A stretch of 62,860 bases of DNA, filler included, from Asterionella formosa (taxonomy: Eukaryota): the NCBI GenBank assembly GCA_002256025.1. It is 13 parts of 13 records of this genome, joined end to end, with 100 filler letters (N's around TTAATTAATTAA, not from the genome) between each part and the next. Parts side by side here need not be neighbours in the genome. Positions count along the whole stretch, not along the records: positions 1 to 23,096 come from NKIB01002534.1; 12 more parts are not named here. One strand, given 5' to 3'. Position numbers and translations under genes: made by a program. Shown one piece after another: positions 1 through 62,860 of this stretch. The first letter of the stretch is position 1. Each line of letters begins with the position of its first letter. Under the pieces are notes generated by a model that saw nothing but the letters and a program-made list of their open reading frames with translations, searched no databases and had not been told where the DNA came from.

Positions 1-255
1 GGTTTCCTTAAGTAGACCCCTTGCCGATTTCGGCAATCCCAGGGCTGGAAAACCGAGGGGCAATTGGCGTCTGTTGTCTTGCCAAAATGCGAACATATGA
101 AATATACAAAATATCTTTTTTAATGATGGGCAATATTGGACCTTTGGCAATTTTCGAGGTGAAGATAGGAAATAAACAAAATATATTTTATATGATGGGC
201 AATAGTAGGCTAAAATTGACATTTATGCTAAATTTGTGGGCAGTAGGTAAGCGAG

Positions 256-509
256 TGACTCGACGATAGCTAGAGCGGGAATTGCCTCAACAATACCCTT
301 GTCGGCGGCTACTTGCCTTCTCGTATACATGTGTACTCGACTGGGATGGCACTCGTAGGGTGACCTTCTTGCAGCGCCAGGGGCGCCACTTGTACGGTCA
401 ACCTACTCGCGCCACCCAGCCTCGAACACATGTATACTCGCAGGCAAGAGACCACCTCGGGCGTGTATTGCCTTCAGCAAGTAAGAAGGTATTGTAGCTC
501 GTCCTCTCA
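256..509. other. Long imperfect GC-rich inverted repeat (rod-like hairpin)
   Basis: CAATAC 291-296/GTATTG 465-470, CTTGCCT 312-318/AGGCAAG 442-448, GTATACATGTGT 323-334/ACACATGTATAC 426-437, GCGCC-AGG-GGCGC apex 374-386; weaker pairing out to ~256/509. Confidence 0.8.
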
Positions 510-948
510 GGTACTACTAGATCTAATTATAACTAGGGTGAATTCAATATTTCTTGAGACATTAAAGTTTCTAATGTCATCGTTTTGCCTCATACCAGTA
601 TGTACCACAGCGGTTTACACTTCTGTACATTCATAGTTCCTGTAGTGTTAAATGCATAAAAAAAGATTTCTGGAAAAAGGAGTCTTGACACTCAGAATTG
701 TGATTGGCAATTGTACCAAGGTTTGGAAAATGGCTTTTCCAGAAAATCATTCTTCAAAATTAGATTTTGATAATATTGAAATTAATTGGCCTGTGTGAAA
801 ACATTAGAAATTTCTAAATCTCTTAGTAAAATTGTCGGAGGAGTCGAATTTGAATGCCTGCCAGCGCTGCGTTCCAGTTTCGGCAAAATGACCGCAACTT
901 GCCAGTACCTGGTACCATTCTGAGAGTACATATGGCTATCTATGCAAG

Positions 949-1040
949 ACCAGCAAGTTGCAGTAATTGTGCTGAAAATAAAACTTTCTTTATCCTAGAT
1001 TGAATTTTTTATTTAAGCCAAATGACCGCAACTTGAAGGT
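949..1040. mobile_element. ~100-bp MITE, family A copy 1
   Basis: ACCAGCAAGTTGCAGTAATT...AAATGACCGCAACTTG inverted ends; homologous to 1134-1235 and 60964-61092; a further right end at ~883-904. Confidence 0.65.
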
Positions 1041-1133
1041 ACCAGGTTATGAGTGGACTACCAGTAAATACACACCGGCGTATTCCTACAAACACAAATA
1101 CAACATATTTACCATATGCTTGAGGAAGAAAAG

Positions 1134-1235
1134 ACCAGCAAGTTTCGGTAATTGCGCTGAAACTAAAACTTGAGCTTTACTTCTTTATCCCATATTAAAT
1201 TGTTTATTTAAGCAAAACGACCGCAACTTGCTGGT
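1134..1235. mobile_element. ~100-bp MITE, family A copy 2
   Basis: ACCAGCAAGTTTCGGT...ACCGCAACTTGCTGGT inverted ends, followed by ACCGGTAGCTA. Confidence 0.7.
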
Positions 1236-1379
1236 ACCGGTAGCTAGTACCTGGTACTCACTCCGTCCAAAACAGTTGCATCGATTTCCAGCACCACCAG
1301 TGTCTTTAGAGTTCGCATATAAAAATTTATGCAGCCAACATAGCAACCGTCTACCTGAGGGGCGGCTTACTCGATAGGG

Positions 1380-3000
1380 TCATCAATCTCTCCTCTCTGT
1401 GGGTTGGTGGAGTAAAGCAATCGCTCCTTGACTGCAACATGCATAGGATCAATCATAATCTCTATAAGCCAAGCAGTTTCTGCACTGCTCCAGTTATGGG
1501 TGGAAAGCGAACAAATAGGGCGGATGTTCATTCACTTCCCCTGGTTTTGCATGTATCTGATATGAAACCATATAACCAACTGTTTTTGAATTGACACTTC
1601 CGAACCGGAAGTTGATAAACATTTCTTCATGTGGTTGCCTCCCTTATTCAAAGTATTTTACCATAGAGAGAGTTGACCATCGTTTGTGCTTCCTCTGTAT
1701 CCAAGTTTTGGATTTCGGCAACTGAAAACATCTGCATGGTGTTCGGTAGAGGCCGTACCGGCGTTACATCATTAAAAAGAGCACGGTCATGGAAGTCTAA
1801 TGGGATTGTTTCCAGAGAGGCAGGAGTCAGGAATTTACCGCTTTCTGTACCTGTTGCAGAAGCACGATATCCATACTATAAAAACTGATTGTCTTAGATG
1901 TGCAAGGGAATGAGGAGGCGAGGCGCCTTGCAACAGGTTCATCAGGCTCATCATCTAGCAATCATGATTTCTATAGCACATTAAAACTAGCCTGTTTATG
2001 GATTTGTCCGCATTGCGCTCCATGGCCCAGAAAATTGGGTTGGCGGATTTTTGATGGTTGGCCACCTCCTTGTATCGACGTTGGGTCTTAAATTTTTTGT
2101 GGTAATGTTTATCTTGTCCCAATTTCTTTGGCTGAACTGCTCGTATCAGCTTGGAAATTGAATGCTAAGTGTGGACTAATAAAATACTTTTGTGTGGGCC
2201 ACACTCAAGGTGTTTCTGTTGTTAATATTCCTGTGGCTCCTTGCTCTGAACCATGTGCGACAAAAAATCCTTGTTTGATGTCTGACCTTGGTTAGATTGA
2301 AGCCTGGATGTGGCGACCAAGTAGTGTGCCTTTTCAAGAAATCTTAATTTTTATTCAATTTTGCTTGGAGCATGCATATCATCTAATGGAGCTGAGAAAA
2401 GATGGGCANNNNNNNNNNNNNNNNNNNNNNNNNNNNNNNNNNNNNNNNNNNNNNNNNNNNNNNNNNNNNNNNNNNNNNNNNNNNNNNNNNNNNNNNNNNN
2501 NNNNNNNNNNNNNNNNNNNNNNNNNNNNNNNNNNNNNNNNNNNNNNNNNNNNNNNNNNNNNNNNNNNNNNNNNNNNNNNNNNNNNNNNNNNNNNNNNNNN
2601 NNNNNNNNNNNNNNNNNNNNNNNNNNNNNNNNNAATTTCCCAAGTCATTCTTTTGGACGGAGCTTCTAATAGTATCATGTACATAAAGTCGCCCACTGTT
2701 CCTGTAGCTCGAGCCGCCTCTGACGCAATGCGCTCCTCTTGTCCTCAGCGTCTGATTTCATGTTCTGCCACTTCGAGTTTCTCCATCAATTCCTCTTCCT
2801 TTTCCCTCTTTTTCTGTCTGGTTTGATTACCGTTCTTTCGTTTTGTTGAGCCTGGATAAGCTGTTCCTTTGTTGCCGTGAAGTGGCTGGCCTTAGCGTCC
2901 TTTTTCCTCATGATGGAGCATGTGTTTTGGCCGATCTGCTGATCGTCATTACCTGGATGTACGTATAGCTTAACAACCAATAGTGATTTTTACGAAAGTG
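1380..3000 (-). pseudogene. Degenerate reading frame(s), probably a TE relic of unknown family
   Basis: Long, mostly open minus-strand frames broken by isolated stops (e.g. RFLEKAHYLV...KFKTQRRYKEVANHQKSANPIFWAMERNA); spans an N gap; no family recognised. Confidence 0.3.
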
Positions 3001-4269
3001 CTGAGTAAGTCCTTTTTAATTAGCCTCTATACTTGGCTAAAAAGTGTTCATCAGGCTCATCAGTGTTTGCTGTGACTCCGGGAAGTGCTTGGTTACATGG
3101 TGGAAGCCTTGAGCTTTGCGATCCACTAGCTGATGATCCTTTGCTTGCTGCCAGCAGGAGACAGAGGAGGAGTGCTGTTCCATGTTGTAATCACTATGGA
3201 AGGAAGGGTGGCTGGTTGTTGGAAGTAGCCAACATTGACACCTGTTCACTGATGGTGAAATATGGTGATGGTAAAAACTATTATAATTATAATATACATA
3301 TATATAGGTGATATGTGACAATCACCAAACACACCAGACCAGCACAACATACCAGCCAAGGAAAAAGCAATGATAGCCCGCCCTCAACCAAATTATGATT
3401 GGCTACGCAAATAGAACATCATGGTTTAACAGCAAAATCGAGATTAGATTTTGCTGTTAAAATATTTGCCTCTTTTCCAGGTTTGTTTAGCGAAAAAAAT
3501 GCTCGGATAATTTTTGATGTCACGACACCAAGTTTTTTTTTCAGAACAAGTGTTTATCACAAAAATTTTATCCCTAAGGAAATGGCCCATAATGATAAGA
3601 GCATCCCTTACTACCGTATACCATTTTGCAGTACTTAGCAAGTAGAGACGATTTATATGCGTACCTGTATGTGTCAGGGTTCTCCGTCAACCAGAAACGG
3701 GAGTATGGAGTAGTACAGTACAACATAGTAAGGGTAACACACCGGAGTAGGAAGTACTGGTACCAGGTACCAGGTCACCAGGTACCTGGCTGCATGCAAA
3801 GTGATCCCGCTCAACTAGACACACACCTATAGGGTTAGAGTTTCATAGATGATGTCAGAACTCTAGTATCACACCAACGTATTGAATACTTTATTTAGTG
3901 TCAACCTACCGGTATATAGGAGAACGATGTGCACACAAAGATTAACTAATAAGCGCATAAATTCAACAAATACTACTTCTACCGGTAGTTCACATGGAAC
4001 TTCGTACCAGGTACCTTACATTGTTTATCGACTTGTACCTGGAAGGTCCGGTAACGCGCGTTTTACGTGCATCTCCTCAGTTTCGCCTCACTTCTGATGG
4101 TTCGTCGGCCAGCTTTCAATTACAAATATTCCCTAAGTAATCAACTTTACCGTTAAATGGTAATTTGTAAATACAAGTCATGTTCTAAAAATTCAAATTG
4201 AGTACACCTACCACAACTCTACCGGTACGAGTATTCAGAAGCTGGAGGACGGTTTGCTTATATGGTTCA

Positions 4270-4378
4270 CCAATTAGTAACTTTGTCGCAGTCATCAATT
4301 TCTATATTCATAGTGAGCAGTTTCTAGTCGCAGTCAGCAGTTTCTAGTTGTCCGCAGCAATTTATAGTCGAATATAGT
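4270..4378. repeat. Degenerate ~20-bp tandem repeat (cagtcagcagtttctag)
   Basis: 4-5 units; related array at 10664-10775. Confidence 0.6.
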
Positions 4379-4498
4379 CAAAGAGTCATTTTGAAAATGT
4401 CAATGAACCACTGAATAAAAGAAATTATTAAACAGAGCCTAACAGTTTTGCTGTAAGACCCACGGTCCCAAAAATTCTCAGTATGACATATTATTTTT

Positions 4499-4592
4499 TG
4501 ATTGATCATACAAAAAAAATGATTGATCATACAGAAATATTGATTGATCATACTGAAATACTGATTGATCATACAAAAAACTGATTGATATC
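4499..4592. repeat. ~21-bp tandem repeat (tgattgatcatac...)
   Basis: 4-5 consecutive units; the same core word recurs at ~8750. Confidence 0.8.
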
Positions 4593-4929
4593 AACTAACG
4601 TTTTGGTGTTCGATCTAAAGATAGTAATTGTGAGATCAAATCAGTCATTCATTCAGTCTAACCTTTGGAATGCTAATATCAAATAGAATTTTCAGCTTTC
4701 GATCTAACGTGCATTACTACTGATCTAACTTATTTCTCACATTGATCATACCTATTATCATGTTCGATCAATGATGAACACAAATCGAATTAAATGGATT
4801 GCTATTTAATACTCAAATATTCTACTTCTGGTCACCCATACTTTCCACTGTGCATCCTCTATCAGAATTAGCACACAGTGGTCTTCAATACCTTAATTTT
4901 CACTTCCGGTAGCTATGTTTAGATCATTG

Positions 4930-5800
4930 CGTCTTCAAAATGAAATGAGAGAGTAAACGAAATTGATGATGCTTTATTCGAACCTCTACCATTGCGAATG
5001 GCAGCAAGTCAAATTCTCCAATGTTCTTGTACGACTTTCCTGTAAGAGATAATAACAACAATGTTAGAAAAATTGTTGCATCAAGTAAGCAAGGAAGGCA
5101 TCTAAACATAGATATGTGCAACGAAACGATCACATGAACAATCCATCACTCCAATTTCCTTAAGAGCAGGCAATGTGCATGTAACTTACCTGTGCTCTCA
5201 TGGTTGATTGTTGCTTTCATTAAGAATGGTAGCAAACCACATTCTCCAAGGTTCCTGTAGGATTTTGAGGAGATAATATCAATGTTAGCGAAAGTGTTGC
5301 AACGATTAAAGCATCTCCAGCCACACATGTGCTGCCACTAACTGATGACATAAACAACCCTAACAGTAACTTCACGTCGTTCTAATCGACATAACGAGCA
5401 TCAAATGAGAGTATAGTAACTTACCTATGCTCTCACTGTTGATTGATGGCGAGTGACAGGTTGCATTGTTAACCCTCACATCTGCATATGTGGAAGGGAA
5501 AGATGTTATTAATGTCGAAATCCAAATTATTGAACACAGACACTACAAACCCTCTGCAGCATGGTGCACAAAGATATTAAGTGCGGTTTCTTACCTCGTG
5601 ATTAGGTTGATTTTTATCGTTGGTCCTGAGGAAGTGTAGAAACTTTGAGTGGTAGCAGCGCACATGAACAGTCTCACACGGTACCGAACATTAACCCCTT
5701 GGTAGCCACAGTTGAGAAGCAAAACAATCATATAACTTACCTCTTCTCACCGGTTGGTTTGATACCGGTAGAAGGCTCTCTATCACCATTCCCTCATCGT
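4930..5800 (-). repeat. Degenerate ~200-bp tandem units with coding/intron-like character
   Basis: Paralogous peptides KSYKNIGEFDLLPF and KSYRNLGECGLLPF; recurring minus-strand GGTAAGTTA donors (~5185, 5420, 5735) and cacatgaaca words. Confidence 0.4.
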
Positions 5801-5995
5801 TTGTTATGTGGAATAGAATGCACTACCGGCATGAATTTCTTAACGATATCTCAACATTTCCTCTTTTTCAAAAAGTGTGTATAACATACATCTCTGTATG
5901 TCTAGTAACTTTTTCGAAGGAACATTTAATACCCTACCAGTATGTATGATTATATAAAATAGACAAGACTTGTTAACAGGAATTCAAATACCTGG

Positions 5996-6265
5996 TACTG
6001 TGAAACTGTACCTATTACTACGCTGTTACTGTGAAACTGTAGGTTTGCCCTACCAGCATTCCCTTCTTCCCCTTGTCTCAATACCCGGTCGGAACATGAC
6101 GTGGCTACTGTGAAACTGTACCTATTACTACGCTGGTACTGTGAAACTGTAGGTTTACCCTACCAGCATTCCCTTCTTCCCCTTGTCTCAATACCCAGTC
6201 GGAACATGACGTGGTGGCTACAGTGAAACTGTACGTATTACTAAGCTGGTACTATGAAACTGTAG
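5996..6265. repeat. ~107-bp tandem repeat (about 2.5 copies) with actgtgaaactgta subunits
   Basis: ccctaccagcattcccttcttccccttgtctcaatacc..gtcggaacatgacgtgg occurs twice. Confidence 0.9.
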
Positions 6266-6770
6266 CTTGCGCTACCAATCTAATGTCTATTACTGAGGTC
6301 GGTGCTGCATCGCTTCCAATCCAGCACTTTTCCACTGTATAATCCTATATTTGACAGAACATTATCCCTTTCTGCTTCCTTGTTCTGTTACAGTCACGTT
6401 TTTCTTGACAACTTGACATTTGCACGCTGTCGATGGTACCATATATCACTTGTTATCTGGAATGGCAAATGTTCCGAGTGCTACAAGGAATGGAACGATC
6501 TTGGTTGTGAAGGGGATACCGATCGCAGATTTTTCAATCAGGAAAAACGTGTTTCTATGGCGTTTTTCATGTCTGTTCAAGAGATAACGGAAGAGTAAGG
6601 AACAACTCTTACTGGTTAGATACTTTGATCATGATGACAAAGGCAAGGAGAAGAGACTAGATGACAGTGTCCGGATTTTGTTCTCAACAAATTCTATGTG
6701 GTCCTAGAGTCTGGCTTGTTTAACAAAACATCTTTTGAAACTTAAAGGAAATTTCGGAATCATATAGGAC
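6230..6770 (+). repeat. Dispersed repeat with degenerate ORF; homologue of 54775-55300 (-)
   Basis: IYHLLSGMANVPSATRNGTILVVKGIPI...LLLVRYFDHDDKGKE matches ORF 54748-55122. Confidence 0.85.
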
Positions 6771-8439
6771 CAGCGATGATTTTATGGAAAACTCACTTTC
6801 CTTGAGATTTTAGACTACATCAAAAAGACAACAATATGCCACCAAATGCACCCATGAACTACATCCAGACTGGCGACCATGTCCTGTTTCAATATTTCCA
6901 ACTCCTTACTGGATAAATGGGACAAATCACTTTCCTCCTCGACCTGTTCTTTATTACTTTCCAATCACTCCTACAATTTCGGAACTCTTTGGTGACAAGT
7001 CATGGACTGCGTCTTCCGGATTGGCAACCATGTCTGGAGTTGCCTTTAATTTAAATTTTGCTTTTGCTTTGGAAGGGGGAGATTTTATTTCAAGTCTATC
7101 AGATTCAATAGACTCAATTAGACGCTCTGAGGAAGTAGAAACAAGATCTACCATGGGCATAAAAGCCCCACAATCTTTACTTCTTGGAATGGTATTGGGA
7201 GAAGATGAACTGGCATCAACTATTTCGTTTTCACTCGCTCGCCTGTGTCAATGATAAAATTCATTGGACTATTTTCGCCAACCATTGTTGCTGTACGACA
7301 TTGGAATCAGCTATTGATTGAATAATGGTTCTGGTACCCTCAAAAATATTTTACACTTTGGAGTGGCAAGAACATATGTGTGGGTCAAGCTACATTACAT
7401 ATAGTATTTAAGCTATATATATACTAAAGCGGTCACTTTGTGGAAAGTAGTATATGTGTGGCAATGGGGTTAGGCTGTCCTATATATTGCCTCTGATGTT
7501 GCCAATAAAGAGATTTCTTAAAACAATGGGATAGTACAATGTTATTAAGCAAAGTTATGATTGTTATTTTGAACCCCCTGCTATTCAATGNNNNNNNNNN
7601 NNNNNNNNNNNNNNNNNNNNNNNNNNNNNNNNNNNNNNNNNNNNNNNNNNNNNNNNNNNNNNNNNNNNNNNNNNNNNNNNNNNNNNNNNNNNNNNNNNNN
7701 NNNNNNNNNNNNNNNNNNNNNNNNNNNNNNNNNNNNNNNNNNNNNNNNNNNNNNNNNNNNNNNNNNNNNNNNNNNNNNNNNNNNNNNNNNNNNNNNNNNN
7801 NNNNNNNNNNNNNNNNNNNNNNNNNNNNNNNNNNNNNNNNNNNNNNNNNNNNNNNNNNNNNNNNNNNNNNNNNNNNNNNNNNNNNNNNNNNNNNNNNNNN
7901 NNNNNNNNNNNNNNNNNNNNNNNNNNNNNNNNNNNNNNNNNNNNNNNNNNNNNNNNNNNNNNNNNNNNNNNNNNNNNNNNNNNNNNNNNNNNNNNNNNNN
8001 NNNNNNNNNNNNNNNNNNNNNNNCGTTCTCCAATTCTGTTGTATAAATTGATCAAAGCTTTTGATTTCGAGTAACAAACAAACAATCAGACTTCGCCAGC
8101 ATAATTCCCCATCAATATCGAGACCATATAATTCGTTATTAGACTGAGTTCATCGTCGTCCCCGCAAGAAGGTAGCTTGTAAGGGATTCAACGAACGCAC
8201 ATGTCTTGTAAGAAATTCGATTACTGATATGTGAATGGAGAGATAAATACCGGTACAAAAATTGGATCAAAGCATCATGTACCGGTAGAGCATTCAAATC
8301 GGAATGGCAACAAGGAACGCACCGTTGTTGCACGGAATTCATTCTGATAGCATTATTGGGTACAAGGTTTACATACATCTAAGGTGATCTGTGTAAAGTC
8401 ATAACTTTCGCTAAAACAATAATTGATTAAAGAGCAACA

Positions 8440-8822
8440 GCTATTGATCAATCAAACAACATATCAATATATCAAAACATTTATTGGTTGGCAGATTAAA
8501 TTTGATAACTATTATATATGACTTCTATCTATGCGTAACCTAACGTGTGTAAGAAAGTAATCTGACAAACAAATTTGATTGACCACACCGACACGGTCAT
8601 TGATATATCAAAATGATCATCAACATAGCACAACATTTGATCAATATATCAACAATTTGGATTGACCAATTAGATTTGGTAACTAATATATACGAGTTCT
8701 TATATACGCATAACCTAAAATGTGTATGCTACTAACCTAATGTACAAATTTGATTGATCATACAGACACTACCGTTGATATATCAAAATTATCATCAACA
8801 TGTCAAAATATTTAAATGATCA
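8440..8822. repeat. Diverged ~190-bp tandem duplication upstream of the DDE relic
   Basis: tcaatatatcaa...tttgataactattatata...caaatttgattgaccacaccgacac...ttgatatatcaaaatgatcatcaacat occurs twice. Confidence 0.75.
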
Positions 8823-8994
8823 ATCAGTTTTTTAACGGATGCCGAGTAAAATGTTTGATCGAATGGAAAATCTATTCACAGACGCCGGTATATGATGCCG
8901 AATTGTTCTGAAATTTTACGTAACAACAACTAATAATAAGGGACCAACTCTCACACTGAACGCATCTGCTCCCCCCTATTCAGCAACTCCTGTC

Positions 8995-9790
8995 ATGGCC
9001 ATTTTTATCATTGATCAGCAGTTCATGATTCTTGGGCTTGAAAGTGCAGGATTCTCTGGCTGGGAGCGTACTTCCAACGCAACAAATGTGGAGCGCTTTC
9101 GGTGCTGGTATGGACCAAGAGCAAAGTGTTGTGAGAAAATTTGGTTCGACCTACAGAATAGTGTAGAGTGTTGCATTGGGAGTGATGCAAATCCATTGCA
9201 GTTCCTTCTGGCTCTTCGTTTCTTGAAGGAGTATCCTACAGAAACGGAATTAGCTGGAACACTTTTTTTTACTTCCAGAAAATTCAGCTGCAAAAAGAAG
9301 AAAAGTTCTGAAGGAAGATAGACGATGACTCAATTGTAAAACGTACTTCACTGCTTAGTACTCTGTTACTCATATTTGCTTCCTTAAACACTACTAATTA
9401 TATACCTGGTAAAAGATTGTATCTCGCTGGGACGATTTCGATGATACTGTTCCCATTTTCTTCATGTCAGTTGATGGAACTCATTTTCCAATTGAGGAGC
9501 CCCGAACATACTCAGAAAGAGGTCTAGCTGGTCATAAGTTGGGTGGTAAATCAGGACTTTATTATGAGATTGGTCTAAGCATTTTTGATTCAAAATTGTT
9601 ATGAATCCATGGTCCTACTCCTCCTGGCAGATATAACGATATCACTGTGATCCAGAGTCATGTCAAGGACGAAAGTCCCAATGGCAGGCGTGTAATTGCT
9701 GATCTTGGGTTGTGCGCATTTGATCCTCCATGGGAAGGCACTGCTAGTTCAGAGGCCATCAGTGCCAAGCTTCATTCTACGCAACAGTGA
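8995..9790 (+). pseudogene. Degenerate PIF/Harbinger/ISL2EU-like (DDE_Tnp_4) transposase
   Basis: ERFRCWYG...FLLALRFLKEYPTE (HTH region), then FFMSVDGTHFPIEEP...HKLGGKSGLYYEIGLSI...*IHGPTPPGRYNDI from ~9416 (read manually); stops and frameshifts. Confidence 0.75.
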
Positions 9791-10267
9791 GGAGCTGTTT
9801 AGAATGGAGGATTCTAGGTGTGATCGCATGGAACAAACTCACAATGTTCATGCAAACAAGATCCTTGCAGATATCATCAATCGTCAGGTAAAGACCATCT
9901 TGCTTGTTTTCCCATCTGGGTTTGTTCTCACTCCTTGCGATTCTACCGCCCAGTAAAGAAGGGAAGGTGAAGATTGCAATCCGTTCCTTGACTATGGATC
10001 ACATAATTGGAAAGAATCTTGTTGATACTGCTCACAACTACTTTCCAGCCCACAGGATGCTTCGCATCATTATTGGTGAGCGTCGATTTCTCAAGCTTTG
10101 CAAGGTTGATGAAGATGATATCGACAATGCATTTCAAGGTATGAATTTGAGCAAGTAAATTTTTGCAAAAGTTGTCAATACTAATACATGTTCAAAAAAC
10201 TACATCCACTTATAGGCATTTTGGATACTTAATTTAGTCGAATAAAAACAAGCCAGCAATATCTGTT

Positions 10268-10300
10268 GCAGCGGCAGCAGCAGCAGCAGCAGCAGCAGCA
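10268..10300. repeat. (GCA)n microsatellite
   Basis: gcagcggcagcagcagcagcagcagcagcagca. Confidence 0.9.
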
Positions 10301-10663
10301 GGTGAAGCAAGAGTACATCCTGCAACAGCAGGTGCTGGGAACGCAGAAGCTGCTGCATGCAGATTCTCCAGTTTGTAGATATGACACCCCAATCGGAGAT
10401 GAAAATGACCACTTAAAGCAATCATTCAATGATGCCAATCTCTAGAAGATAAAAATATAGTTTGAATATATACTTTTGCGTGGTATTATGTCCCAATATG
10501 TCACAAATATTGGCAGTGTTTTCACAAGGCCTGATAATGACTGTGACCATGTATATAGTCATTATTTTCCAGTACAGACATGTGTTCATATGTAGTCCTG
10601 GCAAGGCATCAGGATTGCATGTTGTAGAAGGTTATGCATATACTTCATAAGCAGAAGGGTCAT

Positions 10664-10775
10664 TTCAGCAATTTATAGTGGTCGTTGTTGCCTCAGCAAA
10701 TTCTATTTGTAGTCAGCAGATTCTATTCGTATTCAGCAGATTCTATTTGTAGTCAGCAGATTTCAGTCAAATTCA
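10664..10775. repeat. 20-bp tandem repeat (tcagcagattctatttgtag)
   Basis: About 4 units; related to 4270-4378. Confidence 0.75.
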
Positions 10776-11709
10776 GCGAGTTCTAAAATGTATTGAGGAA
10801 TTCCCATTTGTATTCCAAGAAGACGGTTTGCTCAACTGATGTATCAGTCAGCAAGTCATATTAGTCATCTTGTGCAAATCCGAGTCATGTTCAGTGACTG
10901 CATTCGCAAATCGTTATCAGTCCATTCCTAAATTGCCGGTACTTAAAAGGAATATTTGAAATCGAAAGCTGGCCTATCCTAGCAGGCATGAAATGAATCA
11001 TCGGCAGTGAGTTGAAACTGAAAGGATGCGCATTAAACGTGCATTCCCGGACCTTCCTGGTACCCTGCTGGTACGTTGTACCAGGTACAGTAAGTGTGCA
11101 TGCACAACCGGTAGGAGTTCATGGCAAGGAGCCACAGCCAGCGAACACTGTCATGACCATCCAAAAATATGCAAGCTTAAAATATGATCGACAATCAATC
11201 GTATGTTTCGTATAACGGTATGATGGTTGTGTTATTTTTGTGTCACCACCTGTTTGCTCGTGTTGTCCCTACACGCGAATGGGGATTTATTGAGTACCAG
11301 TAGTATATAATGTGACTGTCGACGGGCCGTCCCTTTCACAGCCGCAGATGTCAACTCTCACAGAAGTTCCCAGCATACGGTAGTAGAGGAGTATAAGGTG
11401 CCTGGTACCTGGTACGCACTTCGTCTTCAGACTGAACATACGTTGGATTCTTCGCACCTATACGGAGAATTCAAATCCGCCGGAACGGAATCTGAGGAGC
11501 CGAGCGACGGATCTTCATCGCCCTCACAATCACTCAAATCCAAGGACTTTCTCTCTGCGGATTCACTTTGAAGGCGAATCGAATCGTTGGTCACCGCCTA
11601 CATCACATCACTACCAGAACTTCGATCGATTGGACCCGCAGACGCAACCACCTTCAAGCCTTTCCTCTTGACCCACTTACTGAAAATCTATCATCAGATA
11701 CATTTCAGG

Positions 11710-14700
11710 ATGTTTTCGTGGTTTTCCTTGGGCAAGGACAGCGCCAATAGCGACAGACAAACGAAAAATGGGGCAGAGGAGACTTCATCGCTCACTGTAC
11801 TCTTGCCTTCCGCCGGGTCGACAAGCAACCCATCTTTGGTTAACATTCAGGGTTATGGGGCCGCGGAGAAGGGTGGGAAACTTCAGGACGACGACGAACG
11901 CTCCAACACTTCCTTGGAACTATACACGCCGCTCCAACCCGTGGAGTCCCTGGACCAAATCACTACTTGGAACGAATTTACTTCTCGTGCGTCCAGGCGA
12001 CGTCAGGGACGTTTTTTCCTTGTCGTTTCTATTACAGCAGTGCTTTTCATGGTGGTTTTTGCATTTCACAGCCGTGCATCCCACCCCAAGTCATCCTACG
12101 AGCCATCCAGCAGTCCGTCTTTCGATTCTCCCGCGGAAGAATGGACAAAGGCTAACAGCAGGCTTTCTTATCACAAGCCTTTGCCCTTTTCCGTTCTCGA
12201 CCCCGTCAAAGATCTCGGACTCAATTCTATTTCCCATGGGGAAGCAACTTCTCCCCCATCAAACATGTACCAAGTTAATCATACGGGGCCACTTCCGACA
12301 TCTGCTTGGTACCAAAACTTGATGATGAACAGAGGCGAACCAGGAGGACTCCAGAGGGTCTACACTTCTCCTCTAGTTTTGGACTTGTGTGGACCTATTC
12401 CAGGTCTTAGAGCCCACCCCAACCACATAGGCAGCAGTGTGACTGTCATGCAACTTTCTTATGAGGATCAGAATGGAATCACAATTGGAATTGGTCAAGA
12501 TCTTTCAAAGAGAAGCAATGTGTCCCTATCAAACACATATTCAGTTTTATCAACGACCCCGCTTGGCATCTCACTTCAGTGGGTAAGTCTTTTCGAAACC
12601 TTGTCGAGCGGCCAAGGAAATAAACAAACTCAACCTTTGTATCGTATCCACAGAATTCTTTTCCCATGACTTCGTCAATCGTGCGAGGAATGCCATTCAC
12701 TACTATGCACTATCCATCAGAGTCATTTGGTCAAGGTGACCTCCTTCCAACTATCAAATCGCAGATTCAGTTACGAGAGGACCCAATCGTTGATGGCTTG
12801 CATACAATGAGGTGCAACAGTAAAGGCACGTCTGCTCCCGTGCAAGTTTCCTCCAAGCTTCGCGTGTCATATAAAGAAAGTGATTTCACATGGTTGTTTT
12901 TCTTCTCTCAACCAGTGATGGTTAGATGCGTCTCAGTCATATTACCCGAGCCCAAAGAGAAAGCCGATGGACCACCAGGCGCCCTTGGACCCAAGCGGAC
13001 TGTGGATATTCAAGTTGTCAAAATTGTGGACTCCCAGTCGATGAATGAACAATTGACCATTCGAGCCGTCTTATTGAACAACTGTACGATCGGATTAAAT
13101 CCGCTGTACTGCCAAGGAGGTGCAAACGAGAAGTCTCGTATCGATGAATATGAAGAGGCTCTTGAAAAGGCGGCTCCATTCTATCCTGGACCTGCTACAT
13201 CGTTTCAATACAACGTTGACAGTGACAAGGACATGGCCAATCTGTATTTTGATTGGGATGTCCATAACATGGTCAACGCTACTAAAATGACGGGCGATCA
13301 GAATGATATTGACACCAGTGGTTTTGTCATGTTCGCACTTCCACACCATCTCGATCGTCTGGGCGACGAGTACAAAACTGAAACTGAGTATTGCAAACCT
13401 TCATTGATTGGAAAGATGTGCCTCGTTCGCGGGGATACTTGGGCATTGGAGGAACCACTTGTACCAATGAGCTTTCGAGCACCCCGGCCACCCAGGGCTT
13501 CCGCTATCAAACAATTGGCAGAGTCTTTGAGCAAGGATATTGATTTTCGGGTTCATGGTTATTTCCGTCGAGGTGCTGGCGACACATACTTTTCGGGGAA
13601 ATTGCTTGCCAAACACGCTCGTGTAATCTTAATCGCTGATGAAGTCCGAGAGCTTTGCAATTCTGTTTCTGTCGAATACAAAACAGCATGTGCCAACATC
13701 ACCCTTCCAAGCCAGAAGGATATGAAGGCTTCCCTTGATAGCCTCCGAGCCGCAACAGAAATTTGGATCAATGGCACGGCCGAGACCCCCTTTGTATACG
13801 AGTCCGCATGGGGTGGCGTTATAAGTTGCGGTTGCTACTTCAATGGTAAAACTCAGAAATGTGATAATCATTATCCTGAATGCCCCTCTGTGACAGACCC
13901 CGGCCTAAACTTTGGAAATGGCTTCTACAACGATCATCATTTCCATTACGGATACCATATCTATGCTGCTGCCACCGTTGCTTATTTCGATCGCGATTGG
14001 GGACGAAAGCACTTTGAACGAGTTCTCCTCCTTATCCGTGATTTCGCGAATCCATCGGAGTTGGATCCACACTTCCCTGTATTCCGACAAAAAGATTGGT
14101 ATCAAGGACATTCTTGGGCGAGTGGGATACCATTGCCACCATATCTGAACGGTAAAAATCAGGAGTCGTCAAGTGAATCAATTGCAGGTTACGAATCTGT
14201 AGCTCTGTTTGGAATGGCCATGATCGATGCTTGGGACGAGGTCAACGACACGAAGAAAGCCATTGCTTCAAGAGAAGTTCGTGACGTTGGACGAATGCTT
14301 ACAGCAACCGAGATCAGATCTACTGATAGATATTATCACATTCGACACATGGATGAATCGAAGGAAATTTACCCACGAGTGTTCAGCGAATATGTTGTTG
14401 GTGTCATGTGGAATATGATGGCTCAGTTCCAGACTTGGTTTGGTAGTGCACCCTTCCTTGCTTACGGCATTCAACTACTTCCCTTGACTCCTGTTTCCGA
14501 GTCACGAGATGACGCCTTGTGGTTACGAGAGATGTACAAATCATATGCTGACTCTTGCAACGGTGATCCAAACTGTGCAGGTGATGGTTGGTCTATCATG
14601 CAGCTTGCCATGTTAGCCAGTGTTGGTCATGTTGAATTTGCGATTGACCGAGCAATGGCAATCCCAGCGAAGGTCTTCACTTCAGCTGGTGGCAATGGGC

Positions 14701-15527
14701 ATAGTCTTTCGAATACTTTATGGTACCTTTCAACGCGAGCTGATACTGACCCAATTGAACTTCCACTAAGCGATACTATCATCGTGACCTCTTCCACATC
14801 AGTGGTTGATTCGTTCAAACTCACCAATTGTGGTTGCAACATTTCCTGCACTGAAGAAGTTCTGGATCGTGATGCTATGGGATTCTCTTGCGGTCAGAGA
14901 ATCAATTGGCTCATCAAAACTGCCGCCAAAACGGAGATTGATGCCTGCATAACTGTTGGAGGAAATGAGTTTCCAAACCAGTGCGGCCCTTGCAATCCTA
15001 ATCGATGCGACGAAAAACAATTTGACGGCGTTAGTGCTTCTGATGATTTCATAAATGCATACGGTCCCGACCACTTCAGCTTGAAGTGCCCACCGTGTTC
15101 GACCGATCAATGCCAAAGTCGACTGAACAATTGTCCACTCTACCCTCACGTCTTTGTGTGCAGCTCCGGTCCAAGCAAAGGTGGGTGCTCAGATCAAGCT
15201 TGGGATGTCGGACCTGGCCAGTGCCAAGAGTGCTGTGAGCTTACAACCTGCAAGGCAAAAGCACCTGGAAAGGCGTACGTCGAACCGGATTTCGAGAACG
15301 GCACAATTCCACTTCTTGACGAATCTAGCTGCCCTCCGTGCTCAACAGAGATTTGCAGGGGAACATTAAATACATGCAACATTGATAAAAATCCATTCCT
15401 TTGCGTGGATGGGAGAAGCCTTGGAGGTTGCGATTCCCTTCCCTGGAAGATTTCAGGCGACGATTGCCATGGATGTTGCAAGCTGTCAAAGGACTGCAAA
15501 CATGAGGAGGACTTAAATGGGGTCTAG
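11710..15527 (+). CDS. Endo-1,3-beta-glucanase, GH81 family, with N-terminal TM anchor and C-terminal Cys-rich modules; exons 11710-12582, 12654-15527
   Basis: YNDHHFHYGY, FRQKDWYQGHSWASG, GKNQESSSES catalytic motif; 71-nt GTAAGT...CAG intron 12583-12653 joins the two ORFs in frame; TM FFLVVSITAVLFMVVFAF. Confidence 0.93.
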
Positions 15528-15715
15528 CTGTAACTATATCATCCTTGAAACATGCACTGATTCTATGCACCGTTGCATTCATGTGCATACAGAATTCGAA
15601 ATTAACTAGTAAATTAATGTACAAGGCAGAACTTAAACATAGCTTGTGACTCTCATGATTGGATGATGCAACCCTTAGCATGCGGATCGTGTCATAGTGT
15701 GGTAAGACTACTTTG

Positions 15716-16456
15716 CTAAGACGAAGAGTACCAGAGAAGAGTATTAATTGGGTATCCCTTTTCTTCGAGTACGATATCTTCCTTGGGTCCATCTAAAAGG
15801 ACGGATAGGACACCACCACCCCTGGCGCCCCCAACGTCAACGCCTAGAGCAGTGGCTGTTTCAGCTACAAGTCTCCCATCATAAGCCGTACCTCCTGAGG
15901 CCAAGGGGCCAACAAATAGAGTGTCCCCTTCTGGTAAATTTGATGCAATGGCCGCGATCGACTGTGCAGTAACTTCTTTGGGAAAGAGTACAGAAATTTT
16001 CAAAGTGACAGCCAAATCTTTCATGTATTTGCACTGCGAAACCAAGTGAATTGATCCAGGAGTCACTCCAGGTCCCTGGTCGGCCTTTCGCTTTGTGGTT
16101 AATTTCAGCACTTGTAGAATAAGATTTGACTCCTTCCCCTCCAACGCATACACCACCTTGGCGTTAGTCAAAAATCGGGTTGCATCGTTCTCACGTAGCG
16201 GCTTGGGACTCCCGCTCGCTGTAATGAAAGTATGCGCGACCGGTGTTACATTGATATTGACGGCCCACAGCGGCCGTACAAAAGTGAACCAAGATAGAGC
16301 TGTCGATGAAACCGATAGAAAAGCGCGTCGATCGCTGGCTTGGTGCTCAATACTTGTGTCGACCGCTCTCCGTTGGACTTGGCTGGAGTAACTAGAAACA
16401 CCACATCTGAAAAGGACAATCCAGAGAAAAACAGCACCTGCAGCGACACGTTGCAT
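15716..16456 (-). CDS. Hypothetical plastid (probably thylakoid-lumen) protein, 246 aa
   Basis: ATG at 16456; signal peptide MQRVAAGAVFLWIVLFRCGVSS-Y, transit-like segment, then DRRAFL...PLWA twin-arginine signal. Confidence 0.75.
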   Translation of the reverse strand: MQRVAAGAVFLWIVLFRCGVSSYSSQVQRRAVDTSIEHQASDRRAFLSVSSTALSWFTFVRPLWAVNINVTPVAHTFITASGSPKPLRENDATRFLTNAKVVYALEGKESNLILQVLKLTTKRKADQGPGVTPGSIHLVSQCKYMKDLAVTLKISVLFPKEVTAQSIAAIASNLPEGDTLFVGPLASGGTAYDGRLVAETATALGVDVGGARGGGVLSVLLDGPKEDIVLEEKGYPINTLLWYSSS

Positions 16457-17703
16457 TTGAATGATAACTAGTATCGCAACCCTAAACAAAATGATAATAC
16501 GAATAATAAACACCAAGACCAATCAACTCATCACTATCAAAAAATGCACAATGTATGTTGTTCACCGTGTGTACCCTGGTACCAGGTACCAGGCTACAGT
16601 GGCGCCGTATATAAAACATTTACTTTTGAATATTTCATATGTCGAGTCTTTTTGATTACCGGTACTCTATCCTGCAATTGTCCTTCATATAAAACATATT
16701 TTGTAAACTTCCTTCAATATGTTCAATAGCCCCTACATTTTATTGCCGAAATCGAATGCCCTTTATTTAAGGGAATTTGACTACTNNNNNNNNNNNNNNN
16801 NNNNNNNNNNNNNNNNNNNNNNNNNNNNNNNNNNNNNNNNNNNNNNNNNNNNNNNNNNNNNNNNNNNNNNNNNNNNNNNNNNNNNNNNNNNNNNNNNNNN
16901 NNNNNNNNNNNNNNNNNNNNNNNNNNNNNNNNNNNNNNNNNNNNNNNNNNNNNNNNNNNNNNNNNNNNNNNNNNNNNNNNNNNNNNNNNNNNNNNNNNNN
17001 NNNNNNNNNNNNNNNNNNNNNNNNNNNNNNNNNNNNNNNNNNNNNNNNNNNNNNNNNNNNNNNNNNNNNNNNNNNNNNNNNNNNNNNNNNNNNNNNNNNN
17101 NNNNNNNNNNNNNNNNNNNNNNNNNNNNNNNNNNNNNNNNNNNNNNNNNNNNNNNNNNNNNNNNNNNNNNNNNNNNNNNNNNNNNNNNNNNNNNNNNNNN
17201 NNNNNNNNNNNNNNNNNNNNNNNNNNNNNNNNNNNNNNNNNNNNNNNNNNNNNNNNNNNNNNNNNNNNNNNNNNNNNNNNNNNNNNNNNNNNNNNNNNNN
17301 NNNNNNNNNNNNNNNNNNNNNNNNNNNNNNNNNNNNNNNNNNNNNNNNNNNNNNNNNNNNNNNNNNNNNNNNNNNNNNNNNNNNNNNNNNNNNNNNNNNN
17401 NNNNTTGTACGTGCAAAAACGTCCTCGTAGACTTAGAGTCTTGCGTAGGTATATTTTGCTGAATAATTCTCTGTCCGAAAAGACTCCAGGGTAAGTTCCC
17501 GCGTCATTACACATATTCTGATTGGTCGAATTGAATTTACTCACCTCCTGCTCCAGATCGGCTGGAGTACCCCGGTCTTGTAAAATTATGCCAGCCATAC
17601 TTGAACCACGTGTATTTGATGCTCTGTGTACTGGTACCTGGTAGGTAAAATAAGTTTCATCATCCATCGTCATTAACCAAGATTATGTACTACCGGTATA
17701 AGG

Positions 17704-18315
17704 TGTCAGAATGTGTCTGTTAGGCTGTTGATGTCGACAGGTGTCCAAAGACTAGGCAGTCTGAGGAATGTCTAAACGGAAATAGACAGGATTGACATAC
17801 GGTAGCAGAATAATCTGCAGACGAGCGGCGCAAGAAAGATCTTGACCGGTCATTCCAGGGCAGTACTGGAGCGCGCTAGAGTAGGCGCCATATATTTTAA
17901 CATGGTAGCGGGCTCGTTAGTACAAGTGGGACAAGGATATACGTGAAAACCAGAGGTCCACAGTTCGAGTCCTCAGCAAGAACAGAAAGAAAAAAGAGAA
18001 GAGAAAAAGAAGAAAAGAGACGAAGAAAAAGAGAGGGCACTATGAAATATTCCTGTAGGAAAGGATGTTTCGAGCATACACATTAAGATGATGTGGTATT
18101 TCGAACATCAACAGGGGAGGGTGTCAGAGTATGTCTGTTAGGCTGTTGATGTCAACAGGTGTCCAAAGACTAGGTATTCTGAGGAATGTCTAAACGGAAA
18201 TAGACAGGATTTATATAGCAGAATAATCTGTAGACGAGCGGCGCAAGAAAGATCTTGACTGGTCATTCCAGGGCAGTACTGGAGCGCGCTAGAGTAGGCG
18301 CCATATATTTTAACA
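17704..18315 (+). mobile_element. TRIM (miniature LTR retrotransposon): LTRs 17704-17902 and 18122-18315
   Basis: Two TGTCA...TAACA direct repeats (199 and 194 bp); PBS TGGTAGCGGGC at 17903; PPT AGGGGAGGG 18113-18121; 219-bp non-coding interior; flanks ATAAGG/ATCAGG (imperfect TSD). Confidence 0.92.
17911..17982 (+). promoter_or_regulatory. tRNA-like Pol III A/B-box module inside the TRIM
   Basis: A-box-like TAGTACAAGTGG 17918-17929; GAGGTC; B box GTTCGAGTCC 17963-17972; no clean cloverleaf. Confidence 0.55.
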
Positions 18316-20586
18316 ATCAGGTACCCTGGTACACCGTTACTCCGGTATTGGTCTATATCCCGGTATGTGCCTTTGAGTGTAGAGTAATATGCCTGTTGGG
18401 GGTAGAGTAATATTAAATCTACAAACAGCAACTAAGATTTAATATAAACGGATAAAAAATATCATGAGCATAAATTTAGGCATACTCCTGATGTATATAA
18501 GTGTTAACAAAATTATGTCTACATTCAGCAACAAAGATATGTGATAAATGTTCAAATATCATTTTTGTTTGTTCAAAATGGAACTCTATCTATCTGGTGC
18601 CGACTCCTATTTAATTCAAGTATTCAAATGGATACTCAAATCATGGGAACTCATAGCAGTAAACTCCCTGTTCCATGCCGTTTTTACAACCCTTGCAACG
18701 TTTTCTCCAAACTAGGGTTAAGCCGAGGGCCGCAACCTTTTCTGATGAAGGCACTTGTCATGTTACTCCTCTACTTCCTGACAATGTAACAAATCAGTAT
18801 CAACTGGTCTAACCACCAGCTTGTCCAATGAGGTGAAGTATGTTGCCAGTTGATTGTTGTTTTCACAAGGCATAATAGACACACACTACCATTATTCTTT
18901 TCCTGTTTCCCAACGCTAGCAAGCTACTTTTATCGAAACTCGCACGAAGATTGCAAAGTCTCCAGGTCGCAAACAATATGGGCAACATATCTCGCCAGCA
19001 TCAACAACATATAACTCCATTGCTCCGCCCCTATCAAGTTACTCAAACCTGTTCTCCTCAATTTTCCAAGCCACAAACGCCCACATCAGCCAGTAATTTT
19101 TCGAAGTATGCTGCTCCTCCTCCTGCCGGATATTACCAGAAGTCTGCACCACCAGGACCCCACCTCCACTATCAACAAGCTGTTGCTCCTCCAACTCCAC
19201 CACTAGTAGTACAAGTCAAAATCAAGCCAGAAACCCCTCCTCCAAATCGATTCATGCATCGGTTTCTGCTCCTTCAGGCCTGATCTGAAATTTTCTGGAA
19301 TTTCGTTTGCGATGACAAAAAAGTGTGAGTTGACAATTGTTAATGAAAATATGTTGACAGTTTTTCACACTATTTTTCCGCTGAACCATTTCTTTTTTCA
19401 CTTTTTATTCTACTCTCTGCTTGTCGTCATTGTCACGCCTTACCTTTCGATTTCCGTTTCTTACTTTGGTTGCTTAAAACATCGTGTCGAATTTTCGATT
19501 CTTGCTTGTTACAATCATGCATTCTTGTGTAATATTTTTCATGAATATACTAGTACCAATATATTCGGTCATCCATACTTTTTTGATGTGTCTGAACACT
19601 TTCCCTTGAAAATTCGCTCTACTCCTGACGTTGCTGGATGGTCCCTGCTGCTCAAACCTAAAATTGACTGCCAAAAAATCCGCTTTGCACCATATTACCC
19701 CTAAATAAAAATTATTTAGAGATGCCAAAAATTACTTAGATACCCACAGTTCTCATCGAAAAGCAAAACGACAACTAGTAGGGTGGGGATTGCCGATATG
19801 CACATGGGCGTGAAGCGCCCAGTACGAATCAATTTAAATACCAGTACCGGTACCAAAGGTGTGTTAATGTAGCTTCAATAGATGTAGCTACGGACCAGTA
19901 TTTTTGTAGGTGAGACGAAAGGCAAAGCAAATGAGGACATATGTGCCATGCAGACAAGCACCCCCCTCCAAAGTAGACGATAACAATAAGCTGTTTGTCA
20001 CATCTAATTCCTGCAAGGAAGCGGTTGTGATGGGTGAAGGATTAGCTACTAGCCAAGTGGCACGAAGGGGTTTATATATGTGGACAAGGCTCGGACATAT
20101 TTATCTCATTGTTTTGCAGATTCTTACAGAATTGGGCCATGGGAAGGCCTCCTAGCTGCCCAGGCCAATTTTTTCACAATAATTAAATCTAGGACCTACA
20201 TCCTCAATCACTACCTCTATTAGACGATCATATTTAGTCATAGAGCATGTCCTAGAACGTCAGGGATGACCATTCAAAACCCTTTCATTGTTGTGACCAA
20301 GGAACATCCTATCACACAATTCAGTGGCACTCACCACTATCATTCCTTGACACACTGAGCCAGTCGATCCAAAAAGAACTGTGTCTCCACTTTCATAAGC
20401 TACAAAGGGGATAAAAAGAGCCAAGGCCTCCTCCCCAGCTTGATGCAGCATAGTCTCATCCTCCTTCCATGTTTATCATTCAATGTAGTAAGAGTAGTAC
20501 TGCAAGTAACCATGCTATGCCTGTCTGACCACAGTCATGCTGTTAATGATGACTGAGGCAGGACCAGGGATTCTTGATTCATGAAA

Positions 20587-20710
20587 AGGAAAATGATATT
20601 TTATCTCCCTAATCCTAACCCTAGCTAACTTTAGACTCTTCCAAGGTGCCGGCAGCATCTGAAGAAAAGGCTTAGGGGTTAGGGTAATTGGGACGAAATA
20701 TCATTTTCCT
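20587..20710. mobile_element. MITE family B with telomere-like words
   Basis: Perfect 15-bp TIR AGGAAAATGATATTT/AAATATCATTTTCCT; internal CCTAACCCTA and GGGGTTAGGG; inverted relative at 46895-46995. Confidence 0.7.
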
Positions 20711-20721
20711 GTGCTAAATAA

Positions 20722-21071
20722 AAATTAGTATGTTTTAAAGCCCATTCATACTCCCCTCTTTCAAGGCAAATATTTCATTGTGCTATTTTTGTTAGCGTAG
20801 GTGAGTCCCCAACCACCTTTCACAAAAGGTGATCATCTTAGCTGCAGCATTCTTACTAGGTACTAGGGGAAACTCTGACTGCCTAGGAAGGCGGCACAAG
20901 CTGCTTGTAGGGGGGCAACCCACTATTTCTTGTACACTATGCATGAACGTGTGGGACGGTAAGGAGTGTGGAAGTCGAATCCAAAAATTGCTTCTCAAAA
21001 AAATTGCGGGAATTGAACCTCACAACCTCAGATCAAAGGCAACGTGCGTGCTTAACCACTAAGCCATTCCC
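20722..21071 (-). mobile_element. tRNA-derived SINE, copy 1
   Basis: Minus-strand head GGGAATGGCTTAGTGGTTAA (A box 21056-21066)...GGTTCAATTCC (B box 21009-21019); perfect 18-bp TSD TTTTCCTGTGCTAAATAA at 20704-20721 and 21072-21089; second copy at ~55835-56202. Confidence 0.85.
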
Positions 21072-21897
21072 TTTTCCTGTGCTAAATAATATAAAGCAAG
21101 ACGAAAATAATACACCAGACCAAGTAAATAGCAGGATAGATACCGCAGTATATGAAAAATATTCATGCTTCATAATATTACACTCTGCGGCGCCAGCAGG
21201 GCAAGCGTTCCCGGGACTAAATCGACTTACCGGTACTCTATTTGCTATTACCCGGCAGACTCTTGGTTAGTACCTGGTACCTGGTACCAGGGTACGTGGT
21301 GGTCTACATATAACTACCGGTACTCTGGATCTTGATTCTACGTATGAGTGATGTAGAGGTACTGGTACCAGGTACCATTGATGTGTCCTTGTGGTTTTTA
21401 TTATGTTAGTCCCGTTTCGTTGCAAGAACGGGATGCATCGTCTCGTATGCATACTATTGTCGTTGAACAATGATATACCGGTACGGTACCTCGTACCCCA
21501 ATGAATACCATAGTGGTAATCTATTATTGATGGTGGCCAACGTATATTTTCGCCCCCGAACAAAAGGTTCGAAGTGAAGCAAAGGGTGGCGTTGACGATA
21601 AGGGGCCGGTTCTGATCACCATCGGTTGAACGCATTGTACTTAAAGCGAAGAATCCCGTCTGCACCCATCAGGCATCCCCTTCTACATCGATCTACACTG
21701 ATATACCTCATCGTTAGTTCAATTACACTTGCCAATCACCATATCAATATTCTGTGAAGAGCAGCGCAAGTAGAAGTTCATGGTGATCCTTCTCTGGTTC
21801 CAGTCGGCTCATTCTGTTTGGCGAGTTGCAACAATCATCTCACAATTCGCAAATCACTGCATACAACAACGCTCAAAACCAATTCATTCATTTCAAC

Positions 21898-22503
21898 ATG
21901 GTCTTGTGTGAAGCTGGTATGCTCATCAACATTGCTAGTTCAATCATGATGAATGGGATATGCTGCATTCATTCCTTGGGAGAAGACGAACGTAGAATGA
22001 AGAAACAAGAACAAGTCCTCAAGGAACACTTCAAGAGGGAATGGGATCATCAATTCGTGCGTGAGGAGCAACGTCAGGAGCAAATCCGTCGTGAGAAAGG
22101 TTTAGATGCTGCTACGTTGTTGGCGGTGGAGCGTCGAAGGAACTTGATGGCTTCGAAATTACGAGCATCTCAATATTCCTCGATGAAGAGTAAGGACACT
22201 GCTGCATGCAAAATCAACAAGGGACTGGAATATGCATACAATCCAACGGTTGGCTTACAACGAGGCAGCTCCTTCAGAAAAGTGTATTTCGATGACCATG
22301 AAGTGCCGAAGCGAACTATTTTGCATACAAGTCGAACTCGGTCGGCTACATTTCCTTGCACTACAGGAAGCGTTAACAAAGTAACAGTCGATCACAACAC
22401 CGATGTAAACGTTTCTGGATATTCATCTGGTATCTCGTCTCTCTTTGACGAAGGTAGCGATGAAGAAGGTGACGATATATTTGAAATAATTAAACTTCAA
22501 TGA
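21898..22503 (+). CDS. Hypothetical protein, 201 aa (coiled-coil N-half, acidic tail)
   Basis: Uninterrupted ORF from ATG 21898 in AACATGG context; coding-like composition. Confidence 0.65.
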   Translation: MVLCEAGMLINIASSIMMNGICCIHSLGEDERRMKKQEQVLKEHFKREWDHQFVREEQRQEQIRREKGLDAATLLAVERRRNLMASKLRASQYSSMKSKDTAACKINKGLEYAYNPTVGLQRGSSFRKVYFDDHEVPKRTILHTSRTRSATFPCTTGSVNKVTVDHNTDVNVSGYSSGISSLFDEGSDEEGDDIFEIIKLQ

Positions 22504-22665
22504 TGGCAGTGCGCTGAAGAAATCTGTGCAGCAGGAAATCAAAATGGGCAACTAGCGATTCATATCATATGTACATGTACTGCCGAAAAGGAACTTCAGT
22601 ATTGCAAGTCAAAGAGAAACAAGAAATTTATAGTATCAATAAACATGGTAACTCGTTTAGGTCAG

Positions 22666-23096
22666 TTAGTAGACACCACCCCTAGCCTTTTCACCGTGGG
22701 CCATGCCGATATCAAGAGTGGGTAAGTCCACACCGTCAGCTTGGAGTCGATCCAGTATCTCGTTTTCGTCAGCTGAAGCTCCGTATCCGAGTCCTCCTCC
22801 CAGACTCGGAACAGGTCTTTGTCCGTACCAAGCCTCACCATACTGACCTACTATTGCTTCATCAGTGATCTCTTTCCACAAATCAAGCAAATGTCGAGTG
22901 TCAACGAAAAGGTCAAGTTCAACATCACCTTCGTGTTGACAGAGTGGCGAAACTGTTCCATCAGGACGAACTACAGAGAATCTAGGTCTTTCAATTCCAG
23001 GTAATGCAACTGCTACCAGATCGTTCTCAATGTAATCAAACGAGAGAGCAGAAACGCGTGTCCAGAGGACTCTTTGGATTTTTTGTTGATTTGAAA
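22666..23096 (-). CDS. Hypothetical protein, 5'-truncated by the linker
   Basis: Frame open from the scaffold end: ...DLVAVALP...RFSVVRPDGTVSPLCQHEGDVELDLFVD...YGEAWYGQRPVPSLGGGLGYGA; convergent with the upstream gene. Confidence 0.75.
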
Positions 23097-23196
23097 NNNN
23101 NNNNNNNNNNNNNNNNNNNNNNNNNNNNNNNNNNNNNNNNTTAATTAATTAANNNNNNNNNNNNNNNNNNNNNNNNNNNNNNNNNNNNNNNNNNNN
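23097..23196. other. Artificial assembly linker (44N-TTAATTAATTAA-44N)
   Basis: Six-frame stop spacer; identical linkers start at 46255, 47767, 49279, 50785, 52284, 53796, 55308, 56819, 58330, 59841, 61350. Confidence 0.97.
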
Positions 23197-24071
23197 GCGA
23201 AATTTTCATGCTGAAGTCGACGAAACGGATTTACCTTGTGCGCTGTGTGCGGAACCATTACGAGTTCGAATGATTTCTTCTCTCCTGTAAACTCTTAATT
23301 GAATGACTATGAACAAAGGTTCACTGCACATGATGATTACTCGAAGATATAATGATCACTTGACCAACAAATTGAAGACGTTATCGCAATCATTTATTCC
23401 GCTTGTTATCGATAGTATTTCGTTGTTGTTGCAAAAATCGGAGTGATGAGGGGCGGATGGAAATGACGAGCCAAATTACATTACTTTAGCTGGTACAATA
23501 TCCTACCAAGAAATTCGAATACAGGAATCGAATAGAAACAATACATATAATAATTAAATATATGTAGTCAAAAGGGTTACAATTAAAATTACAAAGGCAT
23601 TTATCAAAATTATTAGATGATATAACGAAATATTATGATCAGATGATCACAATCCTATGATGCATCATGGAAATATGATAGTTTTTATTTGCAGACGACT
23701 ATCTTCCTGCAGAAATTTCGACAATGTGGTATTATAGTCGATTATATGATTCATGTTCAGTTGAGAGTTTGTTTTAATTGGTGACGATGTGATTGCTGGT
23801 TCAATTGGTGAAGTGGTTGTTGCAGGGGGACAAAAAGGCATCTTAGAGGTCCACCGATTTTGATTTTCATCGGCCGCTATATTTCGTCCTCCTTGACCAC
23901 CAACACCAATTTCGGAATTGAGATGGCTACCACTGGAACATGGCATGATTTTGTCTTGTTATAATAGTTGGTGTTGCTGTTTTTATGGCTGGTTGATTTG
24001 TTTGATTGTGTAAAACTATAAATATATTTGTCAAATCGTAAAAACACTAATCACTAATAGATGTAGAACAT

Positions 24072-24329
24072 TTAAACGCGTTTGGAAGTTGGTTTGAAAC
24101 CAGTGTACACTTCGTTTGGGTCCTTGTTCTTCAAAAGAGATCGAACCCCCTTCAAACAACAGTCAGGAATTTGCATCCAAACACCTTTTCCTAATGGACC
24201 ACAGAAAACTCTAATTAGAAACTTGTACAGAAAATTGCGGACTCTTGATGCCGTTATGTCTTCATCCTTCAACCTGGTAAGAATGGATTCACCTTCCAGA
24301 AACTTCTCCACCAACTCTTCGAGCGTCAT
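24072..24329 (-). pseudogene. P2X7 cytoplasmic-ballast/KolX-like domain fragment
   Basis: RNFLYKFLIRVFCGPLGKGVWMQIPDCCLKGVR...EVYTGFK fits the R..AY...LG.G.R..IPSC...IR...YTGFK pattern; 5' end lies next to the Harbinger insertion. Confidence 0.6.
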
Positions 24330-24639
24330 TGTCCGTTACCTTACCTCCAACCCTTTATCTATTGATTAGCAAATCTCTCATTAGAGCATCTCCACCGCAT
24401 CGACCAAATACCAAAGCCAAACGCAGTTGAAAATATCAAAACACGTCACTTGGTTGAGAATTTTTTTTATCAATAGTCGTAACTTTCATATTTTTTTCCA
24501 CCGCATCGACCAAATCCTAAAATAGTCAAATCTCGCGCCCAAAATTTTAGCAAATAGAAATAGAGTTATATTGTCTTTATATGTGTATCGTTGATAAAGC
24601 AGTACGTAGTACATAGCTATATAAACACAAAATAAAACA

Positions 24640-26116
24640 ATGAGCAATGATACGGACTCATCTGATGATGATCGCCTCTACCATTTCCGCAAGATGTATC
24701 GTCAACAAAGAAGTAAGAATGATGCAAAGAAAATACAAAATAAGGGAGGAGGAGGTTCCAAGGTTGGCAAGGCTACTAACGTGAATCGCTTTTGCGCAGA
24801 GTACGATAAGCTGTCGAAGGACGACTATTTCGGCGAGAATCCAATTTACTCTCCTGCACATTTCAGGAGGCGCTTCCGGATGCGTCGCTCCTTATTTGAA
24901 AAGATTCTTGAAGATTTGGTTGAGGCGAATCCATACTTTGAACAGAAGAAAGATGCTTTGGGTCTGGTCGGTTTTTCACCGCATCAAAAGTTAACCTCAG
25001 CACTTCGAATGTTGGCTTACGGAACTTCGGCAGATCAGCTGGATGACCTCACAAAAATGGCTGAATCGACTACACTCCACAACCTAANNNNNNNNNNNNN
25101 NNNNNNNNNNNNNNNNNNNNNNNNNNNNNNNNNNNNNNNNNNNNNNNNNNNNNNNNNNNNNNNNNNNNNNNNNNNNNNNNNNNNNNNNNNNNNNNNNNNN
25201 NNNNNNNNNNNNNNNNNNNNNNNNNNNNNNNNNNNNNNNNNNNNNNNNNNNNNNNNNNNNNNNNNNNNNNNNNCAAAAGATTTTTGTAACTCAATAATCA
25301 GCAGGTATGGAACAGAATATTTGCGAGCTCCTAATAAGGATGACATGGAAATGGTCTAACGTCTACATGAAGCAAAGGGTTGCTTGGCCGGGACTTCTTG
25401 GTTCATTGGATGTGATGCAGTGGGAATGGAAGAATTTTCCCAAGGCACACAGAGGAGCGTTTCAAGGAAAAGATGGAGTGGCTACTGTTGCTTTGGAAGC
25501 TGCAGTTGATTGTAGACTTTGGTTCTGGCATGCATGGTTTGGAATGCCAGGTGCTAACAATGATCTCAATATTTTGGATCGCTCTCCGTTTTTCCGGGAT
25601 TTGACAGCTGGAAGGACTCCTGCTGTCAACTTCACAATCAACAACAAAGAACACAATCTAGGTTACTATTTGGTTGATGGCATCTATCCAGATTGGCACA
25701 TTTTTGTCAAAACAATTTCGCAATCACAAGGTGCAAAGCGTGCACATTTTTCAATGGTTCAAGAGGCCCAACGCAAGGACATAGAGCGAGCATTTGGTGT
25801 GCTACAAGCAAGGTGGAGGATCCTGGCGCTTCCGTGCAAACTTTGGTCAGTTGGTGCAATGAATCATGTCATCATTGCATGTATCATACTACACAACATG
25901 ATTATAGAAGATGAGTGGGATACAAAAGACACAAACAAATATTTATTTGATAATATTCAGAATGGCTTTTTGGTTGACAATGTGAATCATGACAACAATG
26001 TGCATACTTTTCTAGATTTCAAAGCAATTCGAATGAACTACATGAATGAAGGTGAGCACTATCAATTGCGAAATGATTTGATTGAGCACTTGTGGACTCG
26101 AAATGAGGACAAATAA
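24640..26116 (+). pseudogene. Harbinger transposase (DDE), interrupted
   Basis: FRRRFRMRRSLF, ALRMLAYG, GSLDVMQWEWKN, NNDLNILDRSP, YYLVDGIYP, RKDIERAFGVLQARW, ACIILHNMI; TAA at 25357 and a frameshift near 25380; N gap. Confidence 0.93.
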
Positions 26117-26229
26117 AATATAGTATTTTAGTTATATTAAATTAAACATTCTATTGACTCTTAAAATGTAAATCGCAAACAATGAAATGATACAAGCAGA
26201 GTAATTGATAACCAAATTATTTTAAAACT

Positions 26230-27165
26230 CTAGTTGTTCAGTTCTAGAATCGATTCATCATCATCAGTAGATGCTGATGGAGAAGTTGAAACATCTATTT
26301 CAGCAGAACTGCTAAACTCTACTATACCTTTTTTGGCCTTTTTGGCTGCCGGTTTCCCAATCACAGCATCTATCTCCTCCATTGCTTCTTGTGCCTTCAT
26401 GGAAAACCACCTTTTTGCTTCTGCTGATTCACTATTCATTGAAAATATCTTGAATAGAAACTCATCAAGTTGAGTTTTCACCTTTCTTTCAAGCATCATA
26501 ACATGTTTCTGCTCAATGACAAGCAAGCTGAGCATTTGCAACATGCTTTTCATTCTTGGCGGCTTTTGCCCCCATGGGATGCAACTCATACTTCAAAGCA
26601 TCGAGCTTCAATTTTGAATGATCCCGACCATAACCGCAACCACCCTTCCACTTCGTGGCTTCCTTAAAAAAATGGCAACACTCTTCGAAAATAAATTCTT
26701 TGCCTAGCCTTTTCCCTTTTCCTTCCAATTTAAATAGCTCCATAGCTTCTTCAATGTATTTATCTTCCGTCCATCTCGATTTTGGAACACTTTTTACCAG
26801 TGCAAAGGGCCGCAGAACTTTGTAACGTCTTGATTTATCANNNNNNNNNNNNNNNNNNNNNNNNNNNNNNNNNNNNNNNNNNNNNNNNNNNNNNNNNNNN
26901 NNNNNNNNNNNNNNNNNNNNNNNNNNNNNNNNNNNNNNNNNNNNNNNNNNNNNNNNNNNNNNNNNNNNNNNNNNNNNNNNNNNNNNNNNNNNNNNNNNNN
27001 NNNNNNNNNNNNNNNNNNNNNNNNNNNNNNNNNNNNNNNNNNNNNNNNNNNNNNNNNNNNNNNNNNNNNNNNNNNNNNNNNNNNNNNNNNNNNNNNNNNN
27101 NNNNNNNNNNNNNNNNNNNNNNNNNNNNNNNNNNNNNNNNNNNNNGGTAACACCTGAACCCATAC
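26230..27165 (-). pseudogene. Harbinger accessory ORF (Myb/NAM-associated-like), frameshifted
   Basis: IEEAMELFK...FIFEECCHFFKEATKW...PMGAKAAK, typical of PIF/Pong ORF1; partly in an N gap, start uncertain. Confidence 0.75.
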
Positions 27166-28045
27166 TGACAAGGTTGAATAAATTATGCGTATATTTATGA
27201 GTCGACACCAAGCACACATGCTGATCATGGTTGTATTTTTACTAGCTAGTCTACATGAAAATTGTACCAAAAATGTATTGCAACTATTTATGCACTCATT
27301 AAACCATAAATGTTAGGTTGCCGGCGCAAGCCACAATCTAAACCAATAGAAATGCTTCTTTTATTTGGCTACGGTCAGAGTCTAATCAACCAAATACCTG
27401 ATATTTGGTCGCTCAATAAGGGGGTCATCCTCAAACAAGACCAAAGCATATTTGGTCTTGGTCAATGTGGTGGCTAAAATATTTTTGCTTTTTCGACCAA
27501 CACACATCATGACGTGTTAACGACTCCCAACTGCAATAGGCTTGGTATTTGGTCGATGCAGTGGAGATGCTCTTATTTTAAACGTTGACTCTCAGCTTTT
27601 AGGTGATACCTGGTACTTACCATGTACCGGTACCTGGTACCCTGGTACCGGTACGCACGACAGATCTACACGAGATAACGGTAGTGCATGGTGCATGCCG
27701 ATGCATTGATACCGGGTTTGCAGGCCTACGTCCGATGAGCAGACGGGTTTTCAGAGGAACCAGCCAAAATATATGTGATCTATGATGTGGGCAAGAAAAT
27801 TGGAATATTTATTCGCTCCGGATCGCTCATTGTAAAACTGTGATACCCTGTACCTGGTACCAGAATGTAATACCTGGTACCTGGTACTGGTCGAACTGCT
27901 GGAAACGAAGCAAAACAAGTATTTGCATAGCGGTCATACTACCAGTACTATCCACATCGATCGTCTTCTCACTCGCATATATTTACTATATGGAGCAACA
28001 TCAATAATCATCGCTCCCGTAAAACAACGAGCCAATAAATAGATC

Positions 28046-30163
28046 ATGGTGGCAGTGAACGAGGATGCTGCCTCGAACGAGTCGAACGAGGAGCAAGGTG
28101 GCCACTGCGATGAGAGATATCGATGTCTCGTAGTGGATTCTGGGCCCATTATTCGCATGACGGGTCTCACTGCGCTTCGCGACAAGGCGCAGTTGTATTA
28201 CACTGTCCCTGCTGTGCTACAGGAAATTCGAGATGCCAAGGCGAGGCAACACATGGGCAGCCTTCCCTTTGAATTAATTACTCGGGAAGCGTCACCGGAG
28301 GGAGTTCAAGCAATGGTGAACTTCTCGAGGCAAACGGGAGATTATCAATCGCTCAGTAGCGTCGATTTGCAGGTTTTGGGTTTGTTGTATGATTTGGGTA
28401 AGTATTGAAGAGAGAGAGATGCTATCATCGATGGTGATGTCTTCGTATTCGTTGCGAACGACGCTAATTTCCATTCCGTGCTGTATATAGAACGAGAAGG
28501 GTGCTCTGGCGACATGAGCCACATTCGAAAAACACCCAAGCGGACTGTTGGCGTCGGGAAAATTGAAGCCTTGAACGGGAAAACACCTGAAGGAGCTTCT
28601 GTGCTGGAGGAAATAAATGACGAAGAAGAATCGGAAGAAGTAGGAATGGAGCAAATCGATTCCGGCGCTGCCTTTTTCCAACGAACGCCAATTGTTCCAG
28701 AAGAGCCAGCAATCACACACGAAGCACCAGCAAAGCCGAAAACTTGGGCCATGCTAGTCAATCCAACATTGGCGTGTGCTCAGTCTCCCAAGCTTGCAGA
28801 TAGAGCAATCACACAGATTGATTTTGGGAAGGTTAACCTTGGAGGTGGTGGCGAAGTTGAATCCCTCGAGGGTCAATTTAGTGACGCAGACGAAGATGAC
28901 GTTTCTCATGCTTCGCCGTGTGAACAAGGTGAGGAAAGCAGTAACGATGAGTACGAATACGACGAACATGCTGAGATAAGTGACGAGGAATGTGATGTTT
29001 ACATATTGGATCCACAAGAAGTCGAAGAACGTAGGCGATCCCAACAATATGTGGAGGAGGGCGACGAACTCAAGTCTGATTTTCCAAGTTTGTTAGCATC
29101 TATGCAAGTTCCTTATGATGGATCAGACCATGAAGAGTCTGAAAAGCCGGTCACTGCTGCTATTCTGGCTAGACGACTAGCTGATAAAAGGAAGTTAGAG
29201 GCCTTGAAACCAGTCAGCAAGTCAGGAAAGTTGTACGATTCCTTTCAGAAATACAGTGAAATTATGAAACCGAAGGAGGTGAAACCTGTTGATGGCCACG
29301 CTTATGTAGAAGAAACAAAACCAGAATCAACTGGAGAAAGAAAAAATCAAGGCAATGAACAATCTCGTATTATTGGTGGTGCCGACTTAGCTGGTCAAGG
29401 GACTCAAGTCGACGACGATGGAGAAGGGTGGGTCACCTCAACCAATGACATCCGTCATATGAAAGCAGCTGGCAAGCTTAATCCCACACAAACGCCCCCT
29501 GGAAACGGAAAGGAGACAATAGCGTCAGTTGGTCCTCCCAACTCAAAGCGAACCGCATGTACGACAACTGACTTCGCCATGCAAAATGTCATTCTTCAAA
29601 TGAATTTCGAACTACTGACTGTTGACGGTATCAAAGTTCGTCGACTCAAGACGTGGGTATCTCGTTGCGGTGCCTGCTTTACTATTTATACCGATACTGA
29701 GAACTCTGGTCCATACAAACCTAAAAGATTGTTTTGTTCTCGATGTGGAAGTGACATGATGCAACGTGTTGCTGCCAGTGTCGACAGTAAGACTGGGCGA
29801 CTACGATTGCACCTGTCAAAGAATTACAAAACAAGTACACGCGGGACAAAATTTTCTTTGCCAAAGCCTGGCTCCAACAATCGGTTTCAAGGCGATCTGT
29901 TACTACGAGAAGATCAACTCATGATGGGCGCATGGAATCAAAAGGTCAAGAAGATGTCGGGAGGTTCCTCAAAAGGAGCTGCCCAAAGTGTTTTTGGGAG
30001 TGATTTAGCAGCAAATGTAGGCTGCCATGCGACGAGAGTGCACTCAGATGACATCAAAGTTGGGTTTGGGCGTCGCAATCCAAATGCTGCCACTGGTGGG
30101 CGTGAGCGGCGAGGCAAGAAAAAGAAGACAGGTGATAAGGCATGCGGCTTGCGAAGATATTAA
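28046..30163 (+). CDS. NOB1: 20S pre-rRNA D-site endonuclease NOB1; exons 28046-28397, 28491-30163
   Basis: PIN motifs LVVDSG, VLQEIRD, LSSVDLQVLGL; TTDFAMQNVILQM; Zn ribbon RCGACF...FCSRCG; RGTKFSLPKP; 93-nt GT-AG intron restores the frame. Confidence 0.96.
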
Positions 30164-30306
30164 TGCGTTGCTAACTTCTTGTTATAGCACTAGCAACGAA
30201 CAAACCCCATATGTAAAATCTTAACAAAGCGAGAAAGAAGCCTACTCCTTCCAGTTCATTCCCCATCATGTATTGCAGTGAATGCATTTCATTAAGTTGA
30301 TATAAA

Positions 30307-33300
30307 TTACGTTCTCTTTTCGCTGTCATCGGTTGTAAGTCTCTTGGATTTCTGGGAATCGTCGCCTTCTCCATTTTTAGGTAGTTTCATAGAGAACTTG
30401 AGTTTCTCAGGCTTGCCAGCTGGTACAGTCAATCGAATTGTCTTGAGTTGATCTCCTACTTGTATGGTTGTTTGAAACTTTTCACCTACTTCAAGACCTT
30501 GGGGGACTTCCACAACATATTGCCTTGCCACCTCGTTGGCACGGGCATCAGTATGCGTGCCAGTAGGGTCGTCACTTCTAACGATGGATTTTGAAGTCAT
30601 TTTCTTTTTGTTTTTGGAATAAATGGTCGAAGCCAGCATTGGAAAGAGCTCGCGACACTTTTCAAGCGCTGCTTCCAGAACAGCAGACTTGGAGAAACTA
30701 CTCGACCAGTCATTAGATTGCAATGTGATGGCATTCGAATCATTGCGTGCTTGATAAATCTGACAGAGGGTTTCTATTTCGGGGATCGATGATCTGCCGA
30801 GCTTCCATTCTCGTGACGTCTCTAAATCAACCACACTGCAGTTCATGCGTAAAAAGCAGGCATAGCTACGCTTCAACAGATCAACGTTTTCCTTATTGGG
30901 TGTTGAGTTGAATTCCTTGAATAAGATCTCTACCAAAGCTCGATTGGTCTGTCTTTTCACCGCTAGCAAAAATGGATCAAGAAATGACCCCTTTAGCAGT
31001 AAAGAGTCGCGGTTGTGATGAGCTTCTGACAGACGTCCTCCAGTAAGGGCGGTTGCTTGGTAGAACGACGGGAGATCTCGCTTGCAGAATGCAATCCATT
31101 GAAGAAAAGTTTCCAAATCATTGGTTCGTCGACAGATTCGGAGACAATCAATATAGGCACTTATATACTTCCCTCTGATAGAATCATACTTTCGGATACT
31201 GTTATTCAATAGCTCAAATGGTGATGGTGAAGTTGATGCGCTGGTGACCCAGACCGCACAAAGCTGGGGCCTAGAAGCAGCAAATGCATGAATTAGAATA
31301 AAGCAACCATAGTCAGAGATGTACTGAGCCTTTTACTTACCGTTTTTTCTCAAAAAGTGTCACCATGATAACCTCAGCACTATTTGCACAAGGTGTCGCA
31401 CTGTTTAGCCCACGTATGCGATAGCTCTTCGTTGCTGGGACTGTTCCGAGGCTACCTAGGATGTAACCAGTGGCTGGATTGTCGAAGACAGGAGCCCACA
31501 TGAGCGCTTGTGCATACCTATATACCGAGCGGTGGAAGAACGGTTGTTCCAGACGGCATTGAGCCAGTGCCAAAACAACATCGGCAATCACCATCCAAAT
31601 GCGCCTGCGCACGTCCACTTTGGAATCCGCATCTGGGATGTCGTACCAATGACATTCCGTCAGACGCAGTGATTCGAGCACTACCAGATGACTTTCACCT
31701 TCAGTTCTCTGGACAGCCGCAAGAAGACATTTCAACCGCGACGCATGGAGTCGATACAAAACTTCGACAGCCCCATGAGAGCTTCCGCCAGCCTGAACAT
31801 CACTCCCAGTCTCGTTTTCTTGCCTTTGAGCTTCATCTAGTGATGCAGCATACGAATTCAGCGCCAATTCAAAATGATGCTCATACGCCCTCCTTATGAT
31901 GCCTGACTCAGCTGTGTCGCTGCTAGCAACACACTTCTCGAGGCTAAAAGTCTTGGCGATTTTCTCGTGGCACTAAATTAAACAGACAAGGTAATACAAG
32001 TTGTGATTAAACAGATATGATGGTAAGTCAAGTTTTGTTCCTTCATCCTTGTATCAGTACATACCTTGCCAATCATAAAGTGGAGATCCCATGTAACTTG
32101 GCTTTCGTCATCAGCATCACCTGTGGTGTTTATGGCTTCGAGCGCAGTTTGAAAGCAAAGCAAAGCAGTGTGTGCCAAATCCCGTTTTTTGTGATCAGTC
32201 AGAACCTGCAATGGGTAACCGTACACTTGGTTGCCCATTAGTTGTGAATAATGGAGAGTTCCTAGAGACTCAAGAATCTCAGACTTGAGCACTTCGTCAT
32301 CGGGGGTGCGTTCATTCTTTGTGTTTAGGACAAACAAGGCAACAGATAAACATTTTGTGGACATTCTGCGGAGACATTCAACAAACATACCACCCAAAGC
32401 CTGCTGCCATTGTACCAAATCCCCTTTATCGATCAAGCCCTTCAGTTCCAACAAAATCTGCGTTTCGAAAGGATCCGAAACATTTGCCTCAAGTTTCTGG
32501 AAGAAAGAATTGAGGGACTTAAATGACGACCAGGAATGGTCAACGAAAAGTGATAGATCATTGCCTATAAACGGAACCCAACCTTCTTTCTTGCGAAGAA
32601 AGTCGTACTCTTGGCGTTCCAAAAGGTCCGATAATACCATGGCTTTCTGGGGTTGCTCCCGACTTGATGGCACACTGAAGTTTCGACTCCTTAAGAATCC
32701 CTCTGAATACCCCATCCGATCAGCAATTGCATCTGCCTTGAGTTGAAGGCATTGTGCTGCTCCAGCCCATCCTTCTGCATTATCGGTATCACCAAAAGAG
32801 AGATCGTCAAGCATGCAGCGAAATTTTCTCGATAAAGCTCGCTCGTTTTGTGCTGTGACTGATCGTTCGTCTGTATTGGATTCCTCCCCCTTCTGACTTT
32901 TCGTAGAGTCGATTGATCCCGACGAAAGACTTGGAAGAGGCCCCATCGCCAGCTCCCTATAAATTCCCCTGCGAACAATCATGATTTCGTCGCCAACAAC
33001 AGTCTCCGCGCCTTCGCCATGACTGCGCAAATTGGGCACTAAATCATCGAACAGGGAAGTCCAATTCATTGAATTTGACACAACTACATTGACATCCTTC
33101 GATAGAAAAGAGTCCCGTTTCGAGGAAAAAATGAATTTGCGGACAGCTTTGATTTTGTTTGTTTCCAATGCTGGTGGCAACGAGGAAGCCACGCACTCAA
33201 GGGCCGGTTTAGGCGGGGATTTCCGACTTTGAAAATAAGTTCGACGTATGCAACGATATAGCTGGGCGGCTGCATCTGGACTTTCTGGCACAGATTTGCC

Positions 33301-36300
33301 AGATAATTGATCGTCAGTTGAATGACTCGACTCCTTCGACGCCGACGAAATCGTGAATCCATACAAGTGTCTGTATGCCTTATGAAGCATAGAGTCTAAG
33401 AGGGCACCTGTCGTTCTCGCTCCAAATGGATATGTTTCCGCCCAAAGGTTCTCTCTAGATTTTTCACGACTGCATTGAACAAGGAGAAGATCTGCAAGGG
33501 ACGATAGCACTCGGGTGATGATGAGCGGTAAAAGTATACCATGCTCTTGACCGTAATCAAACCTTGGCTCGAACGAAAGCATTGTCTTTTCATTAATTCT
33601 TGCACAAACCACAGATATGCACTGTACAGCCTGCGAAGCACATCGAAGTATGCCATCATACCTCTTCCCTTTCGTCTCAAAACGCCCTTCGTCCGACTCA
33701 TAATCGTTTGCACTTGCTTCAGAATCGAAAAACTCACCTAAACTGAGCTGGCTCGGAGTTAATTCTTCTGTCCCATTCAGGATGGAGAGACCCGCTCCGC
33801 AAAGGGAGATTAACATCGCTCCCAATGGAATGGAAAGCTCTTCTGCAACCAAGCGCTCCAGAGACGTCCCAGTAGCATTAGATACCTCACTGCCGACGAC
33901 AGAGGTCCACAACCATATCAGACTTTCAACAAATGTTCCAATCGAGGACAAATGATCTTTGTCACCTTCATCGCTAGGGAATGATTCAATCTGCACCATC
34001 GACAAAAGTAAAGCAGTGTGTTGAACACTATCACCGACCACTGTAACAGGTGACCGAGAAAGAAGCCTCGCGATTTCCTCTCCAACGCTGGCAACGAGAC
34101 CAGCTCTAGTCATACATGCTCGCTGGCGTACAGCACGCCCCATTCGGTTGCCTTTGCTTGGTTGAAGTAGCAAAGGCAGAGCCAAGCGCTGAGTGACAAT
34201 TATTCTTACCATTCCTACGAAGAAAGTTTTGTCAAGGAAAGAAACATTGCTTGGCTGAAATGGGCCTCGACAAGCATCAATTAAGGAATGAATTCGAAGA
34301 AATAACTTAGAATCCATGAAAAGGTGTTGCGAAAGAACTCTGTCGTTGCAGGAACTCGAATACCATTTAGCAACAAAACCCAACGCAAAATGTACTACAG
34401 ATCGGAATTCATATGATGAGGCCAGTTCTTTCCTCTGCTTGTCGTCAAGACGATTCTTACAGCAATCGATTATCTTGTGCATGACGAAATCAATCAAAAC
34501 GCCGATTAATAAAACTTTGTTTTCATCGCTATTTCGTAGGTGATTTGAAGAGTGCAAATCATCGAAGAAAATCTCGTCGTCTGAGAATGAGTCGTCATCA
34601 CTCAATTCTGCGTCTGTCGGTTCTTTCTTTCTCATATCATATTGTGACAATTTTGTCAGCAACGCTGCCTGCTGCTGCAAGGACGATAGAATCACTCGAG
34701 TAAGAACCATCAAGACAATGCTATAATCGCCCGATTCAGCTTGCAAACACGAGCAGAAAATGGTCAAAATGCTTGGGTGTTGGATGTCAATGAGGTCGGA
34801 AATCCCTGGTGTTCCCAGGGGCAGCAAGCTCCAAAGACCACCCCAATCATTCGTGCATAATATGGTTGGGTGGTCATCATCAATGAAAGCCACTAATTGG
34901 TGACTGCAAGTAGTTAGAAAGTCGTCGACGAGCTCCTCAAACCGTGAATTTACAGCAATAGTGGAAAGGTCATATCGTTCCAGAAGTGCCTTGCCGATAT
35001 TGGACAATCCTGTTAAATCTTCTTCGCGTAGGGGCTTGCCATTAATGGTTTTCCAGTGCGCAGTAATTGCATCAACTCTTTCTTGAAAATTTTGGCGAGC
35101 AAATGACACAACCGCCGCCGCTTGTATTTCTTCTTTAAATCGATGAAGTTCACTCTCAGAAAGGTTTCTCCAGATTGCATCGGAACGACGTGGTGACGAA
35201 AGGTGGGGCGTCGAGACTTTTGCAGCTGGAGATGATCCCGGTAGGCGAAGAGTTACAAGAATTTCGCTTATCTGCTTCAATGCCAACGATTCTGCGTCCT
35301 TGGATTCTCTGACACTGTGAGCCATTCTGCTCCTCCACATATAGTATCCTGCCGCAAACCAGTGACATCGCGCCTTCAGAGCAATGTTCACATTCGAAGT
35401 CCCATCCGCTATGATTGAAGTCACCCCTGAAAGCAACGTTGGTAATAAAAGCGATGTGGTGTTGGCGTCGCCATCGAAATCATGAACTTCAAAACCATCT
35501 TCTTCGCACCGGCGTAATCTGAGCTCTGCACTCAAAAGATTTACGGACAAGATGCGCACCTTCATTTCGGTTGACGATAAAGAAGAAATCGCAGGGCCAT
35601 ACCAGCAATGATCAAGTTTGTTGCGTCGTCCGCTCCGTTGAGCTAGGATGTCTATACATTCGAGAAACATATTGGAGAGAATAATTGAATCACTTGCGTC
35701 GCCAGAAAAGACGTCCCCAACATTCATGGCGACATGTGCCACAAACAGGTTCAACACATCGAATGGGCCCGAATTCGATGCACTACATTGATCAATAAAT
35801 GCAGTGAGGCACGAGTCGCCTAAACGTTCCTCGGCTTGTTGCCTACTATTGAAAGGCTTGCTTGACTGCGCTTGTTTGCCGATATCTTCCATAATCGGGC
35901 TAGAAGCAATATCAACTAATTCAGTCCAATTCACGGGATAACGAGCCATGTCACGATACAACGTAGAATCAGCGGTACAGTTAAGCACTGATGACAGTAC
36001 ACAGAATTCAACAGATCTACGTTTCGACTCCCTTTCTGCTCGTTTTCCAGATGTAATGAGCTGCGATTGCACTCGTTTTGACGATCTCGCTCGTGATCGT
36101 TCGCTTATCTCGGCCTGATCATCGTGAACCGATGCTGACTCAGGCGGCTCAATTAAAATTTCTTCCGTGAGCTCGTTTTCTGGTAATACGTTAGTGCCAA
36201 TATCTTGTTTGTTGATAATTCCGGAACTTCGCATATATTCTCGTCGCTCCAAGGATGTCCGCGCCGAAACAATGCATGCCGATAATCCTCTACACGTTGC

Positions 36301-37353
36301 TTCAAACCTCCAAATGCTACGATTGTCCAAAAAATTGCAGATTGTGGCCAGGGCCGTCGGAGGTAAGACCAACATTGGTGAAATCGTCATGACTATCAAC
36401 GGAGCACCGAGAATATTCTTGTTGACGTCTACCATCCCCTCTCGACACGCTCGCATAAGCAAGCGTCCCATAATCGACCATGAGTATCGTGGAAGATCTA
36501 TTGTTAGCTTACTGGTTTCTGCTTTCTGTGCAATTATATCGGGATACACGTCTGGCATGTCTTGTATTTCTTTGAGCGCTCGAGCAATAAGTCGATTCGG
36601 TGGAAGGTGAGCAGGCAACACCATACTGCCTCGTTCCAAGGCATGTCTTTCCAGACGCCGAAACTCCAGAGGCGATTTGTCTGAGGTAGTTTGTTGCAAT
36701 CGTCTCGAACAAGAACGGGCGGAACATGCTAGCTTCAGCCACAACACCGGGTCCGAGTCATCCAAGTCCGATGCATCGCTAAGAGCCATGAGAGCGAGCC
36801 GAGTGTCATCCGTATTTTCCCATCCAATCAATGATAGCGGTTTCACAATACACTTGTCCAGTACCTGCGCGTTTGTTGCAGTTTGGGTAGGTGTTTGACA
36901 AGCAATCAGAAGGTCAGCATAGTTTAACAATGCTAGGTATGCAATCTCCCTGACTGTTGTCTGGTGACTGGCCGACTTGACATCCGGAGATGTGGGTCGG
37001 TTTTCCAAGGCGAACCCAAATTTTTGCGAGTCCTTCTCGGCCATCTCTCTGACGGTCTGCAGCCAAGTAGGTCCGTAATGGGCAATCAATGGATCAATCA
37101 AAATAGCTTGCTCAAAAGTCCTTCTGGCTGCCATGGCCACTCGCTGCAACTCCTCTCGAGTAGCGGCATCCACGGTTGCTTTGAAAACCATAGAATGGGC
37201 CTTATGCAGTGCACCGATGCAGGACATGGCTAGTTTGTATGCCCTTGTCAATCTCGACATGGCGGCCTCCACTGTCTCGGTGGAGTTGATTTTGAGGGAC
37301 CCTTCCATCTCTTGCGTGAGGTCCCGCTTGACATTGGCTGCTTCCCATATCAT
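30307..37353 (-). CDS. CABIN1: CABIN1/Hir3-like HIRA-complex subunit (~2294 aa); exons 37353-32065, 31972-31341, 31270-30307
   Basis: LALLNYADLL, LDDSDPVLWLKLA, WDLHFMIGK|CHEK, VEVLYRLHASRLK motifs; 92- and 70-nt GT-AG introns join three ORFs in frame. Confidence 0.8.
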
Positions 37354-38329
37354 TGTTGTCGTTGTTTAATGGTGCTGCTGATGACTGCTGCCGAGCGAGA
37401 CGTTATTGTGTGTTTGTGAAGCTAAGAAATGTAATACTTGTAGAAGCAACGTGCACGGATGCTCCTAGTCTACATTGGTCAACCTGATATTTATATGTTG
37501 GGGCATCAAATCAATAATGTTGACTCCAGATAATAAAAAGTACTATGTAGTCTAATAGGGTTTTATTTATTGACTCATGGACTCGTCCAAGCTTTAATAA
37601 CAAACCCGGAAAACAGGAAAAGTTTAATGATATGATACAAGCATTATTGTTGAATGTGGGCCCCATGATTTTCTCAGGCTCAATTGTGAAAGCTTTCTAT
37701 CTGCCTTTATAGTATTTATAAAATATAATATAAATGTCTAGTAAAACTTAAAATTGGCAACTAGGTACATTTCAAAAAAAATTCGGGCTTTTTCGATTTC
37801 ACTTTTGCCCATCTCGAGCAAAATGTACTAGAGGATAATGCCTGAGCCCCTTTTATGGCCACAACTCAATCATAACAAGCGGATTGAAGGATCAGTGAAT
37901 TGTTGAGTGATTGGAAAGGAAACAGTCAGCTCCGGTTGTTTCATGCAAAATGATGTAAGTAGTCCAAATTGGTGAAGGTTTTGTCATTGTATTGTTTATG
38001 TTTCCAATTTCTCAACCGTGCTCTTGCTTCCGTCATTAAAGTGCTTCATTGTCAACATCGTTCAGAGAACTCCCATTCGAATTGACTGATGGTAAAGGAT
38101 TGGTGAATTGCGATGATGGCAATGCTTGGGCTCGAAAAACCAACATGATTCAAACATTTTCAGAAATTCTCTATTGCTGTAGTAGGACTCAATAATGAAT
38201 TTGTTTCTTGTTAAAATATAAAATAATTATTAACGTTGCCAAAATAATACACTATTATGGAAATTATTTTGCTATTAACCTTAAAATGATTATCCTCATA
38301 CTGTTATGGGTTTCTCAAATGAGTTATTG

Positions 38330-39760
38330 GGTCCAAATCAAGGTACACCTTGTATGGGCATGTCCAAAACAAGGTATACCTTAAATTGGAAATGATGATA
38401 TGATCGGTTAACCAATACAAGGTGGATGCGAAATAGGAGAACCACTACAAGGTTCACCTTCTTGTATTGGATATTAAACCCTATTTCAGAGAAACTATAC
38501 AATAATCATCTTTATAGCGCATTCTTACTATTCTATTGCTAGAGTTGCCATCATTGCGCTTCATGGCCCATATAAGGTGGGGCAGCAGTGGAAAGGTTAG
38601 GTTGGTAGTCACTTCCTCATGTGCAAGTAGTTTAAAAAAGTTGAGGTAGCTTTGTTCTTGGTTCAGTTCTCTATGACTGCACTTCTTGTGTCAGCCGAAG
38701 AATTGGATGACGAGTGTGGATTGGGTTGTTAAATATTTCCATTTTGGCCCCACTTCTGGTGATTCAATTTGAAGTCTCCATAACAATTGGTGATTCCAGG
38801 GCTTCCAAGTCATTGTTTTTGTCTCTGTCTTCATAGTCTTCGTTATCACAAAGTTTATTGCTTTGAGCAGCACATCCAGCTCTGGCTANNNNNNNNNNNN
38901 NNNNNNNNNNNNNNNNNNNNNNNNNNNNNNNNNNNNNNNNNNNNNNNNNNNNNNNNNNNNNNNNNNNNNNNNNNNNNNNNNNNNNNNNNNNNNNNNNNNN
39001 NNNNNNNNNNNNNNNNNNNNNNNNNNNNNNNNNNNNNNNNNNNNNNNNNNNNNNNNNNNNNNNNNNNNNNNNNNNNNNNNNNNNNNNNNNNNNNNNNNNN
39101 NNNNNNNNNNNNNNNNNNNNNNNNNNNNNNNNNNNNNNNNNNNNNNNNNNNNNNNNNNNNNNNNNNNNNNNNNNNNNNNNNNNNNNNNNNNNNNNNNNNN
39201 NNNNNNNNNNNNNNNNNNNNNNNNNNNNNNNNNNNNNNNNNNNNNNNNNNNNNNNNNNNNNNNNNNNNNNNNNNNNNNNATTTTCCACTGCTCCTGCAGT
39301 AAGCTTTGTTTGCTTTTCCATCATCTCCTCCTCCTCTTTCTGCATTCTCTTTCCGTAGGATTTCATTAATATCTTTTGGCTCTGTCACACATCTATGATT
39401 TGTTCTTTCGTTGCTTGGTTGGCCGCTTGGATAGCGCCTTTTGTCATGGTGAATTGGTCGGTTTTAGGAATTATTAACTATTGGGACCCAGAGGTCCCTT
39501 TAGCTTAAGTACCGCTAAATTCTGTGATCAGCACAGTAGTACTGTAGTAGTCTTTTGTGAACTTGCCTCAATTCTTTTTTGCCAAAAGTATTTCAGAGAA
39601 ACTATGAAACTATTCATACCTCGTTCAGGAAAAAATTCCGGCCATTTCGTGAAATACCTATTAAAAAAAGAGCCTTTTTCCTTGTATTGGCGAGAGCACG
39701 GATTCGCAACCTTAACGATGAAGCTATGTATGCCAATACAAGGTCAACCATGTTTTGGTA
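38330..39760. mobile_element. Probable degenerate DNA-transposon relic
   Basis: Clusters of ccaatacaaggt/cttgtattgg at both ends in inverted arrangement; tatttcagagaaactat at ~38482 and ~39589; decayed minus-strand ORF around an N gap; ends not defined. Confidence 0.4.
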
Positions 39761-40588
39761 AATTTGCTACAACTTAAGTCTTTTCTTTTTCTGTGTAATT
39801 TTTGGTTTTACCGGTAATTATACATAATTATTCGAAAACTGAAAAAAATGACAGTAACTTGCAGGTACAGTACTGCGGGGGTAAGGTGTACTCCGGTATA
39901 GCCAGGAGTAAAAAATGCGTAGTGATTGTACCAGGTACCACCTGGTACCATCGCTGATGGGCGGTATAGTACAGCTTTGTTGTCCACAAGCAATGCCATC
40001 ATGTCTTTCATTCTTCGTACAAATTCTACGAACTGCCGGAATGCTATGAACGTATAACATGGAAGTCTGTCGGTATGTACAAATAGCAAGCTAAGTCATA
40101 TTTATATATATATATATGTATATATGTTTCATTTTGTAAATTTGTCAACTCGCTCACTCACATCTCCTACGCCAGTGACTGCCGGAATTCATACATTTGG
40201 ACAACAAGACAACTGTAACAGTATATCGGTAGCTAGTATTCTACTCCACTTTCCCTCATTCTCAGCCTCAGCCTCAGCCGCAGCACACCATCAAGGGGGT
40301 ATACAGAATACATTGACAGCAACAACGACTCTTTCTACATTAGCGAAATCGTAGGGGGTCATAGCAACGAAACTATTGTGAAGGACTCAACTCCCATTAT
40401 CACTTGAGTCTTCCCTTCAATATCCGCCCGTCCACGCTTTGGAACTCAAATTAAAGCGGTGTATTGTATTGTTTGCAGTCGTATAGGCGACAGAACCTAA
40501 TCTCTGATCATACCTGGAAGTCCAGGACATTAATTGAACTAGAAATACACATCGAAGACCACAGCGCAAGAAAAGCATTGAGGCAACA

Positions 40589-43500
40589 ATGTCATACCCA
40601 TTCACCAGGTCCGAAGAATGTGGATGGCAACCGGAAGAAGTCGCCAGACATTTGGCATCCCTAATAAGTAGCAATCAACGTACACCCGCCGGCCTTGAAT
40701 CAAACCATAACTATTTGTTGAGCAGAGGATGGTCATCTCATCAAGTCCCTCAAGTTCGTCAGCTCTTTGGAACTAATATCATGCATAGAGAAAAGTTCGA
40801 AGAAGGAGCCAAGGGAGCACTTCACAGAATAATCAGCAAATACTGTCCTTTTGGGCCTCCTATAATTTCGGCACTCAGTGGTCAACTGAAGGAACCATTG
40901 ATTTTGATGTTGCTGGGCTCAGCTGTCATTTCCATTGCACTGGGAAATACAGCCGATGCGATTAGTATCGCGATCGCGTTGCTGATTGTATCCTTGGTGG
41001 CGGCGGTCCAAGAGTATCGATCCGAAGCTGCGCTAGAAAAATTAGCGAACCTAGTTCCACATACGTGCACCGTACTCCGCGATGGGCGTGTTCTAGATGG
41101 ATTTTTGGCTCAAGAGCTTGTTCTTGGCGATTTGGTTCTTTTGACCACGGGAGATCGCGTTCCAGCCGATTGTCGAGTGGTGGATTCCGTCGAAATGATG
41201 CTGGATGAATCATCACTAACGGGAGAAAATCATCCTGTGCCGAAGACTGGTGAAGGTATACCCTTGTCTGCCTCGCCCCCCTTGACACAACAACGGAATA
41301 TCATTTTCACTGGAACTCTCCTGAATGCAGGTAGAGGACGAGCCTTGGTTGTGGCTGTGGGGCCGGCGACTGAATTTGGAAAAGTCGCAACAGAACTCTC
41401 TTCCATAACAACAAGGAAGAGCCCACTTCAGCTCAAGATCGATGAACTAGGACAACGATTGGCAACCTTAAGCTCCATTGCAATTTTTCTGATTGCAGTG
41501 TTAGGGTGGATGATGGGGCGTCCATTTTTGGAGACAGTGACTGTTGCTGTGAGTTTGGCAGTGGCCGCCATCCCAGAGGGCTTGCCTATTTGTGTGACTG
41601 TGACTTTAGCGCTCGGTGTCTTGCGGATGGCAAGGGAAAATGCTATTGTCAAGAAGTTGCCAGCTGTTGAGTCCTTAGGTTGTGCCACTGTAGTAGCAAG
41701 TGACAAAACTGGAACTCTCACACAAAATGAAATGACTGCTCGATCGGTGTACACTCTGGCATTTCCGGACAATAATTTCGGCTTATCGGGGGTTGGGTAC
41801 GATCCCACTCGCGGTGAGCTCTTGCATACTGACTCAGAGGATTTCTCAAATCCGCCCAGGACTCCCAGGAAGGTGAACGTCTCGTGCCCTGAATTCACAG
41901 CCTTAACGGCACTTTTTCAAGTAGCAAGTTTGTGCAACAACGCCACCCTAGCGGGAACGGCTCAGGATGACCCTTTCTTGGAGAGTGGTACCAATTCGGG
42001 GCAACCAACTGAATTGGCTCTGCTTGTCGGTGCTGAAAAGAGTAGCATTCCGGATCCGCGTCCTTTGTATCACCGTGTTCAAGAGATTCCATTCTCCAGT
42101 GATCGAAAGCGAATGGAAGTGAGAGCGCGTCCAGTCAACGGCAATCATTCTTGCTTATCATTTACGAACGCCAATCAGCATACAAATGTTTCTTGGACCC
42201 GAAGTGGCACTAAAAGTAACTTAAACCATGACGGTTCCCTCTATTTTGTGAAAGGAATGCCAGAATCCGTTTTGGGAGAATGCTGGTCTCATACCGCTGC
42301 TGATGGAGGCAACTTGCAGCTCACTGATGACAAAAAGGCCCGAGTTCTCTCGCAGTCTCGTCGAATGGCTGCGGGCGGACTGCGGGTTCTAGCAATGGCA
42401 TACGGGCCTTCTGTAGATGACTTAACATTTGCTGGCCTCGTTGGTATGGAAGATCCTCCTCGAGTCGGAGTTGCTGATGCTGTCAAACATCTACGTCGAA
42501 ACGGTGTCAAGGTTCTCATGTTGACTGGTGATTCCAAAGAAACAGCAATTTCCATCGCTCGTCGATGTGGTATTTTGGGAAGCGATTTTGAAGATAATAA
42601 TCCTAGTTTTGAGCGAGACTTGAGTGATAGCGACTTAACTCAGAACCTTCGAGGAGCTTCAAGTAGCACCCTTTCTGACGTCGAGTTGGGAGCAAGCCTG
42701 GCTCTCAGCGGAGAAGAACTTGATGCGTTTCCAGCAGGGAATTTTGCAGACTCCATTACTGGTGTACGAATTTTTTATCGAGTCGCTCCTCGTCATAAAC
42801 TTGCTTTGGTGCGAGCACTGCAATCTCAAGGTGAAATTGTTGCCATGACTGGCGATGGTGTCAACGACGCAACGGCTCTCAAGGGAGCTGATATTGGAAT
42901 CGCGATGGGATTAAACGGAACAGATGTTGCCAAGGAAGCGGCAGACATAGTCCTCGCCGATGATGATTTTACCACAATTACCAAAGCAATCGCCGAGGGC
43001 AAGGGAATTTTTTTCAACATTCGAAATTTCTTGTCGTTTCAGTTATCGACATCCTTTGCTGCCCTAACCATGGCCAGTATAGCAACTGCGTTCGGTCTAC
43101 CTTCTCCACTGAATGCCATGCAAATCCTATGGATAAACATTATAATGGATGGCCCTCCTGCCCAATCACTTGGTGTCGAACCAGTCGACTCAGCAATTCT
43201 TAACGCCAAACCTCGCAAGGCTGATGATCCCATTGTGACAAGAGCACTCCTCGCCCGTGCCATCTCCAGCGCAACTTTGATTGTCTATGTAACCCTCAAA
43301 GTTTTCGCCAATGAATTAGATGACGGTAACGTCACTCGAAGAGATACAACCATGACTTTCATGACTTTTGTCAATTGTGATTTACTGAATGCCTATTGCT
43401 GTCGGTCGTCCGCGTTGGCTTTTTATGAAATGCGTCTTTTCGGCAACCCGACGTTTCTTTGGTCTGTCGGTGGTTCAATTATTGGCCAATTGTTGGTTGT

Positions 43501-43771
43501 ATACTTTCCTCCACTCCAAGAAGTATTTCAAACTGAAGCCCTGTCAACAATGGACATGCTTTACATTGTCTTGTTGTCGTCGAGCGTGCTATGGTTGGAT
43601 ACTCTGAGAAAAAAGTTCTTTAGCCGGTTTTTTAATGATGCTTATCATCCTAGTCCACGCGCAAAGAAATATGATGGCGAAAGCATGCATCGAGCCCGAA
43701 GTTGGATGAATTTTCGGCAGTTGGACCGAGTCGGAAGGAAGGGCAAAGGGAAACGAAACATGCTAGTCTAG
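40589..43771 (+). CDS. PMR1: Secretory-pathway Ca2+/Mn2+ P-type ATPase (SPCA/PMR1 type)
   Basis: DESSLTGE, AAIPEGLP, SDKTGTLT, MTGDGVND, ILWINIIMDGPPAQSLGVEP; single-exon 1060 aa. Confidence 0.95.
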   Translation: MSYPFTRSEECGWQPEEVARHLASLISSNQRTPAGLESNHNYLLSRGWSSHQVPQVRQLFGTNIMHREKFEEGAKGALHRIISKYCPFGPPIISALSGQLKEPLILMLLGSAVISIALGNTADAISIAIALLIVSLVAAVQEYRSEAALEKLANLVPHTCTVLRDGRVLDGFLAQELVLGDLVLLTTGDRVPADCRVVDSVEMMLDESSLTGENHPVPKTGEGIPLSASPPLTQQRNIIFTGTLLNAGRGRALVVAVGPATEFGKVATELSSITTRKSPLQLKIDELGQRLATLSSIAIFLIAVLGWMMGRPFLETVTVAVSLAVAAIPEGLPICVTVTLALGVLRMARENAIVKKLPAVESLGCATVVASDKTGTLTQNEMTARSVYTLAFPDNNFGLSGVGYDPTRGELLHTDSEDFSNPPRTPRKVNVSCPEFTALTALFQVASLCNNATLAGTAQDDPFLESGTNSGQPTELALLVGAEKSSIPDPRPLYHRVQEIPFSSDRKRMEVRARPVNGNHSCLSFTNANQHTNVSWTRSGTKSNLNHDGSLYFVKGMPESVLGECWSHTAADGGNLQLTDDKKARVLSQSRRMAAGGLRVLAMAYGPSVDDLTFAGLVGMEDPPRVGVADAVKHLRRNGVKVLMLTGDSKETAISIARRCGILGSDFEDNNPSFERDLSDSDLTQNLRGASSSTLSDVELGASLALSGEELDAFPAGNFADSITGVRIFYRVAPRHKLALVRALQSQGEIVAMTGDGVNDATALKGADIGIAMGLNGTDVAKEAADIVLADDDFTTITKAIAEGKGIFFNIRNFLSFQLSTSFAALTMASIATAFGLPSPLNAMQILWINIIMDGPPAQSLGVEPVDSAILNAKPRKADDPIVTRALLARAISSATLIVYVTLKVFANELDDGNVTRRDTTMTFMTFVNCDLLNAYCCRSSALAFYEMRLFGNPTFLWSVGGSIIGQLLVVYFPPLQEVFQTEALSTMDMLYIVLLSSSVLWLDTLRKKFFSRFFNDAYHPSPRAKKYDGESMHRARSWMNFRQLDRVGRKGKGKRNMLV

Positions 43772-44043
43772 TCGTACCACCTATATAGAAGATACTTTTT
43801 TCTTTTATCTTATCAGCAGCATTCAAACAGTTGCCATACTCCTGCTTTACTTAGAAATGAAGTCTGAATTCGCGTATGGTCCAAAGCACACCTAGGACAT
43901 ATCAATGGATGTCAAGTGAAGTCCTGGCATACTCGGCTCTGTATATAGTATTGCTTTGATTGAATTGCAACATAACTCACATACTTGCGTTCGTTTCCTT
44001 TATGTATTCCTGGAAAGGGACGTGATTGTTGATTTACGTTATT

Positions 44044-45931
44044 CTAGATGGTTAGATTGCAGTCACGTAGTTCCACTGCCGTCGGATGGTCTTGATACGT
44101 CGCTGTTAATTGCAAATCATTCACCCCTATCTCATCGTAAATTATTGGTGCCGAAACCCAAGGCATTCTTCGTGTAAGATGGTAATGCATACCTACACCT
44201 CCGGCAGCAGCAGAAATGATGATAATAATAAAAACCAAAGCGAGCCCCCCCGAACTGCTCAACAAGAGCTTTTCACTTTGTTCAACCGCCACGAGGTCGG
44301 AGTTCTTTGGGGCTGCTGTACAGTCCCGATCTCTCTTAGCAATTGGAATAGTTTGATTAAGTAAAACACTTATATCACACAGATCATGCTCCTTTTGGCA
44401 CCCCTCAATCGTATCCGTCAGAACTTTGCCATTATAGATCAATCGAAAGCTATAGTCGCTAGTATAGACATTCTTGTCTGTCTGACCATCAATAAATTCA
44501 TGGATTTCTAGCAACAACATACTGGCATACGGTGTCCACTCGGTTCCATCCCACACGTTAGGACCCAATGTTGCAAGTAATGGCAGGATGGTCGAATCGT
44601 GACCGGAAAACAAGGCTAGCCGATTTCGAGGCATTCCTCGATCATGGCTGTTCTCTGGCGAAATGATGGGAAGAATATTTTCCATAATTTCGGCCCACAT
44701 GGGTCCCATGGCAAGTTTTGCATAAGCTGCGTCACTAAACATGATGGGAAACATGGCGGATTGCGTGGCCTGGAATGAGTGGAGAATGCGAGATGACGGT
44801 GAGTTAACTAAGCAATAAGCGAATCTGTCCGCTATTCTTTATTTCGCTCACATAATCCAGAATCCGTTGAAAAAGATTGTCTCCCCACTTGCTGTGATGC
44901 TCCTCGTCGTGACCTTCTCCGTTGTGCATACGTCGTTGACGGTGGTTGCCTTGGAAATCATCAAGGACCTCAGGAAGCGCCCGATCAGTACACATGGTAG
45001 TCATTAAGCAATCGATAGCCCCAACCATGACATCGCCTAGCTCTTCTTTCATAAATTGCCGCATCGTCGTTGCTTCTTTAGAGTGCTCCAATCTCTGCCA
45101 AGCAGTGGAAGACATCGCCTCGTTGGATAAATCTGTTAACTTGGGACACAAATTTTCGGCTGGAGCCAGAATATCCCTATTTCGATCGGCAATGTGAAGA
45201 GGAATGACGGGATAAGCTCCATTTGATTGTGCGTGCTGCGCAAATTCAGTTCCGAACAATCCCCGCAGCAATATTTGTCCACTCATGATTGTACGCTGAT
45301 CATCGTCCGATCTGAAATAGAGTGTTGGCTCTTTGTACGGCGGTGAGTCTGTTTCCGCAAGATCCAGTAACCTCATTGTGATGTCATGATCCAGCTTGGT
45401 ACCGTCGTATACATAGGCAGCGCGAAGATATTCCCCATTCTTCAAGGATTGTTCATATCCCTGAAACAGCAATTGTCCACTTTGGCAAGTTCCGTTCAAT
45501 TCGTTTCGCAGATTGTCTTGAGGAAACAGCAGTGCGTCATATTTTTTGCTGAACAAGAACATGGCATCACTACCAGCAGGAGTCCATCCCTCTTCGTGTT
45601 GCACCGAGTATGGATCTGGGGGAGCCACAAACGTCGTAAGATCGCAATCCCATTTGGCAGTGTCGTGATCTGTCCAGAATCCATCCCAGCATTTGAGGCC
45701 GCTGCTATATGGCGTGCGTGCCCCATGTCGAATTACGGCCGTGACATGCACCAATCTTGAGTCACCAGCATCAGTATTAGGTGCGAGCGGGGGGATAGAA
45801 CGGTTGGCCATCTGGACCGGAGTCGAGCAGTACGATGGATATGCAGCATATCGAGTGTACCAAGTTGAATTCTTGGGTTCTGCGGTCACCATGGTTATGG
45901 CGGTGAGGATAACAGTCAGTTTCAGTGCCAT
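44044..45931 (-). CDS. Histidine acid phosphatase (branch 2), type I membrane protein; exons 45931-44852, 44769-44044
   Basis: Signal peptide, RHGARTP, RTIMSG, SGHDSTI, PYAS motifs, C-terminal TM; 82-nt GT-AG intron. Confidence 0.93.
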
Positions 45932-46354
45932 TTTCGATAGAAGTGATGGCTGGCTGTTGGGCAACAGAGTACAGTACAGTAGTTAACGGGAGAACGATGA
46001 TTGTTTAACGTCGAGCGAAGTGTGAGGAGGCAGACTTTCCACTTCACAGTTCGTATGTAATAATGATGCAATGTATTTCTTGCAGACTTTCTTATTTTTT
46101 TAGCTAATAAATAACAGAGGGAATGGAGTAAGTACATCAGCCATATCTAGTCAATAGCCCTTTGATCAATGATTCCTACATATGTACTGTACCATGGCTG
46201 TATCTGATACTAACTAACTACCGGCATGCATAAGTAGTGCTTTCTTATCAAAGCNNNNNNNNNNNNNNNNNNNNNNNNNNNNNNNNNNNNNNNNNNNNTT
46301 AATTAATTAANNNNNNNNNNNNNNNNNNNNNNNNNNNNNNNNNNNNNNNNNNNN

Positions 46355-46700
46355 CCTTGTTGAATTTTCCACCCAACCCATCTTCTATCCATTCTTTTGG
46401 TTTCAATTGTGCAATATCGGAACGATCGTATTTCAATTTTTGTTGTTGTTGCTGCTTTGATGTCGCAGATCCTGCGTTTGATGTTTTGCTCGTCTTGTTG
46501 TTCGCAGATTCCTTCTTTTTCATTTTCTTCGAATCAAACAATGTTTCAATTTCATCAATACCACTCTTGTCCGATGTGCCTATGCATCGAACTACTACCG
46601 GTGCGCCTTCTTTCTCATTCCGCTCATCGTCTGGTAGTGTTCGTTTCGGCATTGGGATTAATTCATGTACTATTGGGACAAGAACATGAATGATTTTCAA
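46355..46700 (-). CDS. Partial hypothetical ORF running into the linker
   Basis: Open K/E-rich frame ending ...KPKEWIEDGLGGKFNK; start and family unclear. Confidence 0.35.
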
Positions 46701-46894
46701 CGGGTCATGTATAACAAATGAGCAGAGTGAGGTCCAACATTATAATGGTTGGTAAGCAAACATGGCGGCCCCTGAGTGGGTGTACTGGTATTGTGCCCTG
46801 CTGCTCTCGGGGGGATTACTATTGGTAATTTGTAGTACTACCGGTAGGGAGAGTGCTCGGAATATTGTATACATAAAACGTTCACGTTAAAATA

Positions 46895-46995
46895 AGGAAA
46901 ATGATATGTAGCTACCAGTATTTCGTCCCCCTAACCCTTATCTTCCGATGGTACCTTGGAAGAGTCTAAGGTTAGGGATAGTTTGACGAAATATC
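46895..46995. mobile_element. MITE family B copy 2 (inverted; TA-site insertion in left TIR)
   Basis: AGGAAAATGATA[TGTAGCTACCAGTA]TTTCGTCCC; CCTTGGAAGAGTCTAA is the reverse complement of 20631-20646. Confidence 0.65.
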
Positions 46996-47235
46996 GAAAT
47001 CATAGTACCCGGTATATAGGGGTACCTGGTACCAGGTAGTCTACCGGGTTTCCCAATTCTAACCACGCCGACTACCAGGTACCGTACTGATGAGTGATGA
47101 CCTTCCTCGCTTGTGCACCCCCACCCCCACTTTGGTCGTGTACAAAACAAAATTTCATAATTGCTGATGATTCCTTCTTGCTTTGTTGCAAAAAGTCGTT
47201 CATTTTCGTACACCCCACCAAGTCTACTTATTATT

Positions 47236-47322
47236 TACCTGTACACCATATGGTATTTCCGAAACCCTATGTATATTTTATCTACCTGTACACCATATGG
47301 TATATCCGAAACCCTATGTATA
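47236..47322. repeat. ~48-bp tandem duplication
   Basis: tacctgtacaccatatggtat(t/a)tccgaaaccctatgtata occurs twice. Confidence 0.9.
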
Positions 47323-49378
47323 GAGATACCGGTAGTTCTGCCATGATAATACCGGTTCCGGAGTCGCACCTATTTACTCTCGTAACGGACAAAATTGAAA
47401 ATCACGATGAATGAAATATGATAAAAGCAACGGCAAAGCCAAGCATCTTCGTTCGGTACAGATGCTTACCAATATGTCTTCGTAGCAATCATTCTCACTG
47501 TCCACAGTAGGTACCTGTGTATGTGCGTTTATGTGGAACCAAAAATATATAAATGACCTCCTTGTGTTGTTTTATCGACTACATATGCCGGTATACTGGT
47601 ACACCTGTAGGTTACAAAATGTACTAGTACCAGTTGAACGATTCTTTGGAGGCGGAGTCCTGCAGGGACAAACCAGCAATCATTATATTCTTTTGTCGAG
47701 TAGAATTTTTATATGCCCTTGTTGTTCATGTGTATGTATGTACTCCGAGTAATGGGCATCTGGTACNNNNNNNNNNNNNNNNNNNNNNNNNNNNNNNNNN
47801 NNNNNNNNNNTTAATTAATTAANNNNNNNNNNNNNNNNNNNNNNNNNNNNNNNNNNNNNNNNNNNNCTGGTATACCGGTAGATGTGTCTATGATGGGCGT
47901 TAGACGTGTGACTCGTTCCCGACTGATACATTCAGGGCGGCTTTCATGCCCTACATATTCGAACACGATCGCATCGGTCGTTCTGCCTGTACATATATTC
48001 ATTGTCATGGTACCTAGGTACCAGTACCGGTAACTGGTATAGACAGGGACTTTCCCAAAACGGGATGAAACAGTAAAAACTATTAGGGTAGAAAATTCAA
48101 CTGCCCATGATTGGAATTTGCACCATAACTACAACCCAATTGCACCACGATACTTAGAGTACGGTACCGGTAGTCTATCGATGCACGTAGTACCAGGACC
48201 GCTTGTTGTTTAATTTTAGAACCATACGTATACTGGTACAAAGTGTCATTGTCGATTTGCCGGGACTGCATTGTCAGCATGCTTGGAATATAACACGGGG
48301 GGGTATCATGCTTGCTATTGTGGAATCCGTCAAATGAGAAAGAAGCCTAAAAAAAAAAGGTACTTGTTTAGTACCAGTTATCGGTATGTTCCTTGGTGCT
48401 GCTGGCTGTGGTGGTCAAACAAGGAGTCATTTTGTGTTCTCTTTGCTTCGATGCATCAGTCTGGGACAATATTGCAGTTATGATATTGGTATGAAAGCAA
48501 AAACACACTCTGTTCGTTTCGTACCGGTAAAAAGATATATAAATAAGAAGGCCATTAGTTAATCAAAGCACTTCACTCCTACAGCTTAATAAGTAATAAG
48601 AATACTGGTACGTAAACTGTAGACTGTCGTAAATTGATCAAAAACGGTAAACCTTAAGGGTCGTTCTTATCATTCCGATGGACTTTAGTTGTTGTACCTG
48701 GTACCAGGTTCCAGTACCTTCGGACATTATGTAGGTTTGGAATCTAATACAGACCAGATACAATCTCCTTTAGAGGATGAATACAAACCAACTTTCCAGC
48801 AGTACCCAGGTACACGTTCAAATAATACGGGGTAGTACGTCATGGCTAATAAGTAATACCGGTGGGTTTGAACCTATAGTTATTGGAATTAGAAAAAGGA
48901 ATCCGTGAAATTACCGGGACCTGGTAACGGTACTCTAAATGAATAAACTGCGTTCACTTGTGCTGCAGTAGTCCAAAAAAATTGCTGCAGAATGCATGTG
49001 GAACCATGTTTGCACCAGAAATCTAGGGGAAATCCCTGTTATAGTTGACTGAAGCGAGGATGGCAACGTTGGAACAAGGCAGTCAATCCAAGGAAAGTAT
49101 AGAAAGTTTAAAAGAAATCCGGAAGATCATCACTACTACTAGATTTCGATTGTCCTCCCCGCTTTCGTTTCGCTTTTTGTTCAGATCGTTTCTTGGCTTG
49201 AGTCTGTTTGGCTACATCCGCAGTTCGTCGCCTATGTTTTTGTTTGTCCTTGGCTCTAAACTCATCAGTCATTCCCGANNNNNNNNNNNNNNNNNNNNNN
49301 NNNNNNNNNNNNNNNNNNNNNNTTAATTAATTAANNNNNNNNNNNNNNNNNNNNNNNNNNNNNNNNNNNNNNNNNNNN

Positions 49379-50784
49379 AATACCCTGAGTTCGTTTGCAC
49401 TTGCAATAAGCATGAGGATTCTGGCACTGATTCCTTTCATGTTGGTCGTGTATGTATCGTGTCCTGAGGCATCGATCATGTGACCTCCTAGAATCAGCCG
49501 GGCCTTTCTCCGTAAATCCTGCTTGACGTCAAATATCATCATCAGTCGAGCATACTGAAATCCATCCCGTTTGAAGGATTTAGATTCGTCCGGTCCAAGA
49601 ATGTTGAAGATTTGCATCTCCATGAGAGCACCAATTTCCTTCTTTCTTGCCTGTTGCCACAGGTCATCACCGTTCAGCTTGGTGTCCAGAGCAATAGCTT
49701 CTCCTACCGTCCTGGGGATTTTCACCCCATATTTGACTTCACATCCACTTGAGGGATGCGGTCTCCTTTTGTTCCTGCCCGGCTTCGAGTTGGTTTTCAC
49801 CCGCCGCCGACTGGAAAAGGCTGAGTTGCTTCGGGTCAGGGTCACCACTGTGGCGCTAGCATCATGTGCATGTCGCCTCCGGATTGAAGTATTTGGTTCT
49901 ATTAGCCTGGTCCTATACAATGAAGTATCTAGGGTCCCTAGCGTTCTCTGAGACCATTCCCTGAGGGTACGGGACATGATCTTTTTCGACCTGAGATACG
50001 TTGCCAGCAAATATGGCGCATCTAGTTTCAGGTCATCAAGATCGCATTGGATCACTTCTCCCGACCGGTACTTTACTCGGAATATAATGGTTTTCACTCC
50101 ATCCCTAGTAGTGGTTTTATGACTAAGAATAGTTTTAATAGTTGAATAGTCTACCCCCTCGGTAGGAGGGGCATATAGTTCTAGGACACGGTTTGCCTCC
50201 GCTTCTGTCATTTCAAGCCATCGCTTGCGAACTTCTGCTTCCTCCGGGCCGAGTTTTCCCACATCAGTACTCTCCGGTATGGTTCCTTCCACGAAGTCCA
50301 CGTTTTTATGCGCCCCGGTAACTGGGGTATGTTTACTTCTGCCCTCACGCGGCCCCGGTGTTATGCGAGTTCCACCGTTGTTCTTGTCAGCTTCGTCAGG
50401 TTGTTTACTCTGTTCCCGTACCCTTTTCCTCCCCCCCCCCTCGAGGTTGGCACTAACAACTTCTGGACCATTCTTCGGCAGTTTGGGAGTTGCGAAGAAG
50501 TAGTCACTTGTGTATTTGACCAAGGTTCTTGGAAACTCCTCGTCTGGATGCCGAGGGAGCACCACGCTTCGGTGGATTTCTCTGGAGATGATGTCTTTTT
50601 CATCTATCCAGATGCGGTAGCACATGTTGTCTCCCTTCGTCCAGGCAATCCCCACAAAGCGTCCACGAAGGTACCTCTTCGCTGGATACTTTCTATTGCT
50701 CATGAGGTACCAGACTGGCTCCCAGAACTTAAATCTGAAAACTGAGATGTCTGGCGTATCCCCATCAAGCGCCTCCCACGGCGT
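49379..50784 (-). mobile_element. Ty1/copia (CoDi-like) pol fragment: integrase C-term, chromo-like segment, start of RT
   Basis: GRFVGIAWTKGD; KYGVKIPRTVGEAIALD...WQQARKKE; MIFDVKQDLRRKARLILGGH; open frame. Confidence 0.92.
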
Positions 50785-51739
50785 NNNNNNNNNNNNNNNN
50801 NNNNNNNNNNNNNNNNNNNNNNNNNNNNTTAATTAATTAANNNNNNNNNNNNNNNNNNNNNNNNNNNNNNNNNNNNNNNNNNNNCAGAGCACGACGCATT
50901 TCATTATTCCCAAGGTTCAACCCTGCCCTGCCAAAAACAGATTGATTGTCTGTAGAAAAAGAACAAGGTTCGCAGAGTATGTTCATGACTGACCACTTTT
51001 CCAATTCCAAACGGCACAAGTAAGAGGAAGAACGAAATGGAGGTAAAGGAACTACAACAGCAATCAAACATAGTTCCGAACACGAGACGAAGAAAACGAG
51101 CGACAGTGCAGAGCAACAACAAAAAGAACAACAGCAATGTGACAAAAGACCTGTTTCCATTTCCCAAAATATTAACTGCTTACCATTATTTCTCGAACTT
51201 TCAGATGCATCCTTTCTGTGATGACAAGCAAGGAGAAACAAAAAATGCCTGCCTGTTTCTTCCAGAGGAACCAGCCCACAACAGAGTCCTTCTTGTTATC
51301 TGGAAGCGAAGAACAAAATTCACAGAGTCAGATGATGGCTGGTTTTTAACAAACAAGACCTTTTTACATTCCATATCAAACAATGCATGTTCAAGTTCAA
51401 ACGCAGGGCGAGGAACACCAAGAAAGAGAAGGGTATACAGCCACAGTAACCACAACGAAAGAACAATAGAATAAGAACAAGAAAAATGACAGCAGAAACA
51501 GCAGGGACAGCGATAACGACAACGAGAACACAACCATGATAGCAGAAAAGACGACAAAAACGACAACAATAACTAACAATAATTTCATTTTACCATGAAT
51601 GTGATATTTTGTTCCTTTCATTCCAGCAGCTGCTTTTCGTTAAGAAAACTGGCACGGACGGTCCTCCTCGCCAACATTCATTTTGTACTACATTTTTGTA
51701 CATTGTACTTCAGAAAAAGCTGGCGCAGTCTATGCTTAG

Positions 51740-52283
51740 TCAGTATTGATCAAATTCGTCATCAGGATGCGTAAAATTTTCGGTGCTTGCTGTGGACTGA
51801 TGACCAGTGCTGTAGCACCTAAATTCCAATTCATTTCTTTCTCAACCAATTTGATGCCGATTTCTATATAATATATTATTTGATGTACCCGAAATCAAAG
51901 GCTTCTTGTCGAATGTCGATATGCTCAGAACGAACGTATATTGTCCAAAGGAGGCATCAGGATGTGTAAATTTTAGGACCACTGCTTTAACAACCAAACT
52001 TCCAATTCATCTTTCTCTACCAATTCATTGTCAATTTCTATCTAGCATAGTATTCGATTTATACGAGATATCAATGCCGATATTTCGAAAGCTCAGAACG
52101 AACATACATTGATCAAATTGCTCATCAAGATGGTGTGTAAATTTTCGGTACTTGTGGCTTGATCATTAGTGCAGTAGCAACAAAAATTCCAAACAACCCT
52201 TCTCAACCAAATTAAGGCAGATTTCTATCTAGCATAGTATTCGATGTACACAAAATCAATGCAGTCGTGTCGAATGTTCATAT
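51740..52283. repeat. Diverged ~180-bp tandem repeat (3 units)
   Basis: attgatcaaatt...catcaggatg.gtaaatttt at ~51745, 51940, 52108. Confidence 0.7.
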
Positions 52284-52383
52284 NNNNNNNNNNNNNNNNN
52301 NNNNNNNNNNNNNNNNNNNNNNNNNNNTTAATTAATTAANNNNNNNNNNNNNNNNNNNNNNNNNNNNNNNNNNNNNNNNNNNN

Positions 52384-52451
52384 ACATAATTATTTGAAAT
52401 ACTTCACATAATTATTTGAAATACTTCACATAATTATTTGAAATACTTCAA
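52384..52451. repeat. 22-bp tandem repeat, 3 copies
   Basis: acataattatttgaaatacttc x3. Confidence 0.95.
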
Positions 52452-52776
52452 TTAATTCTGTAATTCAGTTCACATTGCCTTAAATTTTTGTTCACGTAAT
52501 TCTATAATATGGTTCACGTAATTTATTAATTTTTTTTACGTATTTTATAAGTACTATCAAATAATGTTGATTACTAATTCAACAACCGGTATTTCACATT
52601 ACATGGGAAACAAATCTCGATATGCAATCAAACAAAGAAGTTCTTTCAGAATGGCATCTTCAGTCTTGAGAAGGCAGGCATTATGAGAAGTCTGTAAGGA
52701 CAATGCAAGACAAACAGAAGCGATGCAGAATACAGTTGCTTCCCAATCATCTCATCATGATTGATAAGATGATACT

Positions 52777-53038
52777 GTGATATCATGATAAGGTTACATC
52801 GATGCATACATCACCAAAGTATGATACGTAATATTGAATAAAGTACATCACATAGCTATGATACATTGATCCTAAAATTATGATGATTTTATGAAATATA
52901 TATGATATGATATCATGATAAGGTTACATCGATGCATACATCACCGAAGTATGATACGTAATATTGAATAAAATACATCACATAGCTATGATACATTGAT
53001 CCTAAAATTATGATGATTTTATAAAATGTATATGATAT
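52777..53038. repeat. ~130-bp near-identical tandem duplication
   Basis: tgatatcatgataaggttacatcgatgcatacatcacc...atgatgattttat occurs twice. Confidence 0.95.
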
Positions 53039-53348
53039 AATATTGATCAAAATATGATCATGTAAAAATAGTACAATGACAATAAAATACGATAAAATAT
53101 GTACGCAAGTGTTATCGATACATCACAGAATATAAATCAAGCAATCATAAAGTTTGTTAATTAATGTATATATATATATGTTTGTTGTTTAATATATACA
53201 GTTAAAGTCAACACTTAATATGATAGTATTTTACAGTGGATAGGATCTAAGTATACGGATGCGTTGATATGTACATCACTATAATATGATTTGTGATATG
53301 GATTGATGCATATCACATACCGGTATCCTCAACAACCAGCCATCACGT

Positions 53349-53593
53349 TCATTGTCGTGTCGTCTTTCCTTGTTTTAGATATATATATGCTCAGATCCGT
53401 TCCATTGCAAATCTTCCTTCAATAGGTCAAACTCGTCATCCTTGAGCATTTGCCTTCCAGTGGCATCGTAGGACTGAAGCGCGTCCAGAAAGATACGCTC
53501 CTTTTCGGCTACTGTGAGACGAATGAGTTCCCCACTTTCCGGATCGATGACACAGTATTCCTCGTCAGGACTACTTTCGTTTTTGCTTGATTC
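53349..53593 (-). pseudogene. PGRL1: PGRL1 (PGR5-like 1) gene fragment in a foreign context
   Basis: Manual translation DEEYCVIDPESGELIRLTVAEKERIFLDALQSYDATGRQMLKDDEFDLLKEDLQWNGS, then unrelated residues and a stop; AG acceptor at 53594-53595; absent from the ORF track. Confidence 0.85.
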
Positions 53594-53895
53594 CTATGGG
53601 GAAAGATGAAAGTAAGAATTTTTATTTACTCATAAATAGTTACTAACAAAATGGTTATTTGTTTTTAATCAAGTACAGCCATTTGCAAATAACCGGACGC
53701 TGGTGTCGTTTCTTTTGCTCCATCGACCGAGTCGGACAGAAGTGTCATGTTTTTGACAAGTCTCTTCAATCCAACCACTCCTCATATTCGAAACCNNNNN
53801 NNNNNNNNNNNNNNNNNNNNNNNNNNNNNNNNNNNNNNNTTAATTAATTAANNNNNNNNNNNNNNNNNNNNNNNNNNNNNNNNNNNNNNNNNNNN

Positions 53896-55307
53896 GTGTG
53901 TATGTTGTTATTTTGTTGTTTCAGTTTGGCGACAGTTTGTCCATTTATTTGCTTTATAGCTGGCAACAAAAAGAAATGAATCCATGGAGAACCACTTCTT
54001 TTACTGTTATCCAAAGCTCCTCCATGGACTATATCTCCACGCATGAGGAAGAAGAATTTTATTTCTATGGACAAGCAAATGTATTGCATGTTTCTCATCT
54101 GCGCAATTCTCCCGTACATTTAAACAGTTCCCTACTAAAGAAAATGACATTATCATTCCCCAAGTCATAGGTGTTTCCCTTTTGCATTCTGTTGGTGTAT
54201 AACCTTGGTTCGGTTTCTGAGGTTTTGGGTGACTAGCCATTCTTTCCAGAATTGGTGAGCAACATAGTGGCATTGTGTGGTATCACTCTGTTACTATTGA
54301 CGAAGACATCATTGGAATATGGTAGTGAAAAGCACTTTATCATATGCCAAAATGAATTTAAATTTGGCAGATCCAGCTTCGAATATTTTAAGCAAGCTGT
54401 CAGTATAATGTTTGAAAGGAAACACTCGCATGGCTTTTCATTCCATGGTATTTGCAAGTGCTTTATATGTTGCAGTTGTTTTGAATGTTTGTTTTCACAA
54501 ACGAAAAGGAGCGTTATAGATTTTCTTGGAAGTACAAAATGATTTTGCCACGTGTAAAATTTTTTGTCATTTTCTTCCGTTCCAAAAAACTCATCTTGAA
54601 GGTAAGATAAATTGAGGAAAAACATGCATTCTTGTTCAATTCTGTCGATAACATAAAGGAAATGGTCTGTTCTCAGAACTTTTTTGATTAACCATAATGA
54701 ATCAATGATGAAACATAGGAAATAGTCTATTTCTGCTGCATTTGGTGCTATACTTTTGTTTTTCTGATGTTATATCCTATATGATACCAAAATTTCCTTG
54801 AATTTCCAAAGGATGTTTTGTTAAACAAGCCAGACTGTAGGACCAAATAGAATTTGTTGAGAACAAAATCAAGAACACTGTTATCTAGTCTCTCCTTGCC
54901 TTTGTCATCATGATCAAAGTATCTAACCAGTAAGAGTCGTTCCTTGCTCTTCCGTTGTCTCTTGAACAGACTTGAAATGCGCCGCAGAAACACGTTTTTT
55001 CTGATTGAGCAATCTCTGATCGGTATCCCCTTCACAACCAAGATCGTCCCATTCTTTGTAGCACTCGGAACCTTTGCCATTCCCGATAACAAGTGATATA
55101 TTGCACTATCAATAGTGTGCAAATTTCAAGAGAAATGTGAGTGTAACAGAAGAAAGCAGGAAAGGATAATTGTCTGTCAACTTTATGGTTAGACAGCGAT
55201 GTCATACCAACATACTCAGTAGCTAATAGACATGAGATTGGTAGCGCCAAGCAATAGTTTCAAAGTACCAACATAGTACATAGTAGGTAAAGTTTCACAA
55301 TAGACAC
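53896..55307 (-). pseudogene. Degenerate repeat-borne ORF(s), with PhyH/2OG-Fe(II)-oxygenase-like motifs near the 3' end
   Basis: 54775-55300 homologous to 6230-6770; PQKPNQGY...TPMTWGMIMSF...GNCLNV and FLMRGDIVHGG...WIHF across frameshifts. Confidence 0.5.
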
Positions 55308-55834
55308 NNNNNNNNNNNNNNNNNNNNNNNNNNNNNNNNNNNNNNNNNNNNTTAATTAATTAANNNNNNNNNNNNNNNNNNNNNNNNNNNNNNNNNNNNN
55401 NNNNNNNTTCAATTTTTTGAAAATCAGTGCCCTTCTGCTATGTCACACATTTTGACTCATATCGTTTTATCTTTCAAAACAGGGTTCAGCGTCTTTCGCA
55501 CAATGTGGTGTCATTTCCGGGTTTCGAGCAAAAACTGACAGTTGGTACTACTCATCAATTTTGGGTACCGGTTATTAATTGCTTTGAGCCACCACGTTAT
55601 GATATCATTTTCCAACTAATTAAGATTTATGCTAAAATCAATCCCCTCTTTCGCCCTTTGGCACGATATTAGTTAGTTCATTGAGCTACATGAGAATTAG
55701 ATCATTTTTGTTCTTGAACATTTATCAACTGAAATCTTTCCATTTTAAAAGTGACAAAACCAGTCAAAGTGGCTAAAAGCCATTGATGAAAGCTTTGACA
55801 TGGATGTAGTTATCTTTAGATGATAATGGGTTAT

Positions 55835-56202
55835 ATAGCTCACTCCCACTCCCCTTTTTCAAGGCGAGTATTCATTGTGCTTCCTTCTGACAAGACCTGT
55901 GCTTCCCTAGTTTTGTTAGTACAGTAGTAGGCAATTCCTCAACCACCCACCCTTCACAAAAGATGATCATCTTGGCTGCTGCATAAGGGGAAACTCCAAC
56001 CTCCTGGGAAGGCGACACAAGCTGCATGTAGTGGGGAACCCACTATTTCTTGTACACCAGCAGACCAGGCAAGAAGACTGTGCGGGATTTGAAGGATTGT
56101 GGGAGTCGAACCCAACAATTGCTTCTCAAAAAAATTAAGAGAATTGAACCTCACAACCTCAGACAAAAGGCAACATGCTCAACTAACTACCATAAGCCAT
56201 TC
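55835..56202 (-). mobile_element. tRNA-derived SINE, copy 2 (diverged)
   Basis: Colinear with 20722-21071, e.g. aacccactatttcttgtacac and aattgcttctcaaaaaaatt...gaattgaacctcacaacctcaga. Confidence 0.8.
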
Positions 56203-57810
56203 TTCTGACAGCAATGGTTAGAAAATATAATATTGTTAACCTTTTTTGCAGTTGTTGCTTCGTTTATAGGTGTGTACCGGTATGTTCTTTGATCATGCAC
56301 CCTACTACCCATATGATATTGGGTACTGGTACCGGGACCCTGGTACATAGATTATTCAACATGCAATCAGTATACCGTTACTAGAAGTACCTGGCATGAA
56401 TCCTTCGTACCACATGTACGAAAGGATCGGGATTCTATTTTTACTGGACACATTGTATGAATCGGTACCTGGTACCTGGTACCTGGTAGTCTAATGTTGT
56501 AGAAATGATTGGTACTGTAGGATAGTGCCGGATATATATACAGTAAGTACAGGAAATATAACAAACAAAATGATAAAATTTGATAGGTGGGCGACGAGCC
56601 TCGTAGGCATCTGGTTTGCCAACACGACAACCAGTGGTCCAAGACTCCTGCTGCTCCTTGATGTTCGGCAGGGTTCGCATCCGTTGTACTGTAAACATCA
56701 ACTGATGTCTCGTTGTGAAAACAGGTGAATAATTCATACCGGTATATAAGTATTATTTATGTAATAACAAAGAGGCTTCGCTTTACATACACTAACTAGA
56801 GCGCTGCACACAGAATGGNNNNNNNNNNNNNNNNNNNNNNNNNNNNNNNNNNNNNNNNNNNNTTAATTAATTAANNNNNNNNNNNNNNNNNNNNNNNNNN
56901 NNNNNNNNNNNNNNNNNNCTGGCATCAACAATCAAGTCGGTTTCAATGTCTACCATGGAGGGGCTAACCTGATGGTCTAGATGTCAAAAGGCATCGAAAA
57001 TCATGTTGGGTTTGAAGTGGGTCATGAAATGGGCTAGTAACCTGAAGGTCTAGCTATCAAAAATACATGTGCTGAAATGTTGATTTGGAACTACCAAATT
57101 TGCACTACCATATTAGAGGCACCAATTGGGTTCCAAATTGGAATCATCTTAGTACTTAATTTGGAAGTAGATTTGGGTATCTAATTTACTGTGACATCAC
57201 ATCCTACATCATTATAACATCTATGTAGAAATGTGCACCCTAAAGTTTGAGAGGCTTTGTACCAAGAATGCTGTTCCAAATTGGCATCAAAACTACCAAT
57301 TTGGGAACATTTGCTTTATTGGCTGCCAATTTGGTTTTCATGGCCAACTAACTACACTTCTGTGACATCAAATTTTTTGATGTCAATTCAGCCAGGTTTC
57401 CAAATTGGGTATTTCTTGGCTCCTGTTAACACAGATGCCAGTATGTTACTGTCTTGATTTCTATTCCTTCATCCTTGTTGCTTCAAAAAAAAGGGTACCT
57501 GTAAATACTTCAATGTATATGTCAAAATTTCAACATTCTGATATAGGTTACCAAGTTGGTCAGGCCTATTTATGTATTATATACATACATGAATGAATAC
57601 ATAAAAATAAAATGCATTATACATCTGATCATGAAAAAATCATATGATGATAGCATCTCGACCCGACATCAACTACCGGTAAGGGGGAGTTTGGGTCATT
57701 GATACCAAGTCATGATGCATCCATCACCTTGTTCAAAAAAGCAAAAATATTAGCCACTGATGATGGTCCAAAATATACCAGTATCCCGTTTTGCTCTTTC
57801 GTGAGACAAA

Positions 57811-58329
57811 CTAATAATTCAGGTCCCTCAATGGCAGCTTCATACCAGAAGTCATCCTCCGAGCAATCATTTCAGCTGTCACTGCTTTACCCTTTCGCTC
57901 CCACTCTAGTCGGTTCTCCAAGGCAAATTTCAGACACTCGTCTGAAGAAATTCCAAAGACGCCACATTCCTTGAGTTTTTTGGCCAGTGGGATTATGTAA
58001 AAGTCGAAAAATCCAAGTTCACTCTCGTACCAATATAACCCAGGGTCAGTATCAGCCCTGCCCTCGAGATAGGTATCATACATTTCATTGAAAAGCTTTT
58101 CATTCCATTTCCTAAATATATGCCAATGCTGCATTGTGTGAGCCACATCGGATGCCTGGATTATGTGCTCCACAACGATTGTTGCCTTTGGATTGTCCCT
58201 GCAAATTGTATGATTGGGGTCAGGTTCAACATGAAATGCTTCTGTCCATCTCATCTGCCGGTTCAACTTCAATTCGTTGTCGCATATATCAGTTGCCAAT
58301 ACTGCATTAACCAAGAGCTCTTTGAAACG
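57811..58329 (-). CDS. Cyclic-nucleotide phosphodiesterase catalytic C-terminus (partial)
   Basis: NAVLATDI, EHIIQASDVAHTMQHW, ELGFFDFYIIPLAKKLKECGVFG; 5' part lost at the linker. Confidence 0.92.
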   Translation of the reverse strand, partial: RFKELLVNAVLATDICDNELKLNRQMRWTEAFHVEPDPNHTICRDNPKATIVVEHIIQASDVAHTMQHWHIFRKWNEKLFNEMYDTYLEGRADTDPGLYWYESELGFFDFYIIPLAKKLKECGVFGISSDECLKFALENRLEWERKGKAVTAEMIARRMTSGMKLPLRDLNY

Positions 58330-60278
58330 NNNNNNNNNNNNNNNNNNNNNNNNNNNNNNNNNNNNNNNNNNNNTTAATTAATTAANNNNNNNNNNNNNNN
58401 NNNNNNNNNNNNNNNNNNNNNNNNNNNNNCTGCTGCACTCGCACTGATAGGCTCGCTGCCATCTGCGGGCGGCTACCGGGGGGTCTCTGTTGTGCAACAG
58501 CTTGCTGGGCATGGTATTGGTGGTCGGCCATGCTCAACTTTGGTTATGTCGTCGGACGGCGAATCATTCGACGAAATATAATTACGTGCATGCCGGTAAT
58601 AGAGGACGACTGTGTCTTATTAACAAGGAACGTAGGTATCATCGGTAGTGCTAGTGTATAATCAATCACATATAACGGTATGTATGTAGGGCGGTTACAT
58701 TGTTGTATCATTGTACCCAAGCGTGTCGTACTCAGCCCTACATACATATAGCTGGAACCCTGGTAACCCCAGTAGGTACCAGGTACTGTACTGCAGGATC
58801 TACCAGCAAGGAACGGTACCAAGGTATCATTCATTTTACTACTTGCTATATGTACTGGTATGGTACCTGGTACCCGGTACCAGTACCCAACGATAAGTTC
58901 CCTGGAGTACCAGGTACCAGGTACCTTTTCCCTGTTTACGAGCAGGTACCGATACCCCTGGTGATAGGTACTGGTAGTACCCTGTACCAGTTATCTGGTA
59001 CCTGGTACACAACTTTACCTTTTTCGATGGCGTACAGCACCGTAGCATGTCCTGTATGATCAAGGTACAGTACCTGGTACTCCCTGGTACCTGGTATGAT
59101 TGTTTGCCGCGCTGAAGGCATTATGGCCGTTAATGGTATCCATTCGACTCATGATACCATCGTAGCTTTGGCGAACAATCAAAGTCGGATAACGAGCATA
59201 CCGGACAACCGGTGCTAACTAAGACATCCACGATACGGTATACTGTATCGAACTGGTGGCATAAAATCAATATCTATATATTCAATTATTTAAAATACCA
59301 CATTTTTTGTTGCATGAAAATATATACAACTTTGCTGCCTCGCCAACCCCAACGGACAACGAAGCACCACCACAGCCACATGCACCACCAGCCCAGTCTG
59401 GTGGAGTGGGGTGTACGTATTCCTTGAACATGATACACTCCGGTAGGTAGGTCATACATATCGGGGGCACCAGGTACCTGTTAGACTACCTCGTATTGGT
59501 TCCAGAAACCTGGTAGGAGTACCAAGTACTAGGAAGGTTATTCGGAATACCATCTACTCGGAGTACCCATTTTACATTTACATAAAAATAGAAGTTTAGC
59601 TAAAACAATATGTAGTCGGAGTACAGTAGACTACCTGAGGTACCTGGTAATGTTTCATTTTAAGTATGGTACCTGGTACCTGGTACCAGGTACCTGGAAC
59701 TACCCTGGTACTACCCTGGAAGGTCCAGGTGAGCACATTCTATGCGCACCTTTTCAGTTTCGACACACTCCCAAGAGGGGATCATCTCATGTCTGCCGGA
59801 TGAGATAGGCCACCTTTTGATGAAAACAATATTCCTTGAGNNNNNNNNNNNNNNNNNNNNNNNNNNNNNNNNNNNNNNNNNNNNTTAATTAATTAANNNN
59901 NNNNNNNNNNNNNNNNNNNNNNNNNNNNNNNNNNNNNNNNTGATTTTCCTGCATACACATCATCTTGCAGAATTGTCTAAGTCTTTCTTTAGCATTTGCT
60001 GGATTGTCAGTTCTTAGCAGAAAACCCACTGTTTCTTGGGTTAGTGCATTGGTCCATACACTCTGTCTCAGGATAATGGCCAAGGAAACAAGAAAACAAC
60101 TGCCTTTTGACAGGGATGCAATCAATGAGAACCTAGCTTGGCGCATCCCTCTTGTCCTTAGAATTTGCGTTCAACACAGATGCAGCTTGGCCATCAGAGC
60201 GACAAGGAATCAAATATTTGCAGTTAGTTTTCTTGTTAGTTGGAAGCAATTGTCGATTTGGCTGACCACGTGGAATTG

Positions 60279-60356
60279 ACAGACACAACACACACAACAC
60301 ACACACACACACACACACACAGAGACACAGACAGACAAGACACACAGACACAGACA
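60279..60356. repeat. Imperfect (CA)n microsatellite
   Basis: acacacacacacacacacacac with cag interruptions. Confidence 0.9.
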
Positions 60357-60609
60357 TTTTCTTGGACAATAGCATGGCATACTGCAGGGTTCCATTGGTC
60401 CGTTGGTAGAATATTCTATGTACCAAAATGTGAAGAAAAATTCTACCCCCAGTATTACTGGGTAGAATTTTTGCCTTTCTCTATACCATATTTTCACCAC
60501 GGTCAAGCAAGGGAGGAAAACCGGACAGTATTGACCTGTCCAGAGTAGAACACTACCGGAGCCCTACAGAAAAATACTACTTTGGTAGAATTTCGTCAAA
60601 AATGTATCA

Positions 60610-61222
60610 GTATACCTGTAGTAAGTATCAGGTACCTGGTACCTGGTACCAGGACCAGGTACCGGTATGTATTATGTATGTACATACCGGTACGTACCGG
60701 TAGGCATATTTGAGCACCGTTACCGGTAGTACCTGGTACCTGGTACCTGGTACCTGGTACCTGGTACCGGTAGACTATCTTAGTTAATAACGGTACCTGG
60801 TACCTGGTACCTGGTACCAGTAGTCTACCATGTACCTGGTAAATTGTATGTACATACCGGTAGAGTGAGGGTAGGAGTACTGGTACCAGGTACCAGGTAC
60901 GAGGTACTAGGTACGTAGTGTACCCTTAAGTCTACTGGATGGTACCGGTACTAGGTACCTGGTACCTGTGCAAGTTGCGGTAATTTTGCTGAAACTAAAG
61001 ATTTATCATACCGGTAGCTATGTAGTTTTATCCCAGATGAAATTGTTTGTTTACCGGTACCTGGTAAGCAAAATGACCGCAACTTGCTTGGTATGCATGC
61101 ACTGTAGACAAATACCGGTAAATATGCTTCTTGTTCGCGTCGAGTGTCGAAGGGCCATGTCCCGGTATGTATGATACCAGTACCAGGTACCTGGTACCTG
61201 GTACCAGTAGTCTACCAGGTAC
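60610..61222. repeat. Dense TACCTGG/TACCAGG/TACCGG cluster
   Basis: (TACCTGG)5 at 60730-60764 plus many variants; similar clusters at 58760-59100 and 59640-59720. Confidence 0.9.
60964..61092. mobile_element. MITE family A copy 3, carrying TA-site insertions
   Basis: GCAAGTTGCGGTAATTTTGC...GCAAAATGACCGCAACTTGC inverted ends; TA on both flanks. Confidence 0.7.
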
Positions 61223-61449
61223 TGTGTCGTTCGTATGTATGAGGTGGTAAGAGAGATGATGGTGAAGAAAGGTTTTAGAGTCAGGTTCCACAGTACGTAT
61301 TTTGTACATTGTATACCTAGGGCGGTCGTTTTGAGAAAAGGTTCATGAANNNNNNNNNNNNNNNNNNNNNNNNNNNNNNNNNNNNNNNNNNNNTTAATTA
61401 ATTAANNNNNNNNNNNNNNNNNNNNNNNNNNNNNNNNNNNNNNNNNNNN

Positions 61450-62860
61450 CCATTGTCACATCGAAGTTTCTTGAGGATATAATTAGCACTCTTCAACTTG
61501 ATGACAAGGTTTTCGACAATTTTCGACATTTCACTTTTCTTCTTAACAAAGAAGCTCCATGCTTTGCTGCTATAGTCATCTACAACAAGGACCCAATAAT
61601 TGCTTCCAATGATAGACTTTTTGTAGGGCCCGCTGATGTCAGTACACAAACGCTCACCTGCATGAGTTGCTCTTGTTGTAGAGAACTTTGGTACTGCTTT
61701 GGCCTTAGCTTTGGCAAATGCGCACCCTTCACAAGGTGTGAGACTGCCTGTGACTTCGATATTCAGTGTCTTCAATGTAGCTCGTAGTGCCACCTCACCA
61801 ATGTGTCCGAATTTATCATGTGCCTTGTTGATGTCAATTTTGATTTGCTTAGTAGGTATGATAACTGGTGGTTGCGTGGTAGTTGTACTAGTCATGACGG
61901 TTTCAATAGTACCAAGGTCACGTGTGCCTTCAAAGTAGTACAGGAGCTCTTTGCCTTCTGATTTAAATTCAATGTTCTCGAGTTCATTTGTCTTGCTTAG
62001 ACTGAGTGTCTGTCCTTTGATACTGACTTCGTAGTCTGATTTCTGTACGAAGACTCCGATACTCACAATATTCTTGTGGAAAAGCGGAGTATATAGGACT
62101 TTTTTTAAATGTAGGGTCTTTCCATTGCTTGATGTCACCAAAACGTCACCTCGTTTTGTGCATAGCACTTCCTTTCCATCACCAACAATCACGCGCACCT
62201 TGACTTTTTCAACGTTTATCATACCAAGTTCACTGGATGTGATATGACTGGTAGCTCCAGTGTCGGCCAACCATCGTTCTTCTCCTCCACACGATGCACA
62301 ATATTCAAAATTATTATTATTATTATTATCAGAAATAAATCCGAAACGATGGATCTCTTCCTCTTCTTCTTCAGCTTCGACAGCACAACCGACAAAAAAC
62401 GACGTCTCCTTCTTGTCAGCAGTCTTCTTCTTCTTCTCATCAGGGCAGTCCTTGGCGATGTGACCAGAGAATTTGTTGCAATTGAAACACTTTATGCCTT
62501 TTCCGGTCTTCTCTCCATCCGCTTTTGATCCTTTAGAGCGACAATCCGCCGATTTGTGTCCTTGCTTTCCGCAGTTGCGACAAAGACCTTTGAACTTTCC
62601 TCCTGCAAATAGGGCTATCTCGTTAGTAGATGACTTTTCAGTTTTGAACTTGCGCTTGTAGAAAGCCCGGATTTTGTTCTTCAGTTCTGTTAGAGTGATT
62701 GCCGTCATTCCTTCCACAACTGTGATCACCTCGCTATACTCAGAAGGAAGCTTGTCAATTATGTTGGCAATGACTTCAATGTCTTGTTTCTGAAAAGAGC
62801 TATTGATTTGCGTCATTCTGTTGCGAATCATGTCGAGTTTAATGAACCATTCATCAGGGT
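61450..62860 (-). mobile_element. Ty1/copia gag-protease-integrase fragment
   Basis: Two CCHC knuckles, WLADTGATSH protease, HDKFGH...CEGC, TDISGPY...VVDDYS...LRCDN; open frame. Confidence 0.96.

Follow-up and report, generated by a model that had tools for sequence, protein, structure and literature searches.

Sequence inspection together with a repeat search placed a TRIM of 612 bp at 17704–18315 of the window, the whole stretch of 62,860 nucleotides (filler included) from the Asterionella formosa assembly that we analysed; all features of the element are given for the plus strand. The repeat search found its LTRs as two direct repeats with the ends TGTCA...AACA, one of 199 nt (17704–17902) and one of 194 nt (18122–18315), identical at 186 of 194 ungapped columns and enclosing an interior of 219 nt. 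A 9-nt PBS-like site, TGGTAGCGG (17903–17911), adjoins the 5' LTR with its TGGTAGC and no spacer between them, and the polypurine tract (PPT) AGGGGAGGG (18113–18121) precedes the 3' LTR. The copy is bounded by a target-site duplication (TSD) of 6 bp, the length typical of the family, with ATAAGG on the left (17698–17703) and ATCAGG on the right (18316–18321), identical at five of six positions. With two LTRs, a total length below 1 kb, no coding sequence (no ORF of at least 200 aa overlaps the element), a PPT before the 3' LTR, a TSD and multiple insertions, the element qualifies as a TRIM, and every part of the LTR-PBS-PPT-LTR structure of 612 bp put forward in the original prediction was located, the PBS as a PBS-like site. 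That prediction had included neither the TSD nor the loss of the family TATA box from the 5' LTR of this copy, which carries GACATACGG in place of the family TATATA; the 3' LTR has TATATA at 18212–18217 and, close to its terminus, a run of T4. The start of R in the 5' LTR would lie near 17828.

Directly 3' of the PBS-like site is a decayed full-length tRNA gene in sense orientation (17912–17984), here called the head, which most resembles the host elongator tRNA-Met(CAT), lacks CCA, and contains an A box, TAGTACAAGTGG (17918–17929), and a B box, GTTCGAGTC (17963–17971; the next base is C). The head is followed at once by an A-rich purine tract (17985–18037) that varies among copies; the A/G tract of about 55 nt predicted at 17983–18037 is indeed purine at 53 of 55 positions. 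The predicted interior hairpin (18064–18109) was likewise borne out by folding (z −4.4; as good in 0 of 200 shuffles), and in other copies its 3' arm could alternatively pair with LTR nt ~22–40 across the PPT. Folding and shuffles also suggest imperfect pairing between a segment of U5 (17863–17878) and the PBS and A-box region, hereafter the U5-leader stem. A hammerhead-like CTGAGGA...GAAA in the LTR gained no support from an Rfam scan, which returned no hammerhead match of the kind that retrozymes have in their LTRs, and no 5S match up to E 10 of the kind that defines the LTRs of Cassandra and Ajax. Elsewhere in the window there are two adjacent open frames at 24625–26116, the second matching Plant_tran/DDE_Tnp_4 (a PIF/Harbinger-type transposase), a 1795-aa open frame at 31978–37365 (minus strand) with no Pfam match, and, at 46255–61449, pieces of ~1.5 kb divided by paired N runs rather than one contig.

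The tRNA-derived head

Over their full length, the 73 nt of 17912–17984 can be aligned in sense orientation to the host elongator tRNA-Met(CAT); identity is 52/73 for the window copy, 53 for a typical copy, and 58/73 for the variant at locus L122, which retains a TCATAA loop. When 35 distinct interiors were compared with 66 tRNA genes of the assembly (cytosolic, plastid- and mitochondrial-type; an incomplete set), elongator Met was the sole best match for 22, tied for 6 and lost for 7. The L122 head scored 59 against Met, with 45 for the next isotype and a maximum of 38 in 200 shuffles; the window copy taken alone scored 38, its best matches being Thr and a plastid-type Ile rather than Met, and its maximum in 200 shuffles was 37. 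Because of the L122 score, the shuffle maxima and the predominance of Met as best match for most interiors, we regard a tRNA origin of the head as firm at the level of the family, as judged from alignment; its identity as elongator Met is likely but not certain.

The original prediction of an A-box-like motif and a B box at tRNA-like spacing agrees with the distance from the A-box start (17918) to the B-box start (17963), which is 45 nt and which we take to be the distance between T8 and G53 of a tRNA. The A+B pattern at this spacing arose in 3 of 20,000 shuffles of the interior, and occurs once on the plus strand of the window. A tRNA scan, suggested as a check, called nothing: ARAGORN found no tRNA in the window, and Rfam gave no tRNA match in 17200–18900 up to E 10. 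In folding, too, the head does not surpass its shuffles (z 0.19), the cloverleaf having been lost, and its position 73 has no CCA behind it, with the A-rich tract starting immediately. Simple SINEs and tRNA retro-pseudogenes are built in this way, with a tRNA head whose boxes are intact and whose stems are broken, and then an A-rich tail. Of the predicted tRNA/SINE-LTR hybrid, the tRNA-derived module stands, given the 73-nt colinearity and the shuffle result. The SINE half is more tentative: since none of 46 matches to an exact 17-nt T-arm motif in the assembly was a stand-alone SINE with this head (a free copy with its own TSD), the hybrid can only be proposed.

Two other origins were considered and rejected. 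An antisense tRNA head, whether from primer read-through or as Ty1-like extended boxes, gave antisense scores of 21–25, which is shuffle level, and two host tRNA-Met genes that were inspected have flanks unlike the element, as opposed to what capture of a tRNA gene with its own flanks would leave. Loci L097, L100, L103 and L109 carry, near position 1500, tRNA-headed repeats of a different family (GGGAATGGTTTAGTGG...), which contain a B box and have their body in common; it is probably a true SINE family, unrelated to the TRIM head.

Copies of the family in the genome

A search of the genome with the element identified near-complete copies at 83–100% identity (40 scored of 376 candidates), with LTR–LTR identity of 84–99% across copies. 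Both ends could be read in ten copies, one same-site duplicate having been dropped: five have perfect 6-bp TSDs, four (including the window copy) have TSDs with 5/6 identity, and one has none. The 46 T-arm motif matches comprise 41 behind an LTR end, three head-first TRIM pieces, and two that start at a contig edge. With dozens of copies, and with seven matches over the cut-off to the silicon-transporter family in the genome, the predicted diatom TRIM was upheld as a multi-copy element, the host being a probable diatom; plastid-type tRNA clusters are also present in the assembly. Because a public metagenome contig carries one copy at 93–96% identity, the TRIM structure is not peculiar to one assembly; a metagenome search for diverged relatives returned eight matches, seven of them prokaryote-type tRNA clusters and the eighth a copy of the same family. 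In a survey of 24 RNA runs, none contained more than 0.20 of the words sampled, which is uninformative on expression or habitat.

The three head-first copies have no 5' LTR; their first nucleotides are interior nt 5, 5 and 8–9, and they reach the end of one LTR or come close to it, two of them stopping at or just after its T run; no TSD was found at any of the three. Tandem arrays occur in two forms, with a full middle LTR (L221, L223) and, in a subfamily of five loci that represents one event (L017, L024, L026, L027 and L028), with a shortened middle LTR that lacks the TATA region. The copies with the most tRNA-Met-like anticodon loops, at L122 and L167, finish where the purine tract does, their 3' half being absent.

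Of the 35 distinct interiors (44 interiors less nine that were identical or same-site duplicates), 28 have both boxes in agreement with the pattern. The original prediction had proposed conservation of the boxes among copies as a check, and we found no excess: private changes number 14/735 in the boxes and 26/1814 in the rest of the head (p 0.38). Variants shared by subfamilies were seen in 0/21 box columns as against 7/22 anticodon-arm columns (p 0.009) or 8/52 columns of the whole non-box head (p 0.095), counts in which the variants are mutually non-independent and the B-box window is shifted by one base. As the variable loop and the 3' acceptor are equally free of shared variants, this signal for selection is weak, and there is no clear selection on the boxes among copies. 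A T4 run lies near the LTR end in 5/38 LTRs, with no conserved terminator; selection against T runs was also considered and is not significant, as T4 is absent from 65% of shuffles.

The PBS-like site

Initiator tRNAs usually have A1:U72, and TGGTAGC had been predicted to fit the 3' end of such a tRNA. The host cytosolic initiator tRNA-Met gene does not match: it reads TGCTGTT...AACAGCA-A (U1:A72) at both loci found (L077, L078), so that the complement of its 3' end would read TGGTTGCTG, not TGGTAGCGG, and we rejected initiator priming. A search for LTR elements with a PBS for this 3' end gave three matches against seven control matches, none of them in LTR context by eye. Among 64 tRNA genes (an incomplete set), the longest contiguous 3' match to the PBS-like site was 9 nt, to plastid-type fMet, and it ends exactly at the start of the tRNA relic; a plastid tRNA should not be within reach of a cytosolic reverse transcriptase. 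Cytosolic Thr(TGT) can form a bulged duplex of ~−19 kcal/mol with the site. Searches for other primers with patterns of a T arm and, after it, CCCGCT or YGCTA yielded only plastid-type tRNAs or non-tRNA matches (12 of the 20 matches of one search were scanned with ARAGORN and a thirteenth was viewed), and no autonomous element with the same PBS was seen at six loci from 16 matches or in two further matches. The longest exact PBS complement in the LTR is 6 nt, rather than the perfect complement at the RNA 5' end that marks a Tf1-like element, and the best self-duplex of the PBS region is the bulged, imperfect stem with U5. The PBS-like site may be a relic of an ancestor that used another initiator tRNA; the Met PBS of GalEa type begins with TGGTAGC (PMC5445492). 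A Copia element at L147 (minus strand) has, directly after its 5' LTR, a PBS whose complement is the initiator tRNA around its anticodon, as in the half-tRNA type of priming.

Probable transcription start and a candidate Copia helper

Most LTRs of the family contain TTTATATAG. The shortened middle LTR of the five-locus tandem subfamily breaks at LTR nt ~120, ~29 nt past the TATA start, and so does the 5'-truncated copy L226; these two rearrangements are independent, and the two events would fit a Pol II start near LTR nt 120.

The survey for possible helpers covered 20 Copia regions, drawn from 150 matches to RT. One family (reference copy L151), with matches to Copia gag, integrase and RT, has the ends TGTCAAG...TTTCAACA and the PPT GGGGAGGA, and its solo LTRs have a 6-bp TSD in 4/4 assessable cases when the boundary is set at TGT. 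At L150, L161 and L243 the LTR ends of L151-type Copia and TRIM abut directly, one junction being inverted (U5 to U5), and at L168 the TRIM interior is joined into the Copia LTR at nt 29; by a rough estimate, about 0.01 such end-to-end junctions are expected under uniform insertion. Judging from these shared features, the L151 family is probably the helper of the TRIM. Against this, L151 has after its LTR a 12-nt palindrome, CGCTTTAAAGCG (L151:3039–3050; also loci L172–L201), rather than a TGG site, so that its priming does not match, and the junctions may be short-read assembly joins or reflect a shared target preference. There is no LTR or interior similarity between the TRIM and L151. The palindrome occurs in a family with about 360–400 LTR candidates, has no LTR complement beyond shuffle level, and is reminiscent of the 'conserved hairpin site' that PMC5445492 describes for fungal GalEa elements. 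A second Copia, L146, has a 6-bp TSD and a related, palindromic site.

Origin and replication of the element

We consider it reasonably probable that this is an ordinary TRIM, replicated through a Pol II RNA and Copia proteins, in which the tRNA relic is a passenger. A founder TRIM would have captured a simple SINE or tRNA retro-pseudogene, in the form of a tRNA-Met-like gene followed by an A-rich tail, directly behind its PBS. Using the TATA box of the LTR, Pol II would transcribe the copying RNA from ~30 nt downstream, and the L151 Copia family would reverse-transcribe and integrate this RNA in trans, while the relic would ride along and may bind TFIIIC or yield a short side transcript. The geometry of the boxes, which lie 3' of the PBS, argues against a template RNA made by Pol III: an RNA that began at the relic would contain neither U5 nor most of the PBS, whose first bases would be missing, so it could not be a normal template, and it is for this reason that we would see the relic as a passenger. 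The absence of shared variants from the 21 box columns, compared with the anticodon arm, sits less easily with a passenger, as does the fact that the three head-first copies start near the expected Pol III start. Alternatively, the relic might be a working internal Pol III promoter under selection. Its RNA of ~410 nt (head, purine tract, hairpin, PPT and LTR) would move like a SINE or, by read-through of tandem LTR-interior-LTR-interior arrays, would become a permuted RNA that includes LTR and PBS and is open to reverse transcription. The boxes fit in most interiors though the cloverleaf is lost, the head-first copies lack a 5' LTR and two end at the T run, and the arrays have a middle LTR that is either full or without its TATA region, all as such a promoter might lead one to expect. 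We nevertheless think it unlikely. A piece made of PBS, interior and LTR is the expected intermediate of reverse transcription, and the head-first pieces equal it; they have no TSD and make up just 3/46 motif matches, private changes reveal no excess box conservation, T4 is not conserved, and tandem arrays occur in Cassandra without any scheme of this kind (PMC7215508). A more specific form, a second route in which Pol III would initiate immediately within the PBS and, in tandem arrays (some without the TATA box in the middle LTR), transcribe onward through the LTR and the next PBS to give a circularly permuted template, is rather improbable; a Copia reverse transcriptase could copy this RNA without the first strand transfer, and single copies would release SINE-like head-to-LTR RNAs that could give rise to the three head-first insertions.

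The relic might instead be kept for RNA structure, with the PBS and A-box region pairing with U5 and serving priming or packaging, a proposal that we hold to be doubtful. The duplex with LTR nt ~155–184 reaches −21.5 to −23.2 kcal/mol in five copies, with 8–15 of 500 shuffles as good; the local stem has z −2.2, the A box has changed from the TAGCTC of the tRNA to TAGTAC, which pairs with GTACT of U5, and no cytosolic tRNA is a good fit to the PBS. Yet two of the seven copies tested pair weakly (83 and 148 of 500 shuffles do as well), the copies are non-independent, and the duplex is bulged and lies ~64 nt past the TATA box, not at the inferred RNA start, in which it differs from Tf1 (PMC5445492). 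Very improbable and, on the sequence comparisons, already largely refuted is an origin of the interior by deletion from the leader of an autonomous element, with boxes that match by chance. The window copy alone would permit it, scoring one above its shuffle maximum with best matches to Thr and plastid-type Ile; what counts against it is the 73-nt colinearity with a host tRNA, the L122 score against Met, the rarity of the A+B pattern in shuffles, and an interior that matches none of the 20 Copia regions apart from short purine-tract matches. A search with the 3' interior likewise gave nine new loci among its top 40 matches, all in TRIM context, and the interior is thus not a deletion derivative of any autonomous element found, the alternative that the original prediction had named as its refutation.

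Comparison with known elements

The original prediction had compared the element with Cassandra; Helenus is closer. Helenus (TRIMp3) is defined as a TRIM with tRNA-derived sequence in its LTRs (PMC10886601, Kojima 2024). The two are alike in being TRIMs of less than 1 kb with a PBS (here a PBS-like site), a PPT, a TSD and a tRNA-derived part that has boxes A and B and is not a functional tRNA, and in tandem arrays and a proposed origin by SINE insertion, with Copia helpers for the fungal Helenus families (PMC10886601). They differ in that the tRNA part of Helenus is in the LTRs, where it is able to drive template RNA, whereas here it is present once, internally and 3' of the PBS; the TSD of Helenus is 4 or 5 bp and here 6 bp; and Helenus hosts are fungi, animals and one plant, as against a probable diatom. 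The window element, with boxes A and B outside the LTRs and a 6-bp TSD, is therefore not a member of Helenus. As Kojima (2024) screened LTR sequences, an internal form would lie outside that screen (PMC10886601). Our literature search, which covered few subscription journals, found no description of a TRIM with an internal tRNA part, and none of such an element in diatoms, although the supplement of Kojima (2024) could hold one.

With Cassandra and Ajax the element shares a TRIM structure with a Pol III promoter motif derived from a small RNA, and tandem arrays of LTR and interior; as described in PMC10886601 and PMC7215508, theirs is 5S-derived, lies in the LTR and has terminators, and Pol III transcription is reported for Cassandra. 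The likeness to a simple tRNA SINE or retro-pseudogene is confined to the head, boxes, broken stems and A-rich tail; the TRIM head was not found free-standing in the assembly, has no TSD of its own that we could see, and spreads inside an LTR element. The CoDi Copia elements of diatoms (Maumus 2009) are, like the TRIM, TG...CA-ended LTR elements, and the putative helper is a Copia; the TSD examples in the passages of that paper considered here (PMC2806351), which describe no PBS, are of 4 and 5 bp, in contrast to 6 bp for L151.

The element would extend the TRIMs that carry small-RNA sequences to an internal tRNA arrangement and to a probable diatom host, and together with L151 it makes up a TRIM-helper pair that has a 6-bp TSD and lends itself to testing. 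Should the promoter prove live, its place behind the PBS would call for replication by a non-standard route; if it is dead, the element would be a vehicle that spreads tRNA-like boxes through the genome.

Follow-up and report, generated by a model that had tools for sequence, protein, structure and literature searches.

The non-coding DNA at positions 60610-61222 is crowded with short words of the form TA-x-TA, in which a few bases stand between two TA dinucleotides: 17 chains of such words occupy 251 of its 613 bases (41%), and a copy of a short inverted-repeat element, here called MITE A, lies in mid-segment. A reading made from the sequence alone took the words to be insertions at TA sites, possibly stacked transposon excision footprints that build a microsatellite. 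We asked whether the words are insertions, how they form arrays, and what process might write them.

The window, which is the whole stretch of DNA analysed (62,860 nucleotides, filler included), consists of a scaffold with N gaps (bases 1-46254) followed by eleven contigs of ~1.41 kb in falling size order (46255-62860), with N runs around a TTAATTAATTAA linker between them. Because the pieces after 46255 are joined by N runs and linker, neighbours there are not adjacent in the genome, and region 60610-61222 sits in a small unplaced contig (59941-61349). The large ORFs gave ordinary eukaryotic proteins (a P-type Ca-ATPase, a GH81 glucanase and NOB1), and the best named relatives of the ATPase were from the raphid pennate diatoms Cylindrotheca and Nitzschia (64-66% identity). 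The public runs that contain the stretch, as far as the run listing tells, are labelled mostly as freshwater or lake metagenome. The source of the DNA is a pennate diatom. The reverse strand at 61451-62858 carries a copia-type polyprotein fragment (Pol_BBD, E=7.5e-15, with a zinc knuckle and a weak gag), which runs off the window end.

Words between TA sites in non-coding DNA

Counts in the window were far beyond expectation, which confirmed the initial observation that TA-x-TA words fill the intergenic DNA. The lists of over-represented k-mers were headed, for k=6-9, by TACCTGGTA, TACCAGGTA, TACCGGTA and their rotations. TACCTGGTA occurred 40 times against a zero-order expectation of 0.24, followed by TACCGGTA (36 against 0.83 expected), TACCAGGTA (16 against 0.24), TACCAGTA (13 against 1.12) and TACTGGTA (11 against 1.11), while GGTACC was found 88 times where 10.2 were expected. 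Expressed as fold enrichment of x within TA-x-TA, the values were 166 for CCTGG, 68 for CCAGG, 43 for CCGG, 12 for CCAG, 10 for CTGG and 76 for CCCTGG (n=4). Base order mattered as well as composition. Among the orderings of {C,C,G,G}, CCGG was present 36 times and the other five not once, and among the 60 orderings of {C,C,G,G,A/T} only CCTGG (40) and CCAGG (16) were seen more than once. The vocabulary proposed by the sequence-only reading thus stood for CCTGG, CCAGG, CCGG, CCAG and CTGG; its remaining members showed no enrichment by count (CAG, 9 against 5.2 expected; CGG, 5 against 3.8; GC, 18 against 18.2; TG, 41 against 24.4). TG, GC and CG are nonetheless genuine insertions in the polarised comparisons described below.

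Copies of TACCWGGTA that had decayed by one mismatch were also common (39 against 12.5 expected). The commonest one-base neighbours of TACCGGTA were its CCAG and CTGG forms, and both CCGG/CTGG and CCGG/CCAG differences were present between the window and a second copy of the region, discussed below. The CCAG and CTGG words may simply be the result of CpG decay of CCGG.

The words formed 86 TA-(x-TA)n chains, 68 of which were isolated single words (31 CCGG, 22 CCWGG and 15 CCAG or CTGG), and they took up 2.6% of the non-coding DNA of the window. None of the 116 words fell in coding DNA (24,443 bases of long ORFs, with 961 of the 3,655 TA sites). Similarly, TA flanked both sides of 56 of the 114 non-coding CCWGG sites and of none of the 32 coding ones. 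A comparison of coding and non-coding k-mers had been suggested as a check; since the words would be frame-breaking insertions, their absence from coding DNA is expected from selection.

Metagenome contigs were scanned with the MITE A arm pattern, which returned at least 119 loci, most of them chance matches. Nine diatom-related loci among the matches listed, chosen by word density and BLAST to the window, were used for comparison, and these nine held 49 words in 10,330 bases. Unrelated metagenome loci contained 8 words in 297,869 bases and viral loci 5 in 200,475 bases, and the words were also rare in the bacterial loci examined. Two scans of viral contigs and one of prokaryote genomes yielded no diatom DNA. 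Several assemblies made independently of one another contain the words, one of them with a marine metagenome contig (L007), and an origin as library adapter or assembly artefact was rejected. That contig carries, at 1566-1662, a MITE A copy 92-94% identical to those of the freshwater contigs L001 and L033, together with three words; the family and the words are thus not limited to one habitat, and the contig suggests that the process extends beyond a single species. As a separate observation, exact (TACCTGG)3 was found in 95 bacterial contigs (L148-L242), several of which share bins (Gemmatimonadaceae, Acidimicrobiia, a Deltaproteobacteria bin and a Chitinophaga bin); these were lone arrays with no dispersed words around them.

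Gains and losses of words between copies

The proposal that the words are extra sequence at a TA drew on three comparisons between repeat copies, all of which proved correct. In the right arm of MITE A, ttTAagc at 1207 corresponds to ttTA-CCGG-TA-CCTGG-TAagc at 61052-61066, a 13-base insertion (CCGG-TA-CCTGG-TA, 61054-61066). An alignment of eight MITE A copies from seven loci, four of them from the metagenome scan (among the matches listed), showed the 13-base block to be absent from seven of the eight, including that of the second copy of the region, and in the copies without it the two arms pair across the insertion point. In the left arm of MITE B, gaTAtttcgtc corresponds to gaTA-TG-TA-GC-TA-CCAG-TA-tttcgtc at 46905-46920, with a 14-base stack (TG-TA-GC-TA-CCAG-TA, 46907-46920) at the TA of GATA|TTTCGTC. 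This arm thus reads GATA|TGTAGCTACCAGTA|TTTCGTC, whereas the right arm of the same element has GATATTTCGTC, as does the copy at 20625-20710; the gap was placed by eye, as MAFFT put it wrongly. The third case is the 5' LTR of a small LTR element, TA-CGG-TA-gcag at 17798-17804, against TAgcag in the 3' LTR. Here CGGTA (17800-17804) is confined to the 5' LTR and missing both from the 3' LTR and from three metagenome LTR copies (L033, L062 and L087), which read GGATTTATATAGCAG. The 5' LTR reads GGATTGACATACGGTAGCAG, which amounts to CGGTA plus three changed bases just upstream.

The additional copies polarise all three cases, and they support the view that the words are derived insertions at TA and not ancestral sequence deleted elsewhere. 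Empty sites with a single TA were found as gtttgttTAagc (in the second copy of the region and six MITE A copies), gcTAgtttt, gtacaTAcg, gaTAtttcgtc and tataTAgcag. Two dispersed repeat pairs of the window, 54775-55307 with 6214-6769 (81% identity) and 55943-56202 with 20809-21069 (77% identity), differed by indels that were mostly not TA words.

The second copy of the region is a metagenome contig of 705 nt (L099), collinear with window 60596-61349. Between L099 and window 60889-61349, only 6 substitutions were found in 430 aligned pairs, yet there were 12 gaps, and overall no fewer than 12 gains or losses of TA-x units separate the two copies in nearly identical unique DNA. Seven gaps in unique context span 4 bases or more; when the gaps were rotated, the microhomology at the junction included TA in every one of the seven and was exactly TA in three. 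When the two sequences were split at every TA, their length differences were almost all whole TA-x units. A control that ran this token alignment over all 16 dinucleotides did not discriminate between them, since charging each gapped token rewards long tokens and GT performs just as TA does within GGTA, and we rely on the rotation of the gaps.

On the window side, the gains were CCTGTA (60615-60620; L099 has atcagtaTAgtaag), CCGGTA (60687-60692; L099 has gtacaTAcg), TGTA at a TA inside MITE A (61021-61024; L099 has gcTAgtttt) and the 13-base block at 61054-61066. On the L099 side, CCTGGTA was gained at the TA of gtgTAccc (window 60921-60922), and an extra CTGGTA is stacked beside the TACCGGTA word at 61009-61016, which lies inside MITE A and is not in the family consensus. 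None of these gains is a tandem copy of its neighbour. A further TACCGGTA word, at 61113-61120, occupies the first TA of gacaaaTAaaTAtgc in the window and the second in L099 (gacaaaTACCGGTAaaTAtgc against gacaaaTAaaTACCGGTAtgc). Two independent hits are the best reading here, although a pair of 4-base indels would fit too. Several alignments are possible for the ~116-nt difference between window 60773-60888 and L099, and our conclusions make no use of it.

The gain of CCTGTA directly follows the 10-bp target duplication of a MULE-like element (window 59941-60614; L033 1340-1560; L099 60-75), whose long inverted ends are rich in GGTAGAAT and ATTCTACC motifs. The right end and the duplication, TATCAGTATA (60605-60614), are present in the window and the left junction in L033. 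In L099 the site is empty and TATCAGTATA is single, a presence/absence polymorphism.

At a word-poor locus represented by three metagenome contigs (L033, L062 and L087; 1,079 nt, 98% identity), the only indels were a 12-base tandem duplication and an AC indel, neither of which is a word. In these comparisons, turnover of words was confined to the word-dense region. Judged from these alignments, the insertion process is real, recent and concentrated where words already exist, and this conclusion holds for L099 as an allele and as a very recent paralogue alike.

The turnover between copies also bears on the idea that selection maintains TACC(W)GGTA in promoters as a palindromic binding site. The palindromic form would suit such a site, as would the confinement of the words to non-coding DNA, often no more than a few hundred bases ahead of an ORF (such as the words at 27607-27947 before 28043 and at 39809-39937 before 40538). 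A selected motif is hard to reconcile with the 12 or more gains and losses of words that separate two near-identical copies of the locus, with words inserted into MITE inverted-repeat arms and an LTR, with variable array length, or with the abundance of copies decayed by one mismatch. We give this explanation very little credence.

Arrays, stacks and slippage

The region includes three forward-strand arrays. The first, TA-(CCTGG-TA)5-CCGG-TA at 60730-60772, contains (TACCTGG)5 at 60730-60766, where L099 has four units ending in CCAG. The second is (TACCTGG)3-TACCAGTA at 60794-60822, and the third is a mixed array at 61175-61209 (CCAG-CCAGG-CCTGG-CCTGG-CCAG), the L099 version of which starts with CCGG and is 7 bases shorter. 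Together with an inverted array at 60878-60899, the second array brackets a unit of ~105 nt. The bracketed unit (60793-60907) recurs at 21270-21377 and, in part, at 3747-3785, with GTAGGAGTACTGGTACCAGGTACC in common. The arrays of this unit either travel inside a small element or have converged, and local duplication of this kind contributes to array growth.

The claim that stacked scars build the microsatellite was borne out in part and contradicted in part. Mixed stacks occur in several places: TG-GC-CCAG in MITE B, TCA-CTGG-CCGG and CCGG-CCTGG in MITE A, and CCGG-GC-G-CCTGG after the MITE ending at 1238. These fit repeated hits at regenerated TA sites. Uniform arrays point elsewhere. Neighbouring 5-base units were the same in 15 cases and different in 3 (p=0.0075), where independent scars would predict about equal numbers, and the uniform (TACCTGG)n arrays look as if they had grown by slippage or unequal exchange. 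The neighbour identity and the variation in unit number suggest a microsatellite that was seeded by insertions and grew mostly by slippage or unequal exchange.

Could slippage alone, acting on an ordinary heptanucleotide microsatellite (GGTACCW)n, account for the words, with the isolated ones as decayed arrays? Tandem Repeats Finder reported many period-7 arrays, their unit number varies between the two locus copies (5 against 4, for example), their neighbouring units are mostly identical (15:3), and lone (TACCTGG)3 arrays occur in the 95 bacterial contigs too. In these respects, the arrays behave as slippage products do. However, identical head-to-tail units and unit-number polymorphism were properties of the arrays only, and the 68 single-word chains are not tandem; 31 of them are the 8-base TACCGGTA, which is no heptamer unit. 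New words arose at non-repeated TA sites, several as non-tandem insertions at a plain TA inside repeat arms, and the identical word stands at neighbouring TAs in the two copies of one locus. Slippage as the sole cause is largely refuted by the non-tandem insertions, and we regard it as highly improbable.

A candidate source element and a possible mechanism

MITE A is a short non-coding element with terminal inverted repeats and multiple dispersed copies (~100-130 nt, no ORF, arms of 21-38 nt with 74-95% complementarity). Its arm pattern matched seven times in the window against 0.41 expected, and the aligned copies come from seven loci. The copy in the region (60965-61091, forward strand) has the ends CCTGTGCAAGTTGCGG...CCGCAACTTGCTTGG and TA on both sides (60963-60964 and 61092-61093). 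Two further forward-strand copies, at 950-1043 and 1135-1238, are without insertions, and the latter ends in CTGG followed by TA-CCGG-TA-GC-TA-G-TA-CCTGG-TA. Solo degenerate arms lie at 39840-39865 (reverse strand) and 882-905; one is TA-flanked, gtactgTA|CCTGCAAGTTACTG, and the other ends in CTTGCCAG, directly followed by TACCTGGTA.

The ends of MITE A read 5'-CCWGCAAGTTGCGG, and nearly all arms from independent loci end in CC(A/T)G, then CAAGTTGCGG. TA stands exactly beside 8 of the 15 placeable arms, with two more ambiguous, against ~8% by chance. Other flanks (GA, CA, TG, TC and CG) are mostly one change from TA. Stowaway-like MITEs are non-autonomous derivatives of Tc1/mariner elements, and MITE A resembles them in its small size, inverted-repeat arms, absence of an ORF and TA beside 8 of its 15 placeable arms. 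It is unlike them in that TA is intact on both sides at only one of the six loci with both ends placed, and its CCWGCAAGTTGCGG ends differ from the plant Stowaway consensus. We know of no partner transposase for MITE A, and a full-text search of a limited library returned no paper on mariner-like elements in diatoms. Since its copies are 75-92% alike, the family looks old, whereas the turnover of words is recent.

We searched the window for other elements that might write the words. A search for CCWG...CWGG ends gave four pairings, of which two were MITE A arm pairs and two lay in ORF-coding stretches and were judged to be chance, leaving MITE A as the only element in the window with such ends; a looser search for TA-flanked inverted repeats was swamped by the word arrays themselves. 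Comparison of 141 ORFs of the window (8+15+118) with Pfam revealed no transposase of a TA-targeting kind, be it Tc1/mariner, pogo or another. The sole transposase in the window belongs to a PIF/Harbinger element (24381-27578; ORF 25298-26116, Plant_tran, E=7.6e-72). This element was rejected as a source of the words, as it has a TTA duplication on both sides, GAGCATCTCC ends and arms that begin GAGCATCTCCAC. The search proposed by the sequence-only reading, for a TA-flanked inverted-repeat element and a DD34-39D/E transposase with matching ends, gave a candidate element and, in this window, no such transposase.

The terminal bases of MITE A could supply the main words. The ends CCAG...CTGG predict CC+GG, CCA+GG, CC+TGG, CCAG and CTGG, which is the enriched vocabulary, CCCTGG included. 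All of CCGG, CCWGG, CCAG and CTGG can be derived from CCWG...CWGG; CCWGG needs five bases, and such ends do not yield TG or GC. Full joins of the two ends should read TACCATGGTA and TACCAGCTGGTA, neither of which occurs in the window. In addition, 5 of 7 MITE A ends have a word no more than 21 nt away, compared with 7.0% of random non-coding points. Ends of unrelated elements (the Harbinger element, the small LTR element, the MULE-like element and MITE B) were also near words (4 of 9 within 30 nt; null 8.6%), so the proximity of words to MITE A is not specific.

Could the relationship run the other way, with words serving as preferred landing sites and MITE A-like elements entering the centre or a TA of an existing palindrome? 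Six MITE A arms are preceded by GGTA, which gives GGTACC over the junction, and the ends of several element types adjoin words. On the other hand, CC is kept at nearly all MITE A arms, even where there is no TA flank, which indicates that CC travels with the element, and a target preference makes no words at a plain TA such as gtttgttTAagc. We consider this reading very unlikely.

Scars of the Tc1/mariner kind offer the nearest known parallel to the words. As described in one report (PMC6943129), such scars consist of the element's first or last 2-4 bases between TAs, and those of Sleeping Beauty are TACAGTA or TACTGTA. The words agree with them in having a duplicated TA at a site that was formerly a single TA, a few constant inner bases interpretable as the terminal bases of a TA-flanked inverted-repeat element, a central A/T alternative of the kind left by a mismatched overhang pair, and shorter variants. 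They differ in that the inner part is of 4-5 bases, against 2-4 in the published scars, and in that the words top the k-mer list, stack and seed arrays, with no transposase found in the window.

The non-coding DNA of this diatom is subject to a recurrent and ongoing mutation in which 4-7 bases, mostly CCGG+TA or CC(A/T)GG+TA, are put into a TA to give TA-x-TA. As its most probable source we propose a Tc1/mariner-type cut-and-paste element that targets TA and has the ends 5'-CCWG...CWGG-3'; the element would duplicate TA on entry and, on excision, leave its own first and last few bases between two TAs. If two bases were kept per end, TA-CC-GG-TA would result. If two 3' overhangs CCAG paired one base out of register, with C:G and G:C pairs around an A:A mismatch, the product would be TA-CC(A/T)GG-TA, the same geometry that gives TAC(A/T)GTA in Sleeping Beauty. 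The CCAG and CTGG words would be remnants of a single end, if they are not decayed CCGG. Each scar would offer two new TAs to further hits, building mixed stacks, and wherever two equal units came to lie side by side, slippage or unequal exchange could extend them into uniform (TACCTGG)n.

The constant inserted text, whatever the flanks, and the invariable TA junction are the signature of a TA-duplicating cut-and-paste element with terminal-base scars. For the transposon origin, the TA-flanked inverted-repeat element with fitting ends speaks in favour; against it stand the lack of a matching transposase in the window and of an allele series of empty TA, element and word, the one comparison of this kind, L099 (one sister copy, 705 nt) against the window, having given empty and word states only. 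We put the probability that the words are excision scars of a Tc1/mariner-type, TA-targeting element at roughly 0.5.

A serious rival is templated copying during repair, in which a microhomology-primed polymerase would anneal at TA, copy bases from a nearby array and rejoin at TA, with no transposon involved. Microhomology-mediated end joining produces templated short insertions that are bounded by microhomology and clustered near similar sequence, and the words share both traits. All of the turnover seen was in the word-dense region, with none at the word-poor locus, and the block at 61054-61066 equals the first units of the array ~120 nt downstream, as read in L099. Words near the ends of several unrelated element types look as if they marked break repair, and the failure to find a transposase among the 141 ORFs of the window agrees with a process that needs none. 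However, the microhomology here is always TA, and the insertions are drawn from a fixed and very small set of words. Copying explains neither the origin of the first words nor the narrowness of the vocabulary, nor why TA should be used and not AC, CC, GG or GT, when 56 of 114 non-coding CCWGG sites are flanked by TA left and right. It also meets TG, GC and CG insertions with no nearby array as template, and isolated words far from arrays (68 of 86 chains are single). We therefore hold it to be doubtful, serious as it is.

Unlikely too, and a shade more so, is that the words are not conventional transposon scars and that a TA-specific, self-propagating insertion process writes the fixed palindrome TACC(W)GGTA as a genome-wide mutator. 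Such a process could be a diatom-specific enzyme or repair pathway, or an ultra-short mobile unit, and both the hypervariable arrays and the words found close to mobile elements of all kinds would be its products.

Excision scars, MITEs and slippage have each been described before. A full-text search of a limited library turned up neither an account of these words in diatoms nor one of repeats built from footprints, and we did not find in print a genome in which TA-bounded words dominate the intergenic k-mers, outpace point substitutions and seed heptamer repeats. If no transposon lies behind the words, a new sequence-specific insertion process needs explaining. If they are excision scars, as we propose, then footprints would be the most over-represented intergenic words of this diatom, amounting to ~2.6% of the non-coding DNA in the window, and would visibly give rise to new microsatellites and to rapid differences among locus copies. 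The birth of microsatellites from mobile-element activity would then be directly testable in culturable algae, and the words would provide very fast markers for diatom populations.
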